64,000 nucleotides of DNA, taken from the NCBI GenBank assembly GCA_001189075.1, contig LFCN01000006.1, positions 524,866 to 588,865 of the forward strand, written 5' to 3'. The position numbers and the translations under genes were made by a program. Shown here one piece after another: positions 1-64,000 of the stretch. Origin of the DNA: Parcubacteria bacterium C7867-004. Its GTDB lineage: Bacteria > Patescibacteriota > Minisyncoccia > Phycocordibacterales > Phycocordibacteraceae. Positions within the stretch are counted from its first letter, which is position 1, and each line of letters starts with the position of its first letter. Under the pieces are notes generated by a model that was not told where the DNA came from, searched no databases, and saw only the letters and a list, made by a program, of their open reading frames with translations.

Positions 1-156
1 CTGCGCGCGCATCTCCGCCTGCTTCACGTTCGTAGCGGTAGCGGGAGCCGCCATACGGCGCGGCATGAGGAAGTTAAGCGCATGCCCGTCCGAACACTCG
101 ATAATAGAACCTGCCCTGCCCATGTTCTTCACGTCCTTCAGTAGTACGACTTTCAT
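1..156 (-). CDS. rplI: 50S ribosomal protein L9, N-terminal part only (gene continues past window start)
   Basis: Minus-strand translation from ATG at 154-156 gives MKVVLLKDVKNMGRAGSIIECSDGHALNFLMPRRMAAPATATNVKQAEMRAQ, matching the conserved L9 N-domain (MKVILLKDV.G.GK.G..V.DGYARNFL.P.G.A..AT..N). Absent from ORF track because truncated at window edge. Confidence 0.7.
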   Translation of the reverse strand, partial: MKVVLLKDVKNMGRAGSIIECSDGHALNFLMPRRMAAPATATNVKQAEMRAQ

Positions 157-218
157 ATAGGACTATCCTAGCTTTTACAGCGTACAAGTGCAACCAGTTA
201 CTTTGACAAAATGTATAA

Positions 219-677
219 GTGTATGATAAAAACTATCTGAAGTTCCCGCTTGTTTCCTTCAAAGAACTGGAGAGTGTAGTGACGAATACAGAGAAGATTG
301 CATGGGCCATCGTCGGCCTGCTCATGGGCAGCGGATGCACCTGGGCCGGCTCCGCCTATCAGGCTCGCGCAGACAAGGCCGCGTTCGAGGTCGAGGGCGC
401 CAAGATTGCCACCCGAGCGTTCGTGCGGGGCGCCTGCCCCTCGAACAGCTGCGTCCTCGACGTCACGGCACATTCGTGGGGACAGGGGCCGAAGCTGACC
501 TTCGTCATCATCGACAGCGGCGTCTACGCCCGCGCGCCCGACGGGAAGACTGATCTCTCGCACCAAGCGCTGCTCCCCCGCGTCTGCAGCGGAGTGAGGG
601 CATCGTCAAGCGAAGAGCAGTTCGGCACCTGCAACGTCGTGCCGCGCAAGAAAGAAAACTACGACTCGGACTTCTGA
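219..677 (+). CDS. hypothetical protein, possibly secreted/lipoprotein (probable internal start near 282; segment KIAWAIVGLLMGSGC resembles a signal peptide ending in Cys)
   Basis: ORF track 219..677; GC3-rich codons; no recognisable family. Confidence 0.3.
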   Translation: MYDKNYLKFPLVSFKELESVVTNTEKIAWAIVGLLMGSGCTWAGSAYQARADKAAFEVEGAKIATRAFVRGACPSNSCVLDVTAHSWGQGPKLTFVIIDSGVYARAPDGKTDLSHQALLPRVCSGVRASSSEEQFGTCNVVPRKKENYDSDF

Positions 678-725
678 ACATTCACGGGCGGCGCCATCAC
701 TGGAGTCGCCCTTTTCTATACCCTT

Positions 726-2003
726 CTATTTCCCGGTCGTAAGAAACTCTATAGCCCGTGCTTTCTGCGGATCCTTGCCCGCATCGTAATCGGCTTTCGT
801 ACGCTCCACCTTTATGTCAGGCGTGAGTCCTCCGTCGGAGATGGAACGGCCAGCCGGCGTGAGCCAGCGCGCAACCGTGACCTTGAGTGCGCCTCCATCG
901 ATATCAACGAGCTCCTGCACCGAACCCTTTCCAAATGAACGAGTACCGACGAGCGTCGCCTTCTTCTCGTCCTGGAGCGCTCCGGCGAGGATCTCGGAAG
1001 CGGATGCCGAGCCTTGATCGATAAGGATAACTACCTTGGTACCTTCCGGTACGCCTCCCCTGCCGGTGCTGCGGTGCACGATGTTCTCCTGCTTACCCTT
1101 ATAGTCTTCGGTTACCACGGTCGTTCCCTTCGGGAGGAACATGCTCGAGATCTGCACCGCGGACTCGAGGTAGCCGCCCGGATCACCGCGGAGATCGATG
1201 ATGAGCTTATCGGAGCCGCTTGCCCTAAACTCGGCGAGCGCTTTGGAGAAGAGCTGTCCGGAGTTCGCCGTAAAGCTATAGAGTGCGATCGTGTACACAC
1301 CTGACTTTGCATCAAGGCTGTTGTCGATGGTCGGCACATTGATCGTGTCGCGCACTACCGGGATCTTTATGGTCTCCGCATCACGGAAGATCGTTATCGT
1401 AACGGTCGTCCCCTTCTCGCCGCGGATCAGTTTCACCGCCTCATCGCTCGAGAGCCCCTCGGTAGACTTGCCGTCGATGGAGATGATAGCGTCACCCGAA
1501 CGGAAGCCCGCCTTATCGGCCGGCGTTCCCTTAAGAGGAGCGATGACGATAAGCACGCCGTCCTTGATGCCGATCTCCATGCCCACGCCGCCGAAGTTGC
1601 CTTTGATATCGTCCTGGAACACCTTTGCTTCTGCTGGCGGGAAGAAGGTGGTGTACGGGTCCCCATAGGATGCGGTGAGTCCTGCGATAGCGCCCCAGAG
1701 CTTCTCTTTTGTTCCCGGAAGAGTCGAGGAGGCGTGCGTCTCCACGAACTGTGCATCGAGCGCGTTCCATGCCTTCCAGAAGCTCGAGAGGTCCGCGGAC
1801 TCATCCGGGGTGGCGTCAAGCCCGTCACCGAGAATGGGCACCTTCGCGAATATCTTGCTCGCGGTGTTGGCGTTCACCGTCATGCCGCCGACGAAACCGA
1901 CGACGAGGATCACCGCGAACGCGACTCCGAGCTTCACCAACGAGGCGAACGAACGCGATCGCGCCTCCGTGACTTCGAATTCAGTATCCGTCTCCCTATC
2001 CAT
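726..2003 (-). CDS. ctpA: carboxyl-terminal processing protease (S41 peptidase with PDZ domain, N-terminal membrane anchor)
   Basis: ORF 726..2384. PDZ (GDAIISIDGKSTEGL) and S41 catalytic core (LIIDLRGDPGGYL, GSASASEILAGAL, K in TLVGTRSFGKGSVQ). Start trimmed to ATG at 2001-2003 (MDRETD...), because the longer ORF overlaps the divergent gene starting at 2019. Confidence 0.85.
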   Translation of the reverse strand: MDRETDTEFEVTEARSRSFASLVKLGVAFAVILVVGFVGGMTVNANTASKIFAKVPILGDGLDATPDESADLSSFWKAWNALDAQFVETHASSTLPGTKEKLWGAIAGLTASYGDPYTTFFPPAEAKVFQDDIKGNFGGVGMEIGIKDGVLIVIAPLKGTPADKAGFRSGDAIISIDGKSTEGLSSDEAVKLIRGEKGTTVTITIFRDAETIKIPVVRDTINVPTIDNSLDAKSGVYTIALYSFTANSGQLFSKALAEFRASGSDKLIIDLRGDPGGYLESAVQISSMFLPKGTTVVTEDYKGKQENIVHRSTGRGGVPEGTKVVILIDQGSASASEILAGALQDEKKATLVGTRSFGKGSVQELVDIDGGALKVTVARWLTPAGRSISDGGLTPDIKVERTKADYDAGKDPQKARAIEFLTTGK

Positions 2004-2018
2004 TAGAAGAATTGTACC

Positions 2019-3002
2019 ATGAGCGATTCTTATGCCCATACACCGAGCCGGATGGAGCTTCGTGCACGATATACTTACCAGCAAATGATCACTCGGCACA
2101 CCTTCGGTTCGGTCACGTGGCTCGATCTGGAATCCCCCGATCGTGACGAGGTGATGGAAGTGATGGAAGAGTTCGGCATCGACGAGCGCATTGAACAGGA
2201 GATCGCTTCCGCTACATCCTATCCCCTCTCCATAGCCTTTCCCGGGTACAGCTATCTGGTGCTGCATTTCCCTGTAACGGGAAGCGAGGACGGCGCCAGG
2301 GTCCAGGAAGTCGATTTCATCATCGGCAAGAGCTTCCTTATAACCGTCCGGTACGAGAGCATCGATGCGCTCTATAACCTGCATCGCGTACTCGAGGCTG
2401 AAGAGCTCCTCGGTACCTCAAAGAAGCTCAAGCCCGACGCTGTTCTCGTACGCGTCATGCACGGACTGTACGGCGCCATAAGCAGCGAAGCGGAACTGGC
2501 AGGCGCAAAACTGGAGCGTGTCGAGCGCGACATCTTTACCGGTCGCGAGCGTCAGGCGGTCCGCAAGATATCCGAAAGCGCGCGTGTGCTCCTTAGATTC
2601 GAGACGGCACTCGCCCGCCACGCGGAGCCGCTTGCCGATTTCCTCGCGATGCTGGGTAGCCCCGCATTCTTCGGTACGCGTTTCGACGAATACGCGGTGC
2701 GCATTGAGGCGGAGCATGCTCATGCGGCGTCCGTTGTCGCCTCCTATCGCGCTATCGCCTCGGAGCTCCGGAAGACCAATGACTCTCTCCTCACCTCCTC
2801 GCAAAGCCGGGTTATCCAGACCCTGACCGTCTTCTCCTTCGTAAGCTATCCGCCGCTGCTTATCGCCGCGATCTTCGCGATGGACACGACGGAAGGTATG
2901 CCCTTTGTTGGCCATGAGAACGGCTTCTGGATCGTTATCGGCCTGATGCTCGCTGCGATACTCGCATTCCTAGCGGTAGCGAAGAAGAATCGGTGGCTTT
3001 AG
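2019..3002 (+). CDS. corA: CorA-family divalent cation transporter-like protein with divergent selectivity motif
   Basis: Soluble N-domain plus two C-terminal TM helices separated by a short loop (IAAIFAMDTTEGMPF...WIVIGLMLAAILAFLAV), CorA topology; canonical YGMNF appears replaced by FAMD. Confidence 0.55.
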   Translation: MSDSYAHTPSRMELRARYTYQQMITRHTFGSVTWLDLESPDRDEVMEVMEEFGIDERIEQEIASATSYPLSIAFPGYSYLVLHFPVTGSEDGARVQEVDFIIGKSFLITVRYESIDALYNLHRVLEAEELLGTSKKLKPDAVLVRVMHGLYGAISSEAELAGAKLERVERDIFTGRERQAVRKISESARVLLRFETALARHAEPLADFLAMLGSPAFFGTRFDEYAVRIEAEHAHAASVVASYRAIASELRKTNDSLLTSSQSRVIQTLTVFSFVSYPPLLIAAIFAMDTTEGMPFVGHENGFWIVIGLMLAAILAFLAVAKKNRWL

Positions 3003-3295
3003 CCGCCCTGTGCCATCAGCACGAAGAACAGGATGACGAGCGCAGACGTACGAATGATGACGCCAAGAAGCGACCATGGCTTCTTGCTCCTGCCGGCGAA
3101 GTAGCTGACGATTAATGCCGGAAGGAGCGTGGCGACGACGAGCTTTCCCGTCAGGAAGCCGGCGAATTCAGGATCACTGAATCCTACGAAGGATGCGATC
3201 GCGCCGAGCCCGATAAGGAGCCAGACAAGACCCACTATCCAGACCTGTTTTACGATATTCATATGGTTAAAGTATATAGTACGAAATGTCTTCAA
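2999..3295 (-). CDS. small integral membrane protein, hypothetical
   Basis: ORF track; three hydrophobic helices; overlaps corA stop by 4 nt. Confidence 0.35.
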   Translation of the reverse strand: MKTFRTIYFNHMNIVKQVWIVGLVWLLIGLGAIASFVGFSDPEFAGFLTGKLVVATLLPALIVSYFAGRSKKPWSLLGVIIRTSALVILFFVLMAQGG

Positions 3296-3315
3296 ATCTA
3301 GGCTAGAATACTCCC

Positions 3316-4782
3316 ATGTCCTGGTTCAGTACCCTGTTCGCCCGGAAGCCGCAGTCGGCCAAGAGCAACGCTCCTATCTTCTTCAGCAATACCCTCACCG
3401 GTACGAAAGACCTCTTCTCCCCGCTTCGTGCGGGTACCGTACTCATGTATTCCTGCGGACCTACCGTCTACAGCAAACAGCACATTGGCAACCTGAAAGC
3501 CCCTCTCTTCGCGGACTTGGTCGCACGCGTTCTTGCGCAGGCCGGGTACCGCGTGAAGCGCGTCATCAACATCACCGACGTCGGGCACCTCCAGAGCAAT
3601 GGCGACGAAGGCGAAGACAAGATGGAAGTGGGCGCGAAACGGGAGGGACTCCATGCAAGCGATATCGCTGAGCGCTACGCCCTTATGTTCATCGAGGACA
3701 TCCAAGCGATAGGACTCGACACGAACGACATAAAGTTCCCGCGCGCAACCGACTACATCGAGGAACAGATCGCTATGGTGAAATCGCTCGAGGAGCGCGG
3801 CTACACGTACCGAACCCATGACGGTATCTATTTCGATACCAGCAAGTTCCCGTCCTACGGAAAGCTAGGGCATGTCCAGCCCACGCACTCACGCGAAGAA
3901 GCGCTCGCCGGCATCGGCAGGCGTATAACAGAGAACAAAGAGAAGCGGCAGGCGGCAGACTTCGCGCTCTGGAAGTTCTCTCCGCATGGCACCAAACGAG
4001 AGCAGGAGTGGCCGAGCCCTTGGGGCGTCGGCTTCCCCGGCTGGCACATCGAATGTTCTGCGATGGCAAAGGCACTCCTCGGTTCTGAGATTGATATCCA
4101 TACTGGCGGCATCGACCATATCCCCGTCCACCACAACAACGAGATAGCGCAGTCGGAAGTAGCGAACGGAAAGCCGCTCGCCCGTTTCTGGATGCACGAG
4201 GCATTCGTGAACGTCGCCGACGAGAAGATCTCGAAATCGCTCGGTAACGACGTCTACCTTTCCGATATCATCGACCGCGGCTTCCACCCGCTTTCGCTCC
4301 GCTACTTCTTCCTCCAGGCGCACTACCGGACCAGCATGTCGTTCACCTGGGACGCACTCGAAGCTAGCAACGAAGCCCTCACCCGTCTCTGGAAGCTCTG
4401 CGCAAAGGTACGGGAAGAAACCAAGGGTCCGAGCCGTCCCTCGGATACTAGCCGCCGCATGATAGCCATACTGCGCGAAGACCTTGCCACCCCTCAAGCA
4501 CTCGCGCTCCTCTGGGAGACCGTTAAGGATGAGGACATGGAGCGTTCGGAGCAGCTGGCCGTTATAGAGGCAGCTGAGGCCGTACTCGGACTCTCACTGC
4601 TCGAAGGACGTCCTCCGGTTACCGAACCCATCCCTGAACACATACAGGCGCTCGTAGAAGAGCGCGAGCAGGCCCGTCTAGCACGGGATTTCGGCAAGGC
4701 TGACGCGCTCCGTATCCACATAGAAGGCAGTGGATATCATGTGGAGGACGGGCCTTCTGGCGCCATAGTCACCCGCAGATAA
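3316..4782 (+). CDS. cysS: cysteinyl-tRNA synthetase
   Basis: Class I aaRS motifs: CGPTVYSKQHIGN (HIGH-like), Zn/Cys-binding region WHIECSAM, KISKSLGN (KMSKS). Confidence 0.9.
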   Translation: MSWFSTLFARKPQSAKSNAPIFFSNTLTGTKDLFSPLRAGTVLMYSCGPTVYSKQHIGNLKAPLFADLVARVLAQAGYRVKRVINITDVGHLQSNGDEGEDKMEVGAKREGLHASDIAERYALMFIEDIQAIGLDTNDIKFPRATDYIEEQIAMVKSLEERGYTYRTHDGIYFDTSKFPSYGKLGHVQPTHSREEALAGIGRRITENKEKRQAADFALWKFSPHGTKREQEWPSPWGVGFPGWHIECSAMAKALLGSEIDIHTGGIDHIPVHHNNEIAQSEVANGKPLARFWMHEAFVNVADEKISKSLGNDVYLSDIIDRGFHPLSLRYFFLQAHYRTSMSFTWDALEASNEALTRLWKLCAKVREETKGPSRPSDTSRRMIAILREDLATPQALALLWETVKDEDMERSEQLAVIEAAEAVLGLSLLEGRPPVTEPIPEHIQALVEEREQARLARDFGKADALRIHIEGSGYHVEDGPSGAIVTRR

Positions 4783-4800
4783 GGGGGATAGAATAGGGGG

Positions 4801-6159
4801 ATGGATGCTGTTCTGCGCGTACCTCCCCAAAGTCTCGATTCCGAGCGCGCATTGCTCGGCGCCCTTCTCCTTAAGCCTGATGCCCTTCACGACATCAGTG
4901 ACCTAGTGCGCCCTGATTCGTTCTACGCAGACAAGCACAAGATGATATTCGAGTGCATGCGTGAGCTCACCGAGCGCGGCGAGCCGATCGATATTCTTTC
5001 CATCAGCGAACGGCTTTCCGGCAAAGGCACCCTTGAGCGTGTCGGTGGCCGCGCATATGTCGCCGAACTCGCGAGCACCGCACCTACCCCAGGTAACTTC
5101 GCGCACTACGCCGAGCTCGTATCCCGCAAGCATCTGATGCGCGCGCTTATCGATACCTCGCATGAGATAACCGAGCTCGCGTACGACGACTCCCGGGATT
5201 CGGTAGAAGTGCTCGACCATGCAGAGAAGTCGATCTATGCCATCAGCAACGCGACAGCCGCCCACAAGTTCGTCGCTATCAAGGACAAACTGGATGAGAC
5301 CTGGGACCGCATCGAGCAGCTCTCAAAGAATGACGGCGCGATCCGCGGCACCCCGACCGGTTTCCCTGAGCTTGATAATCTCCTCTCCGGTTTCCATAAG
5401 TCCGATCTCATCATCCTCGCCGCGCGGCCTTCGGTTGGTAAGACGTCATTCGCGCTCGATATCGCCCGCAACGCAGCCGTGCAGCACAACGTGCCGGTAG
5501 GTATCTTCTCGCTCGAGATGAGCTCGGACCAGATCATCGACCGCATGCTCTCGGCGGAAGCGTTCGTGGACTCGTGGAAGATTCGCACCGGCGCGGTCCG
5601 TGCTGAAGAAGACTTCGCGAAGATCCGCGACGCGCTCGAAACGCTCTCCAAAGCCCCTATCTACATCGACGACAAGCCGGGCAACAACATCCTCGCGATG
5701 CGCGCAGTAGCCCGAAGGCTCAAGCGCGAGCAAGGTATCGGTCTCATCATCGTCGACTACCTCCAGCTCATGTCGCCGACCAGCACGAAGAACTCGGACT
5801 CCATGGTGCAGCAGGTAACCGAGATCTCACGATCCTTGAAGCAACTCGCACGCGAGCTCGACGTGCCGGTCTTGGCCCTCTCCCAGCTCTCCCGTGCGGT
5901 TGAGCAGCGTGGAGGGAAGCCTCGCCTCTCAGACCTCCGTGACTCGGGATCCATCGAGCAGGACGCGGACGTGGTTATGTTCATCCACCGAGAAGACAAG
6001 AACAATCCGGACAGCGAGCGCCAGAACATCGCCGAGATCCTCATCGAGAAGCATCGTAACGGTCCGACCGGCAAGGTCGAGCTCATGTTCGACCAGAAGC
6101 GCACGAGCTTCATGTCGCTTGATAAGTCAGGGTACGGCGATCTCGCGAGCGAATTCTAG
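4801..6159 (+). CDS. dnaB: replicative DNA helicase DnaB
   Basis: N-terminal DnaB domain (PQSLDSERALLGALLL), Walker A ARPSVGKTSFALDIARNAA, Walker B LIIVDYLQLM, C-terminal RecA-like fold. 452 aa, no intein. Confidence 0.9.
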   Translation: MDAVLRVPPQSLDSERALLGALLLKPDALHDISDLVRPDSFYADKHKMIFECMRELTERGEPIDILSISERLSGKGTLERVGGRAYVAELASTAPTPGNFAHYAELVSRKHLMRALIDTSHEITELAYDDSRDSVEVLDHAEKSIYAISNATAAHKFVAIKDKLDETWDRIEQLSKNDGAIRGTPTGFPELDNLLSGFHKSDLIILAARPSVGKTSFALDIARNAAVQHNVPVGIFSLEMSSDQIIDRMLSAEAFVDSWKIRTGAVRAEEDFAKIRDALETLSKAPIYIDDKPGNNILAMRAVARRLKREQGIGLIIVDYLQLMSPTSTKNSDSMVQQVTEISRSLKQLARELDVPVLALSQLSRAVEQRGGKPRLSDLRDSGSIEQDADVVMFIHREDKNNPDSERQNIAEILIEKHRNGPTGKVELMFDQKRTSFMSLDKSGYGDLASEF

Positions 6160-6161
6160 CC

Positions 6162-6767
6162 ATGCGTGACCGCATCGAAGACCTTACTGCAGCGTTCACC
6201 CGCCTCCCCGGCATTGGCCCGAGGCAGGCAAAGCGTTTCGTCTACCATCTCCTTTCCGTACCCCCTTCGGATCGCGCACGCTTAGCCGATCTTATCCTCA
6301 ATATCGGCGCCGATATCCGCCAGTGCCGCATGTGCATGCGCTTCGCTCCTTCCGACAGCGACGGTCTCTGTAACTATTGTGCCGACGTGTCTCGCGACGA
6401 CGGACTCCTCATGCTCGTTGAGAAGGACCAGGACCTGCTCGCGGTTGAGCGCGCGGGAACGTATCGCGGCCGATACTTCGTACTCGGGGGCGTGCTCACC
6501 CTCTCCGGCAAGGGCGCTATCCGCGAGCGCGACCTGATCCGCGTGGTTGAGGCCAGAAGTACGGAAGGACTTCGGGAGATTGTCCTCGCGCTCTCGGCAA
6601 CGAGCGAAGGCGAACATACCGCTGACCGCATTCGCGAGGTCTTGCAACCACTTCGCGGTTCGCTCCTCCTGTCCGAGCTCGGGCGCGGGCTCTCGACCGG
6701 TGCAGAGCTTGAGTACGCCGACTCCACCACCCTTTCCGCCGCCCTTCAGAACCGAAAAGAAACCTAA
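6162..6767 (+). CDS. recR: recombination protein RecR
   Basis: HhH N-terminus (LPGIGPRQAKRFVYHL), C4 zinc finger (CRMC...CNYC), Toprim region (LMLVEKDQDLLAVE). Confidence 0.85.
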   Translation: MRDRIEDLTAAFTRLPGIGPRQAKRFVYHLLSVPPSDRARLADLILNIGADIRQCRMCMRFAPSDSDGLCNYCADVSRDDGLLMLVEKDQDLLAVERAGTYRGRYFVLGGVLTLSGKGAIRERDLIRVVEARSTEGLREIVLALSATSEGEHTADRIREVLQPLRGSLLLSELGRGLSTGAELEYADSTTLSAALQNRKET

Positions 6768-7292
6768 TTAGAGCTGTAAGAGAGAGCGTACGCGCTCATC
6801 AAATGCTGCTGCGTGATAGTGGAGCGGAAATGGTACGAGCTGTCCCTTATTCAGGACAGTAAAGCCATCCGCAAGCAGCGGAGCTTCCAGGAGGCGTACG
6901 ATATTCGATTTCACCAATATAATTGGAGTGTTATGTCCGGTTCCCAAGAGATTCTTGAGATCAGCTATAAAAACAGGATAGTTTGCGAGAATCATTGCAT
7001 CCGCCTCCTTATCCGGAAGCTTGTTAACGTGAGTATAGATAGGATTTACCAATATCCAACCCTTCGCAGCAAGCGCCTCAAGTCCTTCTGGCTTACTACT
7101 CGGAGTAATACCAAGTAGTTTCATATACGCTCGAAATAAGACTTCGGAAACCTTTCCATTCGTATCGTAGAAATAGCCGTGTCCTTCAGGAGGCGACTCC
7201 AGAATGAATACGGTCGAAAGCTTCTTAGGCAGATAAGCGTTTCGAAGTCTTATATATTCCTCCTCCATTACCAAGAACGGTACCACGAACAA
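6768..7292 (-). CDS. hypothetical protein (174 aa) on a low-GC patch
   Basis: ORF track. Local GC about 45% versus about 60% in flanks. No confident family assignment. Confidence 0.45.
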   Translation of the reverse strand: MFVVPFLVMEEEYIRLRNAYLPKKLSTVFILESPPEGHGYFYDTNGKVSEVLFRAYMKLLGITPSSKPEGLEALAAKGWILVNPIYTHVNKLPDKEADAMILANYPVFIADLKNLLGTGHNTPIILVKSNIVRLLEAPLLADGFTVLNKGQLVPFPLHYHAAAFDERVRSLLQL

Positions 7293-7297
7293 ATGAA

Positions 7298-7326
7298 AAT
7301 CCCGGGAGCTTCCGCTCTCGGGATGT
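7298..7326 (-). terminator. intrinsic terminator hairpin (ATCCCGGGAG/CTCTCGGGAT with one mismatch, then U-tract on minus strand)
   Basis: Inverted repeat read directly; on the minus strand it is followed by TTTTCATTTG; sits just 3' of the CDS ending at 7331. Confidence 0.45.
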
Positions 7327-7330
7327 TTAG

Positions 7331-7639
7331 CTACGCGGCCATTGCCGCCTGTTCGTCAGTCACCCAGCCATATTCGAGCATGTGCTGGATGTGTTCGGAA
7401 GGAGCATGGATGAGGCCCGTGTACGGCTCTCCCTTGCGCGCCGGCTCCTCGACGGTCACGAAGTAGGTGCGGTGCGGAATCCCGTGCCCGCAGAGTTCGA
7501 GTTTTCCGCCCGTGGTCGGCGAATTCACCTCCACCGTCTTCCACGCTATTGTCGGCAACTGCTCGAGATTAGGGCCCGGTTCCGGATCCCGCACTTCGAT
7601 TCGAATGGAAACTTTCCCAACGATCTGGACATCCTGCAT
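7331..7639 (-). CDS. hypothetical protein (about 102 aa)
   Basis: ORF 7331..7645. Probable true start MQDVQIV with AAGGAG Shine-Dalgarno 8 nt upstream (ORF-track M is a TTG). Confidence 0.45.
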   Translation of the reverse strand: MQDVQIVGKVSIRIEVRDPEPGPNLEQLPTIAWKTVEVNSPTTGGKLELCGHGIPHRTYFVTVEEPARKGEPYTGLIHAPSEHIQHMLEYGWVTDEQAAMAA

Positions 7640-7726
7640 ATCCAAACTCCTTTGCCTATGCAGTTAGGGATACCGTACCACCCGGTACCCGTAAACGACA
7701 AGACCCGCTTCCGCGGGTCTTGTTCG

Positions 7727-8062
7727 TTACTTCGAGATCGAATCGATCTTCACCTTGATCTCCGGCTGGCGGTGACCACGACGCTTGAGGTAGCGACTCT
7801 TCGCCTTGTACTTAACGACGTCGATCTTCTTTGCGCGGCCGACGATCTGAACGGTTCCGGTAACGGTCTTGCCCTCGAGCATCGGGGTGCCGACCGTAGC
7901 GGTCTTGCCGTCGTCGGTCATAAGCACCTCATCGAAGGTGATGGTGTCACCCTTCTTGAGCGGTACGGTATTGATACCGCGACCGATCTTCTCAATGGTA
8001 ACCATGGCTCCTGGGGAGACCACGTACTGCTTTCCGCCCGTCTTTATCACTGCGAGTTCCAT
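7727..8062 (-). CDS. rplU: 50S ribosomal protein L21
   Basis: MELAVIKTGGKQYVVSPG...KIDVVKYKAKSRYLKRRGHRQ is the L21 signature. Confidence 0.9.
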   Translation of the reverse strand: MELAVIKTGGKQYVVSPGAMVTIEKIGRGINTVPLKKGDTITFDEVLMTDDGKTATVGTPMLEGKTVTGTVQIVGRAKKIDVVKYKAKSRYLKRRGHRQPEIKVKIDSISK

Positions 8063-8159
8063 AATAGGCCTATATTAAAGGGTTTCGGCTAAAAAGCAAG
8101 CGCCCGGCAAGGCCTGGGAGGCAATGAAAAGGCCGTCCGGTTCTTCGGGCGGTCTCTAT

Positions 8160-8441
8160 TCAAAGGTATACAGGGCAGGCACTCCCCAGTGGCCTGGCCA
8201 AGTATTTCCTGTTGTGGATGATGCATCTGTCCGGGCCCCGTTTTACAAGACCCTCTGCGGCCAGTATGCGAACAACAGATTGATCTGCCTCCACATACAG
8301 TGACTGCTGGGATGAGTACTCGAACCAGAGGTAGAGCATTGCACCCAGACACATAAGAGCGATTACCAGGGTAACCCAGATCATCGGCACCTTAGCCGGA
8401 AGCGGTTCATACCTCACGACGCCCTCCCTACTATGCAGCAC
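8160..8441 (-). CDS. small membrane protein, hypothetical
   Basis: ORF track; one strong TM helix (MIWVTLVIALMCLGAMLYLWF); alternative overlapping ORF 8089..8352 makes the call uncertain. Confidence 0.3.
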   Translation of the reverse strand: MLHSREGVVRYEPLPAKVPMIWVTLVIALMCLGAMLYLWFEYSSQQSLYVEADQSVVRILAAEGLVKRGPDRCIIHNRKYLARPLGSACPVYL

Positions 8442-8472
8442 TCAACAGCGAGCACCCATAAAAAGTATACTC

Positions 8473-9528
8473 CTACTCGTCCGCGCTTCCCGGCTTATCC
8501 AGTATCAGCGACTCAAGTCCGATCTTCTCCCCAGTGATGCGATAGACGTCTTTGTCCACCTTCCCGAGTTCCTTTGAGCCGGCGTTGTAATGGGAGACCA
8601 CTGTCCCAAGCGCGTTGCCGAGCTTCTTGTAGTAATCCTCATAGGATGAGAGATGCTTCCCAAGCTCCCCCACTCGCTTCTGGATCTCCTCTGCCTGCTT
8701 CTCGATCTGGAGCGCTTTAAGCCCCTGCATCACGGTCTGGAGGTAGGCAAGAAACGACGTCGGCGAGACGATGATCACCTTGTACTTCGATGCTGCGCGC
8801 TGTATCAGGTTCTCGTCCTCTCCGGCGCCCACCTGGTTCGTAAGGAGATCATAATAAATGCCCTCGGACGGGATGAACATGAACGCGAAGTCCATGGTGT
8901 TCTCTTCGGGACGGATGTATTTGGCAGTCTCTGAGATGCGGAGCTTGAGGTCGTTCACGAACGCCTTCTCGAGCGTTACGCGCTCGGCGCCTTCCGCATG
9001 CACGAAGCGATTGTAGTTATCGAGCGAGAACTTCGAGTCGATCGGGACGATTTTCTCGTTCACGAATACCGCAGCGTCCACGATCTCCCCATTGGTGAAG
9101 GGATACTGCATCTGGAACATGCCCGGAGGAAGCACATTCTTCAAGACCGTCTCGAGATAGTACTCGCCGAGGATGCCGCGCTGCTTCGGGTTCTTGAGTA
9201 TGTCCTGAAGGCTTTTCAGCTGCTCGGCGAACTTACCCGTCTCGCGACCGATCTCCTTCACCGAGGTTATCTCCGTCGTTATCTCCCGGATGAGCCGGGA
9301 GGATTCCCCGAGCTGGCTGCGCATCGTATCGTCCATACGCTTTGCGGACTCGTGCATGCGGGAATCGAGCGCTCGTTCGAGGTTCTCCATCTGCTTCTGG
9401 ATCAACATGAGTCCGCCATTGTCTTCAGGCTTCTTGTCCTGCTCGCGCTTGCGGAGCATGAGCCAGAGGCCGATGCCTTGAACGAAAACGAGGGCGAGCA
9501 CGATGAGCGCAACGGTCAGGATATCCAT
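8473..9528 (-). CDS. rmuC: DNA recombination protein RmuC
   Basis: N-terminal TM anchor, long coiled coil, then RmuC C-terminal nuclease-like domain (KYKVIIVSPTSFLAYL). Confidence 0.8.
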   Translation of the reverse strand: MDILTVALIVLALVFVQGIGLWLMLRKREQDKKPEDNGGLMLIQKQMENLERALDSRMHESAKRMDDTMRSQLGESSRLIREITTEITSVKEIGRETGKFAEQLKSLQDILKNPKQRGILGEYYLETVLKNVLPPGMFQMQYPFTNGEIVDAAVFVNEKIVPIDSKFSLDNYNRFVHAEGAERVTLEKAFVNDLKLRISETAKYIRPEENTMDFAFMFIPSEGIYYDLLTNQVGAGEDENLIQRAASKYKVIIVSPTSFLAYLQTVMQGLKALQIEKQAEEIQKRVGELGKHLSSYEDYYKKLGNALGTVVSHYNAGSKELGKVDKDVYRITGEKIGLESLILDKPGSADE

Positions 9529-9555
9529 ATATCGATTATACCTAATCTCGGCCGA

Positions 9556-10545
9556 TCAATCTTTCGGGATGCTGTTGAAGTAGTGCTGGAGAAAGGCGCG
9601 GTACATCCTCGCGGCCTGCAGGTGCACGTCACTGGTCCTTCCGAGCGAATAGAGATACGGCACCATTATCGCTCCTGCATAGACCACGAAGAACGGCTCG
9701 AGAACGGGATCAGGCTTTGTTCCCATGCGCTCCTGATACCCGAGAAGCACCGCCTCGAAGGCTTCCCTGCCGGCAAGGGCATAGACGTCGGTTGCCAGGC
9801 GATACCGATTGAAGTCCTGATGGCAGTAGCGCCAGTTCTCTTGAGGCGGATAGGTGTCTATGAGGAGGAGTCTCTGCTCGGCATAGACCCCGTTTTCTGC
9901 ATGCGTATCGAGAACCGAAGACGCGTCCTCGGTTCTCGTAAGCCACTCCGTATTCGCTTCGAGGAACGACTCGAGGTAGTCAACATATACGAATCTCTCT
10001 GAGTCGGGTATCTCTGTTTCTAGGCCACTGATCCACGCCCGAAGGTCGCTGAAGCGGGATACGAAGTTCTTATACAGATCTATCTCAGGATGTTTAGTAC
10101 ATACTGTATCTATTCGATCCCCGAGCTGCGTTCCGATGCGATGGAAATCCTCATTCGCAAGGGACCCATCGACAAGGAGCCGCAGAAGCCCGTCATTGAG
10201 ATCAAATCGTTGCATGGCAACCACCCGATGTTCGGATTCGTCTGGACCGATAAATTCAATGCGCCCGTCGATAAGTCGAGCTCCGCAAAGCGTCTCATAG
10301 ATCTCAGGAGTAACCGCATGATTCCACGTGAAGTCCGCCTCGACGAATTCGTTCCTGACCGAGCTGTCAGCAAGGTCGAAGAAATGCGCATTAAAGAATG
10401 CATTGTCGTCCTTACAGAGCTTGTAGGCTCGAGTGCCTGAGAGGAAGATATGCGAGATAACGGTCTCAATGTAGAGCGGTACTTCGGAGCACCCTTCGAA
10501 CCTGCCCTCTTTGAACGCGGCAACGATGTCCGATTGCGAGGTCAT
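9556..10545 (-). CDS. hypothetical protein (329 aa)
   Basis: ORF track, coding-like codon bias; the segment HQDFNRYR only weakly suggests a kinase-like fold; no confident family. Confidence 0.45.
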   Translation of the reverse strand: MTSQSDIVAAFKEGRFEGCSEVPLYIETVISHIFLSGTRAYKLCKDDNAFFNAHFFDLADSSVRNEFVEADFTWNHAVTPEIYETLCGARLIDGRIEFIGPDESEHRVVAMQRFDLNDGLLRLLVDGSLANEDFHRIGTQLGDRIDTVCTKHPEIDLYKNFVSRFSDLRAWISGLETEIPDSERFVYVDYLESFLEANTEWLTRTEDASSVLDTHAENGVYAEQRLLLIDTYPPQENWRYCHQDFNRYRLATDVYALAGREAFEAVLLGYQERMGTKPDPVLEPFFVVYAGAIMVPYLYSLGRTSDVHLQAARMYRAFLQHYFNSIPKD

Positions 10546-10557
10546 GAGGAGCGATAG

Positions 10558-13221
10558 CTATGCTTCTCTCCTCGCACGGATGAAGATGATCCACTTCGCA
10601 ACCTCGATGGTTGCAAGGTTAACGAGGCCGAACCCGAAGAATATGCCCATTTGCAGCATCGACGGCGGGGTTACGTGTACGAGCATCTGGAGCATTGGGA
10701 CATAGAGCGCGGCAAGTAGCATAAGCGTGCTTGCGACGAGCGCGCCCACCAGAAAGAGGTTCGAGAACAATGGAAGCTTCCAGATAGGAGTCGCGAGACT
10801 CTTCATGGAGAACGCCATGAAGATGCAGTTCACCGAGACCGCAACAAACATAAGGGTCTGGATCTCCGGGTGCGTGAGATCGGTCTGAAGAAGGAAGAGA
10901 TACATGCCGATGAGGAGGGCGGAGGTTATGGTTCCCACGAGCGCGATGAGCTGGATGAGCTTCGGCGAGAGCACGCGGGCGATCTCGGGATCCTTAGGCT
11001 TGCGCTTCATAGAGGCCGGGTAGAGGGGCTCGAACGCGAACGCGAAGTTCATAAGTCCGCCCTCGATAAGGTTGGACCAGAGAATCTGCGTCGGGAGTAT
11101 CGGAAGCGGAAGACCGACGATAAGCGAGAACCCGATGAGCGCCACCTCGCTGAAGTTCGTCGAGAGCATGTATGCAAAAATCTTCTTGAAATTCTCTCGG
11201 AGGCGGCGACCTTCGCGAATCGCCACCGTAATAACGGAGAAGCCGTTATTAAGAAGTACGAGATCCGAGGCCTCCTTCGCCACATCGGTACCGGAGCCAA
11301 GCGCGATTCCGATTGCAGCGGCCCTAAGTGCCGGCGCGTCGTTCACCCCGTCACCCGTCATGGCGACAACCTCGCCTGCGCCCTTAAGTACTTCCGCGAT
11401 GCGAAGCTTCTCCGCAGGCGCGACTCGTGCGAACACCGTGTGCTCCTGGAGCACCGTGAGCATTTCCTCGTCAGTAAGCGCTGAGAGCTCGGCACCGGTG
11501 TACGCACGTTCCTCAGGGCCCGCTATCCCTACCATCCGCGCAATAGAAAGCGCCGTCTCTGGGTTGTCGCCGGTAAGCATGAGGACGCGTGCGCCCGCGT
11601 CATGCATCTCAGCGATGGCGGACGCCGCTTCAGGCCTAATCACATCAGAGAATACGAGAAGGCCGAGGAGCGTTCCCTTCGCGAGAAAATCGGACAGATG
11701 CTGCTCCATCGGGAAATCAGGATCAGCATGATCAACGCGCGCGACCGCGATGACGCGCTTGCCGTCCCGGGCGGCACTCGCAAGCGCGCTCGCGAAATAG
11801 AGCCGGTTCGCGCCGGTAAGCTCATGCCGTTCGCCTTTCCCGTCGGACACATGCGAGACCGCGTTCACGATGAGTTCGGGCGCGCCGGTCAGGTACGCAA
11901 CGTGCTTCGCCTCGTCCTCAAGCACGAGCATGCCGCCGAAGCGGCGGGAAGAATCGAAGTGCAGCTCATCGGTGCGCGGACGCTCAATGAGGCAGGAATG
12001 CTGTGCAATGCCGTTCTTGAGTCCCGCGAGCACAATCGCCTGCTCAATAGGACGACCGTGCACCACGAGCTTCTCATCACCCTCCAGTTCCGGACGCTCC
12101 TCAACATACGCGTTCGAAGCGAGCACCGCCGCACGAAGCAGTTCGCGCGGTTCGCCTCCTTCCGCATCCGTGTGCGTGGCACTCATGCCGATGAGCGACT
12201 CGAGCGTCATCCTCCCTTCAGTGAGGGTTCCGGTCTTATCGGTAAGGATGATGCTGGTCGTCCCGAGCGTCTCAGCCGCAAGCAGGTTGCGCACGAGCCC
12301 CCCGCTCTTAAGGATGCGCTCCATCCCGAGTGCGAGCACCACCGTAACCGCGGCCGGAAGGCCCTCCGGTACGCTCGCAACTGCAAGCGCGATAGCGGTA
12401 AAGAGCGTCTCATCGAACGGAAGACCGCGGAGTAACCCGAGACCAATGATTCCGACCATCACGACCGCGACCGCGATGAGGATCACTCGCGCTACCTGCC
12501 GTATGTCGCGCATGAGCGGCGTTACCGATTCGTCACGCTTAGCGAGCTCCATCGCGATGAGCCCTATTTCCGTCCCCGAACCGGTGGCAACCACAAGTCC
12601 CTTACCTGCGCCCGACACGACGAGCGTCCCCGCATAGGCCATGCCATTGCGCGCATCGAGCGATGCCTCTTCCGGAACGATATCCGTTCCTTTCTCCACC
12701 GGCACCCACTCACCTGAGAGTGCTGATTCGTTAACCGTAAGACCATGCACTTCGATGATGCGCAGATCGGCAGGCACCGCGCTTCCTGAAGAAAGGACAA
12801 CGAGGTCGCCGGTAACCAGTTCCTCTGCCGGGATCTTCATCGGCTCGCCGTCGCGGAACACCACCGCGAACGTTGCTTCGCTTCCCTTGAGCGCTTCGAA
12901 CGCGCGCGAGGCGCGTCCCTCCTGCACCATGCCCATGACAACGTTTACCAGAAGTGCCACCGCGATAACGAGAGCGTCAGTGAAATCTGCCAGGAACAGT
13001 GTCGCGAGCGCAGCAAGCACAAGCACGAAGGTTATCGGGCTTGAGAACTGTAGGAGGAGCTTTTTCGCAAACGAAGGACGCACGGGTTCGGGAAGACTGT
13101 TCTTCCCTTCGAGAAGGCGCTTGGCTGCTTCGTCGCGGGCGAGTCCCTTTTCAGGGTCGGTGCGCAAACGCTCCGCGATCGCTTCTGCGGAAAGCGTATG
13201 CCACTGGACGGACGAATTCAT
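10558..13221 (-). CDS. P-type cation-transporting ATPase, type II (Ca2+/Mg2+-ATPase-like)
   Basis: DKTGTLTEGRM phosphorylation motif, PEGLPAAVTVVLALG, MLTGDN, TGDGVNDAPAL, 10 TM helices. Start set at ATG 13219-13221 (MNSSVQWHTLSAEAIAERL..., cation-ATPase N-terminus); the longer ORF-track start would overlap the next gene. Confidence 0.9.
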   Translation of the reverse strand: MNSSVQWHTLSAEAIAERLRTDPEKGLARDEAAKRLLEGKNSLPEPVRPSFAKKLLLQFSSPITFVLVLAALATLFLADFTDALVIAVALLVNVVMGMVQEGRASRAFEALKGSEATFAVVFRDGEPMKIPAEELVTGDLVVLSSGSAVPADLRIIEVHGLTVNESALSGEWVPVEKGTDIVPEEASLDARNGMAYAGTLVVSGAGKGLVVATGSGTEIGLIAMELAKRDESVTPLMRDIRQVARVILIAVAVVMVGIIGLGLLRGLPFDETLFTAIALAVASVPEGLPAAVTVVLALGMERILKSGGLVRNLLAAETLGTTSIILTDKTGTLTEGRMTLESLIGMSATHTDAEGGEPRELLRAAVLASNAYVEERPELEGDEKLVVHGRPIEQAIVLAGLKNGIAQHSCLIERPRTDELHFDSSRRFGGMLVLEDEAKHVAYLTGAPELIVNAVSHVSDGKGERHELTGANRLYFASALASAARDGKRVIAVARVDHADPDFPMEQHLSDFLAKGTLLGLLVFSDVIRPEAASAIAEMHDAGARVLMLTGDNPETALSIARMVGIAGPEERAYTGAELSALTDEEMLTVLQEHTVFARVAPAEKLRIAEVLKGAGEVVAMTGDGVNDAPALRAAAIGIALGSGTDVAKEASDLVLLNNGFSVITVAIREGRRLRENFKKIFAYMLSTNFSEVALIGFSLIVGLPLPILPTQILWSNLIEGGLMNFAFAFEPLYPASMKRKPKDPEIARVLSPKLIQLIALVGTITSALLIGMYLFLLQTDLTHPEIQTLMFVAVSVNCIFMAFSMKSLATPIWKLPLFSNLFLVGALVASTLMLLAALYVPMLQMLVHVTPPSMLQMGIFFGFGLVNLATIEVAKWIIFIRARREA

Positions 13222-13321
13222 AGTGTCCCTAGAGTATAGCAAGCGGTACGGCCGGTTGAAGATCGATTGCCGGGCTGCAACCAGAGTATCTGCCTCAGAC
13301 GGAAGATGGTACGATTTACGC

Positions 13322-13774
13322 ATGATCCACGAACAATTGAAGGCGGGCATTCCTGACGCGCTCCGTGCGAAGGACGAAGTGCGTCTGCGGACGCTGCGCT
13401 CCGTCGTTACCCTGATGACAAATGAGGTGGTCGCCAAGAAGCGTAAGCCGGATGAGTTCCTCGCTGACGATGAGGCTCTGACGGTCCTCAAGCGGGCGGC
13501 AAACCAGCGCAAGGATTCCATCGAGCAGTTCACGGCGGCCGGTCGCGACGAATTGGCCGCACCCGAGAAGGAAGAGCTCGCCGTCATTGAGTCTTTCCTC
13601 CCCGCTCAAATGAGCCGCGAAGAAGTCGAAGCAGTCGTAAAGGCCAAGATGGAGGAGCTCGGCGTAACCGACAAGTCAGGTGCCGGGAAGTTCACGGGAG
13701 CCGTGATGCAGGAGCTCAAGGGTCGCGCTGACGGCGGAATGGTGAAATCGGTCGTCGACTCCCTTCTCTCGTAA
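13322..13774 (+). CDS. GatB/YqeY domain-containing protein
   Basis: C-terminal 150 aa of ORF 12641..13774 (MIHEQLKAGIPDALRAKDEVRLRTLRSV...GKFTGAVMQELKGRADGGMVKSVV), the YqeY-like helical domain. The rest of that ORF is antisense to the ATPase. Confidence 0.75.
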   Translation: MIHEQLKAGIPDALRAKDEVRLRTLRSVVTLMTNEVVAKKRKPDEFLADDEALTVLKRAANQRKDSIEQFTAAGRDELAAPEKEELAVIESFLPAQMSREEVEAVVKAKMEELGVTDKSGAGKFTGAVMQELKGRADGGMVKSVVDSLLS

Positions 13775-13869
13775 GCTCTCTGGGTGTATAACCCGTACTA
13801 GAAGGGCGATAGACCTTTCAGAAGGAAGATGGTTGGGCGTCTTCAGCAACCCTTTGCTGGAGTAGTAGC

Positions 13870-14265
13870 ATGTCTGTACACGTTTTGATCCCGAAACCCT
13901 CGCAGGGACAGCCGCCAGTCGATCTCTATCTCTTCCTGGCTCCCTCGCAATCGCCCGGACACCCGGCCGGTATGACGTGCGTCCTCAGCGAGCACGGCAG
14001 GCAGAGGGTCCTTGCCAATCCTGAAGCCTTCGAGCGCAGGTTCACCCTGCTCAAGAACGCGCCTCGTCTGGAGCACCTCAAGCTCCTTCGAGGCCCGAAG
14101 ACCATGTTCATCGACGGCTTCGACTGCAGCTGTCTTCGCGAATCCGATGAGCTCGCACTGCTTAGGCTGGCACAGCGTTTCCAGAACCGTGCGCTTTCCT
14201 GTCTCTACTTCATTTGCGTGATCGTGAGACCTGAGGATCCCGCCGAAGTCTGCCGAGCAGCCTGA
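13870..14265 (+). CDS. hypothetical protein (131 aa), uncertain
   Basis: GC3-rich coding-like ORF; a competing antisense ORF is 13843..14352; no family recognised. Confidence 0.25.
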   Translation: MSVHVLIPKPSQGQPPVDLYLFLAPSQSPGHPAGMTCVLSEHGRQRVLANPEAFERRFTLLKNAPRLEHLKLLRGPKTMFIDGFDCSCLRESDELALLRLAQRFQNRALSCLYFICVIVRPEDPAEVCRAA

Positions 14266-14370
14266 CGCACGCATTCCACCGACGCCGTTCGATCCTCTGC
14301 ACGCTGTGCACTGATCGAGCGGCGTTTTCTTTTCCATTCCTTCATCCATCACGTAGTATCAAAGGCATCT

Positions 14371-15630
14371 ATGCATAAACTCAAGAGTCCCTTATTCATC
14401 GTGTTCTGTATTGTGTTCGTGGATGTGCTCGGCATCGGCATACTCATTCCGGTCATCCCGCTCCTCCTGACCGACCCTGAGTATCCCTATCACCTGACCG
14501 GCATTACCATCGACCAGGGATACGTCCTGCTCGGGCTCCTGACAGCCATATACCCGCTCATGCAGTTCGTAGCGACTCCGCTCTTGGGCCAGCTTTCAGA
14601 TCGTATCGGCCGGAAGCCGGTGCTCGCCGTCTCCCTACTCGGTACCTCACTCTCATACGTCGTCTTCGCGATAGCCATCATCACGAAGAACATCCCGCTG
14701 CTATTCCTCTCCCGTGCAGTAGACGGCATCACGGGCGGGAACATCTCGGTAGCGCAGGCGGCGATCGCCGATACTACCCCGCCCGAGAAGCGCGCCCGGA
14801 ACTTCGGTATCATCGGCGCCGCGTTCGGTATCGGATTCGTCGTCGGTCCGTTCCTCGGAGGCAAGCTCTCCGACCCGTCCGTAGTCTCCTGGTTCGATGC
14901 GGCAACGCCCTTCTGGTTCGCAGCGATCCTCGCCTTCCTCAACATGCTTGCGGTGCTCTTCCTGTTCAAGGAGACCCTGAAAGAAAAGACGCATGAAGCG
15001 TTCCATTTCCTGCAGTCGATCATAAACATCGGCAAGGCGTTCACGATGCCGAAACTGAAGAAGCTCTTTAGCGTATCATTCCTCTTCCATAGCGGATTTA
15101 CCTTCTACACGAGCTTCTTCGGCGCGTACCTCATTTACCGCTTCGCCTTCACGCAGGGGAACATCGGCGATTACTTCGCCTTCGTCGGTATCTGCATCGC
15201 GCTCACGCAGGCGGTTGTAACGGGGTTCGTCGGCAAGCGCTTCTCGCCATATGCGATCATCTCGGTAGCGTTGCTTGGAGTAGCGGCAACCGTGCTTTCC
15301 TTCACACTCGTTGGATCAACCTGGATGCTCTATACGATCACTCTTCCTCAGGCGGTCTGCATGGGACTCATCATGGCGAACCTCAACGGCCTCATCAGCC
15401 GCTCGGGAGACCCGAAGCGCCAAGGAGAAGTGCTCGGCATCTCGGCGTCGGTCCAGGCGCTCGCGCAGACCATACCCCCGGTTATCGGCGGATTCCTCGC
15501 AGCCGCATTCGTCCCAGCGGCGCCTATAGTAGCGGGAAGTATCCTTATCTTCTGCGCGTTCCTTGTGTTCGTATTCCTCCTCAGAGACACCGCCCATTCG
15601 ATATCAGGGCATGGCGACCATGCCGTATAA
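14371..15630 (+). CDS. MFS transporter, DHA1/TetA-like drug:H+ antiporter family
   Basis: 12 TM helices; motif A GQLSDRIGRKPVL between TM2 and TM3. Confidence 0.85.
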   Translation: MHKLKSPLFIVFCIVFVDVLGIGILIPVIPLLLTDPEYPYHLTGITIDQGYVLLGLLTAIYPLMQFVATPLLGQLSDRIGRKPVLAVSLLGTSLSYVVFAIAIITKNIPLLFLSRAVDGITGGNISVAQAAIADTTPPEKRARNFGIIGAAFGIGFVVGPFLGGKLSDPSVVSWFDAATPFWFAAILAFLNMLAVLFLFKETLKEKTHEAFHFLQSIINIGKAFTMPKLKKLFSVSFLFHSGFTFYTSFFGAYLIYRFAFTQGNIGDYFAFVGICIALTQAVVTGFVGKRFSPYAIISVALLGVAATVLSFTLVGSTWMLYTITLPQAVCMGLIMANLNGLISRSGDPKRQGEVLGISASVQALAQTIPPVIGGFLAAAFVPAAPIVAGSILIFCAFLVFVFLLRDTAHSISGHGDHAV

Positions 15631-16429
15631 GCGACGCATAACACTCTGGAAGGAAGTCGGGGAGACCCCGCTCCAGGCTATCGAGAAGTGGAAGCAGGTA
15701 AATCCTGCATACGCCGAGATACCGGCCAGCTATGCGGGCAGGCTTGATCCGATGGCTGAGGGTAAGCTGCTTATCCTTCTCGGAGACGAATGCAAGAAGC
15801 AGGACCGGTATCGGGGACTTGATAAGGAATATGAGATAGAAGTGTTGCTCGATCTTTCTACCGATACCGGAGATGTGCTCGGTATGCCGGCATACGCAAG
15901 CAGGGAGACAGTCCCGGCCGATGAAGACATTCGACGCGTTCTTCATGACCAGACCGGAACGAAGATCCTCCCCTATCCTGCATTCTCGTCAAAGACCGTG
16001 AACGGAAAGCCGTTATTCCTCTATGCACTTGAAGGAACGCTTGATTCGATCTCAATTCCCAAGCATGAGGAAACTATCCATCGTATTCGACTCATGCGGC
16101 ATGAGGTTGTGAGCAAAGATACGCTTCAAGAACGTATCGAACGTATGCTCGCGCTCGCTCCAAGGAATAGCGAACCATCGAAGGCACTGGGTGCTGATTT
16201 CAGACAGGATGCGATACGAGCAGAGTGGAACACAGTTTTCGAGAATATGGGCGATCGGTCATTCTCCGTCCTTTCCCTCCGCGTCACCTGCGGAAGCGGG
16301 ACCTACATGCGCACGCTCGCCGAGCGTATCGGGAAGGAACTGGGAACGAGCGGGATAGCTCTCTCAATCAAACGATCTAAGATCGGCACGTATCATCTAT
16401 TCGGATTCTGGATTCGATTGTTCCGATAG
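15611..16429 (+). CDS. truB: tRNA pseudouridine(55) synthase
   Basis: GRLDPMAEGKLLILLG (catalytic Asp motif), KEYEIEV; start placed at ATG 15611 (MATMPYKRR), overlapping the MFS gene by 20 nt. Confidence 0.8.
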   Translation: MATMPYKRRITLWKEVGETPLQAIEKWKQVNPAYAEIPASYAGRLDPMAEGKLLILLGDECKKQDRYRGLDKEYEIEVLLDLSTDTGDVLGMPAYASRETVPADEDIRRVLHDQTGTKILPYPAFSSKTVNGKPLFLYALEGTLDSISIPKHEETIHRIRLMRHEVVSKDTLQERIERMLALAPRNSEPSKALGADFRQDAIRAEWNTVFENMGDRSFSVLSLRVTCGSGTYMRTLAERIGKELGTSGIALSIKRSKIGTYHLFGFWIRLFR

Positions 16430-16466
16430 GCTATGCTTTCCGCGGAGCCAGCGGAAGGAGAACACC

Positions 16467-16706
16467 ATGGCCGATATCAGCGGGACCGTGTCCCCGCCGT
16501 CCTGCGTCCCGGCAGCGCAGATGCAAAGCGCAAGGGCCGTGTTGCTCGCCAGCGCATGCGCGGTGAGCTTCGCCCGGGCCTTGAACGGTGACACCGTCGT
16601 CGTGATCCCTCCGTTCTGCATGGAGCTTGCCGTAGAGACCGGCGAAGACGGCAAGGTCGTCTGCAGCTTCCGAGTCGACCCGGGCCAGACTGTGACAGAC
16701 TTTTAA
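16467..16706 (+). CDS. small Cys-containing hypothetical protein (79 aa)
   Basis: GGAAGGAG Shine-Dalgarno 6-7 nt upstream of ATG; GC3-rich; an intrinsic terminator follows the stop codon. Confidence 0.4.
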   Translation: MADISGTVSPPSCVPAAQMQSARAVLLASACAVSFARALNGDTVVVIPPFCMELAVETGEDGKVVCSFRVDPGQTVTDF

Positions 16707-16712
16707 GCCGTC

Positions 16713-16742
16713 CAATGCAATGGGCGGTTTTTTATTAAAGAA
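16713..16742 (+). terminator. rho-independent terminator (CCGUCCA/UGGGCGG stem with one G-U pair, then TTTTTTATT)
   Basis: Hairpin plus T-run read directly from the sequence. Confidence 0.55.
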
Positions 16743-16774
16743 AATCCCAGACTATGCAGTCTGGGATGAGAGAC

Positions 16775-17365
16775 TCAGGCCTCAGGGGCCTCAAGCCGCG
16801 TGACAGCCGCGAGCAACGCCAGCCATTGGAGCTGATTCACATGGGCAAGCTGCGGCAGTTCCGCGAGTTCGACTCGAACCATGAGGTCGATCAGCAGCTG
16901 CGCGTGCTCACTCGCCGAAGGGGTTGCGTAGCTCAGGAGCTTTGCGATCTTCCACGAGCCAGTCTTCGGATCGGTCCAGACGTAGATCTGCTTGAGGATC
17001 AGCTTACGTTGCTCTTCGGGCGAGAGAGCCTTCATGAGCCGCGCGATGACGTTGTGGTGTCCGCCGGTGACGTCGTCCCCATTCCACCAAAGCAGTGGGA
17101 TGGTTGTCATACCGCCACTTTCCTCGAAGCGGATCGCATAATCAGCGACGGCGAGCGCATCTTCGATAGTGAAGGAAGGATGCGCAAGCATCCGGCCAAA
17201 CAGAACCTCCTCCAGATCGTTGAGATCGAGATACTGCTCGCAGATGGCCCTCGCGACCGTCAACGGGCTGTACTCCGGATGACTCATTATCTCGTCCACC
17301 ATCGCGGACGTGAAGTTCCGGGTCGCAAGCGCGATCCCGATAAGAGGCTTTAACGTTCCAGTCAT
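16775..17365 (-). CDS. hypothetical protein (196 aa)
   Basis: ORF track; coding-like; no family recognised. Confidence 0.45.
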   Translation of the reverse strand: MTGTLKPLIGIALATRNFTSAMVDEIMSHPEYSPLTVARAICEQYLDLNDLEEVLFGRMLAHPSFTIEDALAVADYAIRFEESGGMTTIPLLWWNGDDVTGGHHNVIARLMKALSPEEQRKLILKQIYVWTDPKTGSWKIAKLLSYATPSASEHAQLLIDLMVRVELAELPQLAHVNQLQWLALLAAVTRLEAPEA

Positions 17366-17463
17366 TACTACCCCACTTTTTTGTACTTACTATTACTTTA
17401 TAAAATAAAAAGTTCGTATAGTCAAACGCAACAGCCGCCCATTCGGGCGGCTGTTGTCTTTGT

Positions 17464-17537
17464 GACCTCACGGGGAATCGAACCCCGATTTGATCCGTGA
17501 GAGGGATCTGTCCTAACCGTTAGACGATGAGGCCGGT
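17464..17537 (-). tRNA. tRNA-Glu (anticodon CUC)
   Basis: Minus-strand cloverleaf: acceptor GGCCUCA/UGAGGUC, D-arm TCGTCTAACGGTTAGGAC, anticodon loop CUCUCAC, T-arm GGGGTTCGATTCCCC; CCA not encoded. Confidence 0.75.
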
Positions 17538-17581
17538 TACCGAACTCATGACTGAGGTCGTACGAACGTTATACCAGATTC

Positions 17582-18865
17582 TTAGCGGCGCTTCCACTCC
17601 TTCTCCTGACGGACCAGCTGTGCACTATCGGACGGGTCAGCCAACAGCGCCTCGACTACCCGCTCCATACGCACACCCTGCGAGCCTTTGACGAGGACGA
17701 CATCCCCTTCCTGAACTCTCGCGGCGAGCGCTTCAGCCGCTTCTGTCGAGGTATCGAACGAGATGCAGTCCTCGTCGCTCCTCCCTGTCGCTCGTGCTGC
17801 TTCGCATATCGCTTTGGCGCGGCTCCCCACCGTTACAATGAGGTCAGCGCGCTCTGCAGCGAGCGTTCCTACCCGCTCATGCTCTGCCTTCGAGTAGCGT
17901 CCGAGCTCGAGCATATCGCCGAGGACCGCGATGCGGCGAGACGCGTTCGGAACGAGACCGAGCGAAAGCAGTGCCTCCTCAACCGCGACTGGAGACGCAT
18001 TATAGGTGTCGTCGATGATGAGCGAACCGTTCAATCCGTTCAGAACCCGTGCGCGCCCCGGAGGAGCCGAATAGGTAGCAAGTCCAGTAAGTGCTTCTTC
18101 TTCGGTAAGCCCGAGTGCGATCGCGAGTGCGAAGGCTGCCGCAGGAGCGAGCAGCTGCGTCTTCCCGAGCGCTCCCTCAACGCGTATCCGCAGGCTCCGT
18201 CCATGCGCGTCAATGGTCGCTTCCATGCCCATGGAGTCCGCATCCTTATAGAAAGACGGATCCTCTATCCTGACGGTGGCGCCTTCCGCAAACCCGAAGG
18301 TGGTTATCGTTGCATGCAGGCGCTGACTCATTGTTACCGCATACGGATCGTCAGCGCAGATGATGAGGGTGCCGTGGCTCGCAAGAGCGCTGGCCGGCGT
18401 GAACTCCTCGTCACGCACGGCCTGCGGCGTTGCATAGGCCTCAACGTGCACTGGCACATCGGGCAGCCGCGTCACGACAACCGCATCCGGCGTCGCGATC
18501 TTGAGTATCTTCGAAAGGTCTCCCGGGCGATCCGCCCCCACCTCGAGTACGAGCAGTTTCGGATAGTGACTCGGGAGCATGATGAGTGCGAGCGCTTCCT
18601 GGAAGACGCCGTACCATGCGGTCGCGTTCTCCCAGGGATTCTTCGCGCCAATGATGGTGAGCGGGACGCCGAATTCGCTGTTATAGCTCTTCTCGCTCGC
18701 GCGCAGATAGAAGCCCTCCGAAAGGGCTGCTTTCACCGCGTCCTTCGTCGACGTCTTCCCCACGCTACCCGTTACCATGACGATAACGGGTCGGTACTTC
18801 CGGATAATCGCGCGAGCAAGGAGCGCAAGGAGGTAGGCTACCGGGGCTTTGAGGAGGGATTTCAT
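17582..18865 (-). CDS. murF: UDP-N-acetylmuramoyl-tripeptide--D-alanyl-D-alanine ligase
   Basis: Mur ligase P-loop VMVTGSVGKTSTKD; IIDDTYNASP motif; position at the end of the mraZ-rsmH-ftsL-ftsI cluster. Confidence 0.85.
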   Translation of the reverse strand: MKSLLKAPVAYLLALLARAIIRKYRPVIVMVTGSVGKTSTKDAVKAALSEGFYLRASEKSYNSEFGVPLTIIGAKNPWENATAWYGVFQEALALIMLPSHYPKLLVLEVGADRPGDLSKILKIATPDAVVVTRLPDVPVHVEAYATPQAVRDEEFTPASALASHGTLIICADDPYAVTMSQRLHATITTFGFAEGATVRIEDPSFYKDADSMGMEATIDAHGRSLRIRVEGALGKTQLLAPAAAFALAIALGLTEEEALTGLATYSAPPGRARVLNGLNGSLIIDDTYNASPVAVEEALLSLGLVPNASRRIAVLGDMLELGRYSKAEHERVGTLAAERADLIVTVGSRAKAICEAARATGRSDEDCISFDTSTEAAEALAARVQEGDVVLVKGSQGVRMERVVEALLADPSDSAQLVRQEKEWKRR

Positions 18866-18870
18866 GGGAA

Positions 18871-20592
18871 TTAGTATTCTGCCCTATCCGGCCGAATTTC
18901 GTAATAATTGATCAGGAAGTGCGTTAATTCCATGAAGGGCTTAGTTAAGGTCTCGGAGGCGTACTGCACGCCCTGTGGTTCCCTCGTATACATGACGATC
19001 ACGAACTCCGGGTCATACGCCGGGAAATAGCCGAAGAAGGAATGGAAGTAGCGGCCTTCCGCATACTTGCCCCCTGATCCGGCAACCTGTGCGGTACCGG
19101 TCTTCGCGGCCACGCTCATCTCCGGAATCTTCAGCGTACCGTTCGCGAGCTTGGTATCCACCACCTTAACGAGCATGCGCGTCGTGTCTTCCGTCGCCTT
19201 GCTGCTGAAGACCCGCTCGGGCGTTCCCCATGACAGTTTCTTCTCCACACCGGACTCGAGCCTGATGGCACGCACGAGGTGCGGCGTCACTACCTGTCCT
19301 CCGTTGGCGAGCGCGCCTAATGCGCGGACCATCTGCACGGGCGTCTGCGCGATTCCCTGCCCGAAAGAAGCGGTGGCATACTCGACATCGCGCGGACTGC
19401 TCTCGATGTTATGGATATCGCCACCCACCTCGCTCGGAAGATCTATGCCGGTCTCGGTTCCCATGCCGAGCTTCTTCAGGTATCCGCGGAACTTCTCGTG
19501 CCCTACTTCAAGCGCGATGTAGGACGCGCCCATGTTGAGCGACTGCGAGAGAACTTCCTGCATCGGGGTTACCCCGCGCGCCTTGAGATCGTAGTTGCAG
19601 AACTTCTTGTTGTTGAGCGTACGGCAGCCGGTGTCGACATAGGTGGAGTCTGCCGTTACCGCACCTGAATCAAGACCTGCCGCCATAGTGAGAGCCTTCA
19701 CGATGGAACCGAACTCGTACTGGTTCCCCACCAGCGGATTCCCGAAGTGTTCCGGATCGCCGTTACTGAAATCGTTGGCATCGAACGAGGGCGCGGTATC
19801 GAGCGCCACTATCTCGCCGGTCTTGGGGTCCATGATGATCGCCCCGGTCTCCCGGCTTCCATACTGCGCGTTTATCTCCGCTAACACCTGATCGAGCTTC
19901 TCCTGCACCACCGGCTCGATGGTCGTAACCAGGTCGCCTTCGCGCGCGCCCCGCGCGTCAACGACGATATCGCCCGCACTCGCGAACAGCTCAGCGAAGA
20001 AGTTTCCGAAGAGCCCAACGGAGCCGCGAGAGAGTATGTCGTTGTAATAGCGTTCGAGTCCGAAGCGTCCCTCGAGCGTATTATCGTCATCGAATGCCAC
20101 GAAGCCGATGGACTGCGCTGCGCGCGTCGAAGCCGGATAGGTCCGCCATCGCTCGCGCTCGACTTGTATGCCGGGGATATCGAGCTTCTCGACGGCGCGC
20201 CCGGCGTCCTCCGATACACGCTTCGCGATAACCTCATACGGATCATCCTTAGCGTTCGCTGACGCGAAGAATGCCTCTTGGTCGATCGTAATGAGCGGAG
20301 CGAGCTTCTCGTATGCCGCCTGCGCATCCTCGACATGGCCTGGGTTCATCGCAATCGTGAAGCCGGTTGCGAGCGCTGCAGCAGAAAGCACCGTCCCGTC
20401 CTTGCGGGTGAAATAGATGCTGCCTCGATCGAACAGCTTCTGGCTCGCCGATACATACTGCTTCTCCGCGCGAAGCGAGTAATCGGAGCCGTGCACTACC
20501 TGTACGAAATAGAGTCTGAGAACGAGGAGTAGCGCGACCGTGAAGAGGATGCCCGCAAGCAATCGTAACCGTCCTCGTATCGCCCTCCGCAT
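18871..20592 (-). CDS. ftsI: peptidoglycan D,D-transpeptidase (class B PBP, FtsI-like)
   Basis: N-terminal TM anchor; SIVK (SxxK), SQSLN (SxN), KTGTA (KTG) motifs; located within the division/cell-wall cluster. Confidence 0.85.
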   Translation of the reverse strand: MRRAIRGRLRLLAGILFTVALLLVLRLYFVQVVHGSDYSLRAEKQYVSASQKLFDRGSIYFTRKDGTVLSAAALATGFTIAMNPGHVEDAQAAYEKLAPLITIDQEAFFASANAKDDPYEVIAKRVSEDAGRAVEKLDIPGIQVERERWRTYPASTRAAQSIGFVAFDDDNTLEGRFGLERYYNDILSRGSVGLFGNFFAELFASAGDIVVDARGAREGDLVTTIEPVVQEKLDQVLAEINAQYGSRETGAIIMDPKTGEIVALDTAPSFDANDFSNGDPEHFGNPLVGNQYEFGSIVKALTMAAGLDSGAVTADSTYVDTGCRTLNNKKFCNYDLKARGVTPMQEVLSQSLNMGASYIALEVGHEKFRGYLKKLGMGTETGIDLPSEVGGDIHNIESSPRDVEYATASFGQGIAQTPVQMVRALGALANGGQVVTPHLVRAIRLESGVEKKLSWGTPERVFSSKATEDTTRMLVKVVDTKLANGTLKIPEMSVAAKTGTAQVAGSGGKYAEGRYFHSFFGYFPAYDPEFVIVMYTREPQGVQYASETLTKPFMELTHFLINYYEIRPDRAEY

Positions 20593-20596
20593 ACTA

Positions 20597-20890
20597 TTAG
20601 CGGAGCGAGAGTGCCGGAGCGGCTGCCTTCACCGCGTAGGTAACCTGTTGAGGCTTAACGAGGCCGACCGCATACGGATCGGTTCCGTCGATGCGCTCTA
20701 CAACTGCATAGTACTGGGACTCGAGCGCGCCGATATCGCCTTCCGTCTCATGCACGAGCACTGCGAGATCGGTCTGGTACGCTGCGAGCGACACCGTGAC
20801 GATCACGAGCGCAAGGTATGCCGCAAAGAGCGCCGCAGAAGCAAAACCCAGGATCGAGATGGTGCGGTCAGGCATACGCAGGAAAGGCAT
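20597..20890 (-). CDS. ftsL: cell division protein FtsL-like small membrane protein
   Basis: 97 aa, single TM helix, positioned between rsmH and ftsI as in canonical division/cell-wall clusters. Confidence 0.5.
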   Translation of the reverse strand: MPFLRMPDRTISILGFASAALFAAYLALVIVTVSLAAYQTDLAVLVHETEGDIGALESQYYAVVERIDGTDPYAVGLVKPQQVTYAVKAAAPALSLR

Positions 20891-21818
20891 GAAGATTAAT
20901 GGAACGGTTCGTAGCGGTAACCCCGACTTCGAACAGTCGGAGCTTCGCGCTTCGCGCCCGCGGATTCGCTTTGAGCTCTTCCGCTGACGGCACTATCGGC
21001 TTGCGCGGAGAGAGGCTCCCCTTGCCGTCAGCGGCCGCATCCCGGAGCATGCTCTTCACGATCCGGTCCTCGATGCTGTGGAAGGTTATGACAGCGATGC
21101 GGCCTCCGGCAGGAACGAGCTCGAGCGAAGCTGCGAGGCCGTCGCGGAGCGCACCCAGTTCATCATTCACCGCGATGCGGAGCGCCTGGAAGGTCTTGGT
21201 TGCCGGATGGAGCTTCCGGTGCTGATACCAGCTTGGCGTTCCCTGCTCGATAGCCGCTACAAGCTCGAAGGTCGTCTCAATTTCCTTTACTTCTCGGTGC
21301 GCGACTATAGAGCGCGCGATCGATTTGGCGAACCGCTCCTCGCCGAGCGAGAAGATGATGTCGGAGAGGGACGCTTCCGAGAGATGGTTCACGAGATCCG
21401 ATGCGGTTGTTCCCTCTGACGGATCTCCGTACGTCATCAAGAGTGGCTCGTCTGCGCGGAATGAGAATCCGCGTCCGCGTGCGAGCTGGAATCCGCTCCA
21501 TCCGAGATCGAACAGCACTTTCGTCGGTACAAGATCGTTCTCGTTCATGAGCGCTGCAAGATCGCGGAAGTTGCCGTTCACGAGCTTCACCGTAGGGCGG
21601 ACAGCTCCCGGTACCTCGTCGACAACCGCCTGCGCGCGCACGAGCGCGTCAGCATCGGCGTCGATACCCACGAGCGTCCCGTCGGCAGGAAGCTGCTCAA
21701 GAATTCTCTTGAAGTGCCCTGCTCCGCCGAGCGTAGCGTCAACGACCACGTCACCGGCTGCAATCTTGAGGCCGGCGACGGCTTCTTCAAGGAGAACGGT
21801 GTCGTGGCGGGCTTCCAT
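20868..21818 (-). CDS. rsmH: 16S rRNA (cytosine1402-N4)-methyltransferase
   Basis: VVVDATLGGAGHFKRILEQL SAM-binding N-terminus; MraW family length and position after mraZ. Confidence 0.9.
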   Translation of the reverse strand: MEARHDTVLLEEAVAGLKIAAGDVVVDATLGGAGHFKRILEQLPADGTLVGIDADADALVRAQAVVDEVPGAVRPTVKLVNGNFRDLAALMNENDLVPTKVLFDLGWSGFQLARGRGFSFRADEPLLMTYGDPSEGTTASDLVNHLSEASLSDIIFSLGEERFAKSIARSIVAHREVKEIETTFELVAAIEQGTPSWYQHRKLHPATKTFQALRIAVNDELGALRDGLAASLELVPAGGRIAVITFHSIEDRIVKSMLRDAAADGKGSLSPRKPIVPSAEELKANPRARSAKLRLFEVGVTATNRSINLHAFPAYA

Positions 21819-21821
21819 AGA

Positions 21822-22256
21822 TTATGCGAGGCCACGGCTACCGAGCGTTTCCGCGAACTGGTCCGCATCTCGTTCGATCGACGTGGTGTAGGTCTCCCAC
21901 GCCTCTTCGTCCCAGAGCTCGACGCGGTCGGAGACACCCGCTACCACGCACTTGGTGCCGAGTCCGGCGTATGCCTTCAGATAATCAGGCACGAGCACGC
22001 GGCCGCTCGCGTCGACATCGGTCTCGGACGCGCCCGCGAGCATGAGGCGCGCGAATGCGCGGCCGGCAGCGCCTCCGGAGGAGTGTTCGGAGAACTTCTT
22101 GGCTTCGAGCTTCCACGCACCTTTCGTATACACGAAGAGACAATGATCGAGTCCCCGCGTGATGATTACCGACGTACCGAGTTCCTTCCGGAACTTTGCC
22201 GGAAGCGAGATGCGGTTCTTTGCATCAAGGGTATGTCGGTATTCGCCTATGAACAT
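21822..22256 (-). CDS. mraZ: transcriptional regulator MraZ
   Basis: MFIGEYRHTLDAKNRISLPAKFRKEL, duplicated MraZ/SpoVT-AbrB fold. Confidence 0.9.
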   Translation of the reverse strand: MFIGEYRHTLDAKNRISLPAKFRKELGTSVIITRGLDHCLFVYTKGAWKLEAKKFSEHSSGGAAGRAFARLMLAGASETDVDASGRVLVPDYLKAYAGLGTKCVVAGVSDRVELWDEEAWETYTTSIERDADQFAETLGSRGLA

Positions 22257-22380
22257 GAAGAAATGGTGCGTGGATCAGAAAGTGGTTCATTCCCACTTCA
22301 TCCCACTAGTAGGTAAGTATATGACACTTCTTCCCACAGAGCCTCCCTTTCCGGCTTAAAAGTTGTGTATAACTCTTGGT

Positions 22381-22409
22381 TTGACATGCTCTCTGTACGG
22401 AGCTATCCT
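22381..22409 (+). promoter_or_regulatory. sigma70-like promoter (TTGACA-17-TATCCT) preceding a roughly 200 nt structured leader
   Basis: Hexamers and spacer read directly; the leader contains perfect palindromes CCCTCGAGGG, GGGCCC and CCTGCAGCTGCAGG. Confidence 0.35.
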
Positions 22410-22617
22410 CGGGTGACATGGCACGAGCAACAGTGAGCTTCTGGAGCTATTGGTTTACGCAGCCCCTCGAGGGCTCGTCACTGTTGTCGTCATAGAATCT
22501 CCATCACGACAGTAGAAACGGGCCCTTGAGGGGGCCCCTTTCTATTTGGCCTGCAGCTGCAGGACGCAAATTGAAACTACGCACATTCCAACCGACTAGA
22601 GATATGGGGAGTACACA

Positions 22618-23022
22618 ATGCACAACGCAAGCTACGAAGAAGCGACCCGACGCCACCTGGTTCTTTCGGCTCGCTACGGATTTCCCGGACTGAACAAGAC
22701 GACCAGGGAAATCGCGCTTTCGGAGATCCGGGAAGCGATGCCACTCGGTTTCTATCGGCGCTACGATGGCCAGCAGTGCGAACTGCTCCATCTGGCCGTA
22801 GAGCATCCGAACGGCGCACTGGTGGCGGTGTATCGGGAGAACGAAACGGTCGTCGTTGAGAATGTCTTCACAATGGTCGGACCGTGCCAATGCCTGAAGC
22901 TCGGATTCCTGGCACCGATCAGGACCGACGGGTATGAGGGCCCCCGCTACGTGTTCCAGCAATCTGCAGGAACAACCTTTGCTCGGGCAGCAGGCGGCCA
23001 GGTAGAACCCGCTCACGCGTAA
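22618..23022 (+). CDS. hypothetical protein (134 aa), monocistronic
   Basis: ORF track; own promoter/leader upstream and a perfect intrinsic terminator downstream. Confidence 0.45.
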   Translation: MHNASYEEATRRHLVLSARYGFPGLNKTTREIALSEIREAMPLGFYRRYDGQQCELLHLAVEHPNGALVAVYRENETVVVENVFTMVGPCQCLKLGFLAPIRTDGYEGPRYVFQQSAGTTFARAAGGQVEPAHA

Positions 23023-23042
23023 CCCAAGATCCCAGAGTCTCT

Positions 23043-23079
23043 ACCCGCTGTCGGTCTCCGACAGCGGGTTTTCTTTTCC
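23043..23079 (+). terminator. rho-independent terminator (CCCGCTGTCGG tctc CCGACAGCGGG + TTTTCTTTTCC)
   Basis: 11-bp perfect stem and T-run read directly. Confidence 0.7.
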
Positions 23080-23190
23080 CCACTACTTCATATTTGACAG
23101 GAATACCCGGAGCCGCTACGCTAATTCTGATGACTCAAACGATTCAGTACGTCTTTCTCGGCATTCTACGTACCCTCGGCGTCCTTAGGA

Positions 23191-23290
23191 CGGTCGGGGT
23201 TTCGATTGAGGTCTCTCCACGGTAAGCGAAGCGGAAAGAATTGAATCGAGCCCCCGACCGGAAACGGTATCGGGGGTTTCGGCGTTACAG
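23191..23290 (+). promoter_or_regulatory. 5' leader with mutually exclusive hairpins (candidate attenuator/riboswitch) upstream of the CDS at 23361
   Basis: Stem 1 CGGTCGGGG(23191-99)/CCCCGACCG(23252-60) extended by TCGATT/AATCGA. Stem 2 CCCCCGA(23251-57)/TCGGGGG(23270-76) overlaps stem 1's 3' strand and is followed by TTTCGGCGTT. Confidence 0.35.
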
Positions 23291-23360
23291 GGAACGCAGC
23301 GCACAAAACACGAAAGAGAGCGCCTGACTCTTTCAAAAAGTTTGCGGAGAGGAACTAGGG

Positions 23361-23771
23361 ATGAGGAATACCTTCGTAACCAATCGGGACGGCCTGCGCG
23401 TTCGGGATGACGTGTGGAACTACATGACTCGGCAGAGGGCCCACGAATTCACCACGATCTCCGGAAGCCTGGCAGTTCCGAGCCGTGAAGGGGTTGTTAT
23501 CGCGCTCGTGCAGTGTGATCACATCCTTCCGACAACGTTCGTCCGATCAGTGCCTAAGCAGGTCGGCGAGATCCTCGTCCCGCCGGCATGGGCCAGGCAC
23601 GCTGACGAGATTGTCTATATCTCGCAGCCGAATCCGAAGCAGACGGAGAGGCCGCAACGGCACGAAGGCGGCAGATGCGCCAGCCAGAGACAAGAGTGCC
23701 GCTGCATCCATGCCGCCATCGAGACCATGATGACCTGGCCGTTCCAGAGACGCCGAGAACCAGTGGCGTAG
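23361..23771 (+). CDS. hypothetical protein (136 aa)
   Basis: ORF track; GAGAGGA Shine-Dalgarno-like sequence upstream; no family recognised. Confidence 0.4.
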   Translation: MRNTFVTNRDGLRVRDDVWNYMTRQRAHEFTTISGSLAVPSREGVVIALVQCDHILPTTFVRSVPKQVGEILVPPAWARHADEIVYISQPNPKQTERPQRHEGGRCASQRQECRCIHAAIETMMTWPFQRRREPVA

Positions 23772-23837
23772 CGAGGACGAAAACCCAAAGGCGACCCATA
23801 CGGGCCGCCTTTTTTCTTTCCCTGCGTATGTTGAAAC

Positions 23838-24308
23838 TTAAGAAACCTTCTCGACGGTATACGTCTGCTTTCCGTTCGGCGTCTCGAACGTGAACACGTC
23901 ACCCTTCTTCTTGCCCATGAGCGCAGCGCCGAGCGGTGATACGTGCGAGAGCTTGTGCACGCGCATATCAGCTTCTTCCGAACCGACGATCATGTACTCA
24001 TGCGCGTCCCCGCTTCCGTCCTTTTTGATGGTTACAGTGGAGCTGAACCCGACCACGTCCTTCTTCTTGCCATCAGTGACAATCTTTGCACGCTTCACCA
24101 GTTCCTCGAGCTTGCGGATGCGTTCTTCGGTTGCGGCTTGGAGCTCGCGTGCCTCCTGGTATTCTGCGTTCTCCGAGAGGTCGCCGAGCGAGCGAGCGTA
24201 CTCGAGATTCTCCGCGATCTCGGTGCGGCGTACAGTCTTCAGGTTCTCGAGCTCCTTTATCATCTCGTCGAACTTTTCCTGGCTAACGACAGTATCCTGC
24301 TCGGTCAT
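23838..24308 (-). CDS. greA: transcription elongation factor GreA
   Basis: N-terminal coiled coil with LGDLSENAEYQEARE (conserved acidic tip D/E) and C-terminal FKBP-like domain. Confidence 0.9.
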   Translation of the reverse strand: MTEQDTVVSQEKFDEMIKELENLKTVRRTEIAENLEYARSLGDLSENAEYQEARELQAATEERIRKLEELVKRAKIVTDGKKKDVVGFSSTVTIKKDGSGDAHEYMIVGSEEADMRVHKLSHVSPLGAALMGKKKGDVFTFETPNGKQTYTVEKVS

Positions 24309-24407
24309 GTATGTAGTGAATGAATGATGAACGCTCTAAGTACTTGTATTGTACGTGGCCACTTCTGCGCGTCAATCGTCTCCCGCAGCCGCACAGAAGA
24401 AGGCTAG

Positions 24408-26081
24408 TTATTCGAAGTATTCTGGCGCCGTCCGCGCCATCTCCGACAGAGCCTGATGCACCACATAGATGCCTCCCGTTGCCGTTCCCGCCGGACCCTT
24501 CTCCATCACTACGACGTAGACGTACTTTGGCTTCTCGTACGGGAAGAACCCTACTGCCCACATGTTATAGAACTCGTTGTTGAATCCGAGCTGCGCCGTA
24601 CCTGTCTTCCCCGCAATCGCTACCGGAAGATCATTGAGCCCGTGCGAGGTTCCTTCCGTGACGCCCATACGCATACCTTCGCGCGCGATTTGAAGCGCAC
24701 CCCGGTCTATCTCGATCGACTGGCCTCCCGGTAGTGCTCCCTTGCGGACCGTAGGACGGACGAGCGTTCCGCCATTTGCTACCGCCGCAACCGCGCGAGC
24801 TGCCTCAAGCGGCGTTACCTGCATCGAGTACTGCCCTATAGCGGTGTGATAGGTGTTGCCGATGCGCCACGGCTCGTCATACGTCGCTTCTTTCCACGCC
24901 GGACTCGGAACGAACCCGGTCGCTTCCCCGGCAAGCTCGATGCCCGTCGGGCTCGTGAAGCCAAAGGTCTTGAACCAGTGATTAATGCGCTCAATACCGA
25001 GACCCTTCTGACCGCCGAAGCCGCCGCCCACCGTATAGAAATACACGTCCGAAGACCACGCCACCGCACTGCGTGCGTTCATCGCGCCCAGCGTCTTCCA
25101 GTCCTTGAAGATAGTCGGCTTCGAGGGATCGTACTGGTTCGGCACGGAGATATAGCCGTTTGAGACGATAACCGTCTCCGGCGTAACTATGCCGTCGTTG
25201 AGTGCGCCGGCGACTTCCATCGGCTTCACGATTGAGCCCGGTGTATAGAGACCTGCCACCGCACGATCAAGGTATACCCGGCGGGAGTCCGACTGATACG
25301 CCGCTATGACGCTCGACGGACCTCCTGAAGAAAGCACGTTCGGATCGTATTCCGGAAACGACACGAGTGCGTGTAGTTCTCCTGTCTCGACGTCCATGAG
25401 GATGGCTGAGCCTCCCTGGAACGGTATCTTCTCGGCGAGCCCTTTGATGGCGGTATCGAATGCGCGCTGCGCCCGAGCGTCAACCGAAAGCATGAGCGTC
25501 TTTCCGTTCTCTGCCGGCTTCACAGTCCCCTGCGACTGTATCTCGCCAAGTGCATCTTCCTCGACAAGCAACGTGCCGTTCTTCCCTGAAAGCTCTGCGT
25601 TCATCGCAGCCTCCACACCGCTTAATCCTTTGATCTCAGTGTCATAGAAATTTCCCGAGGAGTCCTTCTTCGGATACGAGACATAGCCGAGCAGATGCGC
25701 GAATCCCGGTGTCTCATACACGCGACGTACGAACCCGCCCTCACCTGATTCGTTGTACACGAGAGGCGTGCCGTTCCGGTCGACGATAGCGCCGCGCTCG
25801 GCGAAGAGAACTTTCGGCGAGAGCCTATTGCGCTCGCTCTGGGCGGAATACTTCTCACCTTCCCGTACCTGGAGGTTCGCCGCCTGCACGCCGAGCGTCG
25901 TGAACATGAGCGCTATAACAAGACCGATAACCGCGAAGGTTCCGCTCGATATCGGCTTCTCAAGTCTGCCTTCGAGCGTACTCCGGTCGAACCCGGAGAG
26001 ATTCGAGGAGTCGAGGAAAATCTCGTCGGGGTTCAGTTCGTACCCGCTATTTCTCTTACGAAAAAGACGCCACCGCTTCAT
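24408..26081 (-). CDS. mrdA: penicillin-binding protein 2 (elongasome transpeptidase)
   Basis: TM anchor; SIVKPMEVAGALN (SxxK), SSD, KTGTAQ motifs; lies immediately downstream of mreBCD. Confidence 0.85.
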   Translation of the reverse strand: MKRWRLFRKRNSGYELNPDEIFLDSSNLSGFDRSTLEGRLEKPISSGTFAVIGLVIALMFTTLGVQAANLQVREGEKYSAQSERNRLSPKVLFAERGAIVDRNGTPLVYNESGEGGFVRRVYETPGFAHLLGYVSYPKKDSSGNFYDTEIKGLSGVEAAMNAELSGKNGTLLVEEDALGEIQSQGTVKPAENGKTLMLSVDARAQRAFDTAIKGLAEKIPFQGGSAILMDVETGELHALVSFPEYDPNVLSSGGPSSVIAAYQSDSRRVYLDRAVAGLYTPGSIVKPMEVAGALNDGIVTPETVIVSNGYISVPNQYDPSKPTIFKDWKTLGAMNARSAVAWSSDVYFYTVGGGFGGQKGLGIERINHWFKTFGFTSPTGIELAGEATGFVPSPAWKEATYDEPWRIGNTYHTAIGQYSMQVTPLEAARAVAAVANGGTLVRPTVRKGALPGGQSIEIDRGALQIAREGMRMGVTEGTSHGLNDLPVAIAGKTGTAQLGFNNEFYNMWAVGFFPYEKPKYVYVVVMEKGPAGTATGGIYVVHQALSEMARTAPEYFE

Positions 26082-26338
26082 CCCTCCATAATACGCGTCT
26101 TCACGAAACGATGCACCAGTATGGAAATGAGTGTTGCGGCCGCACCAAAAAGAAGAAAGAACGGTACGTTAGCTGCTCCCGGCGTGAAATACAGGATGTC
26201 CGCGAACGCGCCGAGTAGAAGGCCTGCGAGCGGGAATGCGAGTGCGGAAAGGAACACTAACAAAGCCGATACCGGCCACGGGAAGAAGAAGAGCGCGAAG
26301 AACGCTATGACGGGAATCGCTCCGCGAAGCAGTATCAT
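26078..26338 (-). CDS. mreD: rod shape-determining protein MreD-like small membrane protein (short, about 86 aa from ATG)
   Basis: Three hydrophobic helices; position between mreC and pbp2. The longer ORF-track version overlaps mreC, so the ATG at MILLRG was chosen; the true start may be an upstream GTG. Confidence 0.4.
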   Translation of the reverse strand: MILLRGAIPVIAFFALFFFPWPVSALLVFLSALAFPLAGLLLGAFADILYFTPGAANVPFFLLFGAAATLISILVHRFVKTRIMEG

Positions 26339-27123
26339 GGGGTAAGAGTGACCCAGGTAACCGAGAACGGATTGAGCACCGGCTTCACCTCGACGCGTGA
26401 GCGGGGAGAGGACGGATCGTTGCCTACCGACACCACGGTACCGATGGGAAGCGCGCCTGATCCGGGTACGAAGACCGTGTCGCCAACCATGATGCCGGAT
26501 TCTCGCGCAGCCTCGAGCGAGAACGCGCCTGCGCCACGACCGGAGAGCGTAACCGGAATACGCGTCTCTCCTACCCAAGCCTGAGTATCATGGCCCGGAG
26601 CGGAATACAGCACGACGCGCGCAGACTGATTCGCTGCGCTCTCGACCACGCCGAGCGGAACGCCTCCTGCACCGAATGCGCGCATGCCGGAAACAACACC
26701 GCTCGACTGCCCGGCATCGATCACGAGCACGTCATAGGGCGATACCGGAGGACGCGTGAGGACGCCCGCGAGTATTCCCGGCGCTCGTTCGGTCCTCGTC
26801 CCGAGAAGCCGTTCGAAGTCGGCAGCTCTCGCCTCAAGAATCGCTTGCTGTGCTCGGAGCGATTCATTCTCAGACCGGAGCGCGGCTACTTCCCTCAAGA
26901 GCGCTCCCTTGTCTGCAAAGAAGGTCCCCGCATTCCCTGCTCCGGCAGTTAAGGCGTCTCCCGTCTTCCAGAACGGCATTGCCGCGAACGGGATTACGCC
27001 CGGGGCGAACGCACGCACGACGAATACGAGGAGTATGAGCGCACCGATAGCGATACTCACGGGTCCGAGACCTCGTCCCGTGCCGAGCAACGAGTTACGC
27101 CTTCGGGAGGATAGCCGCTTCAT
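26335..27123 (-). CDS. mreC: rod shape-determining protein MreC
   Basis: N-terminal TM helix, coiled coil (REVAALRSENESLRAQQAILEARAADFERL), C-terminal beta domain; follows mreB. Confidence 0.8.
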   Translation of the reverse strand: MKRLSSRRRNSLLGTGRGLGPVSIAIGALILLVFVVRAFAPGVIPFAAMPFWKTGDALTAGAGNAGTFFADKGALLREVAALRSENESLRAQQAILEARAADFERLLGTRTERAPGILAGVLTRPPVSPYDVLVIDAGQSSGVVSGMRAFGAGGVPLGVVESAANQSARVVLYSAPGHDTQAWVGETRIPVTLSGRGAGAFSLEAARESGIMVGDTVFVPGSGALPIGTVVSVGNDPSSPRSRVEVKPVLNPFSVTWVTLTP

Positions 27124-28150
27124 GGAGGAATGTGTCGGCCCACGGAGCCGGGTCTTCGGTTACGATGCCCGTACCCCGCACAACCGCAGTTAATGGGTCG
27201 CTTGCGATATGCACCGGCACGCCGAGCATCTTCGCGAGCAGCTCCGGAAGACCGCGCAGGAGCGCGCCGCCCCCGAATACCGTAACGCCGCGCTCGAGCA
27301 CGTCGGAAAGCAATTCTGGCGGCGCTTTCTCGATAACCTCCTTCATGGCTTCCATGAGGGCATCGAGCGAGGGCGCTACCGCTTCGCGTACATGGGAATC
27401 GGTGAGCATGATCTCGCGTGGAAGCCCAGTAGCCAGATCCCGGCCGCGCACCGCGCGCGAGAGCTCCTCGTCGAGCGGGAGCACCGCGCCGATCCCGATC
27501 TTCGTGTCTTCCGCCGTCTTCTCGCCGATCGCGAGCTGGAACTCGCTACGGACATACTCGATGATGTTGTCATTGAAACGATCGCCCGCGACCTGGGAGC
27601 TCTTCGAGGAGACCGATCCGCCGAGCGCGATGACCGCGATGTCAGTTGTGCCTGCACCGATATCGAGCACCATGGTGCCCACCGCTTCCATGATAGGAAG
27701 CTTCGCGCCAATAGCTCCTGCCATCGGTTCTTCGAGTATGAATACTTCGCGCGCGCCGGCGGTGAGCGCAGCATCACGCACCGCCCTTGATTCCACGTTT
27801 GTGACGCCGGTCGGGACGCCCACGACGACGCGAGGGCCAAAGAGGCGCGAGCGTCCGCCCTGGGCCTTGTTTATAAAATACGCGAGCAGTTCCTCCGTGA
27901 CTTCGAAGTCGGAGATAACGCCGTGCGAGAGCGGGCGCACAGCGCGGATATGCGGCGGCGTCTTCCCGAGCATGGCCTTCGCTTCCTTCCCGACGGCAAC
28001 CATTTGGCCGGTCTTCTCGTTCACCGTCACTACCGACGGCTCCGCTATAACAATGCCGCGACCGCGCACGTAGACGAGTGTGTTGCCCGTTCCCAGGTCG
28101 ATGCCGATATCGCTCGAGAAGAGCGAGCTGCGCGAGAATTTCTTAGCCAT
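27095..28150 (-). CDS. mreB: rod shape-determining protein MreB (actin homologue)
   Basis: IGIDLGTGNTLVYVRGRGIVIAEPSVV phosphate-1 motif, DIGAGTTDIAVI, GGGALLRGL. Confidence 0.9.
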   Translation of the reverse strand: MAKKFSRSSLFSSDIGIDLGTGNTLVYVRGRGIVIAEPSVVTVNEKTGQMVAVGKEAKAMLGKTPPHIRAVRPLSHGVISDFEVTEELLAYFINKAQGGRSRLFGPRVVVGVPTGVTNVESRAVRDAALTAGAREVFILEEPMAGAIGAKLPIMEAVGTMVLDIGAGTTDIAVIALGGSVSSKSSQVAGDRFNDNIIEYVRSEFQLAIGEKTAEDTKIGIGAVLPLDEELSRAVRGRDLATGLPREIMLTDSHVREAVAPSLDALMEAMKEVIEKAPPELLSDVLERGVTVFGGGALLRGLPELLAKMLGVPVHIASDPLTAVVRGTGIVTEDPAPWADTFLHEAAILPKA

Positions 28151-29414
28151 GACGAACGGTTGCGCTAGTCGCGAACTCGATGAGCTCCTCGCGAGTGATG
28201 AGCTTAGTCTCGCCGTTCTTGCGATACGTTACTTCGAGCTTCCCGCTCTCGAGTGTCGACTTCCCAACGACGACGCGGCACGGGATGCCGATGAGGTCAG
28301 CATCAGCGAGCTTCTCTCCCGCTCGCGCGTCGCGATCGTCATAGAGCGCTTCGACTCCGGCCTTCGCAAGATCTTCGTAGAGCGAATCAGCGTACGCTAC
28401 CGCAGCCGGATCGTTCGGTACGAGCGAGACGATGTGCACGAGGAACGGCGCGACGGCCTCCGGCCAGACCATGCCCTTATCGTCAGCGAACACTTCGACG
28501 ATGGTGCCCATGAGACGGGTGATACCGATGCCATAGGAGCCGAGGATAACCGGCTTCTCCTCTCCTGATTCATCCTTGTACATGAGGCCGAGCTGCTTCG
28601 ATTTCACGTCGCCGAAGTTGAAGATATTTCCGACCTCGATAGCCTTCACCTCCTCGAGGTCTTCTCGCTTAACCTCAAGCTGCGCGAGGACCTCGTCGGT
28701 GAGCACTTCCTTATTGATAGCGATCTTCTTCTCGCGGTGGAGATATACCAGATCCTCACCCACGTCCGAAAGCGTCTGGAACTCATGGCTGAACTGCGTG
28801 AACGCGCCGCCGGACGCGACCGTGAGGAAGGTCCGATCGCCGAGACCAGCGCGGTCGAAGATGCGCAGGTACGCTTCGATCACCGAGTCATAGAAGGCCT
28901 TATGCGTGGCTTCGTCGGTGTTGTACGAATACATGTCCTTCATCACGAACTCGCGTCCGCGCATGATGCCCGACTTCGCGCGCAACTCATTGCGGAGCTT
29001 CGTCTGGAACTGGTACGCGTACTTCGGAAGATCGCGATAGCTCTCGACGTACGACTTCATCATGTCGGTTATCGGCTCCTCGTGAGACCAGCCGAATCCG
29101 ACTTCCGTTCCGTTCTTAAGTTCCGACTTGAACCAGACGTCGACGTTCTTGTCGTTCCATCGGTCAGTCGTCTCCCACAGTTCCTTGCGCTGGAGGGAGG
29201 TCATGATCATCTCCTGCCCTCCGACGGCATCCATCTCCTCGCGTACGACGCGCTTTATCTTGTCGATCACGCGCAGACCGAGCGGCAGGTACGCATATAC
29301 GCCCGCCATCTCCTTATGCACGAACCCCGCACGTATGAGCAGCTGGGCATTCTTCGCCTCCTCATCTTTTGGCGCCTCGCGCCTGGTCTTCGTGAACAGC
29401 TGACTTTGCCGCAT
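28143..29414 (-). CDS. proS: prolyl-tRNA synthetase (short form without large editing insertion)
   Basis: Class II aaRS motifs in a 423-aa ProRS-like protein (MRQSQLFTKTRREAPKD...; C-terminal anticodon-binding domain). Confidence 0.8.
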   Translation of the reverse strand: MRQSQLFTKTRREAPKDEEAKNAQLLIRAGFVHKEMAGVYAYLPLGLRVIDKIKRVVREEMDAVGGQEMIMTSLQRKELWETTDRWNDKNVDVWFKSELKNGTEVGFGWSHEEPITDMMKSYVESYRDLPKYAYQFQTKLRNELRAKSGIMRGREFVMKDMYSYNTDEATHKAFYDSVIEAYLRIFDRAGLGDRTFLTVASGGAFTQFSHEFQTLSDVGEDLVYLHREKKIAINKEVLTDEVLAQLEVKREDLEEVKAIEVGNIFNFGDVKSKQLGLMYKDESGEEKPVILGSYGIGITRLMGTIVEVFADDKGMVWPEAVAPFLVHIVSLVPNDPAAVAYADSLYEDLAKAGVEALYDDRDARAGEKLADADLIGIPCRVVVGKSTLESGKLEVTYRKNGETKLITREELIEFATSATVRHG

Positions 29415-29544
29415 AGTCGAATCAGTATACGTCTCTCCGACTGCACGAGCAAAAAGGCTCCATCGAATATGACAAAGCTGTGTTTAATGCTATAAAAAGC
29501 CCGACCCGATCTTTCTAGATCGAATACGAATCAGACTTGGAGGA

Positions 29545-30114
29545 ATGCCCGTGGGCAGGATTGTCACCATCACCGGAGCAACCGGGACCGGCAAGAGCGA
29601 GATCGTCCGGGTGCTGCTGACCGACCCGCTGCAACGGATCGGGCTCATCCCTTGTTGTACGACGCGCCCACCAATCAAGAGCGATATCAGAGGCGAGTAC
29701 CGGGAGGTCCTCAGTTTCGAGTCCATGAGTTTCGGAAACAGGAAACTCTATATCTGGGACACCTACCATAGCGGGGCTCAGTATGCATTGAGCATCTGCG
29801 ACGTTGACCGTGCCCTCAAAAGCGATCACCAGTGGGTCATCATCCTGTCGCCCGAGCACGTCGAGAAGCTTTTCAGCTATTGTGCGCTTCTCAATCTCCG
29901 GAAGCAGATCCTTCCGATTTTTCTTGAAGCGCCGACCCAGAAGACTCTGAGGCGCCGTATGGATAAGCGGGGTGACCCGCCCGACTTCATCCAATCAAGA
30001 TTGGAGTCTGAACGGGAATGGACTTCTGTGGCAAAAGCCTCAGCCGTTCCCTTCCACTTCGTACCAAGTGGCACGTTCGAGAAGGTGCTCGTAAACGTAT
30101 TCGAACTCGTGTGA
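29545..30114 (+). CDS. gmk: guanylate kinase-like P-loop kinase
   Basis: P-loop GATGTGKS and the TTRPP...GE motif characteristic of guanylate kinases; otherwise diverged. Confidence 0.5.
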   Translation: MPVGRIVTITGATGTGKSEIVRVLLTDPLQRIGLIPCCTTRPPIKSDIRGEYREVLSFESMSFGNRKLYIWDTYHSGAQYALSICDVDRALKSDHQWVIILSPEHVEKLFSYCALLNLRKQILPIFLEAPTQKTLRRRMDKRGDPPDFIQSRLESEREWTSVAKASAVPFHFVPSGTFEKVLVNVFELV

Positions 30115-30151
30115 GTCACGCCCTAACTGCATCTCCGGATGCGGTTTTTCT

Positions 30152-31249
30152 TTACCCAACGATCTTGAAGATATCGTGTGCCGTAACTACCACCATAAGG
30201 AGAATGAGAAATGCAAACCCGACTGCGTTCACCGCGTTAGCAAATGCAGGCTTTATGGGGCGGCGAGTAATAGCTTCGATGATAACGAAAAGGAGCCTGC
30301 CGCCGTCGAGCGCCGGTATAGGAAGCAGATTGATGAGTGCGAGGTTTATCGAGATGAGCGCCGTTATGGAAAGGAGTGCTGCAAGGCCGTCGCTTGATGC
30401 AATGCCCACCGCACCCGCGATGCCAATCGGTCCCGATACCTGAGCCAGGTCAGCCGTGAGCGTGAAGATGCTACCAAAGAAGTGCGCGAGCGCTACCGCC
30501 GTGTCTTTCGTAAGCTGCCACGTAAGCAGAAGCGCTTCCCAGGGAGCCTCAAGCAGCGGCACCTTAACCGTACCGATGGTAGCGAGCCCGATGCCTAGCG
30601 CATAGCGTTCAGGAGCGCTGGCGATGATTCCCTTATTCGGCGTAACCGACACCGTCTTCACTTCGCTTCCGTGCTTAACGGAAAGCTCAAGAGGAGCATC
30701 AGCGCCCTCCTCGTTTATGAGCGCCATGAACAGCGTCGGATCGGGTCCCGCGTAGGTGCCACCTGCGGCTGTCGATGAGACGATCACGTCTCCGGGAACC
30801 AGTCCCGCGATGCCGGCCGGAGAATCCGGAAGCACGCTTGCGATCGCAAGCTGCGCATCCGGCGCTTTCGCTACTTCCTCGGGAGAAAGCGCGCGCGTCG
30901 TCCCGAGCGCGAGCACGACGGTAAGCAGAAGGAACGCGAAGAAGAGGTTCATGGCGATGCCTGCCACGAGCACGAGTGCCTGGAGGCTTCGAGGCTTCGC
31001 CGTGAATGCGCGCGGGTCAGGATCTACTCCTACTTCAGGGTCTTCCCCATGGATCTTCACGAATCCCCCGAACGGAAGCCAGTTAAAGGTGTACTCCGTC
31101 TCGCCGAACTTCTTTCCCCATACCTTAGGCGGGTAGCCGAGCCCAAACTCATCCACGCGCATCCCCGAAAGCTTCGCTACGACGAAATGCCCGAACTCAT
31201 GCACGACGATGAGCGCGACCAGTACAAGTATGAAAATGACTATGGTCAT
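30152..31249 (-). CDS. rseP: site-2 zinc metalloprotease RseP (regulated intramembrane proteolysis)
   Basis: HEFGHF (HExxH) in TM1, PDZ domain, downstream LDGG motif region, C-terminal TM helices. Confidence 0.85.
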   Translation of the reverse strand: MTIVIFILVLVALIVVHEFGHFVVAKLSGMRVDEFGLGYPPKVWGKKFGETEYTFNWLPFGGFVKIHGEDPEVGVDPDPRAFTAKPRSLQALVLVAGIAMNLFFAFLLLTVVLALGTTRALSPEEVAKAPDAQLAIASVLPDSPAGIAGLVPGDVIVSSTAAGGTYAGPDPTLFMALINEEGADAPLELSVKHGSEVKTVSVTPNKGIIASAPERYALGIGLATIGTVKVPLLEAPWEALLLTWQLTKDTAVALAHFFGSIFTLTADLAQVSGPIGIAGAVGIASSDGLAALLSITALISINLALINLLPIPALDGGRLLFVIIEAITRRPIKPAFANAVNAVGFAFLILLMVVVTAHDIFKIVG

Positions 31250-31800
31250 ACGGAGATCTCCGTTTCCTTACGCTTGCCGAGGCCGTCGAGCGCTTCGTTG
31301 GCAGCATCGATCTTCTTCTGGACCTGCTCCTTGAAGCGGGTTACCTCGTCCTTGCCCATGCCACCTTCTTTCTCCGCCGCATCGATCGCTTTGAGGGTAT
31401 CGGTACGATGTCCGCGAAGCGTTACGCGCGCAGTCTCTACTTTATCCCCTGCCACCTTGAGGAGCATGGTGCGGCGCTCCGCCGTGAGCTCCGGGAACGT
31501 GACGCGCAAACCAACTTCGTCGGTGGCGACCCCGATGCCGAGGTCCGCGTCCTGTATCGCCTTCTCGATGTTCTTCGTGAGGTCCTTGTCCCACGGCACG
31601 ACGCGCAGCGTTCGGGAGTCCTCGATGGTTACCGACGCGATCTGATTCACCGCCTGACGGGTGCCGTATGCCTCGGGCTTTATGGAGTCGAGAATGGAAG
31701 GAGTCGCACGGCCCGTGCGTACACCGGAAAGCTCGCGGACCAGCCACTCTTCGGTCTCCTTGATAGCGGAGTCGAGCTTCGAGAAATCGAATGATGCCAT
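31246..31800 (-). CDS. frr: ribosome recycling factor
   Basis: MASFDFSKLDSAIKETEEW... RRF family over its full length; start trimmed to ATG 31798-31800. Confidence 0.9.
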   Translation of the reverse strand: MASFDFSKLDSAIKETEEWLVRELSGVRTGRATPSILDSIKPEAYGTRQAVNQIASVTIEDSRTLRVVPWDKDLTKNIEKAIQDADLGIGVATDEVGLRVTFPELTAERRTMLLKVAGDKVETARVTLRGHRTDTLKAIDAAEKEGGMGKDEVTRFKEQVQKKIDAANEALDGLGKRKETEISV

Positions 31801-31874
31801 TGGAGTTGAGTGTACCAGAAAATGGCGGGGTATAAAAAATGCGAAGCCGGGACTTCGCATTCATCCTTAAACCG

Positions 31875-32210
31875 TCACGCTTGAACGGCCTCCTCAGACG
31901 GTTCTTCTTCGGCAATGCCGAAGATCCGGTCCAGGATCTCGTAGGTGCAGGCCTCGGCCGTGACCTCGACGAAACGCTCCTTGTTCACGATCGCAGCCGT
32001 CGCGTCCAGTCGGTACTTCTGGCCTTTCGGGTCGTTGGCGACCTTGCCGCGTGCCATCCTGAGGCACTGCTCCTGGACGACGATGACTTTCCCGATGTCG
32101 TCCGGGAACAGGGCCTCGGCGGACGCCTCCTGTCCGCGGGCGGGATGAGCGGTCGCGAGCGAAAGGGCCGCGAGACCTGCGAAGCCGACCAAAAGGATCT
32201 TACATTTCAT
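31875..32210 (-). CDS. secreted hypothetical protein with signal peptide
   Basis: MKCKILLVGFAGLAALSLATA signal peptide, then a roughly 90 aa mature region; no family. Confidence 0.4.
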   Translation of the reverse strand: MKCKILLVGFAGLAALSLATAHPARGQEASAEALFPDDIGKVIVVQEQCLRMARGKVANDPKGQKYRLDATAAIVNKERFVEVTAEACTYEILDRIFGIAEEEPSEEAVQA

Positions 32211-32273
32211 CCTGAGCGCTCCCCAACATTCGGACAAGCACCTGCCTGTCCGTCGGAACGTTATACCACGTTT

Positions 32274-33044
32274 TTAGGAGGCGCGGAGCGTCGTCGGTAT
32301 AATGATGAGGAGATGCTCGAAGATGAGCTTCAGAGGTGCCGCACGATCATGAAGCATCGGCGCGAATCGGTCGAGGTCCCGGAGCAGGAGCGTAAGCTCT
32401 TCCGAGTCCTTCTTTGTGCGCGCCATATATGCCGTACGTGTTATCCCTTCCAGAAGTCCTACGGCAGCCAGCCGCGCCGCCTGCTTCTCTTCGTCCTTGT
32501 CGGACTTCGTCCGCAGTAAAAGCTTCGCGACCAACTTCTCGCGCTCTCCTTGATCAGCGTTTAGAAATGCGACCGCTTCCTCTGACACAAGTGTGGCCTT
32601 CTGGGATACCCCAGGAAGTTTGATGAGCCGGGAGCGCAACGTCGGGAGCAAAATTCCCTCGGACGGGACGATGAGGATGAGCGTCGTTCTCTCGGGAGGC
32701 TCCTCGAATACCTTGAGGAGCGCATTCTGTGCTTCATGGAAGATGCGGGCGACCGCGAGGATAATCACCTTCTGGTCGCCGGCGATGGATCCCTGCATCG
32801 CGACCTCTCCTACGCGCCTGGCGTCCGCCACCGAGAAGAGCCCGAAGGAAAGCTGGGCGATATCGGGGTTCGCCTGAGGATCCATGCCGAGTTCCCGCTC
32901 CGCATACGCGAGCGAGGCGGCTATTCCCTCCTTCTGATCGCCTGAATAGACATACGCATGGTGCGCCATTGCCCTATTGTACGCGGTGGTAGACTGGTTC
33001 CATAGCTCTAACGCTTTCATTCCTATGAACACCAAGATAATCAC
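32274..33044 (-). CDS. holB: DNA polymerase III subunit delta' (clamp-loader AAA+ subunit)
   Basis: LLKVFEEPPERTTLILIV and LPTLRSR (sensor-1 / SRC-like) motifs typical of delta'. Confidence 0.65.
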   Translation of the reverse strand: MIILVFIGMKALELWNQSTTAYNRAMAHHAYVYSGDQKEGIAASLAYAERELGMDPQANPDIAQLSFGLFSVADARRVGEVAMQGSIAGDQKVIILAVARIFHEAQNALLKVFEEPPERTTLILIVPSEGILLPTLRSRLIKLPGVSQKATLVSEEAVAFLNADQGEREKLVAKLLLRTKSDKDEEKQAARLAAVGLLEGITRTAYMARTKKDSEELTLLLRDLDRFAPMLHDRAAPLKLIFEHLLIIIPTTLRAS

Positions 33045-33501
33045 CGGTATCGCTGTCGTAATCGCTCTCCTGGTCGTCGGCTGGTGGTACTGGACCTATC
33101 TCGCACCCCGCGCGCTCGCTCCTACCCAAGAGATGGCGACGACAACCGAAGAAGGCAGCGTAAACGAGGTTGCGAACACTACTGACGCTTTCAAGGCCAA
33201 GCTCGCCGGCGACTGGCGCAGCAAGGACGACGCGAAGTTCACGCGCCAGTTCTCGGCCGACGGGACCGTTGTCGATCGATACCAAGGGAATGATGACGCT
33301 ACCGTCACCGGCGAGTGGTCGATCGTCGCCGACCCTTCAAAAGAAGCGATACCGCTCCCGGTCGTGAAGGACGCGAAGATCGTTAAGATCGAGTTCCCCG
33401 AAGAAGCGCTCTACTTCGCAGTGAACGGCCTTACCGAAACCGATCTCTCCATGATCTACCTCACCGGCAACGGCACTCTCGAGTTCTCGAGGGTTCGCTA
33501 A
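33025..33501 (+). CDS. membrane-anchored hypothetical protein
   Basis: N-terminal TM helix (IITGIAVVIALLVVGWWYW) then a roughly 130 aa soluble domain; start moved to the ATG at 33025. Confidence 0.45.
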   Translation: MNTKIITGIAVVIALLVVGWWYWTYLAPRALAPTQEMATTTEEGSVNEVANTTDAFKAKLAGDWRSKDDAKFTRQFSADGTVVDRYQGNDDATVTGEWSIVADPSKEAIPLPVVKDAKIVKIEFPEEALYFAVNGLTETDLSMIYLTGNGTLEFSRVR

Positions 33502-33638
33502 GAATTCATCCAATGCGCCAAAAGAGCCCGTAGATACGGTCTCTTTTTATTTGACTTATATAGATATACGTGCTATATTGTATTCGAACCTAGACTTCGG
33601 TCGTAGGTGAGCCCTTCAACAAATGGAAAGGACGGATA

Positions 33639-34253
33639 ATGACCGTCGTTACGAGCATCACGGCCCTGCGTCACGGAAACGCAGAGAGGAAAGTCGACAC
33701 CGGTAACACCCGGGACGACGACCTTGTTCGCCGACTCTCGGAAACCGGCGTCGCCCAGGCCAAAAACAAGACGGACCTGTTCAACCAGGAGACCGCCACG
33801 GTCCTCACCTCGCCGGCGCTCCGCGCGCAATACACGGCGGAGCTCGTCTGCGACAACGTCGTGATCAAGGCCACCCACATCCTCCCCGAGCTCTACACGC
33901 CCGTCGGCAAGGATGGCGAACGTCTGGACGCCGACTTCGAACGGCTCGGATACGCTCCGGCGGCGACCTACCTCGCCCAGGACACGTTCGGGGCGTGGCG
34001 CCGCTTCGAAGCGACGGCCGGCAAGGCCATCGCCTCCAAGATCCAGTCCGCGAGCGACGGCAACATCAACGACTTCGTGGTCGGCGGCCATGCCGTCTAC
34101 ACGAACGTGGCCATCGCCGGCGCGCTCTACGAACTCGGGTACGAAGTGCCCGACTACGTGATCAAGGTGATCTACGCGCTCGAGCTCCCCGAAGTCGGGG
34201 CGTTCACGATCACCTTCATCGACGGCAAGTTCGCCTCGCTGGAGATCTTCTAG
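33639..34253 (+). CDS. histidine phosphatase superfamily protein (PGAM/SixA-like)
   Basis: RHG catalytic motif (ITALRHGNAE) near the N-terminus and the second His in VVGGHAV. Confidence 0.6.
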   Translation: MTVVTSITALRHGNAERKVDTGNTRDDDLVRRLSETGVAQAKNKTDLFNQETATVLTSPALRAQYTAELVCDNVVIKATHILPELYTPVGKDGERLDADFERLGYAPAATYLAQDTFGAWRRFEATAGKAIASKIQSASDGNINDFVVGGHAVYTNVAIAGALYELGYEVPDYVIKVIYALELPEVGAFTITFIDGKFASLEIF

Positions 34254-34420
34254 TCTCCGGTACCTTTCCACCAACAAGCACCTTCACTACGAGGGCCCCG
34301 CACACACTACGCGGGGCCCTTTCTGCATATATCTGAAAGTATTTGACATTCCTTAACTTCGAGGGATACTTGCACTGACGAGGCCTTCACCGCTCGTCTG
34401 CGCAATCTAAGGAGATTCCT

Positions 34421-34774
34421 GTGCGCACGGTAACCCGGACTGCTCTTTGTGTACTCGCTATCGCGGTCTACGGATTACCTGCCCGCGCGCAGGAAGATCC
34501 GAAGGACGCCCTCGCGAGGGCTGTCTTCTCCTCGAATGGCGTGACCTACGTGCCCGACCCTGACCGCTTCTATCTCTCTGGTTCGGAGATGGACCGGCGG
34601 ACTCTGAACCTGAGGCCGTGGTCGCCCGAACAGCCCGACTGGCGGGCGAATGTTGGGCTCCGCGACAAGAACGGTAACCCGAAGCGTCCCTGGATCGAGC
34701 GGCTTGAACCGATCGGTGCGCGACCGAAGGTCTCCTTCGGCGCAACAGTCACCCGCGCCATACCCAAATCATGA
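34421..34774 (+). CDS. secreted hypothetical protein (GTG start, signal peptide)
   Basis: AAGGAG Shine-Dalgarno before GTG; LCVLAIAVYGLPARA signal peptide. Confidence 0.4.
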   Translation: MRTVTRTALCVLAIAVYGLPARAQEDPKDALARAVFSSNGVTYVPDPDRFYLSGSEMDRRTLNLRPWSPEQPDWRANVGLRDKNGNPKRPWIERLEPIGARPKVSFGATVTRAIPKS

Positions 34775-34803
34775 GCTCGTCCTCACCGGCGGGCTCTTTT
34801 CTT

Positions 34804-36228
34804 TTATCCCGCTCGCTCGAGTACCCGCACCATTCCCGTATTCGCATCTACCTCGAGCAGATCGCCGTCCTTGAACACTTGTGTGGCGAACTTAGTGCCG
34901 ATGATGCAGGGCTTCTTCATCTCGCGAGACACGATGGCTGCATGCGAGAGCATGCCGCCGATATCGGTGACTATCGCACAGGAGCGCTGCATGAGCAGGA
35001 CGAAATCGGGCGTCGTCATCGTGGTGACGAGCACGTCGCCCTGTTCCATCTTCCCGAACTCGTCGAGGTTCATGATCACCTTCGCCCGCCCCTGGACATT
35101 TCCCTTGTTCGCGATCTGTCCCTTGAGTTCGGTGGTGCCGCTGCCTACCTTCGGTATGAAGGTCTCAAGATACCGGATGTCTTCCGGGTCATCGATGAAA
35201 TGTGCCTTTCCTTCTGCATCTGCTCGTACCGCCCATTTGCGATCAGCACGCTTCTCAATGCGCGCCTGGAGCTCTTCGGGCGTAAGCGCCCCTGTAAGGC
35301 CCGCGCGTATCTCGTCATGATTGAGCGACATAAGCTCGCGATAGGAAACGCCGAACCGGTCGGCGACGCGCAGCAGAAACGGCCGCGCATGGAGATGCAG
35401 CATGGAGACGTACTCAGCGCAGCCCTGCTTTCCGTACCCGATAGCGGTGAGGCAGCGCAGCAGATGACGTACGTTGTCGGAGACCGGAGGCTGCTCGTGC
35501 GCCGCCTCATCGAGCGAGACGTTGCTGATCATATCCAGGAGCCGCGGCAGCGTAAGCTCTTCCCCGATCCAGTTCGCCATCTCGATCCAGCCGTAGCGCT
35601 TCCGGTGATCCTCGAGCTTGGCGAAAAGCTCGCTATCAGCTTCAACTTCTGCGAGCGAGCGGCCATTGATCTCCCGCGCGAGCTGCTTGAGCTCTTCTTG
35701 CTGCCGATACAGAGGCGTATCGATCACGATGAGGCCCGCAACCACGTCCGGCGCTATCGACTCTTTCACGACCTGCTCGAGGAAGACCTCCTCGAGCACA
35801 TACGCTATCTGGCTCGCCGACGCGCTCCAGTAGAACATGAGGCGGCGTACCACCGATACGAGCCGCTCGAAGTTCTCGAGGGTCGGCTCATACGCCGGAA
35901 CCTCGAGCGCGAAATTGAGTGCGTCCTGGCAGGCGTTTCTGGCTGCGTGCTCGTACTTCTCGAAGAACGGGTCGTGCCGCTCCACCAAGTCGCGCATCAC
36001 CTCCCGCAGCCGGTTGCGTTCCGGTACGTTATAGAAGACGTGTCCGCCGCACAGAGCGAACATGCTGCACTCGCGCATATCGAGGCCAACCGATTCCGCA
36101 AACTCTTTCCGATACCAGTCCTGCCAGAACCATGCAGCGAAGAGGTCCTCTTTCCAGAGGCCGAGATACGCCCAGTCTTCGGGCTTGAATCCTGCGAGTT
36201 CCGGAGAATTGAATGCGTGGTCGCTCAT
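34804..36228 (-). CDS. PEP-utilizing enzyme mobile (phosphohistidine swivel) domain protein, paralogue A (474 aa)
   Basis: C-terminal GGMLSHAAIVSREMKKPCIIGTKFATQVFKDGDLLEVDANTGMV is the PEP-utilizer His-domain signature; N-terminal roughly 380 aa helical domain of unknown function. Confidence 0.8.
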   Translation of the reverse strand: MSDHAFNSPELAGFKPEDWAYLGLWKEDLFAAWFWQDWYRKEFAESVGLDMRECSMFALCGGHVFYNVPERNRLREVMRDLVERHDPFFEKYEHAARNACQDALNFALEVPAYEPTLENFERLVSVVRRLMFYWSASASQIAYVLEEVFLEQVVKESIAPDVVAGLIVIDTPLYRQQEELKQLAREINGRSLAEVEADSELFAKLEDHRKRYGWIEMANWIGEELTLPRLLDMISNVSLDEAAHEQPPVSDNVRHLLRCLTAIGYGKQGCAEYVSMLHLHARPFLLRVADRFGVSYRELMSLNHDEIRAGLTGALTPEELQARIEKRADRKWAVRADAEGKAHFIDDPEDIRYLETFIPKVGSGTTELKGQIANKGNVQGRAKVIMNLDEFGKMEQGDVLVTTMTTPDFVLLMQRSCAIVTDIGGMLSHAAIVSREMKKPCIIGTKFATQVFKDGDLLEVDANTGMVRVLERAG

Positions 36229-37247
36229 AGTTTCCGTACTATACCCTTCTCCGCATCCACTTCAACCATATCGCCATCCTTGAATACCTTTGTGGCGATC
36301 TTCGCGCCGATCACGCACGGCTTCTTGAGCTCCCGCGCGACGATCGCGGCGTGACACATGATCCCGCCCTCATCAGTTACGAATGCGGCGGCGCGATGCA
36401 TCGCAGAAAGGAAATCAGGCGTCGTCATCGGCGAGACGAGGATATCTCCGTCAGTCACGTTGGTCATCTGCATCTTGTTCTTCACGATGCGAACTCGCCC
36501 GGTAACCATTCCCTTCTGGGCAACCTGTCCCTTCACTTCCGAGACCTGATCGACTGCATCGAATAATCCTTCGAACTCATATTTCGGGTGCTCCTTAGCA
36601 AACTGCTCGAGCGACATGACGAATCGTTCTTTTCCATCAACTGATACCACCCCGTTCATCCTTGCTTCTAGCGTCTCGGATGACGGAAGATGAGGGAACT
36701 CCTCGCACAGCACCAAGTTCGCATGTTCGCGCTTTCCTCCGAGCGCGACGATGCAGTCCTTTATGTAGACATCGTTGCGCGCAAAGAATTCGTCAGTAGT
36801 GCGAAGCGTCATCACGAGCTTCATGACGTCCTCCGGCGTGCGCGTATCGGTGCCTGGGTAGTACCACATGGAGAAAAGCGGAGCGGCTACTTTTATGAGC
36901 TCGACATATGCTTCAAGCCGTTCGATGTCAGCCGTCGGTCCGGCAGCCCAGAATCCTTGTATCTGCTCTAGAAGCGGTTGGTACTCCGCTATAACCGACT
37001 CTATGAATGCTGTACCGCCCTTATTGAGCTCGAGCAGCGTATCGAGCATCCATTCGATCGCTTCGGTATGCTCCCAGATTTGCAGGTTCTCCTCAGTAAC
37101 GAAGAAGATCTCGAATACGGGGAATGGTGAAGTCAGTCCAAGCTTCGGGAGAAGATGGTCAAGAAATCCTCTTGCCCAGTATTCCTCGAGCGCGAGCGTG
37201 AAGTCGCGTTCGTAGGGCTTCGTAAATACGATCTTCTTGTCACTCAT
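36225..37247 (-). CDS. PEP-utilizing enzyme mobile domain protein, paralogue B (340 aa)
   Basis: C-terminal GGIMCHAAIVARELKKPCVIGAKIATKVFKDGDMVEVDAEKGIV; 4-nt ATGA overlap with neighbours on both sides. Confidence 0.8.
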   Translation of the reverse strand: MSDKKIVFTKPYERDFTLALEEYWARGFLDHLLPKLGLTSPFPVFEIFFVTEENLQIWEHTEAIEWMLDTLLELNKGGTAFIESVIAEYQPLLEQIQGFWAAGPTADIERLEAYVELIKVAAPLFSMWYYPGTDTRTPEDVMKLVMTLRTTDEFFARNDVYIKDCIVALGGKREHANLVLCEEFPHLPSSETLEARMNGVVSVDGKERFVMSLEQFAKEHPKYEFEGLFDAVDQVSEVKGQVAQKGMVTGRVRIVKNKMQMTNVTDGDILVSPMTTPDFLSAMHRAAAFVTDEGGIMCHAAIVARELKKPCVIGAKIATKVFKDGDMVEVDAEKGIVRKL

Positions 37248-38644
37248 AGTTTTCGTACTATACCCGTGTTCGCATCCACCTCAACCAGGTCGCCATCCTT
37301 AAAGACCTGCGTGGCATTCTTGGTTCCGATGATGCACGGAATCTTGAGCTCCCTGCTCACGATGGCTGCGTGGGAAGTAATGCCGCCCTCGTTCGTTACG
37401 ATTGCTCCCGACAGCTTCATGAGCGGCAGGAACTCGGGACGGGTCATCGACGTGATTAGAATTTCACCTTTCTGAAATGAAGCTGCCTTCGAGTCATTGA
37501 AATCAAGAAGTATGCGCGCTCGGCCGGTTGCAGTTCCTTTCGAGGCTATGACTCCCTTTATCTCGGTTACTTCATCAGAGCGCATGGTTTCAGCATACGC
37601 GCTCTCTACCATCCCCCAGTACTCCTCTGCCTCCGGACCGAAAGCGTAGGTAAACTCATTATCCGGTGTCATATGCACGAAAATCCCCTCTCGGTACTGT
37701 CGCTCGATGTCAGGCGCAGTGAGTCTTCCCGAGAGAACATCGGGTATCTGGCTCGGCAGGAGCGCATTGGCGTATGCAAGCGGAATGTCGTTGCGACGGA
37801 GTATCTCTCGCTTGATCTTCACGAGACCGTACAGTCCAACGTAATTCAGCTTCTTGCGATCATCCCTCCACGTCGTGAGCGTACGGAAAAGCGCAAGAGG
37901 ATTCTCCTCGAGCCCGTACCGGACAAGAATCTCCTTCTCTTCTTCAAGTGGAGAATGGAATGCGGCAGCATGACGGTTAGCGAGCGCTTCATCGATGAAT
38001 GCATCATCGACTTCAACGAGGTCAGAATAGCTCACGCCATACCAATAGAATTCGTCCCGCAGCTCTTCCTGGGTCATATCTCCCTCTGCAACCTTCTCGA
38101 GCGCGAACTCCCAAGCAGTTATGAACGATGGAATAAGGGGCGTCGTAAGCGTCTGAATCTCTTCCTCGGAAAAGCCGAACTCAGAGGAAATCCGCTCCAT
38201 CTCTATGCGGTCTGCACCGATGTCGAAAGCATCGATGAAGATAGAAAGGGACCACATTTTCATATCGAGTGCGAACATGCGCTCGTAGCAGTCCATGAGC
38301 TCTTTGTCAGAAAGTGGCTCCATGTCCTTCCCGACGAGCGTCTTTGATTCAAGAAGTATCTCTTTTTCAATCTGTTCCCACTCTTCCTGCCAAGTCTCTG
38401 GGAATCCTGCTGCACACAAATCGAGGACGGCACGAGTGATGGCTTCAAGATTCTTCTCGTAATAACTCACACGGAAATATCCCTCCTTATAGAACAACCA
38501 GACTTCTTTGAAGTTAACTGGCACATGGTCCAGCATCGGAGTGGCCATCGTGTAGTAAGGAAACATCACCTGATACATGCCGACAGCCGCCTCCTGACGG
38601 TACAGCGGCTCATTTGGTCGTATGACGATTGGTTTTCCCTTCAT
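37244..38644 (-). CDS. PEP-utilizing enzyme mobile domain protein, paralogue C (about 466 aa)
   Basis: C-terminal GGITSHAAIVSRELKIPCIIGTKNATQVFKDGDLVEVDANTGIV; start trimmed to MKGKPIVIRP to avoid overlap with the upstream gene. Confidence 0.75.
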   Translation of the reverse strand: MKGKPIVIRPNEPLYRQEAAVGMYQVMFPYYTMATPMLDHVPVNFKEVWLFYKEGYFRVSYYEKNLEAITRAVLDLCAAGFPETWQEEWEQIEKEILLESKTLVGKDMEPLSDKELMDCYERMFALDMKMWSLSIFIDAFDIGADRIEMERISSEFGFSEEEIQTLTTPLIPSFITAWEFALEKVAEGDMTQEELRDEFYWYGVSYSDLVEVDDAFIDEALANRHAAAFHSPLEEEKEILVRYGLEENPLALFRTLTTWRDDRKKLNYVGLYGLVKIKREILRRNDIPLAYANALLPSQIPDVLSGRLTAPDIERQYREGIFVHMTPDNEFTYAFGPEAEEYWGMVESAYAETMRSDEVTEIKGVIASKGTATGRARILLDFNDSKAASFQKGEILITSMTRPEFLPLMKLSGAIVTNEGGITSHAAIVSRELKIPCIIGTKNATQVFKDGDLVEVDANTGIVRKL

Positions 38645-38654
38645 GTCGCTTTCT

Positions 38655-41600
38655 CTACGCAATGATACGAACCGTTCCAGTGTCCGCATCCACTTCAACC
38701 ATATCGCCATCTTTCAGCACCTGCGTCGCATTTTTGGTCCCGACGATGCACGGCACCTTGAGCTCACGCGACGCGATCGCCGCATGACACGTCATGCCTC
38801 CCTCGTCGGTTACCACCGCACCTGCTATTTTCATGATCGCCACGTAGTCAGGGTTGGTCATTTCCGTTACGAGTATCTCTCCTTTTTGGAAGGCGTTCAT
38901 ATCCGCGAAGGTGGAGACTTTCCGCACTATTCCGCTCGCCTTCCCTTTGTACGCAGTGGCGCCTTGTGTCTCCGTTACCGATTCTGAAGCGAGTTCCTCG
39001 AACACAAGCCCATGACGAGCGAGCTCGCTTTCCAGATCACGAAGCGGATAGACGTTCTCGTCGATCATCACGCAGCCCTCCGCGCGGTCCTTGATACGAG
39101 CAAGGATCGATTCATCACCAGCGCGAGCGAGCGCGACCGCTTCGTCCGGCGTTACGTAGGGCGCAAGTTCGGCAAGATCGGGAAAACGCTGCTTCCAGAA
39201 GCCGGTCATGAGCTTGCTCATCTGTTCGGTATATTTCTCTGATACCGCGCGATACGAGAGGATGAGATCCTTTGCCTCTTGGGGAGCATCGGGGTCATCA
39301 GGAATCTCGAATGCGGCGCTCATGCCTGACCACCAGCGAACGAGGTGCTCGTAGTAGTCCTCGAGGTCCTCCCCGGACTCTATAGTTTTCTCTTCGGAAA
39401 GGTACGGCATGAGAGCGGGCCAATGCATATCAAGACGCTCCTTGAGCCGTACCATGAGGGTTGGGTCCTCGGCGAGCGTCCGCTTGCGAATCGCCGACAA
39501 TTCTTCCCAGTCTTTTGCGTCATACCAGACCGCTCCCTTGCCGTGACCGGCAGGAACGACGAACACGGCATGCGCCAGCTCATGTGCGTAAAAATCCTTG
39601 AACCCGAGACGATCGCTGTCATTCCAGAGCTGGAAATAGAAGAGTGGCTTCTCGCGTGAGAATACCTTTGAAAGTACGACTTCTTGTTCGGTAAAGCTCT
39701 TGAGGATACGGACGATTCCTGCATCTGCGTCTACCTCGACCAGGTCGCCGTCCTTAAACACCTGCGTACCGATCTTGGTGCCGATGATGCACGGCTTTTT
39801 CATCTCTCGTGACACAATAGCGGCGTGGGAGGTTATACCGCCGAGGTCCGTTACGAATGCCGCTGCCTTGCCCATAGCGGGGATGAAGTCAGGGGTTGTT
39901 TCGGGAGCAAAGAGAATCATTCCCTGCTCTACCTTCTTCGCATCCTGTGGCGTGAGAACCACAACAGCAATTCCTTGTGCCTTGCCGCGATTGGCCGAGC
40001 TGCCCGTGACTTCTGTTACCCCCTCATGCTGTTCTTCGGATAGAAAGACTTGTAAGCACGCATCAAGTTTCTCGCCGGAGAGAATAGTGAGATTGTCGTT
40101 CTCATCTTTGTAGATACCGACCTTCTTCACTCGCTCCTTGAGGTCTGATGCAGGTATGCTTCCGGTTGTCGCCAACTCCCGTATCTCGCTGAAGGAAAGG
40201 AAGATGACCTCTTCGTAGCTGAGACCGACACCTTGCGCTAGACGCGTAAGAAACGATCGCCACGCATATGCTAGCCGTGCGCAGCTCTGCGCGCACTCAA
40301 GTCTGACTTGTGCGCCCCGGCCAGCAGCAGCCAGAACATGCGAAAGTTCTGGGTATGGATCAGAGGCTGTAGCTTCGTGTGATGGTTCGGCCTTTGAAAG
40401 CGCTTCCATAAACGCGGGCATGGAACGGGAGTCACCCCAGAAGTGATGCGTACCGAGGTATTCAGTATTCTGCTGATATTCGGCGAGACGACTCGCTAGC
40501 CCAGCGTCCTGCTGCTGTATTGCATCCATGTCGAACGGAAGCTTCTTCTCTTCAAGCTCTTTCCTGAAGTCGGTTAAAGCATCTTGATCGCGGGTTACGG
40601 AGCTTGGGAATTGCGGCAGGGCTGCGCCAATATCATCAGCTGCAAGATTGTGAGCCTTCGCATACTCTCCGATCATTCCGTCTGCGGCGGCGCCTATAGA
40701 GAAGCAGGACCACCACGGGAATCGGAGACGGCGCATCAGATTGTAGTCTTTCTCAAACTGCTCGATACTGTCATGCGAGCCAGCCTCTCCCGCACGATGC
40801 ACGCACTCTTCTGAAAGTTCGTTTGCGATAGCAAGTATGGAATCGGCGTACGTAGTACTTCCCGCTTCGAATTCGCTGCGGACCTTGTCCGTGATACGTG
40901 CATACGCGCCATCGGTACGAACAAAGTAGTGCCCATCGAAACTTAAGACTCCGGGATTGGGATCAGACGTAACGCCGAGCACTGCGGCTTCTGGGCTACG
41001 GCTCCAGTCAAGCCACAGCTCCATCTCAATGGTTGGCGCCACCCATCTTCCGAACTTGGTATAGAGGGAAGGGTCAGGAAACCTGTCGGTGTGAATTTCA
41101 GTCGGTGCAGCGGAATTAAAATCCTCCGAGAGCGTGGTTATTGGTCTGCTCTGCGTTATGTAAATATCGCTCCCCTCCATCGCCCACTCGATATCGCAGG
41201 GGAATCCGTAATGCTTCTCGATACCGATGACGGTTTCCGAGAGTGCGAGAATCTGCTCGTCTGAGAGCACTTGATCAGTACCTTTTGGCGTATCGCGCCA
41301 TTCGTTGCCTCCGCCTTCCTTGCGGAAGAGTCCGCGCTCTTGGTCCGCGAGATTCTTATCGATGATCTCGCGCGGCTCTTTGGTTATAACGTATGAGTCC
41401 GGCGTGATCTGCCCCGACACCACCGCCTCGCCGAGTCCGAACCCTGCCTCGATGATGAGCTGATTGCGATCTTCGGTTACCGGATGCACCGAGAACGCGA
41501 TGCCGGCCGCGTCGCTGTTCACCATCTTCTGCACGACAACGGCTACCGATATCTTCTGCGTATCGAGTCCCTTCTCGAATCGATAGAAGATAGCGCGCGG

Positions 41601-42080
41601 AGTGAAGAGCGATGCCCAGCACTCCTGCACTTTCTCAAGCACGGTGGCTTCGGTGGTGTTGAGGTACGTATCGAGCTGTCCGGCCCATGCGGCGGTCGCT
41701 CCGTCCTCTGCAGTCGCTGATGAGCGCACCGCGACGAATTCGGTATCGAGTTTCTTGAATGCCGCCATGACCTCGATCTTGATGTCTTCCGGCATGGCAG
41801 CCTGAAGAATGAGTCCTTGGATCATCTCCGACGCGTGCTCCACTGTATGCATCTCCTCGTGCGATACCGTTGCAAGGATCGCATCTATCTCAACATTCAA
41901 GTGCGTCTCCTCGATGAACCGCTCGAAGGTGTCGGCGAGAATGACATACCCGGGAGGGACTGGGATGCCCGCCTGTGTCATCTCTCCTAGGGACGCGCCT
42001 TTCCCACCGGCTATCGGCGCATCGTTCCTCCCTATCCGCCCGAACTCGCGGATGAGCTCCATATGCCTGCACGATAGCAT
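38655..42080 (-). CDS. multidomain PEP synthase/pyruvate phosphate dikinase-like protein (1141 aa): N-terminal ATP-grasp nucleotide-binding domain + swivel His domain + helical domain + second swivel His domain
   Basis: N-terminus GRIGRNDAPIAGGKGASLGEM matches the PPDK/PpsA nucleotide-binding domain. Internal swivel GGITSHAAIVSREMKKPCIIGTKIGTQVFKDGDLVEVDADAGIV and C-terminal swivel GGMTCHAAIASRELKVPCIVGTKNATQVLKDGDMVEVDADTGTV. No PEP/pyruvate-binding TIM-barrel domain seen. Confidence 0.8.
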   Translation of the reverse strand: MLSCRHMELIREFGRIGRNDAPIAGGKGASLGEMTQAGIPVPPGYVILADTFERFIEETHLNVEIDAILATVSHEEMHTVEHASEMIQGLILQAAMPEDIKIEVMAAFKKLDTEFVAVRSSATAEDGATAAWAGQLDTYLNTTEATVLEKVQECWASLFTPRAIFYRFEKGLDTQKISVAVVVQKMVNSDAAGIAFSVHPVTEDRNQLIIEAGFGLGEAVVSGQITPDSYVITKEPREIIDKNLADQERGLFRKEGGGNEWRDTPKGTDQVLSDEQILALSETVIGIEKHYGFPCDIEWAMEGSDIYITQSRPITTLSEDFNSAAPTEIHTDRFPDPSLYTKFGRWVAPTIEMELWLDWSRSPEAAVLGVTSDPNPGVLSFDGHYFVRTDGAYARITDKVRSEFEAGSTTYADSILAIANELSEECVHRAGEAGSHDSIEQFEKDYNLMRRLRFPWWSCFSIGAAADGMIGEYAKAHNLAADDIGAALPQFPSSVTRDQDALTDFRKELEEKKLPFDMDAIQQQDAGLASRLAEYQQNTEYLGTHHFWGDSRSMPAFMEALSKAEPSHEATASDPYPELSHVLAAAGRGAQVRLECAQSCARLAYAWRSFLTRLAQGVGLSYEEVIFLSFSEIRELATTGSIPASDLKERVKKVGIYKDENDNLTILSGEKLDACLQVFLSEEQHEGVTEVTGSSANRGKAQGIAVVVLTPQDAKKVEQGMILFAPETTPDFIPAMGKAAAFVTDLGGITSHAAIVSREMKKPCIIGTKIGTQVFKDGDLVEVDADAGIVRILKSFTEQEVVLSKVFSREKPLFYFQLWNDSDRLGFKDFYAHELAHAVFVVPAGHGKGAVWYDAKDWEELSAIRKRTLAEDPTLMVRLKERLDMHWPALMPYLSEEKTIESGEDLEDYYEHLVRWWSGMSAAFEIPDDPDAPQEAKDLILSYRAVSEKYTEQMSKLMTGFWKQRFPDLAELAPYVTPDEAVALARAGDESILARIKDRAEGCVMIDENVYPLRDLESELARHGLVFEELASESVTETQGATAYKGKASGIVRKVSTFADMNAFQKGEILVTEMTNPDYVAIMKIAGAVVTDEGGMTCHAAIASRELKVPCIVGTKNATQVLKDGDMVEVDADTGTVRIIA

Positions 42081-42205
42081 GATTCCTTCATGTTTCTAGG
42101 CTGTTTTACATGATTTGACAAAGTAATATAAAAGATTCATACTATACTTTAGATAGCGCGTGGATCCTCCCGCTCTATTTCCCCACAGAAACAGAAAGGG
42201 TCGCT

Positions 42206-42985
42206 GTGCGCGCTCAACAAGCTCTTCACAATCTGCTTTCCACCACCGCAGCGTTCGCTCTTCTCGCCTTCGCAGCTCCGGCGATCGCAAAAGAAGGGTG
42301 CTCCAACACCAGCTACGGCGGCGCATACAACCAGTACGACTACCAGGACATCGGGCGCATCGGCAGCAAGAACGCCGTCACCCAGAACGGCCACACCGAT
42401 CTGTGCGGCCCCTGGAAGTTCGACGGCTGGTTCTCGGCTGGCAAGCGCGACGAGTTCCGCGGTGCGAACGAGGTCGACCTTACCGTCGCCTACACGCACT
42501 CGGTCAAGGAGTCGCCGATCGGACCGATCGTCATCGAAGGAACGGCTTCGGTCTACTTCTTCGAGTTCAACAGCTTCAAATCGCTCAAGGACGACGCCTA
42601 CGATCTGCACGTCGATGCTTCCCGACCCATCAAGGTCGGCAGCGCGACGGTCAGTCCGTTCCTGCGCTACACGCGCATCGGGTTCCTGAACGGCAATCGC
42701 AGCCTCAACCTCATCCGTCCGGGTGTCCGTGTGAACGGCCCCCTGTCTGACACGGTGTCCTACGCCGTCGACGCCTCAGTGTCGATGAACCGCACCTATC
42801 GCGAAGACATTGCCCGGGCTCAGGGCGACCTGATTTGGGATGTCGGCCAGAAGGACCACTGGAAGCTCGGCGCCCGCGCCAAACTCACCGAGGTCACCCG
42901 GGTCAAGATCACCCGTGTCGAGGGTGTGGTGTTCGAGCAAAAGCCTCGGCTCATGTTCGGCCTGACCTGGAGCTATAGCCACTAG
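42206..42985 (+). CDS. secreted beta-rich hypothetical protein (possible small outer-membrane beta-barrel, MipA/OmpV-like in size)
   Basis: Signal peptide LLSTTAAFALLAFAAPAIA; alternating hydrophobic pattern throughout; aromatic-rich C-terminus (MFGLTWSYSH); AT-rich promoter region upstream. Confidence 0.45.
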   Translation: MRAQQALHNLLSTTAAFALLAFAAPAIAKEGCSNTSYGGAYNQYDYQDIGRIGSKNAVTQNGHTDLCGPWKFDGWFSAGKRDEFRGANEVDLTVAYTHSVKESPIGPIVIEGTASVYFFEFNSFKSLKDDAYDLHVDASRPIKVGSATVSPFLRYTRIGFLNGNRSLNLIRPGVRVNGPLSDTVSYAVDASVSMNRTYREDIARAQGDLIWDVGQKDHWKLGARAKLTEVTRVKITRVEGVVFEQKPRLMFGLTWSYSH

Positions 42986-42999
42986 ACCGCCGGCCGCTG

Positions 43000-43045
43000 A
43001 AAGCAGAACGGACCCCACGCGCTTGCGCCTGGGGTCTTTTCTTAT
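43000..43045. terminator. GC-rich hairpin (GACCCCA...TGGGGTC) followed by TTTTCTTATTT; probable bidirectional terminator between convergent genes
   Basis: Inverted repeat and T-run read directly. Confidence 0.5.
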
Positions 43046-43056
43046 TTCATACTTCC

Positions 43057-44067
43057 CTACTTCTTCGAGATGATGCTCTTCTTGTAGGTGTCGAGATGCT
43101 TGAGCGCGATGCCGGTTCCGCGCGCGACGCAGAAGTACGCGTCATCAGCGAGCGTTGCGGTTACGCCGGTGCGGCGATACACGAGCTCGGGGAGATTGCG
43201 GAGCTGTGACGTTCCTCCGGTAAGAATGATGCCGTTGTCGATGATGTCGCTTGCGAGCTCGGGCGGCGTATCCTGCAGCACCTTGCGCACCGCGTTCATC
43301 ATCTCGCGCAGCTCGCGGTTGAGCGCCTGCACCACTTCGTTCGTGCGCAACTCGATAGTGCGCGGAAGACCCGAGACCAGGTCCTGTCCCTTAACGAGCA
43401 TCATGAGCTCTTCGGTAACCGGTACGGCAGAACCGATCGTTATCTTGATCTCTTCTGCGGTCTTGTCTCCTATTGAAAGGTTGTACTGCTTCTTCAGGTA
43501 ATCGATAATCGAGCGGTCAAGCTTGTTGCCTGCGACCTTCACCGAAGTAGAGGCGACGATGCCGCCGAGCGAGATCACCGCGACGTCTATCGTTCCTCCG
43601 CCGATGTCAGCGACCATGCGTCCGAGCGCTTCTTGGATAGGAATGCCTGCGCCGATGGCCGCGAGTATCGGCTCCTTCACCACGTACGCATCCGACGCTC
43701 CCGCTTTCACCGCCGCTTCGATAACCGCGCGCTTCTCAGTCGAAGTGACGCCGGCAGGTACCGAGACGAGCACGACCGGCTTGAAGATATTGCGACCGAG
43801 CGCTTTGCGTATGAAATAGCGGAGCATCGCTTCGGTGACGCGGTAGTCGGCGATGACGCCGTCCTTCATGGGGCGGTATGCCTGGATACCGTCCGGCGTG
43901 CGGCCCACCATCGCTTTGGCTTCCGTACCTATCGCGAGCACCTTGTTCGTCTCGGTGGAGACCGCGACAACCGACGGCTCGTTCAGCACCACTCCCTTCC
44001 CGGGCACGAACACGAGCACGTTGGTTGTACCCAGGTCGATGCCGATGCGTGGAGAGAAGAATGACAT
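43057..44067 (-). CDS. mreB: second MreB-family actin homologue (MreB/Mbl paralogue), standalone
   Basis: IGIDLGTTNVLVFVPGKGVVLNEPSVV, DIGGGTIDVAVI, ILTGGTSQLRNL motifs; start trimmed to ATG 44065-44067 (MSFFSPRIGIDLG). Confidence 0.85.
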   Translation of the reverse strand: MSFFSPRIGIDLGTTNVLVFVPGKGVVLNEPSVVAVSTETNKVLAIGTEAKAMVGRTPDGIQAYRPMKDGVIADYRVTEAMLRYFIRKALGRNIFKPVVLVSVPAGVTSTEKRAVIEAAVKAGASDAYVVKEPILAAIGAGIPIQEALGRMVADIGGGTIDVAVISLGGIVASTSVKVAGNKLDRSIIDYLKKQYNLSIGDKTAEEIKITIGSAVPVTEELMMLVKGQDLVSGLPRTIELRTNEVVQALNRELREMMNAVRKVLQDTPPELASDIIDNGIILTGGTSQLRNLPELVYRRTGVTATLADDAYFCVARGTGIALKHLDTYKKSIISKK

Positions 44068-44174
44068 GTGTCGCCGTATCATACCGCGTGCGGTCCCTTG
44101 CGTGCAAAACACGCTTCCTAAGGGGCGCTATGCACGGTATCCATAGAAGGTACGGGGGTATAGAATACCCACAC

Positions 44175-45485
44175 ATGCCAAAGCCTGATGAAATCAATTT
44201 CAAGGTAGAGGGCGGACATCCCTTGTCCGGAACCGTTGTTACCAGCCGCTCCAAGAACGGCGCGGTTGCCCTTCTTGCTGCCTCTCTCCTTAACAAAGGT
44301 ACGACCACTCTCAAGCGCGTCCCGAAGATCGAAGAGGTCCACCGCCTCATCGAAGTACTGCGCTCCATCGGTGTGTCCGTCGAGTGGAACGACCGCGATG
44401 TCATCATCATCCCGCCCGAGACTATCTCGCTCGAGACTATCGACCGCGAGGCTGCAGTGCGCACCCGCAGCATTCTCATGTTCATCGGTCCCCTGCTCCA
44501 TCATTTCCCCTCCTTCGATATTCCGCAGTCCGGCGGTTGCGACTTCGGCCGCCGCTCAGTTCGTCCGCACCTCTGGGCACTCGAGCGATTCGGCGTCGCG
44601 ATTGACACGCAGACCGATAAGTTCCAGATCTCGCATGACGGACTCGCGCCTGCGGAAGTTGTGCTCTATGAGTCGAGCGATACCGCAACCATCAATTCCC
44701 TCTTCGCGGCCGCAGGAATCGAAGGCACGAGTGTGATCAAGTACGCCTCCGCCAACTACCAGGTGCAGGAAGTCTGCGGCTATCTGCAGGCGCTGGGCAT
44801 AGATATCAAGGGACTCGGTACGACAACACTCACCGTTACCGGAAACACCGATATTCGAACCGACATCTCCTACGCGGTAGCAGAAGACCCGACTGACGCC
44901 ATGTTCTTCATAGCGCTGGCTGCGACCACCAACTCCTCACTCACGATACGCAACGTCCCTATCGAGTTCCTCGAGGTTGAGCTCGCGGTACTTGAGAAGA
45001 TGGGCCTTACGTTCAACGTCTCGGACTCAGGCGTCTCTGAGAATGGCATCACGAAGCTTGCCGATGTAAGTATCGAACCCTCCACACTTACCGCCTTCCC
45101 CGAGCGCATCCATCCGCGCCCGTACCCAGGTCTCAATATCGATAACCTGCCCTTCTTCGCGGTTATCGCTACCCAAGCTGAAGGCGACACGCTCATTCAT
45201 GATTGGGTCTACGAGAAGCGCGCCATCTATTACACTGAGCTCGATCGTCTCGGCGCCGAAACACTCCTCCTTGATCCGCATCGCATCCAGATAAGCGGTC
45301 CAAAGAAGCTCCGTGGCGCCGATATCATCGCTCCTCCGGCACTCCGCCCGGCGACCATCCTCCTCATTGCCATGCTCGCTGCACGCGGGAAGTCCATGCT
45401 GCGCAATGTCTACATCGTGAACCGCGGCTACGAAGACCTCGCAACCCGCCTCCAAGCAATCGGGGCAAAGGTCGAGCAGGTCTAG
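44175..45485 (+). CDS. murA: UDP-N-acetylglucosamine 1-carboxyvinyltransferase
   Basis: INFKVEGGHPLSGTVVTSRSKNGAVALLAASLL (EPSP-synthase-fold N-terminus typical of MurA) and full-length MurA architecture; start at ATG 44175 within ORF 43878..45485. Confidence 0.9.
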   Translation: MPKPDEINFKVEGGHPLSGTVVTSRSKNGAVALLAASLLNKGTTTLKRVPKIEEVHRLIEVLRSIGVSVEWNDRDVIIIPPETISLETIDREAAVRTRSILMFIGPLLHHFPSFDIPQSGGCDFGRRSVRPHLWALERFGVAIDTQTDKFQISHDGLAPAEVVLYESSDTATINSLFAAAGIEGTSVIKYASANYQVQEVCGYLQALGIDIKGLGTTTLTVTGNTDIRTDISYAVAEDPTDAMFFIALAATTNSSLTIRNVPIEFLEVELAVLEKMGLTFNVSDSGVSENGITKLADVSIEPSTLTAFPERIHPRPYPGLNIDNLPFFAVIATQAEGDTLIHDWVYEKRAIYYTELDRLGAETLLLDPHRIQISGPKKLRGADIIAPPALRPATILLIAMLAARGKSMLRNVYIVNRGYEDLATRLQAIGAKVEQV

Positions 45486-45553
45486 AAGGTACGCGTTTGA
45501 GGCGGATTCCTTTCCGCCCCGCTCACCAAAGCTTTCTTTGCTACTATTAGCGT

Positions 45554-45844
45554 ATGAAGCGAATCGGCGACCTCATCCCTACGCCCGCTGCCGAAGAGCC
45601 CAAGTCCCGCAAGACGGAGCGTGGCGAGCTCATGCGCTTCTTTCAGCGCCATCTCAATCACGCCCGCAGTCAAGACGGGCTTCCTAAGCTCACCATGGGC
45701 CGCATCGGCAAGGAGCTCGAAGGCATCCCGACCGACGACCTCTATTACCTCAAGACCGTCTGTAGCCAGGCGAAGAACTTCAGCAAGAAGTTCTGGTGGG
45801 AGATCGATCCCAAGAAGCACGAGAAATCAGACCAGCCCTTTTAG
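45554..45844 (+). CDS. hypothetical small basic protein (96 aa)
   Basis: ORF track; no family recognised. Confidence 0.4.
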   Translation: MKRIGDLIPTPAAEEPKSRKTERGELMRFFQRHLNHARSQDGLPKLTMGRIGKELEGIPTDDLYYLKTVCSQAKNFSKKFWWEIDPKKHEKSDQPF

Positions 45845-45884
45845 GTCATTGACGATTATGCGTAATGCGACTATACAGATACCT

Positions 45885-46464
45885 ACGCGACTCGCTTCCG
45901 CCACCTGAGTCGCGCGCGCGGGACGGTGATCATCCCGGTCATGGGCTTAAGTGTCCCCTCCCACTTACCCCGCCCGTCCCGCGTTCTTTTCCTTTCGAGC
46001 ATCGGTACTCCCGGTGCTTTTCTTTTTGCATAGCGACTATTGACAGAAGATGAGGCTGGGATGAATATGCGAATGCCACGTCGACCGGAAGTTCTACAGG
46101 CCCCGGAAGATTGGCATGGGCGCGTTCGAGACCTGAACTCCCTCGATCGCGATAGAGCGTCTCGCGAACACACACTCGCGACATCGCTGGTTCAGGAGGG
46201 GGTCTCCTGAACCACGTGCCGCCAGCTCGACTCAGCTCCGATCCCTTGGCCGGGCTGCGTGGGCAAGGAGCCAATCGTGCTGGCGGCACCCCCGCTCTTT
46301 TCAATTCGAACTCCCGAGGAGGCTCTCCAGCACCCAACGCTCCTCGGCGGGCGTCACCTCTTAGTGAATACCATCAGACTTTCCCCGAGTCTGCCTGGTT
46401 CACCCAAAGAGGTGACGCCCACTCTCATCCGACCGGACCCTTGTGGCCCGGTCTTTTTCTTTTG
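45885..46464 (+). ncRNA. candidate structured non-coding RNA locus (class unknown): promoter 1 (45849-45877) -> about 110 nt hairpin RNA with two tandem terminators; promoter 2 (46040-46068) -> about 380 nt element with 10-12 bp perfect stems ending in a terminator at 46431-46464
   Basis: TTGACG-17-TATACA and TTGACA-17-GAATAT hexamers. Stems CGCGGGACGG/CCGTCCCGCG, AGCAUCGG/CCGGUGCU, GGTTCAGGAG/CTCCTGAACC, GTGCCGCCAGC/GCTGGCGGCAC, GGCGTCACCTCT/AGAGGTGACGCC. T-runs after three hairpins. No plausible ORF on either strand (only junk-like antisense ORFs). Confidence 0.3.
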
Positions 46465-46477
46465 CTATAGTTCTTGC

Positions 46478-47008
46478 ATGGTTTCAATTGTCCAAGACGG
46501 CGACCCGGTCCTCCGCAAGAAGGCGGTGGAGGTCGAGGAATCGCTATTCGCAAGCGATGAGCTGGCGCAGATACTGACTGACATGGAAGAAGCCCTTGAT
46601 CGGGAGCCTGACGGCGTCGCGCTGGCCGCTCCTCAGATAGGCATCCCGCTCCGGATATTCATCGCCCGCTACGACCGCCTCCTCCCAACTCCTCCTGAAG
46701 GCGAACCGGCTCCACTCAAAGAGACCGGTATATTCATCAACCCGACCTTCGTACGCTCGTCCCAGCGACGCATCGAGATGGACGAGGGCTGCCTTTCCGT
46801 CCGTAGCGTCTACGGAAAGACCAAGCGCCATGAGCGCGCTACCGTGCGTGCACGCGAATTCGATGGCACCCCGTTCGAGCGCGGTGGCGGTGGCATACTC
46901 GCACAGATCTTCCAGCACGAGATAGATCATCTCGACGGCATCCTCTTCATCGATCACGCCACCGACCTGGTTGAAGCGCAGCGGAACCCAGAACCCGAAG
47001 ATGCATAA
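46478..47008 (+). CDS. def: peptide deformylase
   Basis: GVALAAPQIGIPLRIFI, EGCLS, QHEIDHLDG motifs; start at ATG 46478 (MVSIVQDGD) inside ORF 46259..47008. Confidence 0.9.
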   Translation: MVSIVQDGDPVLRKKAVEVEESLFASDELAQILTDMEEALDREPDGVALAAPQIGIPLRIFIARYDRLLPTPPEGEPAPLKETGIFINPTFVRSSQRRIEMDEGCLSVRSVYGKTKRHERATVRAREFDGTPFERGGGGILAQIFQHEIDHLDGILFIDHATDLVEAQRNPEPEDA

Positions 47009-47858
47009 ACCCTTTCTCTTCTTCGGCACGCCGTATGTCGCCCGCGATACGCTTGCGGGACTTATGGAGCGCGGTTATAGGCCAGAGGTGGTTATAACCT
47101 CGCCCGACGCGCCCTCAGGTCGCGGCCTTACGCTCACACCATCAGAGGCTAAGGTATGGGCCCTTGAGCAGAACCTTCCCGTGCTCGCACCAGAAAGAAT
47201 CAACCGGGCGCTCATCGAGTCTCTCGCGCAGTACGGCGCGGAGTACGCCATTGTTGTGGCATACGGAAAGATCCTTCCCCAATCGCTTATCGATGCCTTT
47301 CCGCTCGGCATCCTGAACATCCACTATTCCCTCCTTCCGAAATACCGGGGCGCCTCTCCGGTTGAAGCCGCACTCTTGAACGCCGAGACTGTCACCGGCG
47401 TAACCATCCAGAAGATGGCATTCGAGCTCGATAGCGGCGATATCGTAGCCATGAAGGAGACCCTGATAGGTCCGGAGGAGACCACTCGCGAGCTGCGAAC
47501 GCGTCTCATCGCCATGGGAACGGAGCTGCTTGCCGATACACTTCCTGCATTTGAATCGGGAGCCGTAACCGGGGTTCCTCAAGACGCGAGCCAGGCTACC
47601 TTCTGTGGGCGTATCAATAAGAGCGAAGGCGAGCTTGCCCTGTCCGGTGACCCCAAGCGTAATTGGAACAAGTACCGAGCCTATGCCGAGTCTCCGGGCA
47701 CCTATTTCTTTGTAACGAAGGAAGCCAAGCGACTGCGCGTGAAGGTCCGCACTGCCGCGTTTGAGAACGGAACGTTTATCCCGAAGCGAGTCGTACTCGA
47801 AGGAAAGGCCGAGACGGACTTCGCTGAGCTTACGAAAGCAGGCTGGACTCCCGCTTAG
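47001..47858 (+). CDS. fmt: methionyl-tRNA formyltransferase
   Basis: Formyltransferase N-domain (FFGTPYVARDTL...NIHYSLLPKYRGASPV) and C-terminal Fmt domain; overlaps def by 8 nt. Confidence 0.85.
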   Translation: MHKPFLFFGTPYVARDTLAGLMERGYRPEVVITSPDAPSGRGLTLTPSEAKVWALEQNLPVLAPERINRALIESLAQYGAEYAIVVAYGKILPQSLIDAFPLGILNIHYSLLPKYRGASPVEAALLNAETVTGVTIQKMAFELDSGDIVAMKETLIGPEETTRELRTRLIAMGTELLADTLPAFESGAVTGVPQDASQATFCGRINKSEGELALSGDPKRNWNKYRAYAESPGTYFFVTKEAKRLRVKVRTAAFENGTFIPKRVVLEGKAETDFAELTKAGWTPA

Positions 47859-48220
47859 GTACTGAATCCACGCAGGAACGACTTGATGGTCGCACCTCCC
47901 TTTCGCTTAAGAACGAGGCTGCGCTCGTTTGCCTTACGGAGCTCCCCCGCGAGCTCACCAACCGCCTGATCTATCGAGTTCTCTATAGACTCTTCGACGG
48001 CCTTTGCGACGAACCGCTGCCCGTCGATATCGAAATTGATTTCAGTCCTCCAGATGCGTCCTGACTGGTGCGCTGCAGTCTCTTTTCCGAGTTCAACGTA
48101 TGCGCGCGCTGATTCCGCATTCCTCTTAATGTATTTTCTCAAGGTCTCGAGCTTTTTCCGGGCGAATGCACTCACATCGATCGGCATCTCATAATTAGTT
48201 CCTTTGAGAAGTATTTCCAT
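47855..48220 (-). CDS. hpf: ribosome hibernation promoting factor / RaiA-family protein
   Basis: MEILLKGTNYEMPIDVSAFARKKLETLRKYIKR matches the HPF/YfiA N-terminal fold pattern (M.I.I.G.N.E...L..Y...KL..L.RY). Confidence 0.75.
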   Translation of the reverse strand: MEILLKGTNYEMPIDVSAFARKKLETLRKYIKRNAESARAYVELGKETAAHQSGRIWRTEINFDIDGQRFVAKAVEESIENSIDQAVGELAGELRKANERSLVLKRKGGATIKSFLRGFST

Positions 48221-48231
48221 AGACTTGTAGA

Positions 48232-48498
48232 TTACTCTTTCGGGCCAAATTTCTGATGAAGGTACTCGACTATTGCGTCGGACTCGTACATCTCGACACC
48301 TGCGTCGACGTCGACGAGGTACGGCATCTGACGTTTGCCACCCCGAGCGATAAGCTCTTCCGCTACCGCCGGGTTAGCAACGGTCTTCAGATCGAAGACC
48401 AGACCCAGTTCCTGACCCGCCTGAAGGACTTTGGCGCAGTACCCGCAGCCGACTTTTATGTAAAGGATGAGGGGTCCGTGGTGTATGGGTTCGTTCAT
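48232..48498 (-). CDS. glutaredoxin-like protein (CxxC thioredoxin fold)
   Basis: ILYIKVGCGYCAKV active-site motif in an 88-aa protein. Confidence 0.75.
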   Translation of the reverse strand: MNEPIHHGPLILYIKVGCGYCAKVLQAGQELGLVFDLKTVANPAVAEELIARGGKRQMPYLVDVDAGVEMYESDAIVEYLHQKFGPKE

Positions 48499-48583
48499 AG
48501 ACCCAGTATACCAAGCAGGAGCGTTGCTCTCCTGTGTATTTACGCTAGAATGCCCAAGTTACGCTCGGATTTCGGTCTGAGCG

Positions 48584-48658
48584 TCACATTCCGCGGTAGC
48601 TCAGTGGTAGAGCGGTCGACTGTTAATCGATTGGTCGCAGGTTCGAATCCTGCCCGCG
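48584..48658 (+). tRNA. tRNA-Asn (anticodon GUU), CCA encoded
   Basis: TCCGCGG/CCGCGGA acceptor, GCTCAGTGGTAGAGC D-arm, anticodon loop CTGTTAA, GGTTCGAATCC T-arm, GCCA 3' end; terminator hairpin GCTAG..CTAGC+TTTTTT follows at about 48690-48715. Confidence 0.85.
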
Positions 48659-50151
48659 GAGCCAGAAGAGACATCAGCAAAATCAAGGACCAAATTAAAC
48701 GGAGAAGCTAGTGTAAAATCTAGCTTTTTTCCGTTTACAGTCGGGTTCTGAAGTATGGAACTCAAAAAGGCTCTTTGGTTAGCCGGTTCAGAACTATTCT
48801 CAAAAATAGACTTTGCCCTGCGAGCTACAGATATGACCGTAGCAACAGTAGTTTGGTAGTCGTAATCTGCCTTGCGGTATTCGGACATTTCAATTTCCAG
48901 GGTTTGTATCTGGTCCTGATACTCTTGGTGCTTTTTGTCATAGATGTCCTTAGTAATACTCTGGTCCAGGTAGGCTTCAAGCAATCGGTCATCCTTTGCT
49001 TTAAGTGCGTCATAGTCGTTCCGCATCCGGTTTATCTGAGCCTTATGAAATGCGACTTCGGCTTCAGTGTTCTTCCGAAGCTCATCGACAAGCTGATTCT
49101 GAGTATTCTCAGTAATCGTTGCAAAGTGCTCTAGAACCTCGTATACGGGCTTGAGAAGGTCCTTTTCAGGTACATACACCCTTTTGCATACTCCCTTAGC
49201 ATTCGTGCAAGAATAGTAGATAAAGCGACCCTTCTTGATTTCAGCACTCATTGAACAGCCGCAGTTTTGGCACTTGAGCAAACCCTTGAATATGAAGTCC
49301 CGGGATAGTGCCTTGAAAGGGGTTTTCCTGCGTTTGAGGCGTACATCTTCACACTTATCAAAGAGCTCCCTATCAATCAGGCGCGGATACTTGTGCGCAT
49401 ACGGACCATACTTCTTTGAGACAGCAGTACCGCAGTAAAAACTATCCTTGAGCATATTTTCAATGCAACTCTTGGAGAGCTTGAAACCCTTGAGGCTTCG
49501 TAAGCCAAGTTCCGAAATCTTTACCCTGATAGTCTCTAGGGAGTAGTTTCCTGTAGCATAAAGCTCAAATACTTTCTGAACCAAGTGCGCACGTTCTGGG
49601 TCTATGATTATGTCTTTACGTAAGCGCTTTTCTTGGTCCAAGTGAATATTCAGGTAGCCTAAACGGACTGCTCCTGTCCACTCGCCGTTCCTGCGCTTTT
49701 GCTCAAAGGCACGTCTAACATTGTCGCCGATAGCGTCTGAGTAGTACTTAGCCAGTCCAAGACTCATACCAAACTGAAACTTCTCAACAGCAGACATCTG
49801 GCTATTAATAATCTGACCGTCCGAAATGAAATGAAGTTCAATCCTATCTGCTACAGCAAGCTCATAGAGCCTGGCCACTCTTTTATCAAAGACGCTTCTT
49901 GAGAGCCGGTCTACCTTGTCAAAGCAGACTGCAATCTTTTCCTTCTTAATCGTTGTCTCAACAAACTCTAACAACTTATCAAACTCATCCCGCTTATCCT
50001 TATATGCGCTTTCATCAAAGCTAAATGATTTGATGACGATGAAATCTCTCTTTTTGCAGTAGCTGTCTACACGCTCAATCTGAGCAGGCAGAGAATTTCC
50101 TGCCTCCTTTTGTTCCTCTGTTGATACTCGTGAGACATTTACCGCTTTCAT
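48601..50151 (-). CDS. large serine recombinase (integrase), resolvase-type catalytic domain + recombinase domain + zinc ribbon + coiled coil
   Basis: N-terminal VSRVSTEEQ (catalytic Ser), DRLSRS, zinc ribbon CQNCGCSM...YYSCTNAKGVC, C-terminal coiled coil; the last roughly 19 codons read antisense through tRNA-Asn. Confidence 0.85.
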   Translation of the reverse strand: MKAVNVSRVSTEEQKEAGNSLPAQIERVDSYCKKRDFIVIKSFSFDESAYKDKRDEFDKLLEFVETTIKKEKIAVCFDKVDRLSRSVFDKRVARLYELAVADRIELHFISDGQIINSQMSAVEKFQFGMSLGLAKYYSDAIGDNVRRAFEQKRRNGEWTGAVRLGYLNIHLDQEKRLRKDIIIDPERAHLVQKVFELYATGNYSLETIRVKISELGLRSLKGFKLSKSCIENMLKDSFYCGTAVSKKYGPYAHKYPRLIDRELFDKCEDVRLKRRKTPFKALSRDFIFKGLLKCQNCGCSMSAEIKKGRFIYYSCTNAKGVCKRVYVPEKDLLKPVYEVLEHFATITENTQNQLVDELRKNTEAEVAFHKAQINRMRNDYDALKAKDDRLLEAYLDQSITKDIYDKKHQEYQDQIQTLEIEMSEYRKADYDYQTTVATVISVARRAKSIFENSSEPANQRAFLSSILQNPTVNGKKLDFTLASPFNLVLDFADVSSGSAGRIRTCDQSINSRPLYH

Positions 50152-50154
50152 GGG

Positions 50155-52815
50155 CTATAGAATATTTTCCTTAAGAGCCCCATCAAAAGCTGTTTCTTCG
50201 CTATTGTTGTAGAACGGAAGACCCCACACAACATATTTCCTATCTTCCCAGAGTTGTTCAACTTTGTGCTCTTCGTTAAGGGATACTAGGAAATTCTGCT
50301 TCCAAGCATCTGTTTCTTTGAGATGACTGCCCTTAGGCTCAATGAATACTTGGTAGTGGATACTCTTTGGCTTTGCTTTTTGGTAAAGGAAAAGTACGAA
50401 GTCTGGTTCGAGTGCCCTTCCATCGTCAAAATTGTAAAGCTTAAAAAAGCGCTCATTCCTTACTAGGTATACCTCGTCATACTTCTCACGGAGTTGCGTG
50501 TAAATCTTATCGACATATTTAACAAGGTACTTCTCTTCAGAAGTTCCGAAACAATCATTAAACACGTACCAAGACTTGTTACTGAGGTCTAGATAGATAC
50601 TAGTCTCTTGAGCATTGTTGATTGACTTCCCAAACTCCTTATCTTCGCTCTCATTCTCTGCGAAAGTAAGGACCTTTTCAGAGATTTTATCCTTGACCAA
50701 ATAGGGTTTAAATTCCTTACTCCCCTTGTATTCAAGTTTATCGCCAGATACACCCCTTGAGATAAGCTCTAGGACCTGCAAAACCGTGTCTAAGACATCG
50801 TCAGGACTTAAATTGTCTAGCTGGCTAGGTAGCCCAGAAACAGTCATTTTCACGCTTCCTAGGTAGTTCTTATTAGTAATAAAGTCATCGAGACTTTCAA
50901 GATTTGGGAAGTAAGTCTTGAGGTTAGAGAAAGAGTAAAATTCCAGCTTATAAATTGCCTTCTTTATAACGGTGGCACTGAGGTCCTTGATAGCAAAATC
51001 CCTTTCCTTCTTCTCTACACCTTTTTTGCTTTGTTCATCAAAAATACCGCTCGAAAGGTTAAAGCCGGTCCGTAGAGAAACTTTATAGAGAGTATCTCGC
51101 ACTGAGGATGGCAACCCAAAAACATCCTCTCGCGTGTACTTTTCTTGCTCATTGAGGAAAAGAAAGCCTGATTTGTAGAACTTACTTTCTTTGAAGTCAT
51201 CTTTAATGGTGAGACTGCGCTTTACTGTTTTATCGGCAATGATTCCGCTCGTTACGAGCGCGGAAGTAAGCTCCTGAATATACTTTGGGTTGTAGGTGCT
51301 GTGATAGTAAAGCTCTTCACAAATTCTCATCTCATTCTCAACGTCATCATCAAATTTCCTCTTCGATGCGTCATCGGTTTCGCTTAGCTTGAACGGACAG
51401 TATCGTGCACCACGACCAATGAGCTGGGCCTCTCGGATTGTTGTTTCACCAGGTCTGTTATTTGCAGAATCACGCGTATCGTACAGACGAACAATATCAA
51501 AAAGGTTCAGAACGTCCCATCCCTCATTTAGCTTATCTACAGCAAAAACTGCTCGATACTCATTGTCAGGAGCTTCTAGAGTATTGATGGCTACCTGTTT
51601 TTCCTCGCTCTCTTCCTTGCTGTTAACTGAGATTGTTTTATCGGCAGAGAAATCTTCCTTAAGCTCAGATACTAGGTTTTCAAGCGTAATCTTGTTCGAG
51701 TCGAAATACTCAAACATTCTTACGAGAACCTCGTCCTTTGCGTTTGCCTTTATTTCTGCAAGCTTCTTTGTAGTAAGTCCTTGCACGCTCTTGATAAACT
51801 CCTCCTGAAAAGCTTTGCTATCTGCAATGGTTTTAGACTTGAAAAGAAGCACCGGTTTAATAACCTGCTTGTTCTTCTCAAAGAGTTTTCTACGGTACTG
51901 GCTAAGTAAAATGGCCTGTAGACCACGGTCAAGTAAATTCGCATCCGCTTGAAGTACCTTCACATCCTTTGAATAGCCGTCCATTCGGAATTGCTTGAGT
52001 GGGTAGTCAAAAACAAGCCTGTCAGCATACTTTCTTGCTATATGCGGGTTACTGAAATCTACCGTTGCTGTGAACTCTAAAAGAATATTCTCAGCACTTG
52101 CGTTAACAATTCTATTGACCGTGCTCTCCCAAGAGATAATCTCTTCGGCTTCTTCTCTAGAAACCGAACCGTTTATGGTGACCTCACCGAGCACTCCGGT
52201 TCTGAGACCTGCTCTTGTCTCAACGTTAATATGGTGTGCCTCATCAGATATGAGCACAATTTTCTTATCCTGAAAGTCGTCAAAGGTAAGAGAGTTCTCT
52301 TGAGGATTGTTCAGTCTAGTATGAAGGCCTTGGATAGTTGAGAACGAGATATTAATACAGTCATCATTTCCAGCCTGAAAGTTATTTACTTCCTTAAGGG
52401 AAACTTTCTTTCCCCTAAAGGCGACGCTGCTGTTGAATAAGTACTTTATTGATGCGTCATTAAAGAAGTTATCTCGTGTCTTATCAATGATGTTTGTGCT
52501 GTTCACAAAAAAAAGAAAGTTTCTATACCCTTTCTCGTAGAGATAGAGAATCAGTCCGGCCATAATGAGCGTCTTACCACTACCAGTAGCCATACGGAAA
52601 AGAAGCTGATGCTTCTCAGGCTTGCCATCAAAGTTCTCGTTTAAGTAGTTTAGAAAGTACTGGAAAGCTCTTTCTTGGTAAGGTCTTATAGCAAACTTCT
52701 GATTGAGGTTTGCCGTTATGAGGTCAGGCACTTGAGTGGCTTCTATGCCACGCTTGCCAAACTCTGATTCAAGTATTCTGTTGAGTGTTTTAATTTCGTC
52801 CATAGAACTTAGCAT
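50155..52815 (-). CDS. res: Type III restriction enzyme, Res subunit (SF2 helicase-like ATPase + nuclease)
   Basis: Helicase motif I MATGSGKTLIM, motif II LISDEAHHI (DEAH), 886 aa, directly downstream of the mod gene. Confidence 0.8.
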   Translation of the reverse strand: MLSSMDEIKTLNRILESEFGKRGIEATQVPDLITANLNQKFAIRPYQERAFQYFLNYLNENFDGKPEKHQLLFRMATGSGKTLIMAGLILYLYEKGYRNFLFFVNSTNIIDKTRDNFFNDASIKYLFNSSVAFRGKKVSLKEVNNFQAGNDDCINISFSTIQGLHTRLNNPQENSLTFDDFQDKKIVLISDEAHHINVETRAGLRTGVLGEVTINGSVSREEAEEIISWESTVNRIVNASAENILLEFTATVDFSNPHIARKYADRLVFDYPLKQFRMDGYSKDVKVLQADANLLDRGLQAILLSQYRRKLFEKNKQVIKPVLLFKSKTIADSKAFQEEFIKSVQGLTTKKLAEIKANAKDEVLVRMFEYFDSNKITLENLVSELKEDFSADKTISVNSKEESEEKQVAINTLEAPDNEYRAVFAVDKLNEGWDVLNLFDIVRLYDTRDSANNRPGETTIREAQLIGRGARYCPFKLSETDDASKRKFDDDVENEMRICEELYYHSTYNPKYIQELTSALVTSGIIADKTVKRSLTIKDDFKESKFYKSGFLFLNEQEKYTREDVFGLPSSVRDTLYKVSLRTGFNLSSGIFDEQSKKGVEKKERDFAIKDLSATVIKKAIYKLEFYSFSNLKTYFPNLESLDDFITNKNYLGSVKMTVSGLPSQLDNLSPDDVLDTVLQVLELISRGVSGDKLEYKGSKEFKPYLVKDKISEKVLTFAENESEDKEFGKSINNAQETSIYLDLSNKSWYVFNDCFGTSEEKYLVKYVDKIYTQLREKYDEVYLVRNERFFKLYNFDDGRALEPDFVLFLYQKAKPKSIHYQVFIEPKGSHLKETDAWKQNFLVSLNEEHKVEQLWEDRKYVVWGLPFYNNSEETAFDGALKENIL

Positions 52816-54661
52816 TCAAAGCAACGTCTTCTTTAGATATTGCATATGTTTTGTCTTCGATTTCTGAGTACGGCACATACAGCAGATTCTTATCCAAAAT
52901 GGAAATTAAGAATCTTTGCTGGTCCTCAAAAGAAAGGCTCTCGAAATCTTTCTTCGTAGCGTCAACATCCTGAGGTTTTACTTTGTAGCTCAGGAAGGCT
53001 GTCTTCTTCATTTCCTCCCAAATAGTCATGAGGCTTTTTTTGTTCTTTACATCCTGTATTTTGTCCACAAAAAGCTGATTCGCCTGGGCGAGCTCGGCAT
53101 ATATAAATGAACCGCCCCCTTTCCAGTTCACAGATTCTGATATTCCTCCCTGCTCACCGTCAACTGCTTTTTTAAGTCTCTCAACTAGAACACTATCAAC
53201 ATAATCCATTTGTTCTACAGTGATAAACTGTCGTCCCATCTTCAAAGCAGTAGAAGCAGTAGTGCCGGAGCCACCGAAGAAATCCAGCACTAGGTCATCC
53301 TTCTTCGTGGAAAGTTCAATGATTCTTTGAATGAATCCTTCTGGTTTAGGGCCATCAAAGACTTTTTCTTTAAATAATTCTTTCAAGTGGCGAGTAGCAT
53401 TTGTTGTTGTAGGCAAGTCAGACCATAAAGTCGTAGTAACCTCTCCTCGCTCCTGTGCTTCAGACCAAAATCTTTTCCTTTGAGGACCGGCTTCACCGGT
53501 AGTGCCAAAGACAATCCTTTTATCTTTTAGTAAATCTTCGAATACGCTTTTTTCATTCTTCCAACTGTTGCCTGGTAACGGAGTATAAACTTCTCCAGTT
53601 TTGGGATTCTTAATTGGATATAACTGATTGGGGCGGATACCCCCAACCTGAAATGGGTCAGCAACCCACTTACCTCTAGGGTCGTTATCTGGGTTATTAA
53701 ACTTATCTTCATTAGCTGGAATTCTAAAGGTCTCTCGGTTCTTCTTGAGCCATTCTTTGTTTGTTGAGTACACCAAAGTGTGTGTATGTGCGTCAGAAAT
53801 AAGTGCGGTATTAGTAACTGATTTTGTAGAATTCCAAATAACATCGGCTACAAAGTTTTTCCTGCCGAACACTTCATCACACAGCACTTTTAAATAATGA
53901 CCCTCATCATCACTAATGCTCATCCAAATTAATCCGGAGTCATTCTTAAGAAGTTGTTTTGCAACCTCCAATCTATTCCTCATAAACGTGAGCCAAGTAG
54001 AGTGGTTGAAATTGTCGTTGTAGAGAAAGTCATTGCTTTCATTATCTCTGTTATAAGGCGGGTCGATATAAATTAACTGGACAGACTCCTTGTATTTAGC
54101 AAGAAGAGTCTGTAAAGCTAATAAATTATTACCCTTGAGAATAAGGTTGTCCTTAAGTCCCACTTCCTTAGCAATAATTTCTTTCCCTTTTTCATATCTC
54201 TTAAACTTTGTGAGTGCTTTTGGTTTTAGAAGTTTATCAATTTCATCAGAAGCCAAGGTCTCATTCCAAAACACTTCACTCCTCTTCGCATCATCCTTAC
54301 TTTGACCACCTTCAAGTACACAATCCTTATAGGGGAAGGCGAGGACCACCTCCTCACTATCGGTTAGGTAGTGCTTGTCAGAAATTAGACCAATCTTATT
54401 CTTGTACTCTGTAAAACTGTCAGGAAGAAACTGTTTGTTGGAAACGTAGCTTTGGAATTTAACCTTGTCGAAAACAAGGAAATCATCAACCTGCTGAAAA
54501 AAGGTTTCTGAGAGATCTTTTGAAGAGCGAAGTAGCTTTAATAAGCCAGCATCTAACTGAAGTGCGAGCTCAATAATCTTATTCTTAGCAAGCTTTCCTT
54601 CTACAACGAGCCGGTCATCTTTTGAGAGTGCTTCCGTTAGCTTTTGATGGATGTTTTTCAT
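52790..54661 (-). CDS. mod: Type III restriction-modification system Mod subunit (N6-adenine DNA methyltransferase)
   Basis: IYIDPPYN (DPPY catalytic motif IV), FFGGSGTTASTA SAM-binding motif I in the beta-class order; 26-nt overlap with res. Confidence 0.85.
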   Translation of the reverse strand: MKNIHQKLTEALSKDDRLVVEGKLAKNKIIELALQLDAGLLKLLRSSKDLSETFFQQVDDFLVFDKVKFQSYVSNKQFLPDSFTEYKNKIGLISDKHYLTDSEEVVLAFPYKDCVLEGGQSKDDAKRSEVFWNETLASDEIDKLLKPKALTKFKRYEKGKEIIAKEVGLKDNLILKGNNLLALQTLLAKYKESVQLIYIDPPYNRDNESNDFLYNDNFNHSTWLTFMRNRLEVAKQLLKNDSGLIWMSISDDEGHYLKVLCDEVFGRKNFVADVIWNSTKSVTNTALISDAHTHTLVYSTNKEWLKKNRETFRIPANEDKFNNPDNDPRGKWVADPFQVGGIRPNQLYPIKNPKTGEVYTPLPGNSWKNEKSVFEDLLKDKRIVFGTTGEAGPQRKRFWSEAQERGEVTTTLWSDLPTTTNATRHLKELFKEKVFDGPKPEGFIQRIIELSTKKDDLVLDFFGGSGTTASTALKMGRQFITVEQMDYVDSVLVERLKKAVDGEQGGISESVNWKGGGSFIYAELAQANQLFVDKIQDVKNKKSLMTIWEEMKKTAFLSYKVKPQDVDATKKDFESLSFEDQQRFLISILDKNLLYVPYSEIEDKTYAISKEDVALNAKFYGRN

Positions 54662-54664
54662 AAA

Positions 54665-54862
54665 TTATTTCGTACTCGCCTTTTTAAGAAAATCATCAAA
54701 CTCATCCTTATCAATTCTGTACTCTCGGCCAATCTTATAAGCACTCAAACGACCAGCTTTTATATAGCGGTAAATGGTCATGATATTCACATCCAACAGA
54801 CTTGCGAGGTCTTCCGCCTTGTAAAACTGCTTTTCTTTAGCCATACCCACTAATTTACTCAA
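54665..54862 (-). CDS. excisionase/AlpA/MerR-like helix-turn-helix DNA-binding protein (65 aa)
   Basis: YKAEDLASLLDVNIMTIYRYIKAGRLSAYKIGREYRI is the Xis-family HTH pattern; immediately upstream of mod. Confidence 0.6.
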   Translation of the reverse strand: MSKLVGMAKEKQFYKAEDLASLLDVNIMTIYRYIKAGRLSAYKIGREYRIDKDEFDDFLKKASTK

Positions 54863-54896
54863 TAATTATACTTGACACTACTTTACACATCAATTC

Positions 54897-55811
54897 CTAC
54901 CCAGTGGACAAGCTTTTCTTGTACGGCTCGTACTCCTCTAGGCTCTTATCTATCTGGTTGACCCAGTCTCTGAGCTTGTTCTTGGTTATCAGAGTGCTTG
55001 CTTGTTGCATATCCTTAGCTATGCGATACCAGGTCCTATCATTCGACCTTTTCGAAAGAATGGTTCGCAACTGCCTCATCCCATTCTCGTCTCTAGCAAG
55101 CATGAACAAACCTAGTAGATATATGGCTTGCTTTGGTTTCAGATTTTTATCTGCTAAAAACAAGGTTCTCAACACATCCTTAATGCTTACAGATATTGAG
55201 AATAAGCCCAGATTCCTCTCTTTTATCAGCCTCTTCCAGTAATCGCTTACAACCCTCTTGCTCATCTCGGTACTGAAAATCTGTGTGAATGTAGGGTTCT
55301 TGTCATATCCCAAGTCTTCGAGCACTTTGTTCATCTTCTGCTTGTGGTTCAATCTGATTTCAAATCGTATGACTTCTTTTAGGTCCTTGCCTTTGGTCAG
55401 TTCCGTAAATAGGGTCCTGTGGTAGCACGTTTGGTCCTTATCAATCGCACGCTTCTTATCCTTACTCAAGTCAGCAATCTTGTCATAGATAACAAGTTGG
55501 TGTGAAGTGGTATGAGCATAAAGGCTCTGACCGTCATTCATAAATCTCGTCTTTGAAAAATCAAAGCTCTTTCTCAGGTTGACCTTGTTCATTTCTGAAA
55601 TCAAGTGGTTTGCTGTGTAGCCATCTTCCAGCCGGATGTTCTTAGAGAAGTGGACTGAACTTACTGATGCTTTCTCTAGTACTGGCTTTGAGACTATTAC
55701 ACCCATAGTCCTGAGTCTTTCTTGTAGAGTCGCAATTACCCTTGGAAAGTCCTTTTCCTCAAGCTCTTCAAGATTATTCAGGTATATCAGCTTGGGTGCA
55801 GAAAACTCCAA
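54897..55811 (-). CDS. hypothetical protein (304 aa), island cargo
   Basis: ORF track, AT-rich, Lys-rich; no family recognised from sequence. Confidence 0.5.
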   Translation of the reverse strand: MEFSAPKLIYLNNLEELEEKDFPRVIATLQERLRTMGVIVSKPVLEKASVSSVHFSKNIRLEDGYTANHLISEMNKVNLRKSFDFSKTRFMNDGQSLYAHTTSHQLVIYDKIADLSKDKKRAIDKDQTCYHRTLFTELTKGKDLKEVIRFEIRLNHKQKMNKVLEDLGYDKNPTFTQIFSTEMSKRVVSDYWKRLIKERNLGLFSISVSIKDVLRTLFLADKNLKPKQAIYLLGLFMLARDENGMRQLRTILSKRSNDRTWYRIAKDMQQASTLITKNKLRDWVNQIDKSLEEYEPYKKSLSTG

Positions 55812-56167
55812 ACGAACATTGGCTTCTTGTGAGTAATGGCGCTGATAACCAGTTAATCTAGGAAAGTAGTTTCCAGTCTCCTTCTCTGCCTTACTCGGAT
55901 TCCGGACATACTTTTCATACTGGTCTGTCTTTGAATACAGTTACCAGTTTGATACTCCTGAGAGGTAGGTCATTCTATCCTTTGGTATCAAGAGGCATAC
56001 AGTATCAATCATTTTTCGCTTTCTTTATCTGGTAAAGTTCAGGATTTTGCTTCTTGTCCTCTTGGATAAGCCAAACAAAAGCACTAACAAGCTTCCCTCT
56101 GTCTTCCAGAGTTAGGTTATTTACTTGAAAGCTCTGTTCAGGCCTCAATTTGGTTGCAATTACCTGC

Positions 56168-56212
56168 ATAAAAAAACCCGTAGGTTGTACCTACAGGCTA
56201 TCTTTTTCGGCT
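56168..56212. terminator. hairpin (CCGTAGGT..ACCTACAGG) flanked by an A-run and a T-run; probable bidirectional terminator inside the island
   Basis: AAAAAAACCCGTAGGTTGTACCTACAGGCTATCTTTTTC read directly. Confidence 0.45.
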
Positions 56213-56254
56213 AAGCCGGTATAAGAACTTTGTGAACTACGGAAAGTATCTGTA

Positions 56255-56998
56255 CTACAGTTCTTTTCGCTTTTTCTCCATCAGCGAGATTATTTTTCCG
56301 ATATGACCGTAATCGAGATGTTCTCCAAACTTATCGCTCACAAGTCCCATAATTTCTCGTCTTGGCAGGTCTTTGTTGTAGTAGATAAACTCGTTTCTTT
56401 CTTTGATTTTCGGCTTCTTTCTTTTCACAGAGCCTATCTTCAGTTCCTGTCTCTTATACTTCTCTTGAAGAGGTTTGATTACTTCAGTATATGTATGTTT
56501 TATGTGGTCAATGATGTCTCTCTCGCTAGCAAATGGACTTATCCCTAGGACCACAGGGTAAATATCCTTGTCATTAATTCTTGTTGAAAATATTTCTTCA
56601 TTCCTTAGTACAAATTTCTTATAGTCCCACACATTACAGAGAGCCACGTAGGGTTCAGCACTGAATTCGTCCGCAACGATATACTCAGTAAGCTCTGTAC
56701 TCCACATCAACGGGTCAAGGCCATATTCAAGCAGGAGTGTATACAGGTCTTCTTGAAAAAGCTTATTGCGTTCAAGTTCGTCCGTAAGCTTAGGAAACAA
56801 GTCCATAAAGTCGTCAGAACCCCTTATTCCCTGCTCCGAAAGTCCATACTTCTTTCGCAGAGAAATTATAGACGTCGAAAACTTCTCTGTGTTTAATACT
56901 TCTTCGAAATAGTTGAATAACTTCTTATAGCCACTTGTTTTTGACAAGGAATTTTGAATATCATCGGGGTCAGAGAGGCTATTGAAGTCCAGCTTCAT
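56255..56998 (-). CDS. hypothetical protein (247 aa), island cargo
   Basis: ORF track; no family recognised. Confidence 0.5.
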   Translation of the reverse strand: MKLDFNSLSDPDDIQNSLSKTSGYKKLFNYFEEVLNTEKFSTSIISLRKKYGLSEQGIRGSDDFMDLFPKLTDELERNKLFQEDLYTLLLEYGLDPLMWSTELTEYIVADEFSAEPYVALCNVWDYKKFVLRNEEIFSTRINDKDIYPVVLGISPFASERDIIDHIKHTYTEVIKPLQEKYKRQELKIGSVKRKKPKIKERNEFIYYNKDLPRREIMGLVSDKFGEHLDYGHIGKIISLMEKKRKEL

Positions 56999-57156
56999 TC
57001 CTTTACTCTAGCTGACAGTGGACTACAGTTCAATCAATGAGTAGAGCAGTTCGCTTTTATCAGCAAAGTTGCACTAGTAGGACAGGATTGGTCAGTTTGC
57101 GTAGGTAGATAGTCTGAAAGGACGGCCGGAAACCCTCTCTACAAGCGGCACCTGCC

Positions 57157-57492
57157 CTATTTACTGCGCCAATAGCCTTTTACATACGTCCCATTTGCTC
57201 GATAGTATCCATTCACCCAAACAGTCTTTGAGACGGCGGGCGTGACCTTAGGCCAGGTCTCCTTCGCTGCCGCGGGTGCTACAACTCTTTTGATCGTAAC
57301 TGGTGTCGCTTTAGGAGCAACCTTCACTGGACAGCCAGAGGTATATCCTAAATCTCCGCAGGTATAACTACCTGTATCTGACGGGCAAGAGTGCCAACGG
57401 TGACAGCCTGACTGGTGGGCAGATACCGATGAAGGCACGAGAGTGAAGGCCAGTGCTGCTAGCAATAGGAGTCCAGGAAGAAGGTTTTTCAT
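57157..57492 (-). CDS. small secreted protein with signal peptide, Cys-rich N-terminal segment and conserved-looking YxxNGTYVKGYWR tail
   Basis: MKNLLPGLLLLAALAFTLVPSSVSA signal peptide; CHRWHSCPSDTGSYTCGDLGYTSGC; C-terminal VNGYYRANGTYVKGYWRSK. Confidence 0.5.
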   Translation of the reverse strand: MKNLLPGLLLLAALAFTLVPSSVSAHQSGCHRWHSCPSDTGSYTCGDLGYTSGCPVKVAPKATPVTIKRVVAPAAAKETWPKVTPAVSKTVWVNGYYRANGTYVKGYWRSK

Positions 57493-57500
57493 AATGACCC

Positions 57501-58058
57501 TTAGAACTTCTCACCTTTCTCCTTGAGAATTTTTTCTACACTTGAGACGGTGTTCTTCGAAGCATCGTTTAACTCCAACTTACCATTTAGAAAACTCTCA
57601 TATTCTGCATCTAACACAATAGAAGGTTTTATTTGTTTAATGCGATTTAAGAAAGATTTAATTTTCTCGTCTGAGTAACTACCCTCTCTTATCGAGTTGT
57701 GGTAAAGCGTACCATCAGATCTTAAGATATATAGATTCATTCTAGATCCAAACCAAGGCAATACGTATTGAGAAAAACGATAGATATATTTTATGCTTAA
57801 TACATCTATTTTATCCTTACCGAAAGTTTTATAACCTGAATTTATCAGTGTACGCGCGTCTTGAATCTCAAGGTATGTGCTAAAGAACGTCCTTATATTT
57901 ACTAATAGGATCATTAGTAGCAGCAACAGGAAAAATATAGTCTGTCGATTTAGTTCATGGAAAAAGTCTTTGCTATATCCTTCAATAAGGAATACACCGA
58001 CTAGCAAAGCTGAAGTATATATTGGAACTAAATTCGATCTAAACAGCTCTTTCTTCAT
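57501..58058 (-). CDS. polytopic membrane protein, candidate immunity protein for the upstream Rhs C-terminal toxin
   Basis: AT-rich; two to three TM helices; start 5 nt after the Rhs stop codon. Its position directly downstream of the Rhs toxin-carrying C-terminus suggests an immunity role. Confidence 0.45.
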   Translation of the reverse strand: MKKELFRSNLVPIYTSALLVGVFLIEGYSKDFFHELNRQTIFFLLLLLMILLVNIRTFFSTYLEIQDARTLINSGYKTFGKDKIDVLSIKYIYRFSQYVLPWFGSRMNLYILRSDGTLYHNSIREGSYSDEKIKSFLNRIKQIKPSIVLDAEYESFLNGKLELNDASKNTVSSVEKILKEKGEKF

Positions 58059-58062
58059 AATT

Positions 58063-61000
58063 TTACCTAGCAAAGATTCTCAACCCAGTTGACACTGAAT
58101 AATTTATAAGATTCTCAGCAAATGCTGGCATGAATGAAGCCGATGATCTTCCCAATGAAGATTCAACACTTTGTCCTGCCATTTTTGCTCCTGCTGCACC
58201 AATTGCTGAAATGCCTGCCTGACCCGCACCAACGTTACCTGAATCTAACATGTTTTGGGCTGCTGCTGATGCGCCCGCATTAAATACTATTCTTCCTATA
58301 GTTGCGTTAACTGAAGCGGCTCCTGCTATCGCGTCTGCTGCGGCTGAAGTTCCATACTGACCAGCAGTACTCTTTGTGCCATTATAGGCATCCCCGGTTG
58401 CTCTCGATGCAGCTCCCACTGCTGCAGAAGCATAGGCCCCAGCCACTACAGCTTCCTGTGCGGTAGCAACAGCAGCTCCCACCAAGCCTGCAACTTGCAT
58501 AGTAGCTACAGGCAAACCAAAGCCAACTTTAAGACCTTGCGTCATCACATTTTGTTTATAGTTATTTGCCGAAACCGGAATATTTGGGTTACGAGGACCA
58601 CCAAGCGCATGAGACATTATTGAGGTGTTCCCCGTAGGGTCTTTTTTAGTAATAGGATTGTTCTCCGCATAGCTATAGCTATTTAAGCTCTGCGGACTCA
58701 TAAGTAACTGATTGTGATCGAGACTGGTAAGAGCCTGAACCTTATTCGGATCACCAAGTGCCAGGAAGCTAGGGTCTTGGGAAAGGAAACCACCGCGCCC
58801 CCCATCGTAGTATCTTGCATTTAGGTACGAGAGGTCGGACTCGTCATCATGCAGCTCCCCGATGTAGCCTCGCTTCTCCTCGAATGAGCCGGACTGGGCC
58901 CGCTCCCCTCCGTAAGGATAGTAGTCAGTTACTTCAGATGCGGCACCCGCATTATTTGATGCAACATTTGTGCTGCCCAAATGATCGGGGTGGATATACT
59001 GGATCGTACTGGTAGCTCCAGCTGTCTCTACGGTCGCAATAAGCTCTCCGCCTGCGTATATACGCTTTGATGTAGTCGTGCCGGTGGTGTCGTAGAGACG
59101 ATTCACATAGCGGGTTGTAGTGCCTGCTGCGACCTTCAGGACACGCTGATTCGTGTGGTCATACGCGTAGGTGGTAGTTGCTCCCCCGCTCTGGGATGCG
59201 GTCATTCGATTCCGGTAGTCCCAGGCGTAGTTCTTTGCCCCGTATGCGGTGAGATTGCCGTTCGTGTCGTAGGCGAGGCTTGTAGAGGCAATGGACGTAG
59301 CTGCGTGCGGATTGGTGTATCCCGTCTCGCCGTACGTATAGCTTCCCTGATCTGACTTGCTCGTTATGTTCCCGATAGGGCTATAGGCATACGTCTGCAA
59401 GTATGGGGTCGAGGACGCAGCGGTCGTCGATGCGGACGTAAGGCGGTTCAGGCCGTCATAGACGTAAGTAACCTGTCTCGCTGCCTGAGTGCCTGAGTAA
59501 TCCTTTATGGCAGTTATGTTACCTACATTGTCGTAGAAGTAGTACGTGTCTTGAACAATATCTGACGTGCTGAGCGCACCTGTGGAGAATGTAGCCGTTT
59601 CAACGCTCCATTCCCCCGCGAAGGTGTGAGTGTCCCAATACTTTATCCTCCAGTAATAGGTTGTTCCGGGAACGAGTGCCGGCCCCACATATGGCAGGAC
59701 CTCGGTCCTCATATTGTTCGGTGTAGAGCTCGCAAGAGGGGTCTTTCCACTATCCCAGTACGGGCTTGTGAAGCTCGAAGAAGTTGCTACTTGGATCTGG
59801 TAGTACAGAGCCAGGTCACCACTATCAATATCGTGATGTATTGCCGAGAATTCGGGAGTATTGTCGGTCAAGTTTGTCGGGTTCGTCTGAGCATTCGTCT
59901 CGAGCGATGTCGGAGGGCCCGGCGGTGCGTACTGCGAAATAGTGAAGGTAGCGTTGGAACTCCATGAGCCCGCAGAGTCAGCAGTATCCCAGAACTTTAC
60001 CCGCCAATAGTACGGCGTTGAGGAAGCGAGAGTAGAGCCCGAATAGGATATATCTGGCGTACGACTACCGACCGGGGTCGAGCTTGAGAGCGCTGTCTTT
60101 CCACTATCCCAGTACGGGCTTGTGAAGCTCGTCGAGGTGCTGACCTGTATCAGGTAGTTGAGCGCGACGTCGCCAGCGTCCGAGTCCCCATAAATTGCTG
60201 AGAACTCAGGGGTAGGGTCAGTGACATCGTTCGGATTGGTACGGCTTTCCGTCTGAAGCGAAGTCGGCTCGGTCGGTGCGAGGTTGTATATCACCACGAG
60301 GTTCGGATCCTGGCTGGTTCCCGTGGTTTCCGCAGATGCGAATACCACAGTGAGCTCAATGGCATCAGTCGTCCAGTTGTTATTGAAGTCGTTATAGGAA
60401 CGGAAGCCGAGTTTTGATACGCCTGTTGGTGTTATAGCAGCAAGTCCGGTGCTATTGAGCGACAGAGATTCATAGGTGTTGAGTGTATAGGTCCCATCGG
60501 TAGTACCGAATGACGTGCTTCCAACCTGGTCATAATCGCCGAGTACGAGGGCAGTATTCGAAGCCGGAGTGGCAGCAACTGCGTATATGCGCTTCTCAGA
60601 ACTTCCAGCAAGAACGTTCGTGATGTACATGTTAACCGTTGCCGCAGTCACGATCGCAGCGTCTGGTAACACTGACGTATCGAATAGAAGGAAGGCACGT
60701 GCGAGACCAACCTTACCATTTGATTTTTCCTCATCACGAGCGTAGAGGTGAGCGCTCAAATCGTCTCCGGCGTTAGAGGCACTCGCGTTTCGGGTCGTAG
60801 TCCAGTTGCTGCTGTCGTTCTTCTCCATCGAACCGTCGACCGAGGTGACTTCTGTATTCGGATCAGGATAGAAGGTAACGGAAGCAGCGAGCGCGTGCTT
60901 CGGCAGGAAGAAGCTCAGTATCATTTCGATGATGGTCGGCTTCTCTTCCTTGGCGGTTACCTCCTTCTGATACTCGTAGGAGGCCTTGGTAGTGATGCCG

Positions 61001-64000
61001 TAGTCGGCAATCCACCACTCGCCTTTTTCGTCCTCATAGTACTGCGGATCGCCTGAGATTATCTCCGCGATAAAGGCGCCTGGCTCGTTTGTTGCGAAAG
61101 TTCGTGAGTGACTAGTTCTCTTGTCAGAAACCTCGCCCGTGATTGTCAGGCCTGCTTCCTGTGCCTTACGGTTGGTGTCTACGCCCACTGGAAGCGAGTC
61201 CACCCTCTGGTCACTCTTGTATGCGTACTTAATTATTCCTTCCTTGATCTCTTTAGAACCGAGATGCCGATCGAGCGGTGCCTTGAATTTTAGCTCTTCT
61301 GCATCAACCGGCAGTGATTTGAGATATTCAGCACGATCCTGGACCGGCGACATCTCATCTGTTGTCGTGGAGGTCTTCTCTTCAGCTGGTACAGTCTCCG
61401 GCGCTGCTGGTTCAACAACGGGAACTACTGGCTCGTCTACCACAGGAGGAGTTACCTCGGGAATTTCTATTGGAGGCTCTTCTGGTACCGGCTTTTCTTC
61501 TACTGGAGGAATTGGTTCATTGTTAGTCTCTGTTGGAACTTCTGGCTGGACTGGTTCTACAGATTCTTCAATTATTTCCTGCTGTGATGGAAGTACCGGT
61601 TCCGCCTGAACTATATTCAGGAGAGAAAGAAGATATGGGTCATTTGAGGCCAGCGCAAGATGACCGCCTTTAAGAATCGACAGTTCCTCGAAGTCCTCGA
61701 ATTGCCCTTCATCCTCCTCTCCTCCGCCACCTCCCATCATCATCTGCATACCGACTTGTCCCGTTAGAGAAGTCCGGATATTCGTCAGCCGATAGAGTTT
61801 TCCTGCCGAGTACGAGTACGTACTGACTGCGCCATTTCCAAACTCCTTATACTTCACCTTTCCAGTTGGCGCGTAGTCGAAATCAGCTATGACATTAGAG
61901 AATGATCCTCCTGATTCCTTTTGCGCAACCGACTCGAGCATGCCCGCGCTGTTATATAGGTAACGTACCTGCGAGGAGTCTGGGTAGGTGGTGTAAACGG
62001 GATTCCCGGCACGATCGTATTCGTAGAGTGTCGTAGCGGTAGTGCTGCTGATGGAACGTGCTTCCGTTGCGACGCGACCGAGTGGATCATAAAGGAAGGT
62101 AGCGACTGCTGAAGTAGAGGTTGCCGAGCAGAGCTGTCCTTTTCCGTCCGTGCACGCGTCGTATGCATAGGAAACCTCAGTGCCTCCCGTGCCTGCGTAG
62201 TCCTCAGTAAGGACACGATTGAGGTCGTCATAGGTGTAGCTTACAACCTGACTCTTCGGGTCGGTTGTCGAAGCGAGGTTGCTTGATGCGTCATACGCGT
62301 AGGACCAGGTGCCATAGGTGCCATCAGCTCCATCATGTATATCTTGCGCGGTAATCCGGCGACCCAAGCTGTCATAGGTGAAGTTACGGACATTGGCGTC
62401 CGCATCGGTTATCTTGGTCAGCTTCTTGTTCCCGTTGTATTCATAGGCACTCGTATACGCACTTACGCCGTTATGTTCAACAACAATAATAAGGTTGTCA
62501 TACGCGTCCTTTGTGAGATCAAGCTGCGTACCTCCCGCATCTGTAACAGTTGTCACCCAGTCATCGAATGCATAAGTCGTATTCCCTACAGAGTTTGATG
62601 CGATAGTCTTCCGCTGAAGCGGATCGTACGTATAACTCTGAAGAAGATAAAGTGCTGGTGCTGAACTTGTACCGGTATATGAGCTCGTATATACGAAATA
62701 CGGGAGCGATTCGCTCTCGAGCAGTCCCCGTGTGTCATAGACATACGTTTTTGCAGCATAGGTATTTGAGCCCTCAGCTTCCGAAAGCTCCTGCACCTTT
62801 CTTCCAAGGCCGTCGGAATACGTAAACGATTCAGCTGTGGTAGTTGCGTCCAGGTATTTGGTGCTTGCCACACGGCGCGGCATGCTGGTATCCGTGTAGG
62901 TGTAGGTGGCCTTTGTTACTAAGGTTGACGGAGTAACACTATCGGGCTGCTTTTCTTCTTTGACACGATCGAACGGATCATACGCAGTCTCAAACGCCCT
63001 TCCATTTGCATTAACCGTACGGAGCGGCTTCCCAGACGAGTAGTCAAATGTAGAAGAGACAGTTTGGCTGAGAGGGTTGGTCGTAGTTGCACGATAGAGA
63101 TTATAGGAATCGTAGGTGTAGGTCGTCTGCTTATCGCGTGGGTCTTTCTCGGTCAGGACCAAACCTCGTGAATCATAGGTCTTCTCGACATCGATCGTAC
63201 TTGATCCAGTCACCCAGGATTCCTGCTTCGTGAGATTACCCTTGTTTATCGAACCGAAGGAGAGAGTGTCGTAATAGTTCTTAGTCTCTCGAATAGTTGT
63301 GTTCGACTGGTTTAAGACTGTCTCTTGAGACTGGAGCGCAAATGGAACCGTCGAGCTCGCGGCATACGATAGGTTGGTTGTGAACTTGTCTGAACCAGTA
63401 TCACTGAAGGATCCGTCGGAGCTTCCCGTCACCTTGCCCCATTCGACCTTCTGGGTCAGATTCCCGGTCGAGTCATCATAGGTATAGGTTTCGGCCTTAT
63501 CGGCATGATCCGAATCCCCGTCATAAGAAAGCTTGGTAGATTGCGTCTTCTTAACAAAATTGGCTTTCCCCACCCGGTTATAGGTCTGCCAGGTATTTAC
63601 GCCGAGCGCGTACAAATGTCCGGAATTGTCATATGCCTCGCTGCGGAACATCTTTCCGATCTTCGACTGGTCGTCTGCGTATTCGCCTGAGGAAGTAGCC
63701 GTGGTATTGCCCTGGTGGAAATAGGACGTGATTACGTTTCCTCCGCTATCGGTTTGTGTCGTCGTACCGAAACCTGCGAGTCGGTGATCGAAAGGGTTGG
63801 CGTAGTAGTTGCTACCGTTCGAATAGGTATAGGTATTCGTCGTGGTCGCGGCTATGCCGTCAAATTTACTCACCGTATTGACGGTCATCAGATTGGCCGG
63901 GAATGTCGGATTAAGCATGGCATTGCTCGAGTCTCGGTAGAACGCGGACGCCTTGTAGGTCGGCACTACGGTAGCTCCTCCCTGTTCGCGCACTAAGGTG
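58063..64000 (-). CDS. Rhs/YD-repeat polymorphic toxin (over 1976 aa; N-terminus beyond window end) with C-terminal Gly/Ala-rich putative membrane-active toxin domain
   Basis: Dozens of YD repeats (YxYDxxGRL-like: TYTYDSYNLYRAT, YEYNGNKKLTKITD...). RHS core end ARYYDGGRGGFLSQDP...NSYSYAENNPITKKDPTGN (DPxGx autoproteolysis motif). A roughly 215-aa glycine-zipper-like C-terminal domain follows. Also an internal Pro/Glu-rich linker and two tandem FN3-like modules. Confidence 0.85.
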   Translation of the reverse strand, partial: TLVREQGGATVVPTYKASAFYRDSSNAMLNPTFPANLMTVNTVSKFDGIAATTTNTYTYSNGSNYYANPFDHRLAGFGTTTQTDSGGNVITSYFHQGNTTATSSGEYADDQSKIGKMFRSEAYDNSGHLYALGVNTWQTYNRVGKANFVKKTQSTKLSYDGDSDHADKAETYTYDDSTGNLTQKVEWGKVTGSSDGSFSDTGSDKFTTNLSYAASSTVPFALQSQETVLNQSNTTIRETKNYYDTLSFGSINKGNLTKQESWVTGSSTIDVEKTYDSRGLVLTEKDPRDKQTTYTYDSYNLYRATTTNPLSQTVSSTFDYSSGKPLRTVNANGRAFETAYDPFDRVKEEKQPDSVTPSTLVTKATYTYTDTSMPRRVASTKYLDATTTAESFTYSDGLGRKVQELSEAEGSNTYAAKTYVYDTRGLLESESLPYFVYTSSYTGTSSAPALYLLQSYTYDPLQRKTIASNSVGNTTYAFDDWVTTVTDAGGTQLDLTKDAYDNLIIVVEHNGVSAYTSAYEYNGNKKLTKITDADANVRNFTYDSLGRRITAQDIHDGADGTYGTWSYAYDASSNLASTTDPKSQVVSYTYDDLNRVLTEDYAGTGGTEVSYAYDACTDGKGQLCSATSTSAVATFLYDPLGRVATEARSISSTTATTLYEYDRAGNPVYTTYPDSSQVRYLYNSAGMLESVAQKESGGSFSNVIADFDYAPTGKVKYKEFGNGAVSTYSYSAGKLYRLTNIRTSLTGQVGMQMMMGGGGGEEDEGQFEDFEELSILKGGHLALASNDPYLLSLLNIVQAEPVLPSQQEIIEESVEPVQPEVPTETNNEPIPPVEEKPVPEEPPIEIPEVTPPVVDEPVVPVVEPAAPETVPAEEKTSTTTDEMSPVQDRAEYLKSLPVDAEELKFKAPLDRHLGSKEIKEGIIKYAYKSDQRVDSLPVGVDTNRKAQEAGLTITGEVSDKRTSHSRTFATNEPGAFIAEIISGDPQYYEDEKGEWWIADYGITTKASYEYQKEVTAKEEKPTIIEMILSFFLPKHALAASVTFYPDPNTEVTSVDGSMEKNDSSNWTTTRNASASNAGDDLSAHLYARDEEKSNGKVGLARAFLLFDTSVLPDAAIVTAATVNMYITNVLAGSSEKRIYAVAATPASNTALVLGDYDQVGSTSFGTTDGTYTLNTYESLSLNSTGLAAITPTGVSKLGFRSYNDFNNNWTTDAIELTVVFASAETTGTSQDPNLVVIYNLAPTEPTSLQTESRTNPNDVTDPTPEFSAIYGDSDAGDVALNYLIQVSTSTSFTSPYWDSGKTALSSSTPVGSRTPDISYSGSTLASSTPYYWRVKFWDTADSAGSWSSNATFTISQYAPPGPPTSLETNAQTNPTNLTDNTPEFSAIHHDIDSGDLALYYQIQVATSSSFTSPYWDSGKTPLASSTPNNMRTEVLPYVGPALVPGTTYYWRIKYWDTHTFAGEWSVETATFSTGALSTSDIVQDTYYFYDNVGNITAIKDYSGTQAARQVTYVYDGLNRLTSASTTAASSTPYLQTYAYSPIGNITSKSDQGSYTYGETGYTNPHAATSIASTSLAYDTNGNLTAYGAKNYAWDYRNRMTASQSGGATTTYAYDHTNQRVLKVAAGTTTRYVNRLYDTTGTTTSKRIYAGGELIATVETAGATSTIQYIHPDHLGSTNVASNNAGAASEVTDYYPYGGERAQSGSFEEKRGYIGELHDDESDLSYLNARYYDGGRGGFLSQDPSFLALGDPNKVQALTSLDHNQLLMSPQSLNSYSYAENNPITKKDPTGNTSIMSHALGGPRNPNIPVSANNYKQNVMTQGLKVGFGLPVATMQVAGLVGAAVATAQEAVVAGAYASAAVGAASRATGDAYNGTKSTAGQYGTSAAADAIAGAASVNATIGRIVFNAGASAAAQNMLDSGNVGAGQAGISAIGAAGAKMAGQSVESSLGRSSASFMPAFAENLINYSVSTGLRIFAR
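59560..60300 (-). repeat. intragenic tandem duplication (2 x about 360 bp) encoding FN3-like modules within the Rhs gene
   Basis: gtctttccactatcccagtacgggcttgtgaagctcg occurs at about 59743 and about 60103. Encoded copies ...FTSPYWDSGKTALSSSTP...YYWRVKFWDT... and ...FTSPYWDSGKTPLASSTP...YYWRIKYWDT.... Confidence 0.7.

Follow-up and report, generated by a model that had tools for sequence, protein, structure and literature searches.

What lies in the 633 non-coding bases upstream of the def-fmt genes of Parcubacteria bacterium C7867-004? The gap extends from position 45845 to position 46477 of the 64 kb window (the whole stretch of DNA that was analysed), from just past the stop codon (45842-45844) of an ORF of 96 amino acids to the ATG of def at 46478. 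An earlier note on this DNA had proposed that it encodes new structured RNAs bounded by promoters and terminators, or else an elaborate leader of def-fmt. On balance, we favor the view that 45849-46464 (+ strand) belongs to an undescribed, lineage-specific family of structured non-coding RNAs (ncRNAs), which is partly duplicated here and specifies two predicted trans-acting RNAs. Support for new structured RNAs came from the lack of any Rfam match, from the recurrence of a syntenic element in relatives and from helices that are kept by compensatory changes. In judging whether the region is an autonomous ncRNA gene, we considered whether it lacks a conserved protein-coding frame, has a promoter of its own that is kept in relatives, ends in an intrinsic terminator and has helices kept by compensatory substitutions.

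Coding potential and boundaries of the locus

Both strands of the spacer hold mechanical ORFs of up to 132 amino acids, none with a credible Pfam match. In tblastx comparisons, similarity among spacers was seen between close pairs only, and there in every frame and on both strands; no pair of spacers showed frame-specific similarity, and the C7867-004 spacer had no tblastx match of any kind. The claim that these ~630 bp contain no credible ORF is therefore borne out: we saw no conserved protein-coding frame, and Pfam and tblastx revealed no conserved small protein that had been overlooked. The neighboring 96-amino-acid ORF is itself without a match in Pfam, NCBIfam or the PDB.

The first promoter, P1 (45849-45877, + strand), was read from the sequence and consists of a -35 hexamer TTGACG (45849-45854) and a -10 hexamer TATACA (45872-45877) separated by a 17-nt spacer, with a predicted start at ~45884-45885. 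Of 26 distinct RNA-type spacers, 22 have a promoter of the form TTGAC-N16-18-TAnnnT no more than 20 nt past the end of the small ORF, and the region thus has a predicted promoter of its own that is kept in relatives. Promoters of the P1 pattern match six times in the window, compared with 1.2 expected.

At the other end, terminator T2 (46431-46463, + strand; GACCGGACC-CUUGU-GGCCCGGUC followed by UUUUUCUUUU) was recognized from the sequence and its fold. Its stem holds an A-C mismatch, and the consensus terminator scan missed it. The relatives have an equivalent hairpin followed by UUUUCUUUUU directly 5′ of the def -10, fused to the def promoter. The locus therefore has a predicted intrinsic terminator at its 3′ end, and the T-run that encodes its U-tract also lies just ahead of the extended -10 of def-fmt.

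Predicted fold and hairpins

The full region has a minimum free energy of -269 kcal/mol, compared with -211 ± 7.8 kcal/mol after dinucleotide shuffling, so that z is -7.4 for the + strand; for the - strand it is -5.4. The two proposed units, taken singly, give z = -5.9 and z = -6.3. When the DNA was scanned in 242 windows of 200 nt, with z calculated from mononucleotide shuffles, the one starting at 46201 ranked as the second most structured (z = -5.0). The + strand is favored because 14 G-U cells of hairpins H2 and H4 become A-C mismatches if read on the - strand, and the promoters and terminators indicate the same orientation. In a complete, lower-GC genome (L001, CP174360), the equivalent spacer has a GC content of 57%, compared with 37-45% in its flanks, and folds with z = -8.4. 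The predicted folds, in C7867-004 and in its relatives, are strings of independent hairpins.

All five long stems quoted in the earlier note are present. Reading along the + strand, the series begins with a short 5′ hairpin, H1 (45886-45914; CGCGACTC / GAGTCGCG), which was identified from inverted repeats and folds and has a C-rich loop; relatives have a short hairpin in the equivalent place. It is followed by the long conserved hairpin H2 (45916-45984), with a base stem GCGCGGGACGG / CCGUCCCGCGU (10 bp, 45917-26 / 45974-83) and a C-rich apical part. The 3′ flank of H2 was aligned automatically by MAFFT (alignment A7), and the C/U-rich tract found there (45985-45998; UCUUUUCCUUUCGA) represents the family motif, YYYGCUCUUU, in degenerate form. 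Further downstream, an H3-like hairpin (46071-46120) is predicted by folding, with an outer AUGCCA / UGGCAU helix, an inner CCGG / CCGG helix and a GAAG internal loop; its resemblance to H3 of L093, L184 and L187 (alignment A10) is a weak match, made by eye. A perfect 11-bp hairpin (46188-46214, pairing 46188-98 with 46204-14; TGGTTCAGGAG / CTCCTGAACCA), for which we recognized no counterpart in relatives, immediately precedes the long hairpin H4 (46216-46289; GUGCCGCCAGC / GCUGGCGGCAC), the stem of which pairs 46216-30 with 46275-89 (15 nt, 93%). Directly 3′ of H4 lies the family motif (46290-46309; CCCCGCUCUUUUCAAUUCGA), which is single-stranded. Two more hairpins, each seen as an inverted repeat and in the fold, are specific to C7867-004: one at 46314-46347 (46314-21 / 46340-47, 8 bp; CCGAGGAG / CTCCTCGG) and a long one at 46349-46420 (GGGCGTCACCTCT... 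/ ...AGAGGTGACGCCC; 46349-73 / 46396-420, 25 nt, 80%).

In 11 distinct spacers, a GC-rich hairpin is followed by the motif in the form [GA][CA]TCTT[TC]. Elsewhere in the window the motif is not enriched (11 matches, compared with 12.6 expected), and we discarded the idea of a genome-wide element, as CCGCTCTTTY showed no enrichment in the window. Two other candidates were also rejected. Pairing of the motif with an upstream AGAGCG, as a pseudoknot or closing helix, appears in the C7867-004 fold and is not kept in L161 or L189. An internal promoter in relatives, suggested by a TAYAAT that resembles a -10 and lies in the loop of H3, was set aside, given that the -35-like hexamers are 22-28 nt off.

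The element in related genomes

The gene order mreB, murA, 96-amino-acid ORF, spacer, def, fmt is found at ~100 Paceibacteria loci. Spacers of like design, 150-630 bp in length, occur in ~25 species and share the promoter close to the ORF, GC-rich hairpins on the + strand and a hairpin followed by UUUUCUUUUU as terminator. The family thus appears to be confined to a subclade of the Paceibacteria (Parcubacteria), where the relatives would carry it as one autonomous unit between the 96-amino-acid ORF and def. That unit would consist, in order, of a near-consensus sigma-70 promoter, H1, H2, the YYYGCUCUUU tract, H3 and H4, and an intrinsic terminator. In many other relatives, the spacer measures just 17-35 bp and the RNA element is absent; given this absence, the element would seem to be dispensable or relocatable.

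The earlier note had pointed to covariation in homologous spacers as a check on its proposal. Contigs with an identical small protein have spacers that are ~99% identical, and are thus uninformative for this purpose. A full-length MAFFT alignment of the 5′ domain of more distant spacers matched only the 3′ strand of H2 and the motif, and we therefore removed the apical parts and re-aligned the remainder. The H2 and H4 alignments are consequently hand-anchored, with strands placed by eye and variable apical parts cut, a selection that is biased in favor of pairing: in the H2 alignment (A8, 10 species), 96.7% of the cells are paired, compared with 31-47% when the strands are slid, and both sides have changed in 8 of the 12 pairs, a number reached in none of 500 shuffles; in the H4 alignment (A9, hand-picked, 10 species), 95.5% are paired, compared with 27-52% when slid, and both sides have changed in 8 of 11 pairs. 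A comparison of L081 with L163 showed compensatory changes at 10 of the 84 predicted pairs and the disruption of none.

A covariance model built from H2 (R1) finds 45916-45984 with 35.6 bits (E ~1e-6) as its sole good match in the 64 kb window; outside its seeds, only L122 was convincing, together with one off-target match in L102. The H4 model (R2) matches 46216-46289 with 25.3 bits (E = 0.004), and an off-target match scores similarly. R2 is too short and too heavily penalized for loop insertions, with E values of at least 0.004 even on its own seeds, to discriminate or to establish homology. Within the terms of hand-anchored alignments, and of an H4 model that does not discriminate, both helices nevertheless appear to be kept by compensatory substitutions.

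One product or two

Within the C7867-004 locus there are two further signals. The first is a terminator-like hairpin, T1 (45997-46029, + strand; GAGCAUCGG-UACUC-CCGGUGCUU followed by UUCUUUUUGC), which the consensus terminator scan lists at 45997-46019. It has a 9-bp hairpin and a U-tract with 9 U within 10 nt (UUUUCUUUUU), and no counterpart was found in the spacers of relatives. The second is a promoter-like element of uncertain status, P2 (46040-46068, + strand; TTGACA-17-GAATAT), which was read from the sequence and has a predicted start at ~46075. Both had been included in the earlier note, which listed two good sigma70-like promoters and three terminators. Neither promoter satisfies the strict scan rule; P1 is nonetheless kept in relatives, while P2 has a weak -10 and is restricted to C7867-004. 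Among the terminators, those at 45998-46027 (listed by the scan) and 46431-46464 (kept in relatives) survive, whereas the one proposed at 45917-45995 is H2 plus its C/U-rich tract and is non-canonical.

Two direct repeats run through the locus. D1 (46010-46033 / 46447-46470, 79% identical) relates T1 plus GCATAG to T2 plus the def -10, and D2 (45978-45998 / 46289-46309) is 81% identical. Together, D1 and D2 suggest a partial tandem duplication of the unit in C7867-004. In the reading that we favor, RNA 1 would run from P1 to T1 and comprise H1, H2 and the motif in ~143 nt (the earlier figure of ~110 nt has to be revised), and RNA 2 would run from P2 to T2 and comprise the H3-like hairpin, H4, the motif and two extra hairpins in a predicted ~389 nt. 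Partial read-through from P1 to T2 may also yield a transcript of ~580 nt. Because P2 and T1 are not conserved, the model with two products, though plausible, is insecure.

We also considered that the locus may instead produce a single RNA of ~580 nt, from P1 to T2, that is homologous from end to end with the H1-H2-motif-H3-H4-terminator unit of the relatives, T1 being structural or leaky and P2 a chance match in a conserved linker. We regard this as a serious possibility, at rather long odds. In L093, L184, L187 and L095, a single unit contains both H2 and H4, ordered as in C7867-004 and 120-151 nt apart (232 nt in C7867-004). P2 and T1 are unmatched in the 25 other spacers, P2 being the sole internal TTGACA-type match among all 26. 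Only 3 of the 6 bases in the -10 of P2, GAATAT, agree with the consensus, and P2 sits in a linker that relatives have as GCACAGAAUCUGC; its sequence TTGACAGAAG aligns with the post-motif linker GCACAGAAUC of L188 and L189. However, the T1 tail is identical to that of bona fide terminators in the lineage, and the D1 repeat would imply that a whole terminator-promoter module was duplicated. Moreover, the -35 of P2 is perfect, and L086 and L187 have the same hexamer and next two bases (TTGACAGA) in their primary promoters.

RNA gene or fast-evolving spacer

A more skeptical reading is that the region is a fast-evolving and essentially non-functional spacer, in which stacked terminators and duplicated modules merely end transcription from murA and the small ORF and insulate def. 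Its sequence behavior is in keeping with this. No match was obtained with blastn or nhmmer when the C7867-004 spacer was compared with 80 def loci of genome representatives, and in pairwise MAFFT alignments with L001 and with L161 only the def promoter aligns. L161 is the closest relative, with a small ORF that is 92% identical, yet its spacer is unalignable outside that promoter. To judge from these comparisons, sequence turnover is extreme, which one would not usually expect of a strongly constrained RNA. The variable length (150-630 bp), the absence of the element from many relatives and the internal duplications point in the same direction, as does the use of the same spacer as an insertion hot-spot: L125 has a GIY-YIG ORF there, and L110, L111 and L145 encode a small hydrophobic peptide. 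The conserved motif, too, looks like a degenerate U-tract 3′ of a hairpin. We nevertheless consider this reading improbable. A region devoted to termination has no need of the near-consensus promoter that follows the small-ORF stop in most of the RNA-type spacers, nor of 4-8 hairpins, which go far beyond what termination requires; and neither the compensatory pairing in H2, H4 and the L081 / L163 helices nor a GC-rich island within a low-GC genome is what such a spacer would lead one to expect.

The def promoter and a probably leaderless def-fmt mRNA

The def start region (46463-46480, + strand) comprises an extended -10, TGC-TATAGT (46463-46471), then 6 nt and the ATG (46478-46480). The arrangement TGnTAtAnT, 6 (or 7) nt and ATG recurs at ~80 loci, whether the RNA is present or absent. 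Because the extended -10 ends 6 nt before the ATG, the def-fmt mRNA is most probably leaderless; this proposal of the earlier note, from TATAGT, is strongly supported by the recurrence of the element, with the transcription start placed from the promoter sequence.

These observations bear on the alternative offered in the same note, that of a cis-regulatory leader or attenuator, in which the P1 transcript passes a regulated T2 into def. The region does lie directly 5′ of def on the same strand, and it has several hairpins with U-tracts that are potential attenuators. However, def has its private promoter with or without the RNA, many spacers measure just 17-35 bp, and the normal def mRNA would have no 5′ UTR to regulate, given its own extended -10. 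The 14 nt between T2 and the ATG contain no Shine-Dalgarno sequence, and the riboswitch, T-box and leader models of Rfam gave no match. A def-fmt leader is thus unsupported and, in our estimation, very unlikely.

Comparison with known RNA classes

The scan with Infernal and Rfam that had been recommended was run against Rfam 15 (4227 families) and identified no known family, either in the C7867-004 locus or in relatives: there was no match in 45400-46700 at E ≤ 10, in 17 relatives at E ≤ 1 or in 20 loci at gathering thresholds. The RNase P RNA models (types A and B) gave no match at E ≤ 10 in 45400-46700, nor in L001, the 20 loci or the 17 loci. For tmRNA, the ARAGORN output for the 64 kb window consisted of two tRNAs and no tmRNA, and an Rfam match was likewise absent. 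The SRP (4.5S) RNA models matched neither the C7867-004 locus nor the 20 loci or 17 relatives, and those for 6S RNA gave no match. Rfam 15 and ARAGORN thus agree with the earlier reading, which saw no hallmarks of these four RNAs. A strongly divergent RNase P RNA, tmRNA, SRP RNA or 6S RNA is the least probable explanation of all: aberrant RNAs are frequent in Candidate Phyla Radiation (CPR) genomes, a size of 250-600 nt and a strong promoter would fit, and 6S RNA, being mainly conserved in shape, may escape sequence-based models, but these searches were negative, the element is missing at the locus in many relatives and varies ~fourfold in length, and the predicted string of hairpins does not resemble a rod opened by a central bubble.

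The closest parallels to the ncRNA family that we propose are independently transcribed small RNA (sRNA) genes, with which the C7867-004 RNA shares a sigma-70-type promoter, an intrinsic terminator, the lack of an ORF, synteny and compensatorily kept helices. The orphan structured RNAs found by intergenic comparative genomics are examples of such autonomous genes, and the new family resembles them in being GC-rich relative to a lower-GC host. However, the C7867-004 RNA would be unusually long for an sRNA (up to ~580 nt), is modular and lies outside Rfam 15, and the family differs in its unusually fast sequence change and its restriction to one Paceibacteria subclade. With RNA-polymerase-binding RNAs of the 6S and Ms1 type it shares a predicted strong promoter, a high degree of structure, its non-coding character and a size of a few hundred nt, as well as a shape that is kept more than the sequence; unlike them, the family has no 6S match, is predicted to form separate hairpins and is not universal among close relatives.

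The CcsR ("cuckoo") and RsaE-type sRNAs are built of hairpin modules in tandem, whose C-rich loops base-pair with Shine-Dalgarno regions, and some are located downstream of a small-protein gene. The C7867-004 RNA similarly adjoins a small conserved ORF on its downstream side and has repeated hairpin modules, one of them apparently duplicated, and many loops in the family contain CCCC or CCUCC. In contrast to processing from a 3′ UTR, it has its own promoter, and there is no sequence similarity. We rejected C-rich anti-Shine-Dalgarno loops as a family feature: CCUCC occurs 23 times, compared with 18.6 ± 3.9 expected from shuffling (a count reached by 48 of 300 shuffles), and only 12 of the 23 copies are mostly unpaired. 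Runs of CCCC are mildly enriched (127, compared with 101; 5 of 300 shuffles as high).

Possible function and significance

Under the proposal of a lineage-specific ncRNA family, we infer that the RNAs are most likely trans-acting, stable, abundant and structured. We conjecture that their exposed C/U-rich parts (the CUCUUU tract and those apical loops that are rich in C) might contact a partner, either a protein or a purine-rich site in another RNA. T2 may also serve to shield the def promoter from upstream transcription. A bolder idea, to which we assign little weight, is that of a large modular RNA class specific to the CPR or to Paceibacteria, with a defined partner and possibly a role in leaderless initiation or in the regulation of the ribosome or RNA polymerase; by analogy with two-piece tmRNA, the C7867-004 gene would then have been split or duplicated into two working pieces.

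A full-text search of the literature returned no paper describing such a CPR RNA, and the ncRNAs of these bacteria are almost unexplored. With its promoter, terminator, two covarying helices and single-stranded motif, the element offers a concrete target for the mining of metatranscriptomes. The locus also brings two side points: throughout the lineage, an extended -10 would drive a def-fmt mRNA that has no leader, and the terminator of the RNA gene and the next promoter share one T-run. Because the predicted, strongly promoted RNA gene of 0.25-0.6 kb persists at a single locus across many species, despite their tiny and tightly packed genomes, it is likely to be important to its hosts.

A non-coding, strongly folded spacer with a common design in relatives

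The spacer (45845-46477) between the stop codon of the 96-aa small ORF (TAG, 45842-45844) and the def ATG at 46478 comprises 633 bp. As the earlier note had claimed, it holds no credible ORF: ORFs called mechanically, which reach 132 aa, include none with a credible Pfam match. When 26 distinct spacers were compared by tblastx, that of the window gave zero matches, and similarity was confined to close pairs; there it extended to all frames and both strands, which points to related DNA, not to a shared reading frame. The five stems that the note had listed were all located where it placed them, and the spacer is far more stably folded than expected from its composition (z = -7.4, + strand; z = -5.4, - strand). 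Values for 45884-46029 and 46075-46464 are z = -5.9 and -6.3, respectively, and among the 200-nt windows of a folding scan (242 in total) the one starting at 46201 ranks second.

We collected ~100 loci via def, via the small ORF and via individual homologues, in which the gene order mreB(-)/murA(+)/small ORF(+)/spacer/def(+)/fmt(+) is kept. The small ORF (45554-45844) belongs to a well conserved family confined to Paceibacteria (682 homologues; invariant motifs TERGELM...DLYYL...FSKKFWWE), with no Pfam, NCBIfam or PDB match; it is found without the RNA in many genomes. In many relatives that are more distant, spacers measure 17-35 bp; they measure 150-630 bp in ~25 species whose small ORF is at least ~65% identical to that of the window, while a few relatives have a third kind, with other insertions. 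A GIY-YIG-like ORF lies in the L125 spacer (937-1238), and the spacers of L110 and L111 (3786-4073) and L145 (3786-4353) each hold an ORF for a hydrophobic 31-aa peptide, complete with Shine-Dalgarno sequence. Cargo differs across relatives, and the spacer is a hot-spot for insertions.

Long spacers have a TTGAC-N16-18-TAnnnT promoter no more than 20 nt past the small-ORF stop (22 of 26), GC-rich hairpins on the + strand, and a last hairpin followed by UUUUCUUUUU, which leads directly into the def -10 element. In the complete, lower-GC genome L001 (CP174360, UBA2103), the orientation of murA and the small ORF is opposite to that in the window (L001 2081-3685), yet the structured RNA still adjoins def, on def's strand; the def-side spacer there is 57% GC, compared with 37-45% in its flanks, and folds with z = -8.4. 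Primary sequence changes very fast among relatives: blastn linked only a few terminators, and the spacer of the nearest relative (L161, small ORF 92% identical) can be aligned solely at the def promoter. Contigs with an identical small protein have ~99% identical spacers, so the RNA is stable within species.

One transcript or two

In relatives such as L093, L184, L187 and L095, one promoter precedes the series H1-H2-motif-H3-H4-terminator, where H1-H4 are + strand hairpins and the motif is YYYGCUCUUU. The window has the same order, with an H2-H4 distance of 232 nt rather than 120-151 nt; between these hairpins lie a canonical-looking terminator (T1, 45997-46029) and a second predicted promoter (P2, TTGACA-17-GAATAT, 46040-46068), and between H4 and the final terminator (T2, 46431-46463) lie a second motif copy and two extra hairpins. 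Two direct repeats argue for tandem duplication of a hairpin-motif...terminator-promoter module: 46010-46033/46447-46470 (79% identical) spans the terminator 3' arm, U-tract and GC(T)ATAG, and 45978-45998/46289-46309 (81% identical) spans a hairpin end and the motif. The rival reading is a single long RNA of ~580 nt. Because P2 and T1 occur in this genome only, and the -10 of P2 is weak, we consider two transcripts no more than somewhat likelier. The two products predicted earlier are thus preferred, with the first revised from ~110 to ~143 nt and the second, put at ~380 nt, to ~389 nt.

Compensatory changes in H2 and H4

The base stem of H2 (45916-45984), GCGCGRGRYCGG/CCGRYCYCGCGC, is followed by YYYGCUCUUU. 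H2 plus the motif can be aligned across 10 species, and MAFFT, with no manual help, aligns the H2 3' strand and the motif. After removal of the variable apical part, 96.7% of cells in the H2 alignment are paired, versus 31-47% with the partner slid; both sides have changed in 8 of 12 pairs, and none of 500 shuffles reached the observed score. The covariance model of this module, R1, has its sole match within the window at 45910-46009. Beyond its seeds it matched the L122 spacer (E = 0.002, + strand) and, more weakly, the L115, L087 and L112 spacers (all + strand), with one off-target match, in L102.

H4 (46216-46289; stem GUGCCGCCAGC/GCUGGCGGCAC) resembles GUGC...GCAC-closed hairpins of nine other species from four subgroups, and in a hand-picked alignment 95.5% of cells are paired, with compensatory change in 8 of 11 pairs. 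Since R2, the H4 covariance model, does not discriminate, H4 homology across relatives is suggestive only. In an independent close pair, L081/L163, 10 of 84 predicted pairs are compensatory and 0 are broken. So hairpin-rich a spacer might also be read as a non-functional pile-up of terminators, and it is against this reading that the compensatory changes have to be set. If read from the opposite strand, fourteen G-U cells of H2 and H4 would turn into A-C mismatches; this, together with promoter and terminator orientation, places the RNA on the + strand.

def appears to be transcribed from its own promoter

TGnTAtAnT, then 6 (sometimes 7) nt, then the def ATG, is found in ~80 loci, at short (17 bp) and long (600 bp) spacers alike; in the window this extended -10 promoter and the start codon occupy 46463-46480 (+). 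The leaderless def suggested earlier for this genome therefore appears to hold for def-fmt lineage-wide. As the promoter is the same whatever the spacer length, the structured region does not constitute a def 5' UTR. A T-run lies directly upstream of TGn even without a hairpin, so the RNA terminator uses this part of the promoter as its U-tract. The cis-regulatory leader of def-fmt, the earlier note's alternative, is rejected in view of an autonomous promoter 6-7 nt before the ATG at any spacer length, which also speaks against the rival reading of a def attenuator.

Downstream, tRNA-Asn (48590-48664) is followed by a ~10 kb low-GC island (both within 48590-58500; 39-45% GC vs ~58% elsewhere), whose first gene encodes a large serine recombinase (48601-50151, - strand; Resolvase, Recombinase and Zn_ribbon_recom domains). 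The island resembles a mobile element or prophage integrated at the tRNA. Group I introns (Rfam RF00028, 61-74 bits) occur in eight relatives, 2-3 kb past def and near the position that an uninterrupted tRNA-Asn occupies in the window: L001 6554-6827, L085 6492-6768, L088 6603-6879, L089 6909-7224, L091 6357-6591, L098 3487-3764, L123 6121-6432 and L137 6666-6986.

Novelty and possible function

Against a divergent housekeeping RNA, Rfam 15 at gathering thresholds returned two tRNAs and nothing else for the whole 64 kb window, a permissive Rfam scan of 45400-46700 gave only noise (E > 4), and ARAGORN found no tmRNA. The Infernal/Rfam scan proposed in the earlier note thus links the spacer to no known family, and none of the relatives' long spacers matched Rfam, whether gathering thresholds were applied (20 loci) or a cut-off of E <= 1 (17 loci). 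Full-text literature searches found no description of this spacer RNA, nor is there an Rfam family.

Elsewhere in the window, 22381-22550 (+) is a second candidate small RNA (z = -3.8, no Rfam match), in which TTGACA-N17-TATCCT precedes a ~135 nt hairpin-rich stretch and a terminator, GGGCCC...GGGGGCCCCUUUCUAUUU. Adjacent 200-nt windows starting at 7601 (z = -5.4) and 8001 (z = -4.4) are among the best-folding of the entire 64 kb; within this region (7601-8400), the stretch from ~8093 to 8472 has no long ORF.

Based on its near-consensus promoter, compact independent unit, conserved helices and conserved single-stranded C/U-rich tract, we propose that the spacer RNA is a stable, trans-acting structured RNA. 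We infer that its exposed C/U-rich segments would interact either with a protein or with a purine-rich site on an RNA. The motif shows no enrichment in the rest of the window, nor is CCUCC enriched. In cis, the locus would secondarily insulate the def promoter. The spacer RNA represents a new family that is ordinary in kind, a gene for a structured bacterial ncRNA, and limited to a subclade of Paceibacteria.

Follow-up and report, generated by a model that had tools for sequence, protein, structure and literature searches.

An integrative element family at tRNA-Asn in Patescibacteria with a serine integrase gene apparently split by its own integration

The window, a 64,000-nt stretch of DNA from Parcubacteria bacterium C7867-004, very probably contains, in integrated form, a copy of a small integrative element of Patescibacteria that resembles a plasmid, with attP inside the integrase gene (int) and attB at the 3′ end of tRNA-Asn. 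The copy belongs to a family of small mobile elements that is widespread in ultra-small (CPR/Patescibacteria) bacteria and ferries restriction-modification (R-M) genes. An integrase gene cut by its own integration has so far been described only for archaeal viruses and plasmids. Our comparison covers about 90 related loci, including 80 retrieved genome loci that are nearly all from Patescibacteria; most of the sequences are metagenome-assembled genomes and metagenome contigs. The family architecture, split int, att core, circular form and rep defect described below all come from this sequence comparison. The initial annotation had proposed that a large serine integrase, a Xis-type HTH protein and a Type III R-M system form part of an integrative element at tRNA-Asn, and this is supported: the same core genes adjoin tRNA-Asn in dozens of divergent Patescibacteria, with differing cargo, and circular and unsplit forms are known.

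Integration site and the int gene

The target, tRNA-Asn (GTT), is located at 48590–48664 on the plus strand (ARAGORN; Rfam tRNA, 75.7 bits). The gene for a large serine recombinase (LSR) lies at 48601–50151 on the minus strand and, in its integrated, split form, encodes 516 amino acids. It contains Pfam domains Resolvase, Recombinase and Zn_ribbon_recom, matches a PHROG integrase family (2e-74) and has its catalytic serine within the motif RVS(10)T. Database clusters at 70–92% identity to the LSR number more than 120. In NCBIfam it scores highest against XisF (96 bits) and CcrB (83 bits), well short of what either family requires, which places it outside all named subfamilies. The ORF extends 64 nt into the tRNA gene; the protein is native up to residue ∼495, and the final ∼21 codons run antisense through the tRNA gene.

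The last ∼35 codons of int correspond to a conserved 120-nt segment at the far end of the elements. An nhmmer search finds this segment in about 45 loci, with constant orientation and always upstream of rep; it invariably starts with GCTCC and adjoins a host terminator hairpin. In the frame of int, 28 of 28 copies form an ORF of 28–37 codons with a conserved peptide (WLPxVDKFRTxNWxxIKSELQFSGILxLFP..QN), and the codon-position entropy is 0.73/0.57/1.12. In all 11 loci whose int is otherwise intact (the window, L005, L007, L009, L014, L024, L025, L033, L040, L034 and L095), the gene rejoins its far-end segment in frame. The window int has the rarer reading frame at the junction (TCT GGC TCC); here and in L095, the spacer is 1 nt shorter, and duplication of a 22-nt motif in the far-end segment restores the frame; the joined window gene is a 542-aa ORF with the conserved tail. 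L034 uses a different frame and carries a 23-nt insertion, and its reading frame is restored as well. Since attP lies inside int and its core is shared with the tRNA 3′ tip, integration appears to split the int gene throughout this family.

Alignment of the int-proximal junctions defines attL at 48640–48705 (no strand assigned). It is composed of a B arm (tRNA T-stem and 3′ strand of the acceptor), the core GGAGC at 48658–48662 and a P′ arm within the int coding sequence; the crossover dinucleotide would be AG at 48660–48661. The family core, GGAGC(C/A)A, sits at the tRNA 3′ tip and represents acceptor position 72, the discriminator and CCA. In this copy, attL and attR have only GGAGC (5 bp) in common, and among attL, attR and the attP of the circular L093, the common core is limited to GCT/AGC. 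The att sites show imperfect dyad symmetry, with CTGGAC and GTTC.AGAAC motifs on both arms. The host provides the body of the tRNA-Asn; the discriminator and CCA at its tip, as well as the trailer, belong to the element.

The displaced int 3′ segment with attR is found upstream of an Rhs gene at L091 1349–1514, equivalent to ∼66,560–66,710 in window coordinates. With its far end ∼2.7 kb past the window end, the island bounded by att sites measures about 18 kb (48,66x to ∼66,710, window-equivalent). The initial annotation had correctly placed the far boundary beyond the window, but had expected a direct repeat of the tRNA 3′ segment there; on the same contig, the boundary instead combines a 5–7 bp core with the ∼35 terminal codons split off from int. 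Nowhere downstream in the window, nor in the 2 kb beyond the Rhs gene, is the tRNA 3′ segment repeated over 12 nt or more. To count the lack of an att repeat against an integrative island, as had also been suggested, is misleading and leads to wrongful rejection of the island, because serine integrases need almost no repeat. Like tRNA islands with tyrosine integrases (Islander/TIGER type), the element lies 3′ of a tRNA gene whose end it restores, shows a compositional jump at the tRNA and carries defence cargo. Unlike them, it has only the 5–7 bp core and no displaced 15–60 nt tRNA fragment at its far end, so that repeat-based island finders would miss the boundary.

We propose that the free element is a circle of ∼7–10 kb carrying variable cargo, (hyp247), Rep, HTH, R-M cargo and int. 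The LSR would join attP, at the 3′ end of its own gene, to attB, at the extreme 3′ end of tRNA-Asn. After integration, the tRNA body would remain host-encoded, with discriminator, CCA and terminator supplied by the element. The cut int would keep ∼495 codons beside the tRNA, reading into its antisense strand, and its last ∼35 codons, now within attR, would mark the opposite end of the element. Excision would restore the full gene.

Well-studied large serine integrases have attP beside int, not within it. The LSR resembles phiC31, Bxb1, A118, TP901-1, CcrAB, TndX/TnpX and XisF in its Resolvase, Recombinase and Zn-ribbon domains, its N-terminal catalytic serine and its short, imperfectly dyad-symmetric att sites that have very little core sequence in common. 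It differs from known members, which target protein-coding genes or intergenic sites, in its tRNA target; the literature we searched contains no description of serine integrases targeting tRNA genes or of self-splitting integrases in Bacteria. An attP inside int and a tRNA gene target are features of the SSV-type ("suicidal") tyrosine integrases of archaeal viruses and plasmids (SSV1, pTN3, pT26-2), whose integration partitions int to opposite element ends and whose compact int/att unit is a travelling module (PMC8371274, PMC7253208). The present element shares the internal attP, the tRNA target, the int pieces at opposite ends and the compact travelling module; however, its integrase is a serine recombinase in Bacteria, and the cut removes just the last ∼35 codons. 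This leaves the catalytic, recombinase, zinc-ribbon and coiled-coil parts together, and the integrated int gene may still be active.

Composition and core genes

Host DNA before the tRNA-Asn (1–48589) has a GC content of 57.6%, compared to 41.1% for 48665–57050; the low-GC core ends at ∼57050. By gene, the values are 43.9% for int, 41.1% for res, 39.6% for mod, 37.9% for the HTH gene, 42.0% for rep and 39.2% for hyp247. The fall does begin at the tRNA 3′ end, as initially noted, but it reaches 44% within int rather than 38–40% at once. Read along the minus strand, the genes that follow the tRNA-Asn are a Rep-like gene, an excisionase-type HTH gene, Type III mod, res and the LSR gene. Intergenic gaps or overlaps of just 3–35 nt agree with the single operon, rep to int, that had been proposed.

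Cargo slot 1 is occupied by the Type III R-M genes, both on the minus strand. The restriction subunit Res (50155–52815; Pfam ResIII; PADLOC REase_III, 3e-128) has a counterpart with 87% identity in the same slot of L005, and the modification methyltransferase Mod is encoded at 52790–54661 (Pfam TypeIII_RM_meth and N6_N4_Mtase; PADLOC MTase_III, 6e-165). The R-M system would serve both host defence and stabilisation of the element. The core gene at 54665–54862 (minus strand) encodes an HTH_17/excisionase-family DNA-binding protein (Pfam HTH_17, 1e-13; TIGR01764 "excise", 49 bits with a cutoff of 28.8; PHROG excisionase families), a candidate regulator or recombination directionality factor.

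The 304-residue hypothetical protein of the initial annotation (54897–55811) is the ORF left over from a Rep-like core gene. Translation against homologues P0121, P0123 and P0144 gives a full length of ∼372 aa (54897–56012, minus strand), broken by a TAA nonsense codon at codon 24 (55941–55943). This copy is therefore probably no longer autonomous but a decaying resident. The gene product weakly resembles a rolling-circle Rep: it matches Pfam Rep_trans at 2e-5, under the gathering score, and its AF2 model matches the Inoviridae replication protein G2P in BFVD (E 6.5e-6, probability 1.0), with TM-scores of only ∼0.4, and has no fold match in the PDB. An intact Rep-like protein would presumably replicate the excised circle by a rolling-circle mechanism.

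The G2P resemblance, together with the serine integrase, the excisionase-type HTH protein and the small size, would also suit a defective filamentous (inovirus-like) prophage or phage satellite. We consider this very unlikely: neither the window, nor a complete 9.4-kb circle, nor the cargo Pfam summaries show genes for a coat, a Zot-like assembly ATPase or any other virion component, no family member was found in IMG/VR, and apart from the excisionase families matched by the HTH protein, Rep, hyp247 and the other non-integrase genes have no PHROG match.

Among known systems, the element can also be compared with integrative and mobilizable elements (IMEs), which combine a serine integrase with a Rep_trans/MobT-type relaxase (PMC5704250). 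Like these, the element is small, with an integrase, a single Rep/relaxase-like protein, cargo and no transfer apparatus of its own; in contrast to them, it matches Rep_trans only below threshold. The element encodes no machinery for transfer. To our knowledge, Patescibacteria have no known oriT or helper conjugative system. One may speculate that transfer occurs via natural competence instead (PMC10187176).

The accessory gene hyp247 (56255–56998, minus strand) has homologues with 23–45% identity at the same position in 16 other loci, always directly upstream of rep. It has no match in Pfam, NCBIfam or PHROG, and its AF2 model (pLDDT 75) has no PDB fold match. A promoter-like motif, TTGAAC, 17 nt, TAGAGT (57005–57033, minus strand), precedes it; an alignment of the upstream regions of hyp247 homologues gives the family form TTGAA..N17..TAAAGT. 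Between hyp247 and rep, a terminator scan locates an intrinsic terminator-like hairpin with an 11-bp stem and a T run (56175–56199, minus strand).

Family layout and mobility

Family loci share the layout far-end segment, variable cargo, Rep, HTH, variable R-M cargo, Int and a convergent tRNA, mostly tRNA-Asn, which in most loci abuts the int 3′ end. Of the core genes, Rep occurs in 62 loci (40–83% identity) and HTH in 64; the accessory hyp247 occurs in 20. Slot 1 holds almost exclusively R-M genes (N6_N4 methylase, 16; C5 methylase, 13; ResIII, 10; D12 methylase, 7; also HaeII, HpaII, ThaI, EcoO109I and others) and is empty in four loci. Slot 2 contains toxin–antitoxin and abortive infection genes (SocA/Panacea, DUF3800, AbiEii, AbiTii). 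Tandem arrays and int remnants are seen in L084, L095 and L080–L090.

Two 9,436-nt contigs, which come from two samples, both overlap with themselves by 30 nt at the termini; once trimmed, they differ only by circular permutation and represent a single 9,406-bp circle. Metagenomic integrases P0057, P0066, P0068 and P0106 are encoded by one continuous gene, tail included. Int and Rep are 70–84% identical to those of the window at loci where the flanking fmt and def are only 33–50% identical, and the identity ranking of loci is discordant with host relatedness, which points to horizontal spread. Unoccupied tRNA-Asn genes exist.

These data bear on the idea of a vertically inherited, AT-rich defence locus whose recombinase is a resolvase or invertase with another purpose, such as R-M switching. 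Synteny of S30AE, fmt, def, EPSPS, MreB and tRNA-Asn does recur across Patescibacteria, and no empty site was found for this organism; JGI metagenome contigs yielded neither an empty attB nor an attP junction of this particular element. Nevertheless, the circular and unsplit forms and the identity contrast largely refute this reading, cargo changes from locus to locus, the unoccupied target genes speak against it, and the LSR has the full domain set of a large serine integrase, not that of a small resolvase. A non-mobile locus is accordingly the least probable alternative and can almost be dismissed.

The Rhs block and the far end of this copy

Past the low-GC core, three genes follow on the minus strand: one for a secreted Cys/His-rich protein (57157–57492; 111 aa, 51% GC), one for a membrane protein (57501–58073; 185/190 aa, 33% GC), which overlaps the stop codon of the third, and an Rhs/YD-repeat toxin gene (2,683 aa, 8 kb; Pfam SpvB, FG-GAP and RHS_repeat). 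According to gene calls, the 3′ three-quarters of the toxin gene lie in the window, from 58063 to 64000 and running beyond it. From the usual Rhs toxin–immunity gene order, the membrane protein is presumed to be the Rhs immunity protein. The tip of the Rhs gene and the presumed immunity gene account for a second GC dip at 57500–58100 (33%); the Rhs body has 52% GC.

Lying between the core genes on one side and attR with the displaced end of int on the other, the Rhs gene, its neighbour and the secreted protein gene fall inside the att-bounded region, which upholds the earlier picture of an integrase, R-M and polymorphic toxin island. Among family loci, however, the secreted protein (tblastn) and the membrane protein occur in this genome only, and the Rhs block has no counterpart in ∼45 other elements. 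By position the Rhs block is part of the island, but host-like GC and absence from other members indicate a secondary acquisition rather than family cargo. Given 52% GC for Rhs against 41% for the core and the lack of counterparts, the single 18-kb element could be a core plus later insertions; the toxin block would have entered the far cargo slot in this genome.

It could also be argued that the element is just the 8.4-kb low-GC core (48,665 to ∼57,100), having lost its own far end, and that the int tail past Rhs survives from an earlier tandem element of which the rest was deleted, with the Rhs, secreted protein and immunity genes being ordinary host genes. The GC break at ∼57,050, the host-like GC of the secreted protein and Rhs genes, the absence of all three genes from every other family locus and the family's tandem arrays and int remnants (L084, L095, L080–L090) are in line with this proposal. 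We regard it as unlikely, though less so than a prophage origin. The segment past Rhs carries the exact 22-nt duplication that compensates the rarer frame of the window int to give the intact 542-aa ORF, and a relic of an unrelated element is disfavoured because it would match in frame by chance only. Moreover, the window has no other far-end copy, and neither an int remnant nor a tRNA fragment lies between hyp247 and Rhs.

Genes of the tRNA-Asn locus and of its relatives

The GC content is 57.6% across the 48.6 kb upstream of tRNA-Asn versus 41.1% at 48665–57050, and the change starts where the tRNA-Asn(GTT) gene (48590–48664, plus strand; ARAGORN and Rfam) ends. The genes for Int (48601–50151), Res, Mod, an HTH_17 protein and 'hyp304' follow one another on the minus strand with spacings or overlaps of 3–35 nt, and the int ORF extends 64 nt into the tRNA-Asn gene on the opposite strand. 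Beyond 'hyp304' lie hyp247 (56255–56998, minus strand), the gene of a secreted protein (111 aa) and that of a membrane protein (185 aa). The membrane-protein ORF overlaps the Rhs stop codon, and Rhs, the next gene, extends past the window end. Gene calls, Pfam, PADLOC and GC content thus bear out the initial annotation, which had described the GC drop at tRNA-Asn, the minus-strand gene string and the downstream genes; the extension of int into tRNA-Asn is an addition to it. The same arrangement is found in the MAG GCA_002398375.1 (DGYM01000008.1) and in two more assemblies.

Int is a 516-aa protein with Resolvase, Recombinase and Zn-ribbon domains (PF00239, 1e-19; PF07508, 6e-13; PF13408, 2e-9; all above gathering scores) and a PHROG integrase match (2e-74); its catalytic motif RVS10T can be read directly from the sequence. 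Its scores for XisF and Ccr (NCBIfam) are far under the cutoffs of those families. Judged by these matches, Int is a bona fide large serine recombinase outside all named subfamilies. The mod gene (an N6/N4 methyltransferase with a Type III N-terminal domain) adjoins res (a ResIII helicase-nuclease; both Pfam), the two ORFs share a 26-nt overlap, and PADLOC recognizes both components of a Type III restriction-modification (R-M) system (MTase_III, 6e-165; REase_III, 3e-128). The HTH protein (59/65 aa), encoded beside the recombination module, matches HTH_17 (1e-13; Pfam) and exceeds the cutoff of the excisionase-domain family TIGR01764 (49.4 versus 28.8 bits; NCBIfam); it is a candidate directionality factor of the serine integrase.

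No profile library gave a family match for hyp247, and there was no fold match in the PDB. In the window region and the odd far-end modules, Rfam found nothing except the tRNA. The secreted 111-aa protein (57157–57492) combines a Cys/His-rich motif, HQSGCHRWHSCPSDTGSYTCGDLGYTSGCP, with a C-terminus rich in Lys and Tyr, and is likewise without a family match; its gene has host-like GC and sits between the putative Rhs immunity gene and the core of the element.

Int has more than 120 database clusters at 70–92% identity. A scan with one genome per species gave 80 Int loci, nearly all in Patescibacteria (Saccharibacteria and Nomura-, Kaiser-, Wolfe-, Magasanik-, Gracili-, Moran-, Uhr- and Paceibacteria), and IMG/VR contained no relatives of Int. 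Where a locus continues beyond int, the 3' end of this gene is in most cases adjoined or overlapped by a convergent tRNA. It is tRNA-Asn in close relatives; where Int identity is 60% or less, it is tRNA-Gln, -His, -Asp or -Arg. Relatives at 45–60% identity (loci L018, L026, L050, L056, L057, L061, L063, L067, L072 and L079; L numbers denote retrieved loci of the family) have the same convergent layout beside one of these other tRNAs. Since these distant relatives lie beside tRNAs, target switching in the family keeps to tRNA 3' ends.

With the window proteins as tblastn queries, a Rep-like protein (the window copy is encoded at 54897–56012, minus strand) was found in 62 loci at 40–83% identity, the HTH protein in 64 and hyp247 in 20; the secreted 111-aa protein and the membrane protein occur in this genome only. 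The gene order is invariably hyp247, Rep, HTH, ..., Int. The slot between HTH and int varies by locus and holds almost wholly R-M genes of many types (it is empty in four loci), and the slot between the far end and Rep holds chiefly toxin-antitoxin and abortive-infection-like genes (SocA/Panacea, DUF3800, AbiEii and AbiTii).

Where the host synteny S30AE-fmt-def-EPSPS-MreB is retained, identity to the window is 33–50% for fmt and def and 70–84% for Int and Rep. The ranking of Int/Rep identity is also discordant with host relatedness, and both observations are as horizontal spread predicts. The neighbourhood itself (MreB, EPSP synthase, def, fmt, S30AE/HPF, a glutaredoxin-like gene in some cases, and tRNA-Asn; window 43057–48498) is kept across very divergent Patescibacteria (L009, L011, L015, L020, L033, L035, L042, L045, L078, L088 and L095). 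The S30AE side is found across the element in L005, a hint that DNA around the site has been inverted.

The far boundary and the end of the int gene

The main interest of the island is what its far boundary consists of. Alignment of far ends reveals a conserved segment of ~120 nt located 0.7–4 kb (typically ~2.5 kb) upstream of Rep, which nhmmer detects in ~45 loci, in all of them in the same orientation as int. The segment always begins with GCTCC, immediately after a hairpin and T-run of the kind found after unoccupied tRNA-Asn genes. There is none within the window; this genome's segment is located on the same contig upstream of Rhs (1349–1514 of L091, the stretch containing Rhs and the far end), equivalent to window positions ~66,560–66,710, roughly 2.7 kb beyond the window end. 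The earlier prediction that the far boundary lies beyond the window therefore holds. That annotation had proposed a direct repeat of the tRNA-Asn 3' segment as the mark of attR, and no such repeat rises above chance in the window or in 2 kb beyond Rhs.

Read in the int frame, the segment is an ORF of 28–37 codons with a conserved stop in 28/28 copies examined, encoding the peptide (W)LPxVDKFRTxNWxxIKSELQFSGILxLFPxLxLQN. The entropies at the three codon positions are 0.73, 0.57 and 1.12, so that third positions are about twice as variable as second positions. The first eight codons, which also form the P arm of attP, are constrained at all three positions. When int and the segment are joined at the core, an unbroken gene of 528–547 codons results in L005, L007, L009, L014, L024, L025, L033 and L040, and joining the window int to the L091 segment gives 542 uninterrupted codons.

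The sole locus that yields no full-length gene on joining is L059, where int is already interrupted by an internal stop. Here the joined ORF (10001–11303; Kaiserbacteria RIFCSPHIGHO2_01_FULL_46_22) ends at codon 315, and both the att core and the far-end segment are in good condition; this locus is another decaying copy.

The junction spacer in the window and in L095 is 1 nt shorter, leading to a different reading frame, and L034 has a junction frame with another offset. The far segments of the same three loci contain a 22–23-nt duplication of the DKFRT-coding motif, which restores the frame of the tail. This covariation of spacer and duplication shows that the joined gene is the target of selection, and that the window's int has its cognate partner in the segment beyond Rhs.

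Two earlier placements were given up. A far boundary at ~57,100, first chosen because other loci lack the secreted 111-aa protein and the immunity gene, was revised once the int-tail segment had been found beyond Rhs. A crossover in the T-loop had been suggested by 17–20-nt repeats of the tRNA 3' end in related loci; it was dropped because these repeats lie 135–230 nt outside the real junction, past the host terminator, and the junction shares only GCTCC.

The repeats themselves, direct copies of the tRNA-Asn 3' end just outside attR, occur in seven loci from different hosts (L005 1805–2035, L009 4494–4612, L014 3783–3990, L033 3248–3440, L040 2414–2600, L059 2840–2985 and L062 2536–2650). In each, an inverted T-arm/acceptor-like copy is situated 100–200 nt inward, and the pair can form a long hairpin. 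These regions have no Rfam or ARAGORN match, and the window's genome is devoid of the feature. It could represent a structured RNA, or a scar left by older elements or by inversions.

Attachment sites, free forms and relation to known integrases

The attL of the window reads tRNA...CCGCGGAGCCA up to the junction and GAAGAGAC... after it; attR (in L091, tRNA sense) reads ...GTCCACGAGGGGAGC, then AAATGAAAAC, followed by the host hairpin. The two have GGAGC in common, and comparison with the attP of a circular family member, TGGCTACCC, reduces the obligatory identity to GCT/AGC. Since GC would be palindromic, we infer that the crossover dinucleotide is AG (tRNA positions 72–73). The predicted attP junction of the window element is ...GCTGATGTCTCTTCTGGCTCCCCCTCGTGGACAAGTTCAGAAC..., and its predicted empty attB is ...GAATCCTGCCCGCGGAGCAAATGAAAACGGCGCC.... 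The P and P' arms contain the motifs CTGGAC and GTTC.AGAAC/AATTTG in inverted orientation, so that on sequence the sites are short, with a minimal core and imperfect dyad symmetry, as those of serine integrases are. Since only GGAGC is common to attL and attR, the tRNA body is host DNA, and the element supplies the discriminator, CCA and trailer. Such an element-supplied tip explains how the family occupies tRNAs whose acceptor stems differ between hosts.

At least five of the 120 best Int clusters (P0046, P0057, P0066, P0068 and P0106) carry the tail in one continuous gene, and ~90 of the 120 end in ...PNWLRG or similar, which is antisense read-through of the tRNA. Two contigs of 9,436 nt, one from each of two samples, encode the P0106 integrase, and the ends of each overlap by 30 nt. 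Once trimmed, both represent the same 9,406-bp circle and differ exactly by a circular permutation. This circle carries full-length int together with Rep, HTH, three cargo genes and a Type IIG R-M gene, and it lacks a tRNA. The contigs (L093 and L094) were assembled independently from SRR31843394 and SRR31843399. The R-M gene of the circle is MmeI/Eco57I-like, and genes with DUF2779 and OGFr_N domains are also present; the circle is a good candidate for experiments on the family.

In the tandem elements of L095 (3219–4974), a second large serine recombinase gene (552 aa) continues directly into the int-tail segment of the downstream element. Integration of a new element into the attL of a resident one would produce such a hybrid P'1-core-P2 junction, through which the inner integrase regains a tail. 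Nine genomes (L080, L082–L088 and L090) keep only the last ~95–120 codons of int, 77–84% identical, with breakpoints clustered at residues 391–399. In L084 (10001–10330), part of a tRNA 3' end comes after the fragment, ~800 nt from the present tRNA-Asn. These remnants look like relics displaced by later integrations.

The Int family shares with the SSV-type 'suicidal' integrases an attP within the int ORF, and hence a gene that is split on integration, as judged from in-frame rejoining in 11 loci, the 28/28 conserved tail ORFs and the contiguous genes of free forms. SSV-type integrases have a tyrosine recombinase fold with its catalytic residues and archaeal hosts, whereas Int is a serine recombinase of Patescibacteria; the window element is therefore like them in gene topology but no member of that family. 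It resembles phage serine integrases in chemistry and small integrative mobilizable elements or plasmids in gene content, and it belongs only to the serine-integrase superfamily.

Many independent sequences support the overall picture of the family, a serine integrase with a tRNA 3'-tip target, attP inside int, R-M cargo and a circular form, and we regard this picture as very probably correct. According to the Islander paper, tyrosine-family integrases are the only ones known to target tRNA genes (PMC4383910); a serine integrase family using the last nucleotides of tRNA-Asn, with relatives at tRNA-Gln, -His, -Asp and -Arg, contrasts with this view. Integrases that cut their own gene have been regarded as an archaeal peculiarity (PMC8371274). 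The same topology, independently evolved in Bacteria in the other recombinase superfamily, lets one ask its purpose. Full-text searches of open-access papers and preprints turned up neither this family nor any serine integrase that is split or targets tRNA genes; because only such literature was covered, a prior description could exist elsewhere.

One possible purpose is a switch. Integration would exchange the conserved 35-residue C-terminal tail for tRNA-antisense junk; full-length Int, produced from the circle only, would integrate, and the tail-less chromosomal Int would either be silent or need the HTH protein for excision. We advance only tentatively, and as a joint proposal that may well fail in part, that this is the first bacterial and serine-recombinase self-splitting integrase, that the tail swap acts as a directionality or copy-number switch, that the family is the main R-M vehicle among CPR bacteria and that it could furnish an integration tool. 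To our knowledge, CPR bacteria are largely without CRISPR. They rely on R-M systems, and the family is a concrete vector of R-M gene flux across very distant CPR lineages; if the proposal is true, it would be their chief shuttle of R-M systems. Patescibacteria are naturally competent (PMC10187176), and the 3' end of tRNA-Asn, a short attB that every genome has, could together with one protein provide a ready-made site-specific integration tool for these hard-to-manipulate bacteria. Island finders that seek displaced tRNA fragments miss boundaries of this kind, for which the displaced int tail is a better marker.

State of the copy in this genome

Rep proteins of the family are 359–380 aa long and begin MIDTVCLL.... 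The window rep has a start of this type at 56012, and its codon 24 is TAA (55941–55943), Glu in relatives; 'hyp304' is the ORF remaining after this stop. The assignment of the gene as Rep-like is based on a match to Pfam Rep_trans (PF02486) of 24.8 bits, under the gathering score of 29.6, and on the similarity of an AF2 model (pLDDT 73, predicted from a shallower alignment) to the Inoviridae replication protein G2P in BFVD (E 6.5e-6, TM ~0.4). Sequence and fold searches of the PDB were empty. The motifs YDK and RFE.RL are invariant, and we take them to resemble pT181-type Rep motifs.

The int, HTH, mod and res genes of this copy are intact. Its P' arm departs from the majority form, which could be read as decay; we rejected this reading because the same variant is common to the integrase clusters P0005, P0025 and P0102 and fits the variant far segment, and we consider the arm a subtype.

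Both attL and attR of this copy were identified, and unoccupied tRNA-Asn genes were seen; the circular and unsplit forms come only from other family members, and JGI metagenome contigs contained neither the empty attB nor the attP junction of the window element. The copy is probably a resident island that has lost its autonomy and kept both att sites. It is fairly likely that the whole 18 kb forms one excisable unit, and unlikely that this copy is still active.

The Rhs gene has the hallmarks of a toxin cassette: precomputed Pfam matches to SpvB, FG-GAP and RHS_repeat (weak), a low-GC tip and the overlapping 185-aa membrane ORF, which encodes a putative immunity protein. The Rhs block has 52% GC, its tip and immunity gene 33–46%, and it is found in no other element of the family; it looks like a later insertion in the far cargo slot. 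The sharp GC dip is limited to the Rhs C-terminal tip and the membrane ORF (window 57500–58400; L091 9751–10750). Exchangeable toxin/immunity tips typically show such a dip, which here is separate from the low GC of the element.

Follow-up and report, generated by a model that had tools for sequence, protein, structure and literature searches.

The 64,000-nucleotide stretch of Parcubacteria bacterium C7867-004 DNA analyzed here (the window) carries the 3' part of a giant Rhs gene whose C-terminal tip, together with the 185-aa gene behind it, forms a conserved two-gene cassette with its own AT-rich codon usage. We interpret the locus, with moderate confidence, as encoding a Sec-exported Rhs polymorphic toxin with a membrane-acting tip and a cognate immunity gene. 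The locus would represent a defined, very rare toxin/immunity pair on a shell whose architecture is conserved and into which a putative binding module is inserted. Its features are as follows, with amino acid positions numbered on the window ORF unless the full-length protein is named.

58063..64000, minus strand: Rhs gene, 3' 5.9 kb, coding for aa 727-2702 of the full-length protein; the first 726 aa lie outside the window
61759..63993, minus strand: first YD/RHS-repeat region, aa 1-745, with PF05593 and TIGR01643 matches
61354..61758, minus strand: Gly/acidic stretch, then a linker rich in Pro, Glu, and Val, aa 746-880, read from sequence
60886..61359, minus strand: 158-aa domain of unknown family, aa 879-1036
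60274..60885, minus strand: DNRLRE-like beta-sandwich domain, aa 1037-1240 (NF033679)
59560..60267, minus strand: two tandem Ig/FN3-like domains, aa 1243-1352 and 1371-1478 (PF25788)
58924..59562, minus strand: second YD-repeat region, aa 1478-1690
58627..58923, minus strand: Rhs-associated core, ARYYDGGRGGFLSQDP ... NNPITKKDPTGN, aa 1691-1788, with the core/tip boundary and predicted autoproteolysis site
58066..58626, minus strand: 187-aa C-terminal tip (putative toxin domain); stop codon at 58063-58065
57501..58058, minus strand: 185-aa cognate immunity candidate, with two N-terminal transmembrane (TM) helices and a soluble domain of ~120 aa

The Rhs gene is intact. It is a single ORF (58063..63993, minus strand) that is open past the window end, with no upstream in-frame stops, and the full gene of 8.1 kb (2,702 aa; L006:1888-9996 of the same organism) takes up about 1.2% of the 686-kb genome. 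The N-terminal 726 aa outside the window hold a Sec signal peptide (MKLRRLKGVDKILRRGAASLLLFSFVLSPTASFA, with KA directly after the cut; called by eye, with no predictor) and SpvB and FG-GAP domains. These are followed in order by YD repeats, the Pro/Glu linker, the 158-aa domain, the DNRLRE-like domain, two Ig/FN3-like domains, further YD repeats, the Rhs core ending in DPTGN, and the 187-aa tip. The SpvB, FG-GAP_3, RHS_repeat, and Ig_Rha78A_N assignments are those of the precomputed Pfam annotation on the 2,683-aa gene call at L006. Truncation or fusion of the ORF by the neighboring integrative island was ruled out, because the tip aligns through to the ends of its relatives. No second Rhs, tip, or immunity copy was found within the window, no terminator separates the Rhs gene from the immunity gene or the latter from the following gene, and repeats surrounding the locus occurred at chance level only.

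The initial annotation had described an Rhs toxin of unusual layout, with many YD repeats, a Pro/Glu-rich linker, an Asp/Ser-rich domain, and two tandem FN3-like modules ahead of the core end, and each of these elements was recovered. RHS repeats (PF05593, E 7e-25, 4 stretches) and YD repeats (TIGR01643, E 1.5e-16, 5 stretches) were detected in the window ORF, and in the PDB the first YD region matches the shells formed by the YD repeats of Tse15, Tse5, and an Rhs family protein (7q97). The linker holds 20 Glu and 20 Pro within 84 aa, and the whole segment of Gly/acidic stretch plus linker has a low GC content at third codon positions (GC3, 0.33). The 158-aa domain matched no Pfam or NCBIfam family; it has a signal-peptide-like hydrophobic stretch at its end and is also conserved in the relative L009. 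The Asp/Ser-rich region corresponds to the DNRLRE-like domain, which matches NF033679 over profile positions 18-163 of 164 (E 4.7e-5; 23.5 bits, below the curated cutoff of 34) and gives a weak TGFb_propeptide match as well. The FN3-like modules match PF25788 (Ig_Rha78A_N) in two stretches (E 5e-28), with rhamnosidase N-terminal matches too. The linker, the 158-aa domain, the DNRLRE-like domain, and the two Ig-like domains together form a block inserted inside the YD region, and giant Rhs proteins with the same DNRLRE/Ig insert are conserved in Parcubacteria/Paceibacterota, Nomurabacteria, and Saccharibacteria.

At the core end, TIGR03696 matches over essentially the full profile (positions 1-75 of 76; E 4.5e-14; 52.7 bits against a cutoff of 32.5), confirming the core end noted before, and the PxxxxDPxG motif that closes the core is present, reading NNPITKKDPTGN and ending in DPTGN. 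The residues of the autoproteolysis motif are legible as YYD...SQDP...DPTGN. The tip past DPTGN is 187 aa long, shorter than the roughly 215 aa first estimated, and it is Gly/Ala-rich as described (23% Ala, 13% Gly, 10% Ser). Both the C-terminal-domain DNA and the adjacent gene had been called markedly AT-richer than the core. This is correct for the immunity gene (GC 0.33 versus 0.52), but for the tip it is correct at third codon positions only (GC3 0.289 versus 0.562 in the core) and not in raw GC (0.48 versus 0.518), because Gly/Ala codons mask the shift. A GC3 of 0.543 would be expected for the tip from the codon preferences of the core (z -7.2; 0 of 5,000 simulations gave a value as low as that observed), and the lowest GC3 of any 187-codon window in the core is 0.40. 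The shift therefore survives quantification as a GC3 shift. The same GC3 drop is found at the core/tip boundary in every locus, including those of relatives with unrelated tips. The last 300 core residues (aa 1490-1789), which take in most of the second YD-repeat region, are 46 to 53% identical to those of three CPR relatives (L009-L011), and the similarity stops at the core/tip boundary; conserved cores with variable tips are what the proposal of C-terminal toxin/immunity displacement entails, and the comparison upholds it. Judged from the sequences, the tip is swappable, and the break in composition marks it as such. Classical enterobacterial Rhs proteins combine a GC-rich core with an AT-rich tip. 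The Parcubacteria locus shares with them the abrupt break exactly at the DPxG boundary and the conserved cores with unrelated tips, but it belongs to a CPR lineage, and its break is hidden in raw GC and visible only at third codon positions. The locus shows that, in Gly/Ala-rich tips, the classical AT-rich signature stays hidden unless it is measured as GC3.

The tip and the immunity gene recur together. They adjoin in at least 6 independent loci and, behind other Rhs cores too, lie ~4 nt apart; the adjacency was seen in the window, at L001/L002, L003, L005, L008 (decayed), and L019, and, from gene calls only, at P0006 and P0011. Other cores carry the same tip family at L001, P0007, P0011, and P0012, and the window tip and the L001 tip are 35% identical (E 1e-15). 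About 10 tip sequences can be aligned over their full length, and all of them follow an Rhs core end. Orphan immunity copies are present at L010, L008, and L004, the one at L010 being interrupted by a stop and lying downstream of a related Rhs gene with another tip, and the immunity gene is also found within what looks like an array of small, immunity-type membrane protein genes. Each family is very rare, at about 10 sequences. With the tip alone as query, a word-indexed search over 5.8 billion proteins gave no match, exhaustive HMMER search gave 4 hits, and profile search gave 7; the resulting family alignments are shallow (7 to 9 sequences). A metagenome scan with the immunity profile added a single locus, L019. 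Neither family had a Pfam or NCBIfam match above cutoff or a significant match among PDB sequences, and the hits obtained were at chance level or below threshold: TrbL (15 bits), EbsA (16 to 20 bits), and the Pfam WapI family (E 0.079).

The immunity gene (GC3 0.34) starts 4 nt past the Rhs stop codon. Its product had been described as a polytopic membrane protein. Two N-terminal TM helices, predicted N-in, are indeed supported by hydropathy, the Hessa scale, and AlphaFold2 (AF2), but the rest of the protein is the soluble domain of ~120 aa. This domain is the best-conserved part, and the TM region is variable. Homologues are 42 to 52% identical, and all of those found lie in Rhs contexts, either after the same tip family or orphaned beside another Rhs gene or other immunity-type genes, so that conservation independent of Rhs is not observed. 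From this distribution, the 185-aa gene behaves as a candidate cognate immunity gene. Four of six immunity family members match the EbsA-like/bacterial PH-like family PF17255 at 16 to 20 bits (cutoff, 25.9); the window protein itself gave no PF17255 match. The AF2 immunity model (pLDDT 62) had no Foldseek match in the PDB at an E of <1.

Our best guess is that the tip is a membrane-active toxin. The membrane-inserting or pore-forming role first proposed has indirect support from low charge, the lack of a conserved catalytic-type residue, predicted helices, and a membrane immunity protein. Charged residues (DEKR) make up 7 to 9% of the tip family, which has neither His nor Cys except for one His in the window tip. 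The invariant residues are P, P, A, G, A, A, R, A, G, S, Q, Y, A, and G, and therefore no acidic residue is conserved. Hydropathy in the family has a lag-4 periodicity of 0.285, and a conserved uncharged segment of 23 to 24 residues reaches 1.6 to 1.9 on the Kyte-Doolittle scale in a 19-residue window. Each tip has three hydrophobic segments of +2 to +7 kcal/mol on the Hessa scale, compared to a core median of +19.8. These segments are marginal, unlike classical TM helices. The AF2 model of the tip has six helices, but its pLDDT of 39.5 makes it unusable for a fold test; Foldseek of this model against the PDB gave nothing at an E of <1, and the tip profile found no relevant match among PDB sequences at an E of ≤10, Tse5-CT and colicin pore domains included.

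The glycine zipper inferred earlier from repeated small-xxx-small spacing did not hold up. G/A/S pairs at i+4 number 42, against 39.4 ± 3.5 in shuffled sequences (z 0.7), triple motifs 15 against 17.7 expected, and GxxxG motifs 1 against 3.1 expected. Across the family, the lag-4 autocorrelation of small residues is 0.10 (permutation standard deviation, 0.07), and no Pfam glycine-zipper family matched the tip. The small-residue spacing is at chance and is given by the composition of the tip.

A less probable but still appreciable alternative keeps the same toxin/immunity cassette and makes the tip a new soluble helical fold, with an enzymatic or target-binding activity inside the target cell. 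Neutralization would then proceed through the conserved cytoplasmic domain of a membrane-tethered immunity protein, and the conservation of the soluble domain over the variable TM region would fit the neutralization of a cytoplasm-acting toxin too. The marginal free energies of the hydrophobic segments point the same way, as does a conserved polar motif, R-A-T-x-D...G..S...Q-Y, between the hydrophobic blocks. However, a charged-residue content as low as that of this family is unusual for a soluble enzyme, and no His, Cys, Asp, or Glu is conserved family-wide. The initial annotation had held that a match to a known enzymatic toxin fold would refute its call; the enzymatic toxin families in Pfam, NCBIfam, and PDB sequences gave nothing near curated cutoffs.

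It is improbable that the AT-rich tip and immunity gene are merely the edge of the adjacent integrative island (48.6-57.1 kb; 40% GC; serine integrase and type III restriction-modification system), brought in by its integration. The island lies just ~0.4 kb downstream of the immunity gene, and serine-integrase genes or fragments adjoin the same cassette at L001, L003, and L010 and lie ~7 kb off on the P0011 contig. However, a gene with a GC content of 0.51 (57157-57492) lies between the cassette and the island, the integrase end is at a tRNA-Asn 10 kb away with no displaced old tip after it, and the GC3 of the cassette (0.29/0.34) is below the 0.40 to 0.53 of the island genes. All other cassette loci lack this island. 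The window integrase has no close relationship to the integrases that adjoin the cassette at other loci, and a match between it and the integrase fragments there was rejected on comparison. A tRNA-Asn remnant was looked for at the far end of the island, and none was found. That the C-terminal region is no toxin and instead gives a surface adhesin its low-complexity tail or its membrane anchor, with an unrelated gene downstream, would suit its Ala/Gly/Ser composition and the absence of database annotation, but it is highly improbable given a position after a complete Rhs-associated core and DPxG motif, end-to-end conservation in about 10 sequences, replacement by unrelated tips in relatives, and a companion gene that always follows ~4 nt after the tip and of which there are orphan or pseudogene copies and a copy in an apparent immunity-type array.

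The interpretation as a membrane-acting Rhs toxin has its closest precedent in Tse5 of Pseudomonas aeruginosa, an Rhs type VI secretion system (T6SS) effector whose tip inserts into membranes and depolarizes cells and whose immunity protein, Tsi5, has two predicted TM helices (PMC9637101). In both proteins, a YD shell and core motif precede a tip of ~150 to 190 aa with no enzymatic signature, both immunity proteins have two predicted TM helices, and there is sequence similarity between the YD regions (8cp6_B, E 6e-11). In contrast, Tse5 is PAAR-like and depends on VgrG and the T6SS of a diderm bacterium for delivery, whereas the Parcubacteria protein has a Sec signal, SpvB, FG-GAP, and the large DNRLRE/Ig insert in a CPR bacterium. 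The tips have no detectable sequence similarity, and the Parcubacteria immunity protein adds the conserved ~120-aa soluble domain. If the membrane reading is true, the tip would be the second Rhs membrane toxin family after Tse5. Membrane-depolarizing tips of glycine-zipper or ionophoric type are also known from other polymorphic toxins, namely, EsxX, which needs both cytoplasmic and membrane immunity (PMC12744356), and the CdiA-CT ionophores (PMC11630599). They resemble the present system in that their helical tips are rich in small residues, their immunity proteins are embedded in the membrane, and islands carry orphan immunity genes, but the Parcubacteria tip lacks the canonical GxxxGxxxG, its spacing is at chance, and its delivery scaffold is another. 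By analogy, one may speculate that the TM-plus-soluble immunity protein joins the cytoplasmic and membrane immunity roles seen with EsxX.

Two further systems are comparable in their scaffold. The TcB-TcC cocoon of Tc toxins consists of an SpvB domain, a beta-propeller, a YD shell, and the TcC core with its hypervariable region. The Parcubacteria protein shares SpvB, FG-GAP, YD repeats, an Rhs core with an aspartyl-protease-type motif, and a hypervariable C-terminal cargo, and the stretch of about 1,470 aa before the insert resembles TcB in length. However, it is one polypeptide, it has an extra domain block inside the YD region with only about 300 aa of YD/core after it, and next to it lies an immunity gene, the feature that characterizes antibacterial systems. 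No TcA-like gene was found in the 1.9 kb upstream, where there is no large gene, or downstream within the window. WapA-type Rhs toxins are Sec-exported proteins of monoderm bacteria with tRNase tips. The likeness to WapA extends to YD repeats, to an N-terminal signal peptide where T6SS effectors have an adaptor, to a polymorphic tip directly followed by its immunity gene, and to orphan modules in relatives, but the SpvB/FG-GAP domains and the DNRLRE/Ig insert are missing from WapA. WapI itself came up only as a Pfam hit at chance level.

By analogy with other Rhs and Tc structures, the YD shell would enclose the tip, the core would cleave it off between DPTG and N, and the DNRLRE/Ig insert would face outward, where it may bind the target-cell surface. 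The delivered tip would partition into the target cytoplasmic membrane and dissipate the membrane potential as Tse5-CT does, and the membrane-anchored immunity protein would shield the producer via the TM hairpin, the conserved and probably cytoplasmic domain, or both.

CPR bacteria (Patescibacteria) have genomes of roughly 0.7 Mb and live on other bacteria. Rhs toxins in this group are barely mentioned in the searchable literature, with one passing remark in a Saccharibacteria genome paper. A quite doubtful extension of the membrane-toxin interpretation would make the giant Rhs protein a contact weapon of CPR episymbionts, in which the outward-facing, carbohydrate-binding-like insert would dock the envelope of a host or competitor, the cocoon would deliver the permeabilizing tip, and host metabolites would leak to the parasite. 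Tip cassettes would move with large serine integrases, which would renew the tips; at several loci, genes or gene fragments of such integrases lie beside the cassette.

No in-frame stop was found between the first listed codon of the Rhs gene and the end of the window, and the ORF is therefore cut by the window. The whole gene is present in a near-identical assembly (L006:1888-9996), where its product has 2,702 aa; residues 727-2702 make up the part inside the window. The N-terminus, MKLRRLKGVDKILRRGAASLLLFSFVLSPTASFA|KA, was judged by eye to be a predicted Sec-type signal peptide. Precomputed Pfam matches of the full-length protein are SpvB, FG-GAP_3, RHS_repeat, and Ig_Rha78A_N, and among solved structures the nearest by sequence comparison are YD shells, those of Tse15, Tse5, and one further Rhs protein. 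The features are listed below, with the C-terminal putative toxin domain after DPTGN termed the tip and the Rhs part before it the core.

58063..63993, minus strand: Rhs ORF, single, 1,976 codons
Window part of Rhs, minus strand: YD repeats (PF05593, E 7e-25; TIGR01643, E 1.5e-16)
After the first YD repeats: Gly/acidic stretch, then Pro/Glu-rich linker (20 E and 20 P in 84 aa)
After the linker: 158-aa domain without a Pfam or NCBIfam family match
After the 158-aa domain: DNRLRE-like domain (NF033679, E 4.7e-5, nearly full-length, under the curated cutoff)
After the DNRLRE-like domain: two Ig/FN3-like domains (PF25788, E 5e-28)
After the Ig/FN3-like domains: second YD-repeat stretch, ~210 aa
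aa 1691-1788: Rhs-associated core (TIGR03696, full profile), terminating ...NNPITKKDPTGN
C-terminal to the Rhs-associated core: tip, 187 aa

This order matches the domain walk of the initial annotation, except that the tip had been given as about 215 aa. A hydrophobic signal-peptide-like stretch, IIEMILSFFLPKHALA|AS, lies inside the protein (window about 60880-60940; window-ORF aa 1020-1038) directly before the DNRLRE-like domain and is kept in a Saccharibacteria relative (L009). A buried strand is one possible explanation, an internal processing site another.

The candidate immunity protein (185 aa; 57501..58058, minus strand) has five homologues with 47-52% identity. Where upstream DNA is available, each homologue lies 3-4 nt behind a homologous Gly/Ala-rich tip that itself follows the DPxG end of an Rhs core (loci L001/L002, L003, L005, and L019). 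The same arrangement of tip and immunity gene, together the cassette, seems to recur, judged from gene calls only, at the loci of proteins P0006 and P0011, and L008 carries a decayed copy. Among the homologues retrieved, none was found outside an Rhs context, and this recurrence supports the proposal that the adjacent membrane gene is the immunity partner of the toxin. The tips of the window and L001 share 35% identity over 148 aa (E 1e-15, composition-adjusted). The tip family can be aligned from end to end, and the end of the Rhs ORF is therefore natural; a fusion to foreign DNA was ruled out, as the family matches through to the C-terminus. With HMMER run exhaustively against 1.84 billion representatives, 4 tips were found at E <= 1e-3, and 7 were found when 5.8 billion clusters were searched with a profile. 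Both the tip family and the immunity family are extremely rare. An Rhs core end precedes every tip found except P0009 (a 169-aa sequence starting within the tip) and P0013 (a short fragment), for which upstream sequence is not visible. At L004 (33-1309), small two-TM genes of the immunity type form an apparent array that includes an immunity homologue; another gene of the array has a homologue in the gene that follows the Rhs of a Nomurabacteria relative (L011).

Species-representative genomes were scanned with the last 344 core residues, which yielded three relatives among the CPR (Patescibacteria) bacteria: Saccharibacteria (L009), Paceibacterota (L010), and Nomurabacteria (L011) MAGs. All three share the layout of the window Rhs, including the block of linker, DNRLRE-like, and Ig domains. 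Over the last 300 core residues they are 46-53% identical to the window protein (E 1e-79 to 1e-111), but the similarity stops at DPxG, the tips are unrelated, and a different small gene follows each tip. Cores that stay conserved while their tips are displaced are typical of classical Rhs systems. L010 additionally contains, downstream of its own tip/immunity pair, a member of the window's immunity family that is stop-interrupted (49% identity, E 4e-39); we take it to be the relic of a former cassette. The initial observation was largely correct, and the reading proposed with it, an Rhs toxin carrying a displaced tip/immunity cassette, is supported. The tip and immunity family is new and very rare; its scaffold is a variant of SpvB-FG-GAP-Rhs specific to CPR bacteria. 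Rhs toxins of CPR bacteria are hardly covered in the searchable literature, which lends the finding moderate interest.

In the L010 protein (2-5563, plus strand) the inserted block (unknown domain, DNRLRE-like, and Ig-like) is present in two copies, the first near the N-terminal end of the available fragment and the second at the window's position. Further Rhs core fragments, or orphan modules, lie downstream in L011 (5839-6847) and L005 (1394-1486); none was found in the window.

The base composition changes at the same boundary. GC in the window is 0.55-0.62 up to 48 kb, about 0.40 over 48-57 kb, and about 0.51 over the Rhs gene. The tip DNA had been described as markedly AT-richer than the core. 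This does not hold for raw GC (0.480 versus 0.518), which is barely lower in the tip because the codons of Gly and Ala (36% of its residues) are GC rich at the first two positions, but it does hold at synonymous sites, where GC at third codon positions (GC3) is 0.289 in the tip and 0.562 in the core. Under the synonymous codon preferences of the core, the expected tip GC3 is 0.543 +/- 0.035. The observed value is 7.2 sd lower and was reached in 0 of 5,000 simulations, so that the shift survives quantitative computation. The minimum among 187-codon core windows is 0.40, and in a sliding window the fall sits at the DPTGN boundary. The immunity gene has a GC of 0.33 and a GC3 of 0.34. GC3 also falls from core to tip in L001 (0.59 to 0.29), L009 (0.67 to 0.25), L010 (0.63 to 0.36), and L011 (0.33 to 0.25). 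The GC3 of the Rhs core itself, about 0.56 (58627-63993), is below that of typical host genes at window 1-48000 (0.66-0.77), among which only 37244-42080 comes near it (0.60-0.63).

The glycine-zipper-like periodicity initially ascribed to the tip is at chance level. The tip is rich in Ala (23%), Gly (13%), and Ser (10%), and small-xxx-small pairs are therefore expected by chance; 42 were present versus 39.4 +/- 3.5 in shuffled sequences (z 0.7). Spacing of small residues at i+4 was no commoner than other spacings, small-residue triple motifs numbered 15 versus 17.7 expected, and GxxxG occurred once versus 3.1 expected. Across seven aligned members of the tip family, the lag-4 autocorrelation of small residues was 0.10 (permutation sd 0.07).

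We nevertheless lean slightly toward a membrane-active tip. The tip had no match near significance, enzymatic toxins included, in Pfam, NCBIfam, or PDB sequences; for fold comparison, AlphaFold2 draws six helices in an unusable model (pLDDT 39.5), with which Foldseek returned nothing at E < 1. Charged residues make up only 7-9% of the tip family, His and Cys are absent save one His in the window's tip, and among the invariant residues (P, P, A, G, A, A, R, A, G, S, Q, Y, A, G) there is neither an acidic residue nor a nucleophile of the kind required by enzymatic toxins. Tip hydropathy has a clear helical periodicity (lag-4 autocorrelation, 0.285), and the family shares a conserved uncharged segment 23-24 residues long (Kyte-Doolittle 19-residue score, 1.6-1.9). 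The best segments of the tip score +2 to +7 kcal/mol on the Hessa scale, far lower than the Rhs core median of +19.8, but they are not classical TM helices. A true stop-transfer segment is not tolerable in a Sec-exported protein, and such marginal hydrophobicity is therefore compatible with a membrane model. It fits a soluble Ala-rich bundle equally, and conservation within the immunity protein is strongest in the soluble domain, which weakens the membrane reading; a non-membrane toxin of unknown fold nonetheless seems rather unlikely. The immunity protein is predicted to have two N-terminal TM helices and a conserved alpha/beta domain, with an N-in and C-in topology predicted from its positively charged N-terminus.

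The membrane-active reading has an experimentally characterized precedent. The Rhs effector Tse5 has a 149-aa tip without an enzymatic signature that inserts spontaneously into lipid and forms depolarizing pores, and two TM helices are predicted in the Tsi5 immunity protein (PMC9637101). The window pair resembles Tse5/Tsi5 in the lack of an enzymatic signature in the tip and in the two predicted TM helices of the immunity protein. Small-residue-rich, membrane-depolarizing tips with membrane immunity also occur on LXG (PMC12744356) and CdiA (PMC11630599) scaffolds. Pore formation by the tip can reasonably be proposed.

On the 3' side of the Rhs gene, 4 nt separate the stop codon from the immunity gene and 8 nt separate the latter from a gene for a 111-aa secreted protein, with no terminator-like site from the Rhs stop through this last gene. 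An integrative island lies beyond.

57157-57492, minus strand: 111-aa protein with a signal peptide and CHRWHSCPSD...C motif, GC 0.51
48590-57100: integrative island, 8.5 kb, about 40% GC (genome about 58% GC)
48590-48664, plus strand: tRNA-Asn, antisense to the last ~21 integrase codons
48601-50151, minus strand: large serine integrase
50155-52815: type III restriction-modification res
52790-54661: type III restriction-modification mod
54665-54862: HTH_17 gene
54897-55811: Rep_trans-like gene (sub-threshold match)
Also in the island: genes of unknown kind, products 247 aa and 54 aa

No family match was obtained for the 111-aa protein, which is missing from the cassette's other loci; the GC of its gene differs from that of cassette and island alike. 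The antisense overlap of the 3' integrase codons with tRNA-Asn suggests that the island integrated into this tRNA gene; no tRNA remnant was found at its far end. Delivery of the cassette by this adjacent 40%-GC island is opposed by the 0.51-GC gene lying between the two, the lower GC3 of the cassette, the lack of a displaced tip past the integrase, and the occurrence of the cassette elsewhere without the island.

Serine-integrase genes or fragments not closely related to the island integrase adjoin the cassette in L001, L003, and L010, and serine integrases may be linked to Rhs tip turnover in CPR bacteria. These parts are C-terminal pieces of large serine integrases (L001 3284-4180, minus strand; L010 5929-6270, minus strand; L003 1137-1895, plus strand) that match phrog_95 (E 1e-9) and share about 40% identity with one another. 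The L001 ORF is convergent with the immunity gene, the L010 part lies between the current cassette and the orphan immunity pseudogene, and the L003 part is an in-frame fusion to an orphan Rhs core fragment on the Rhs strand.
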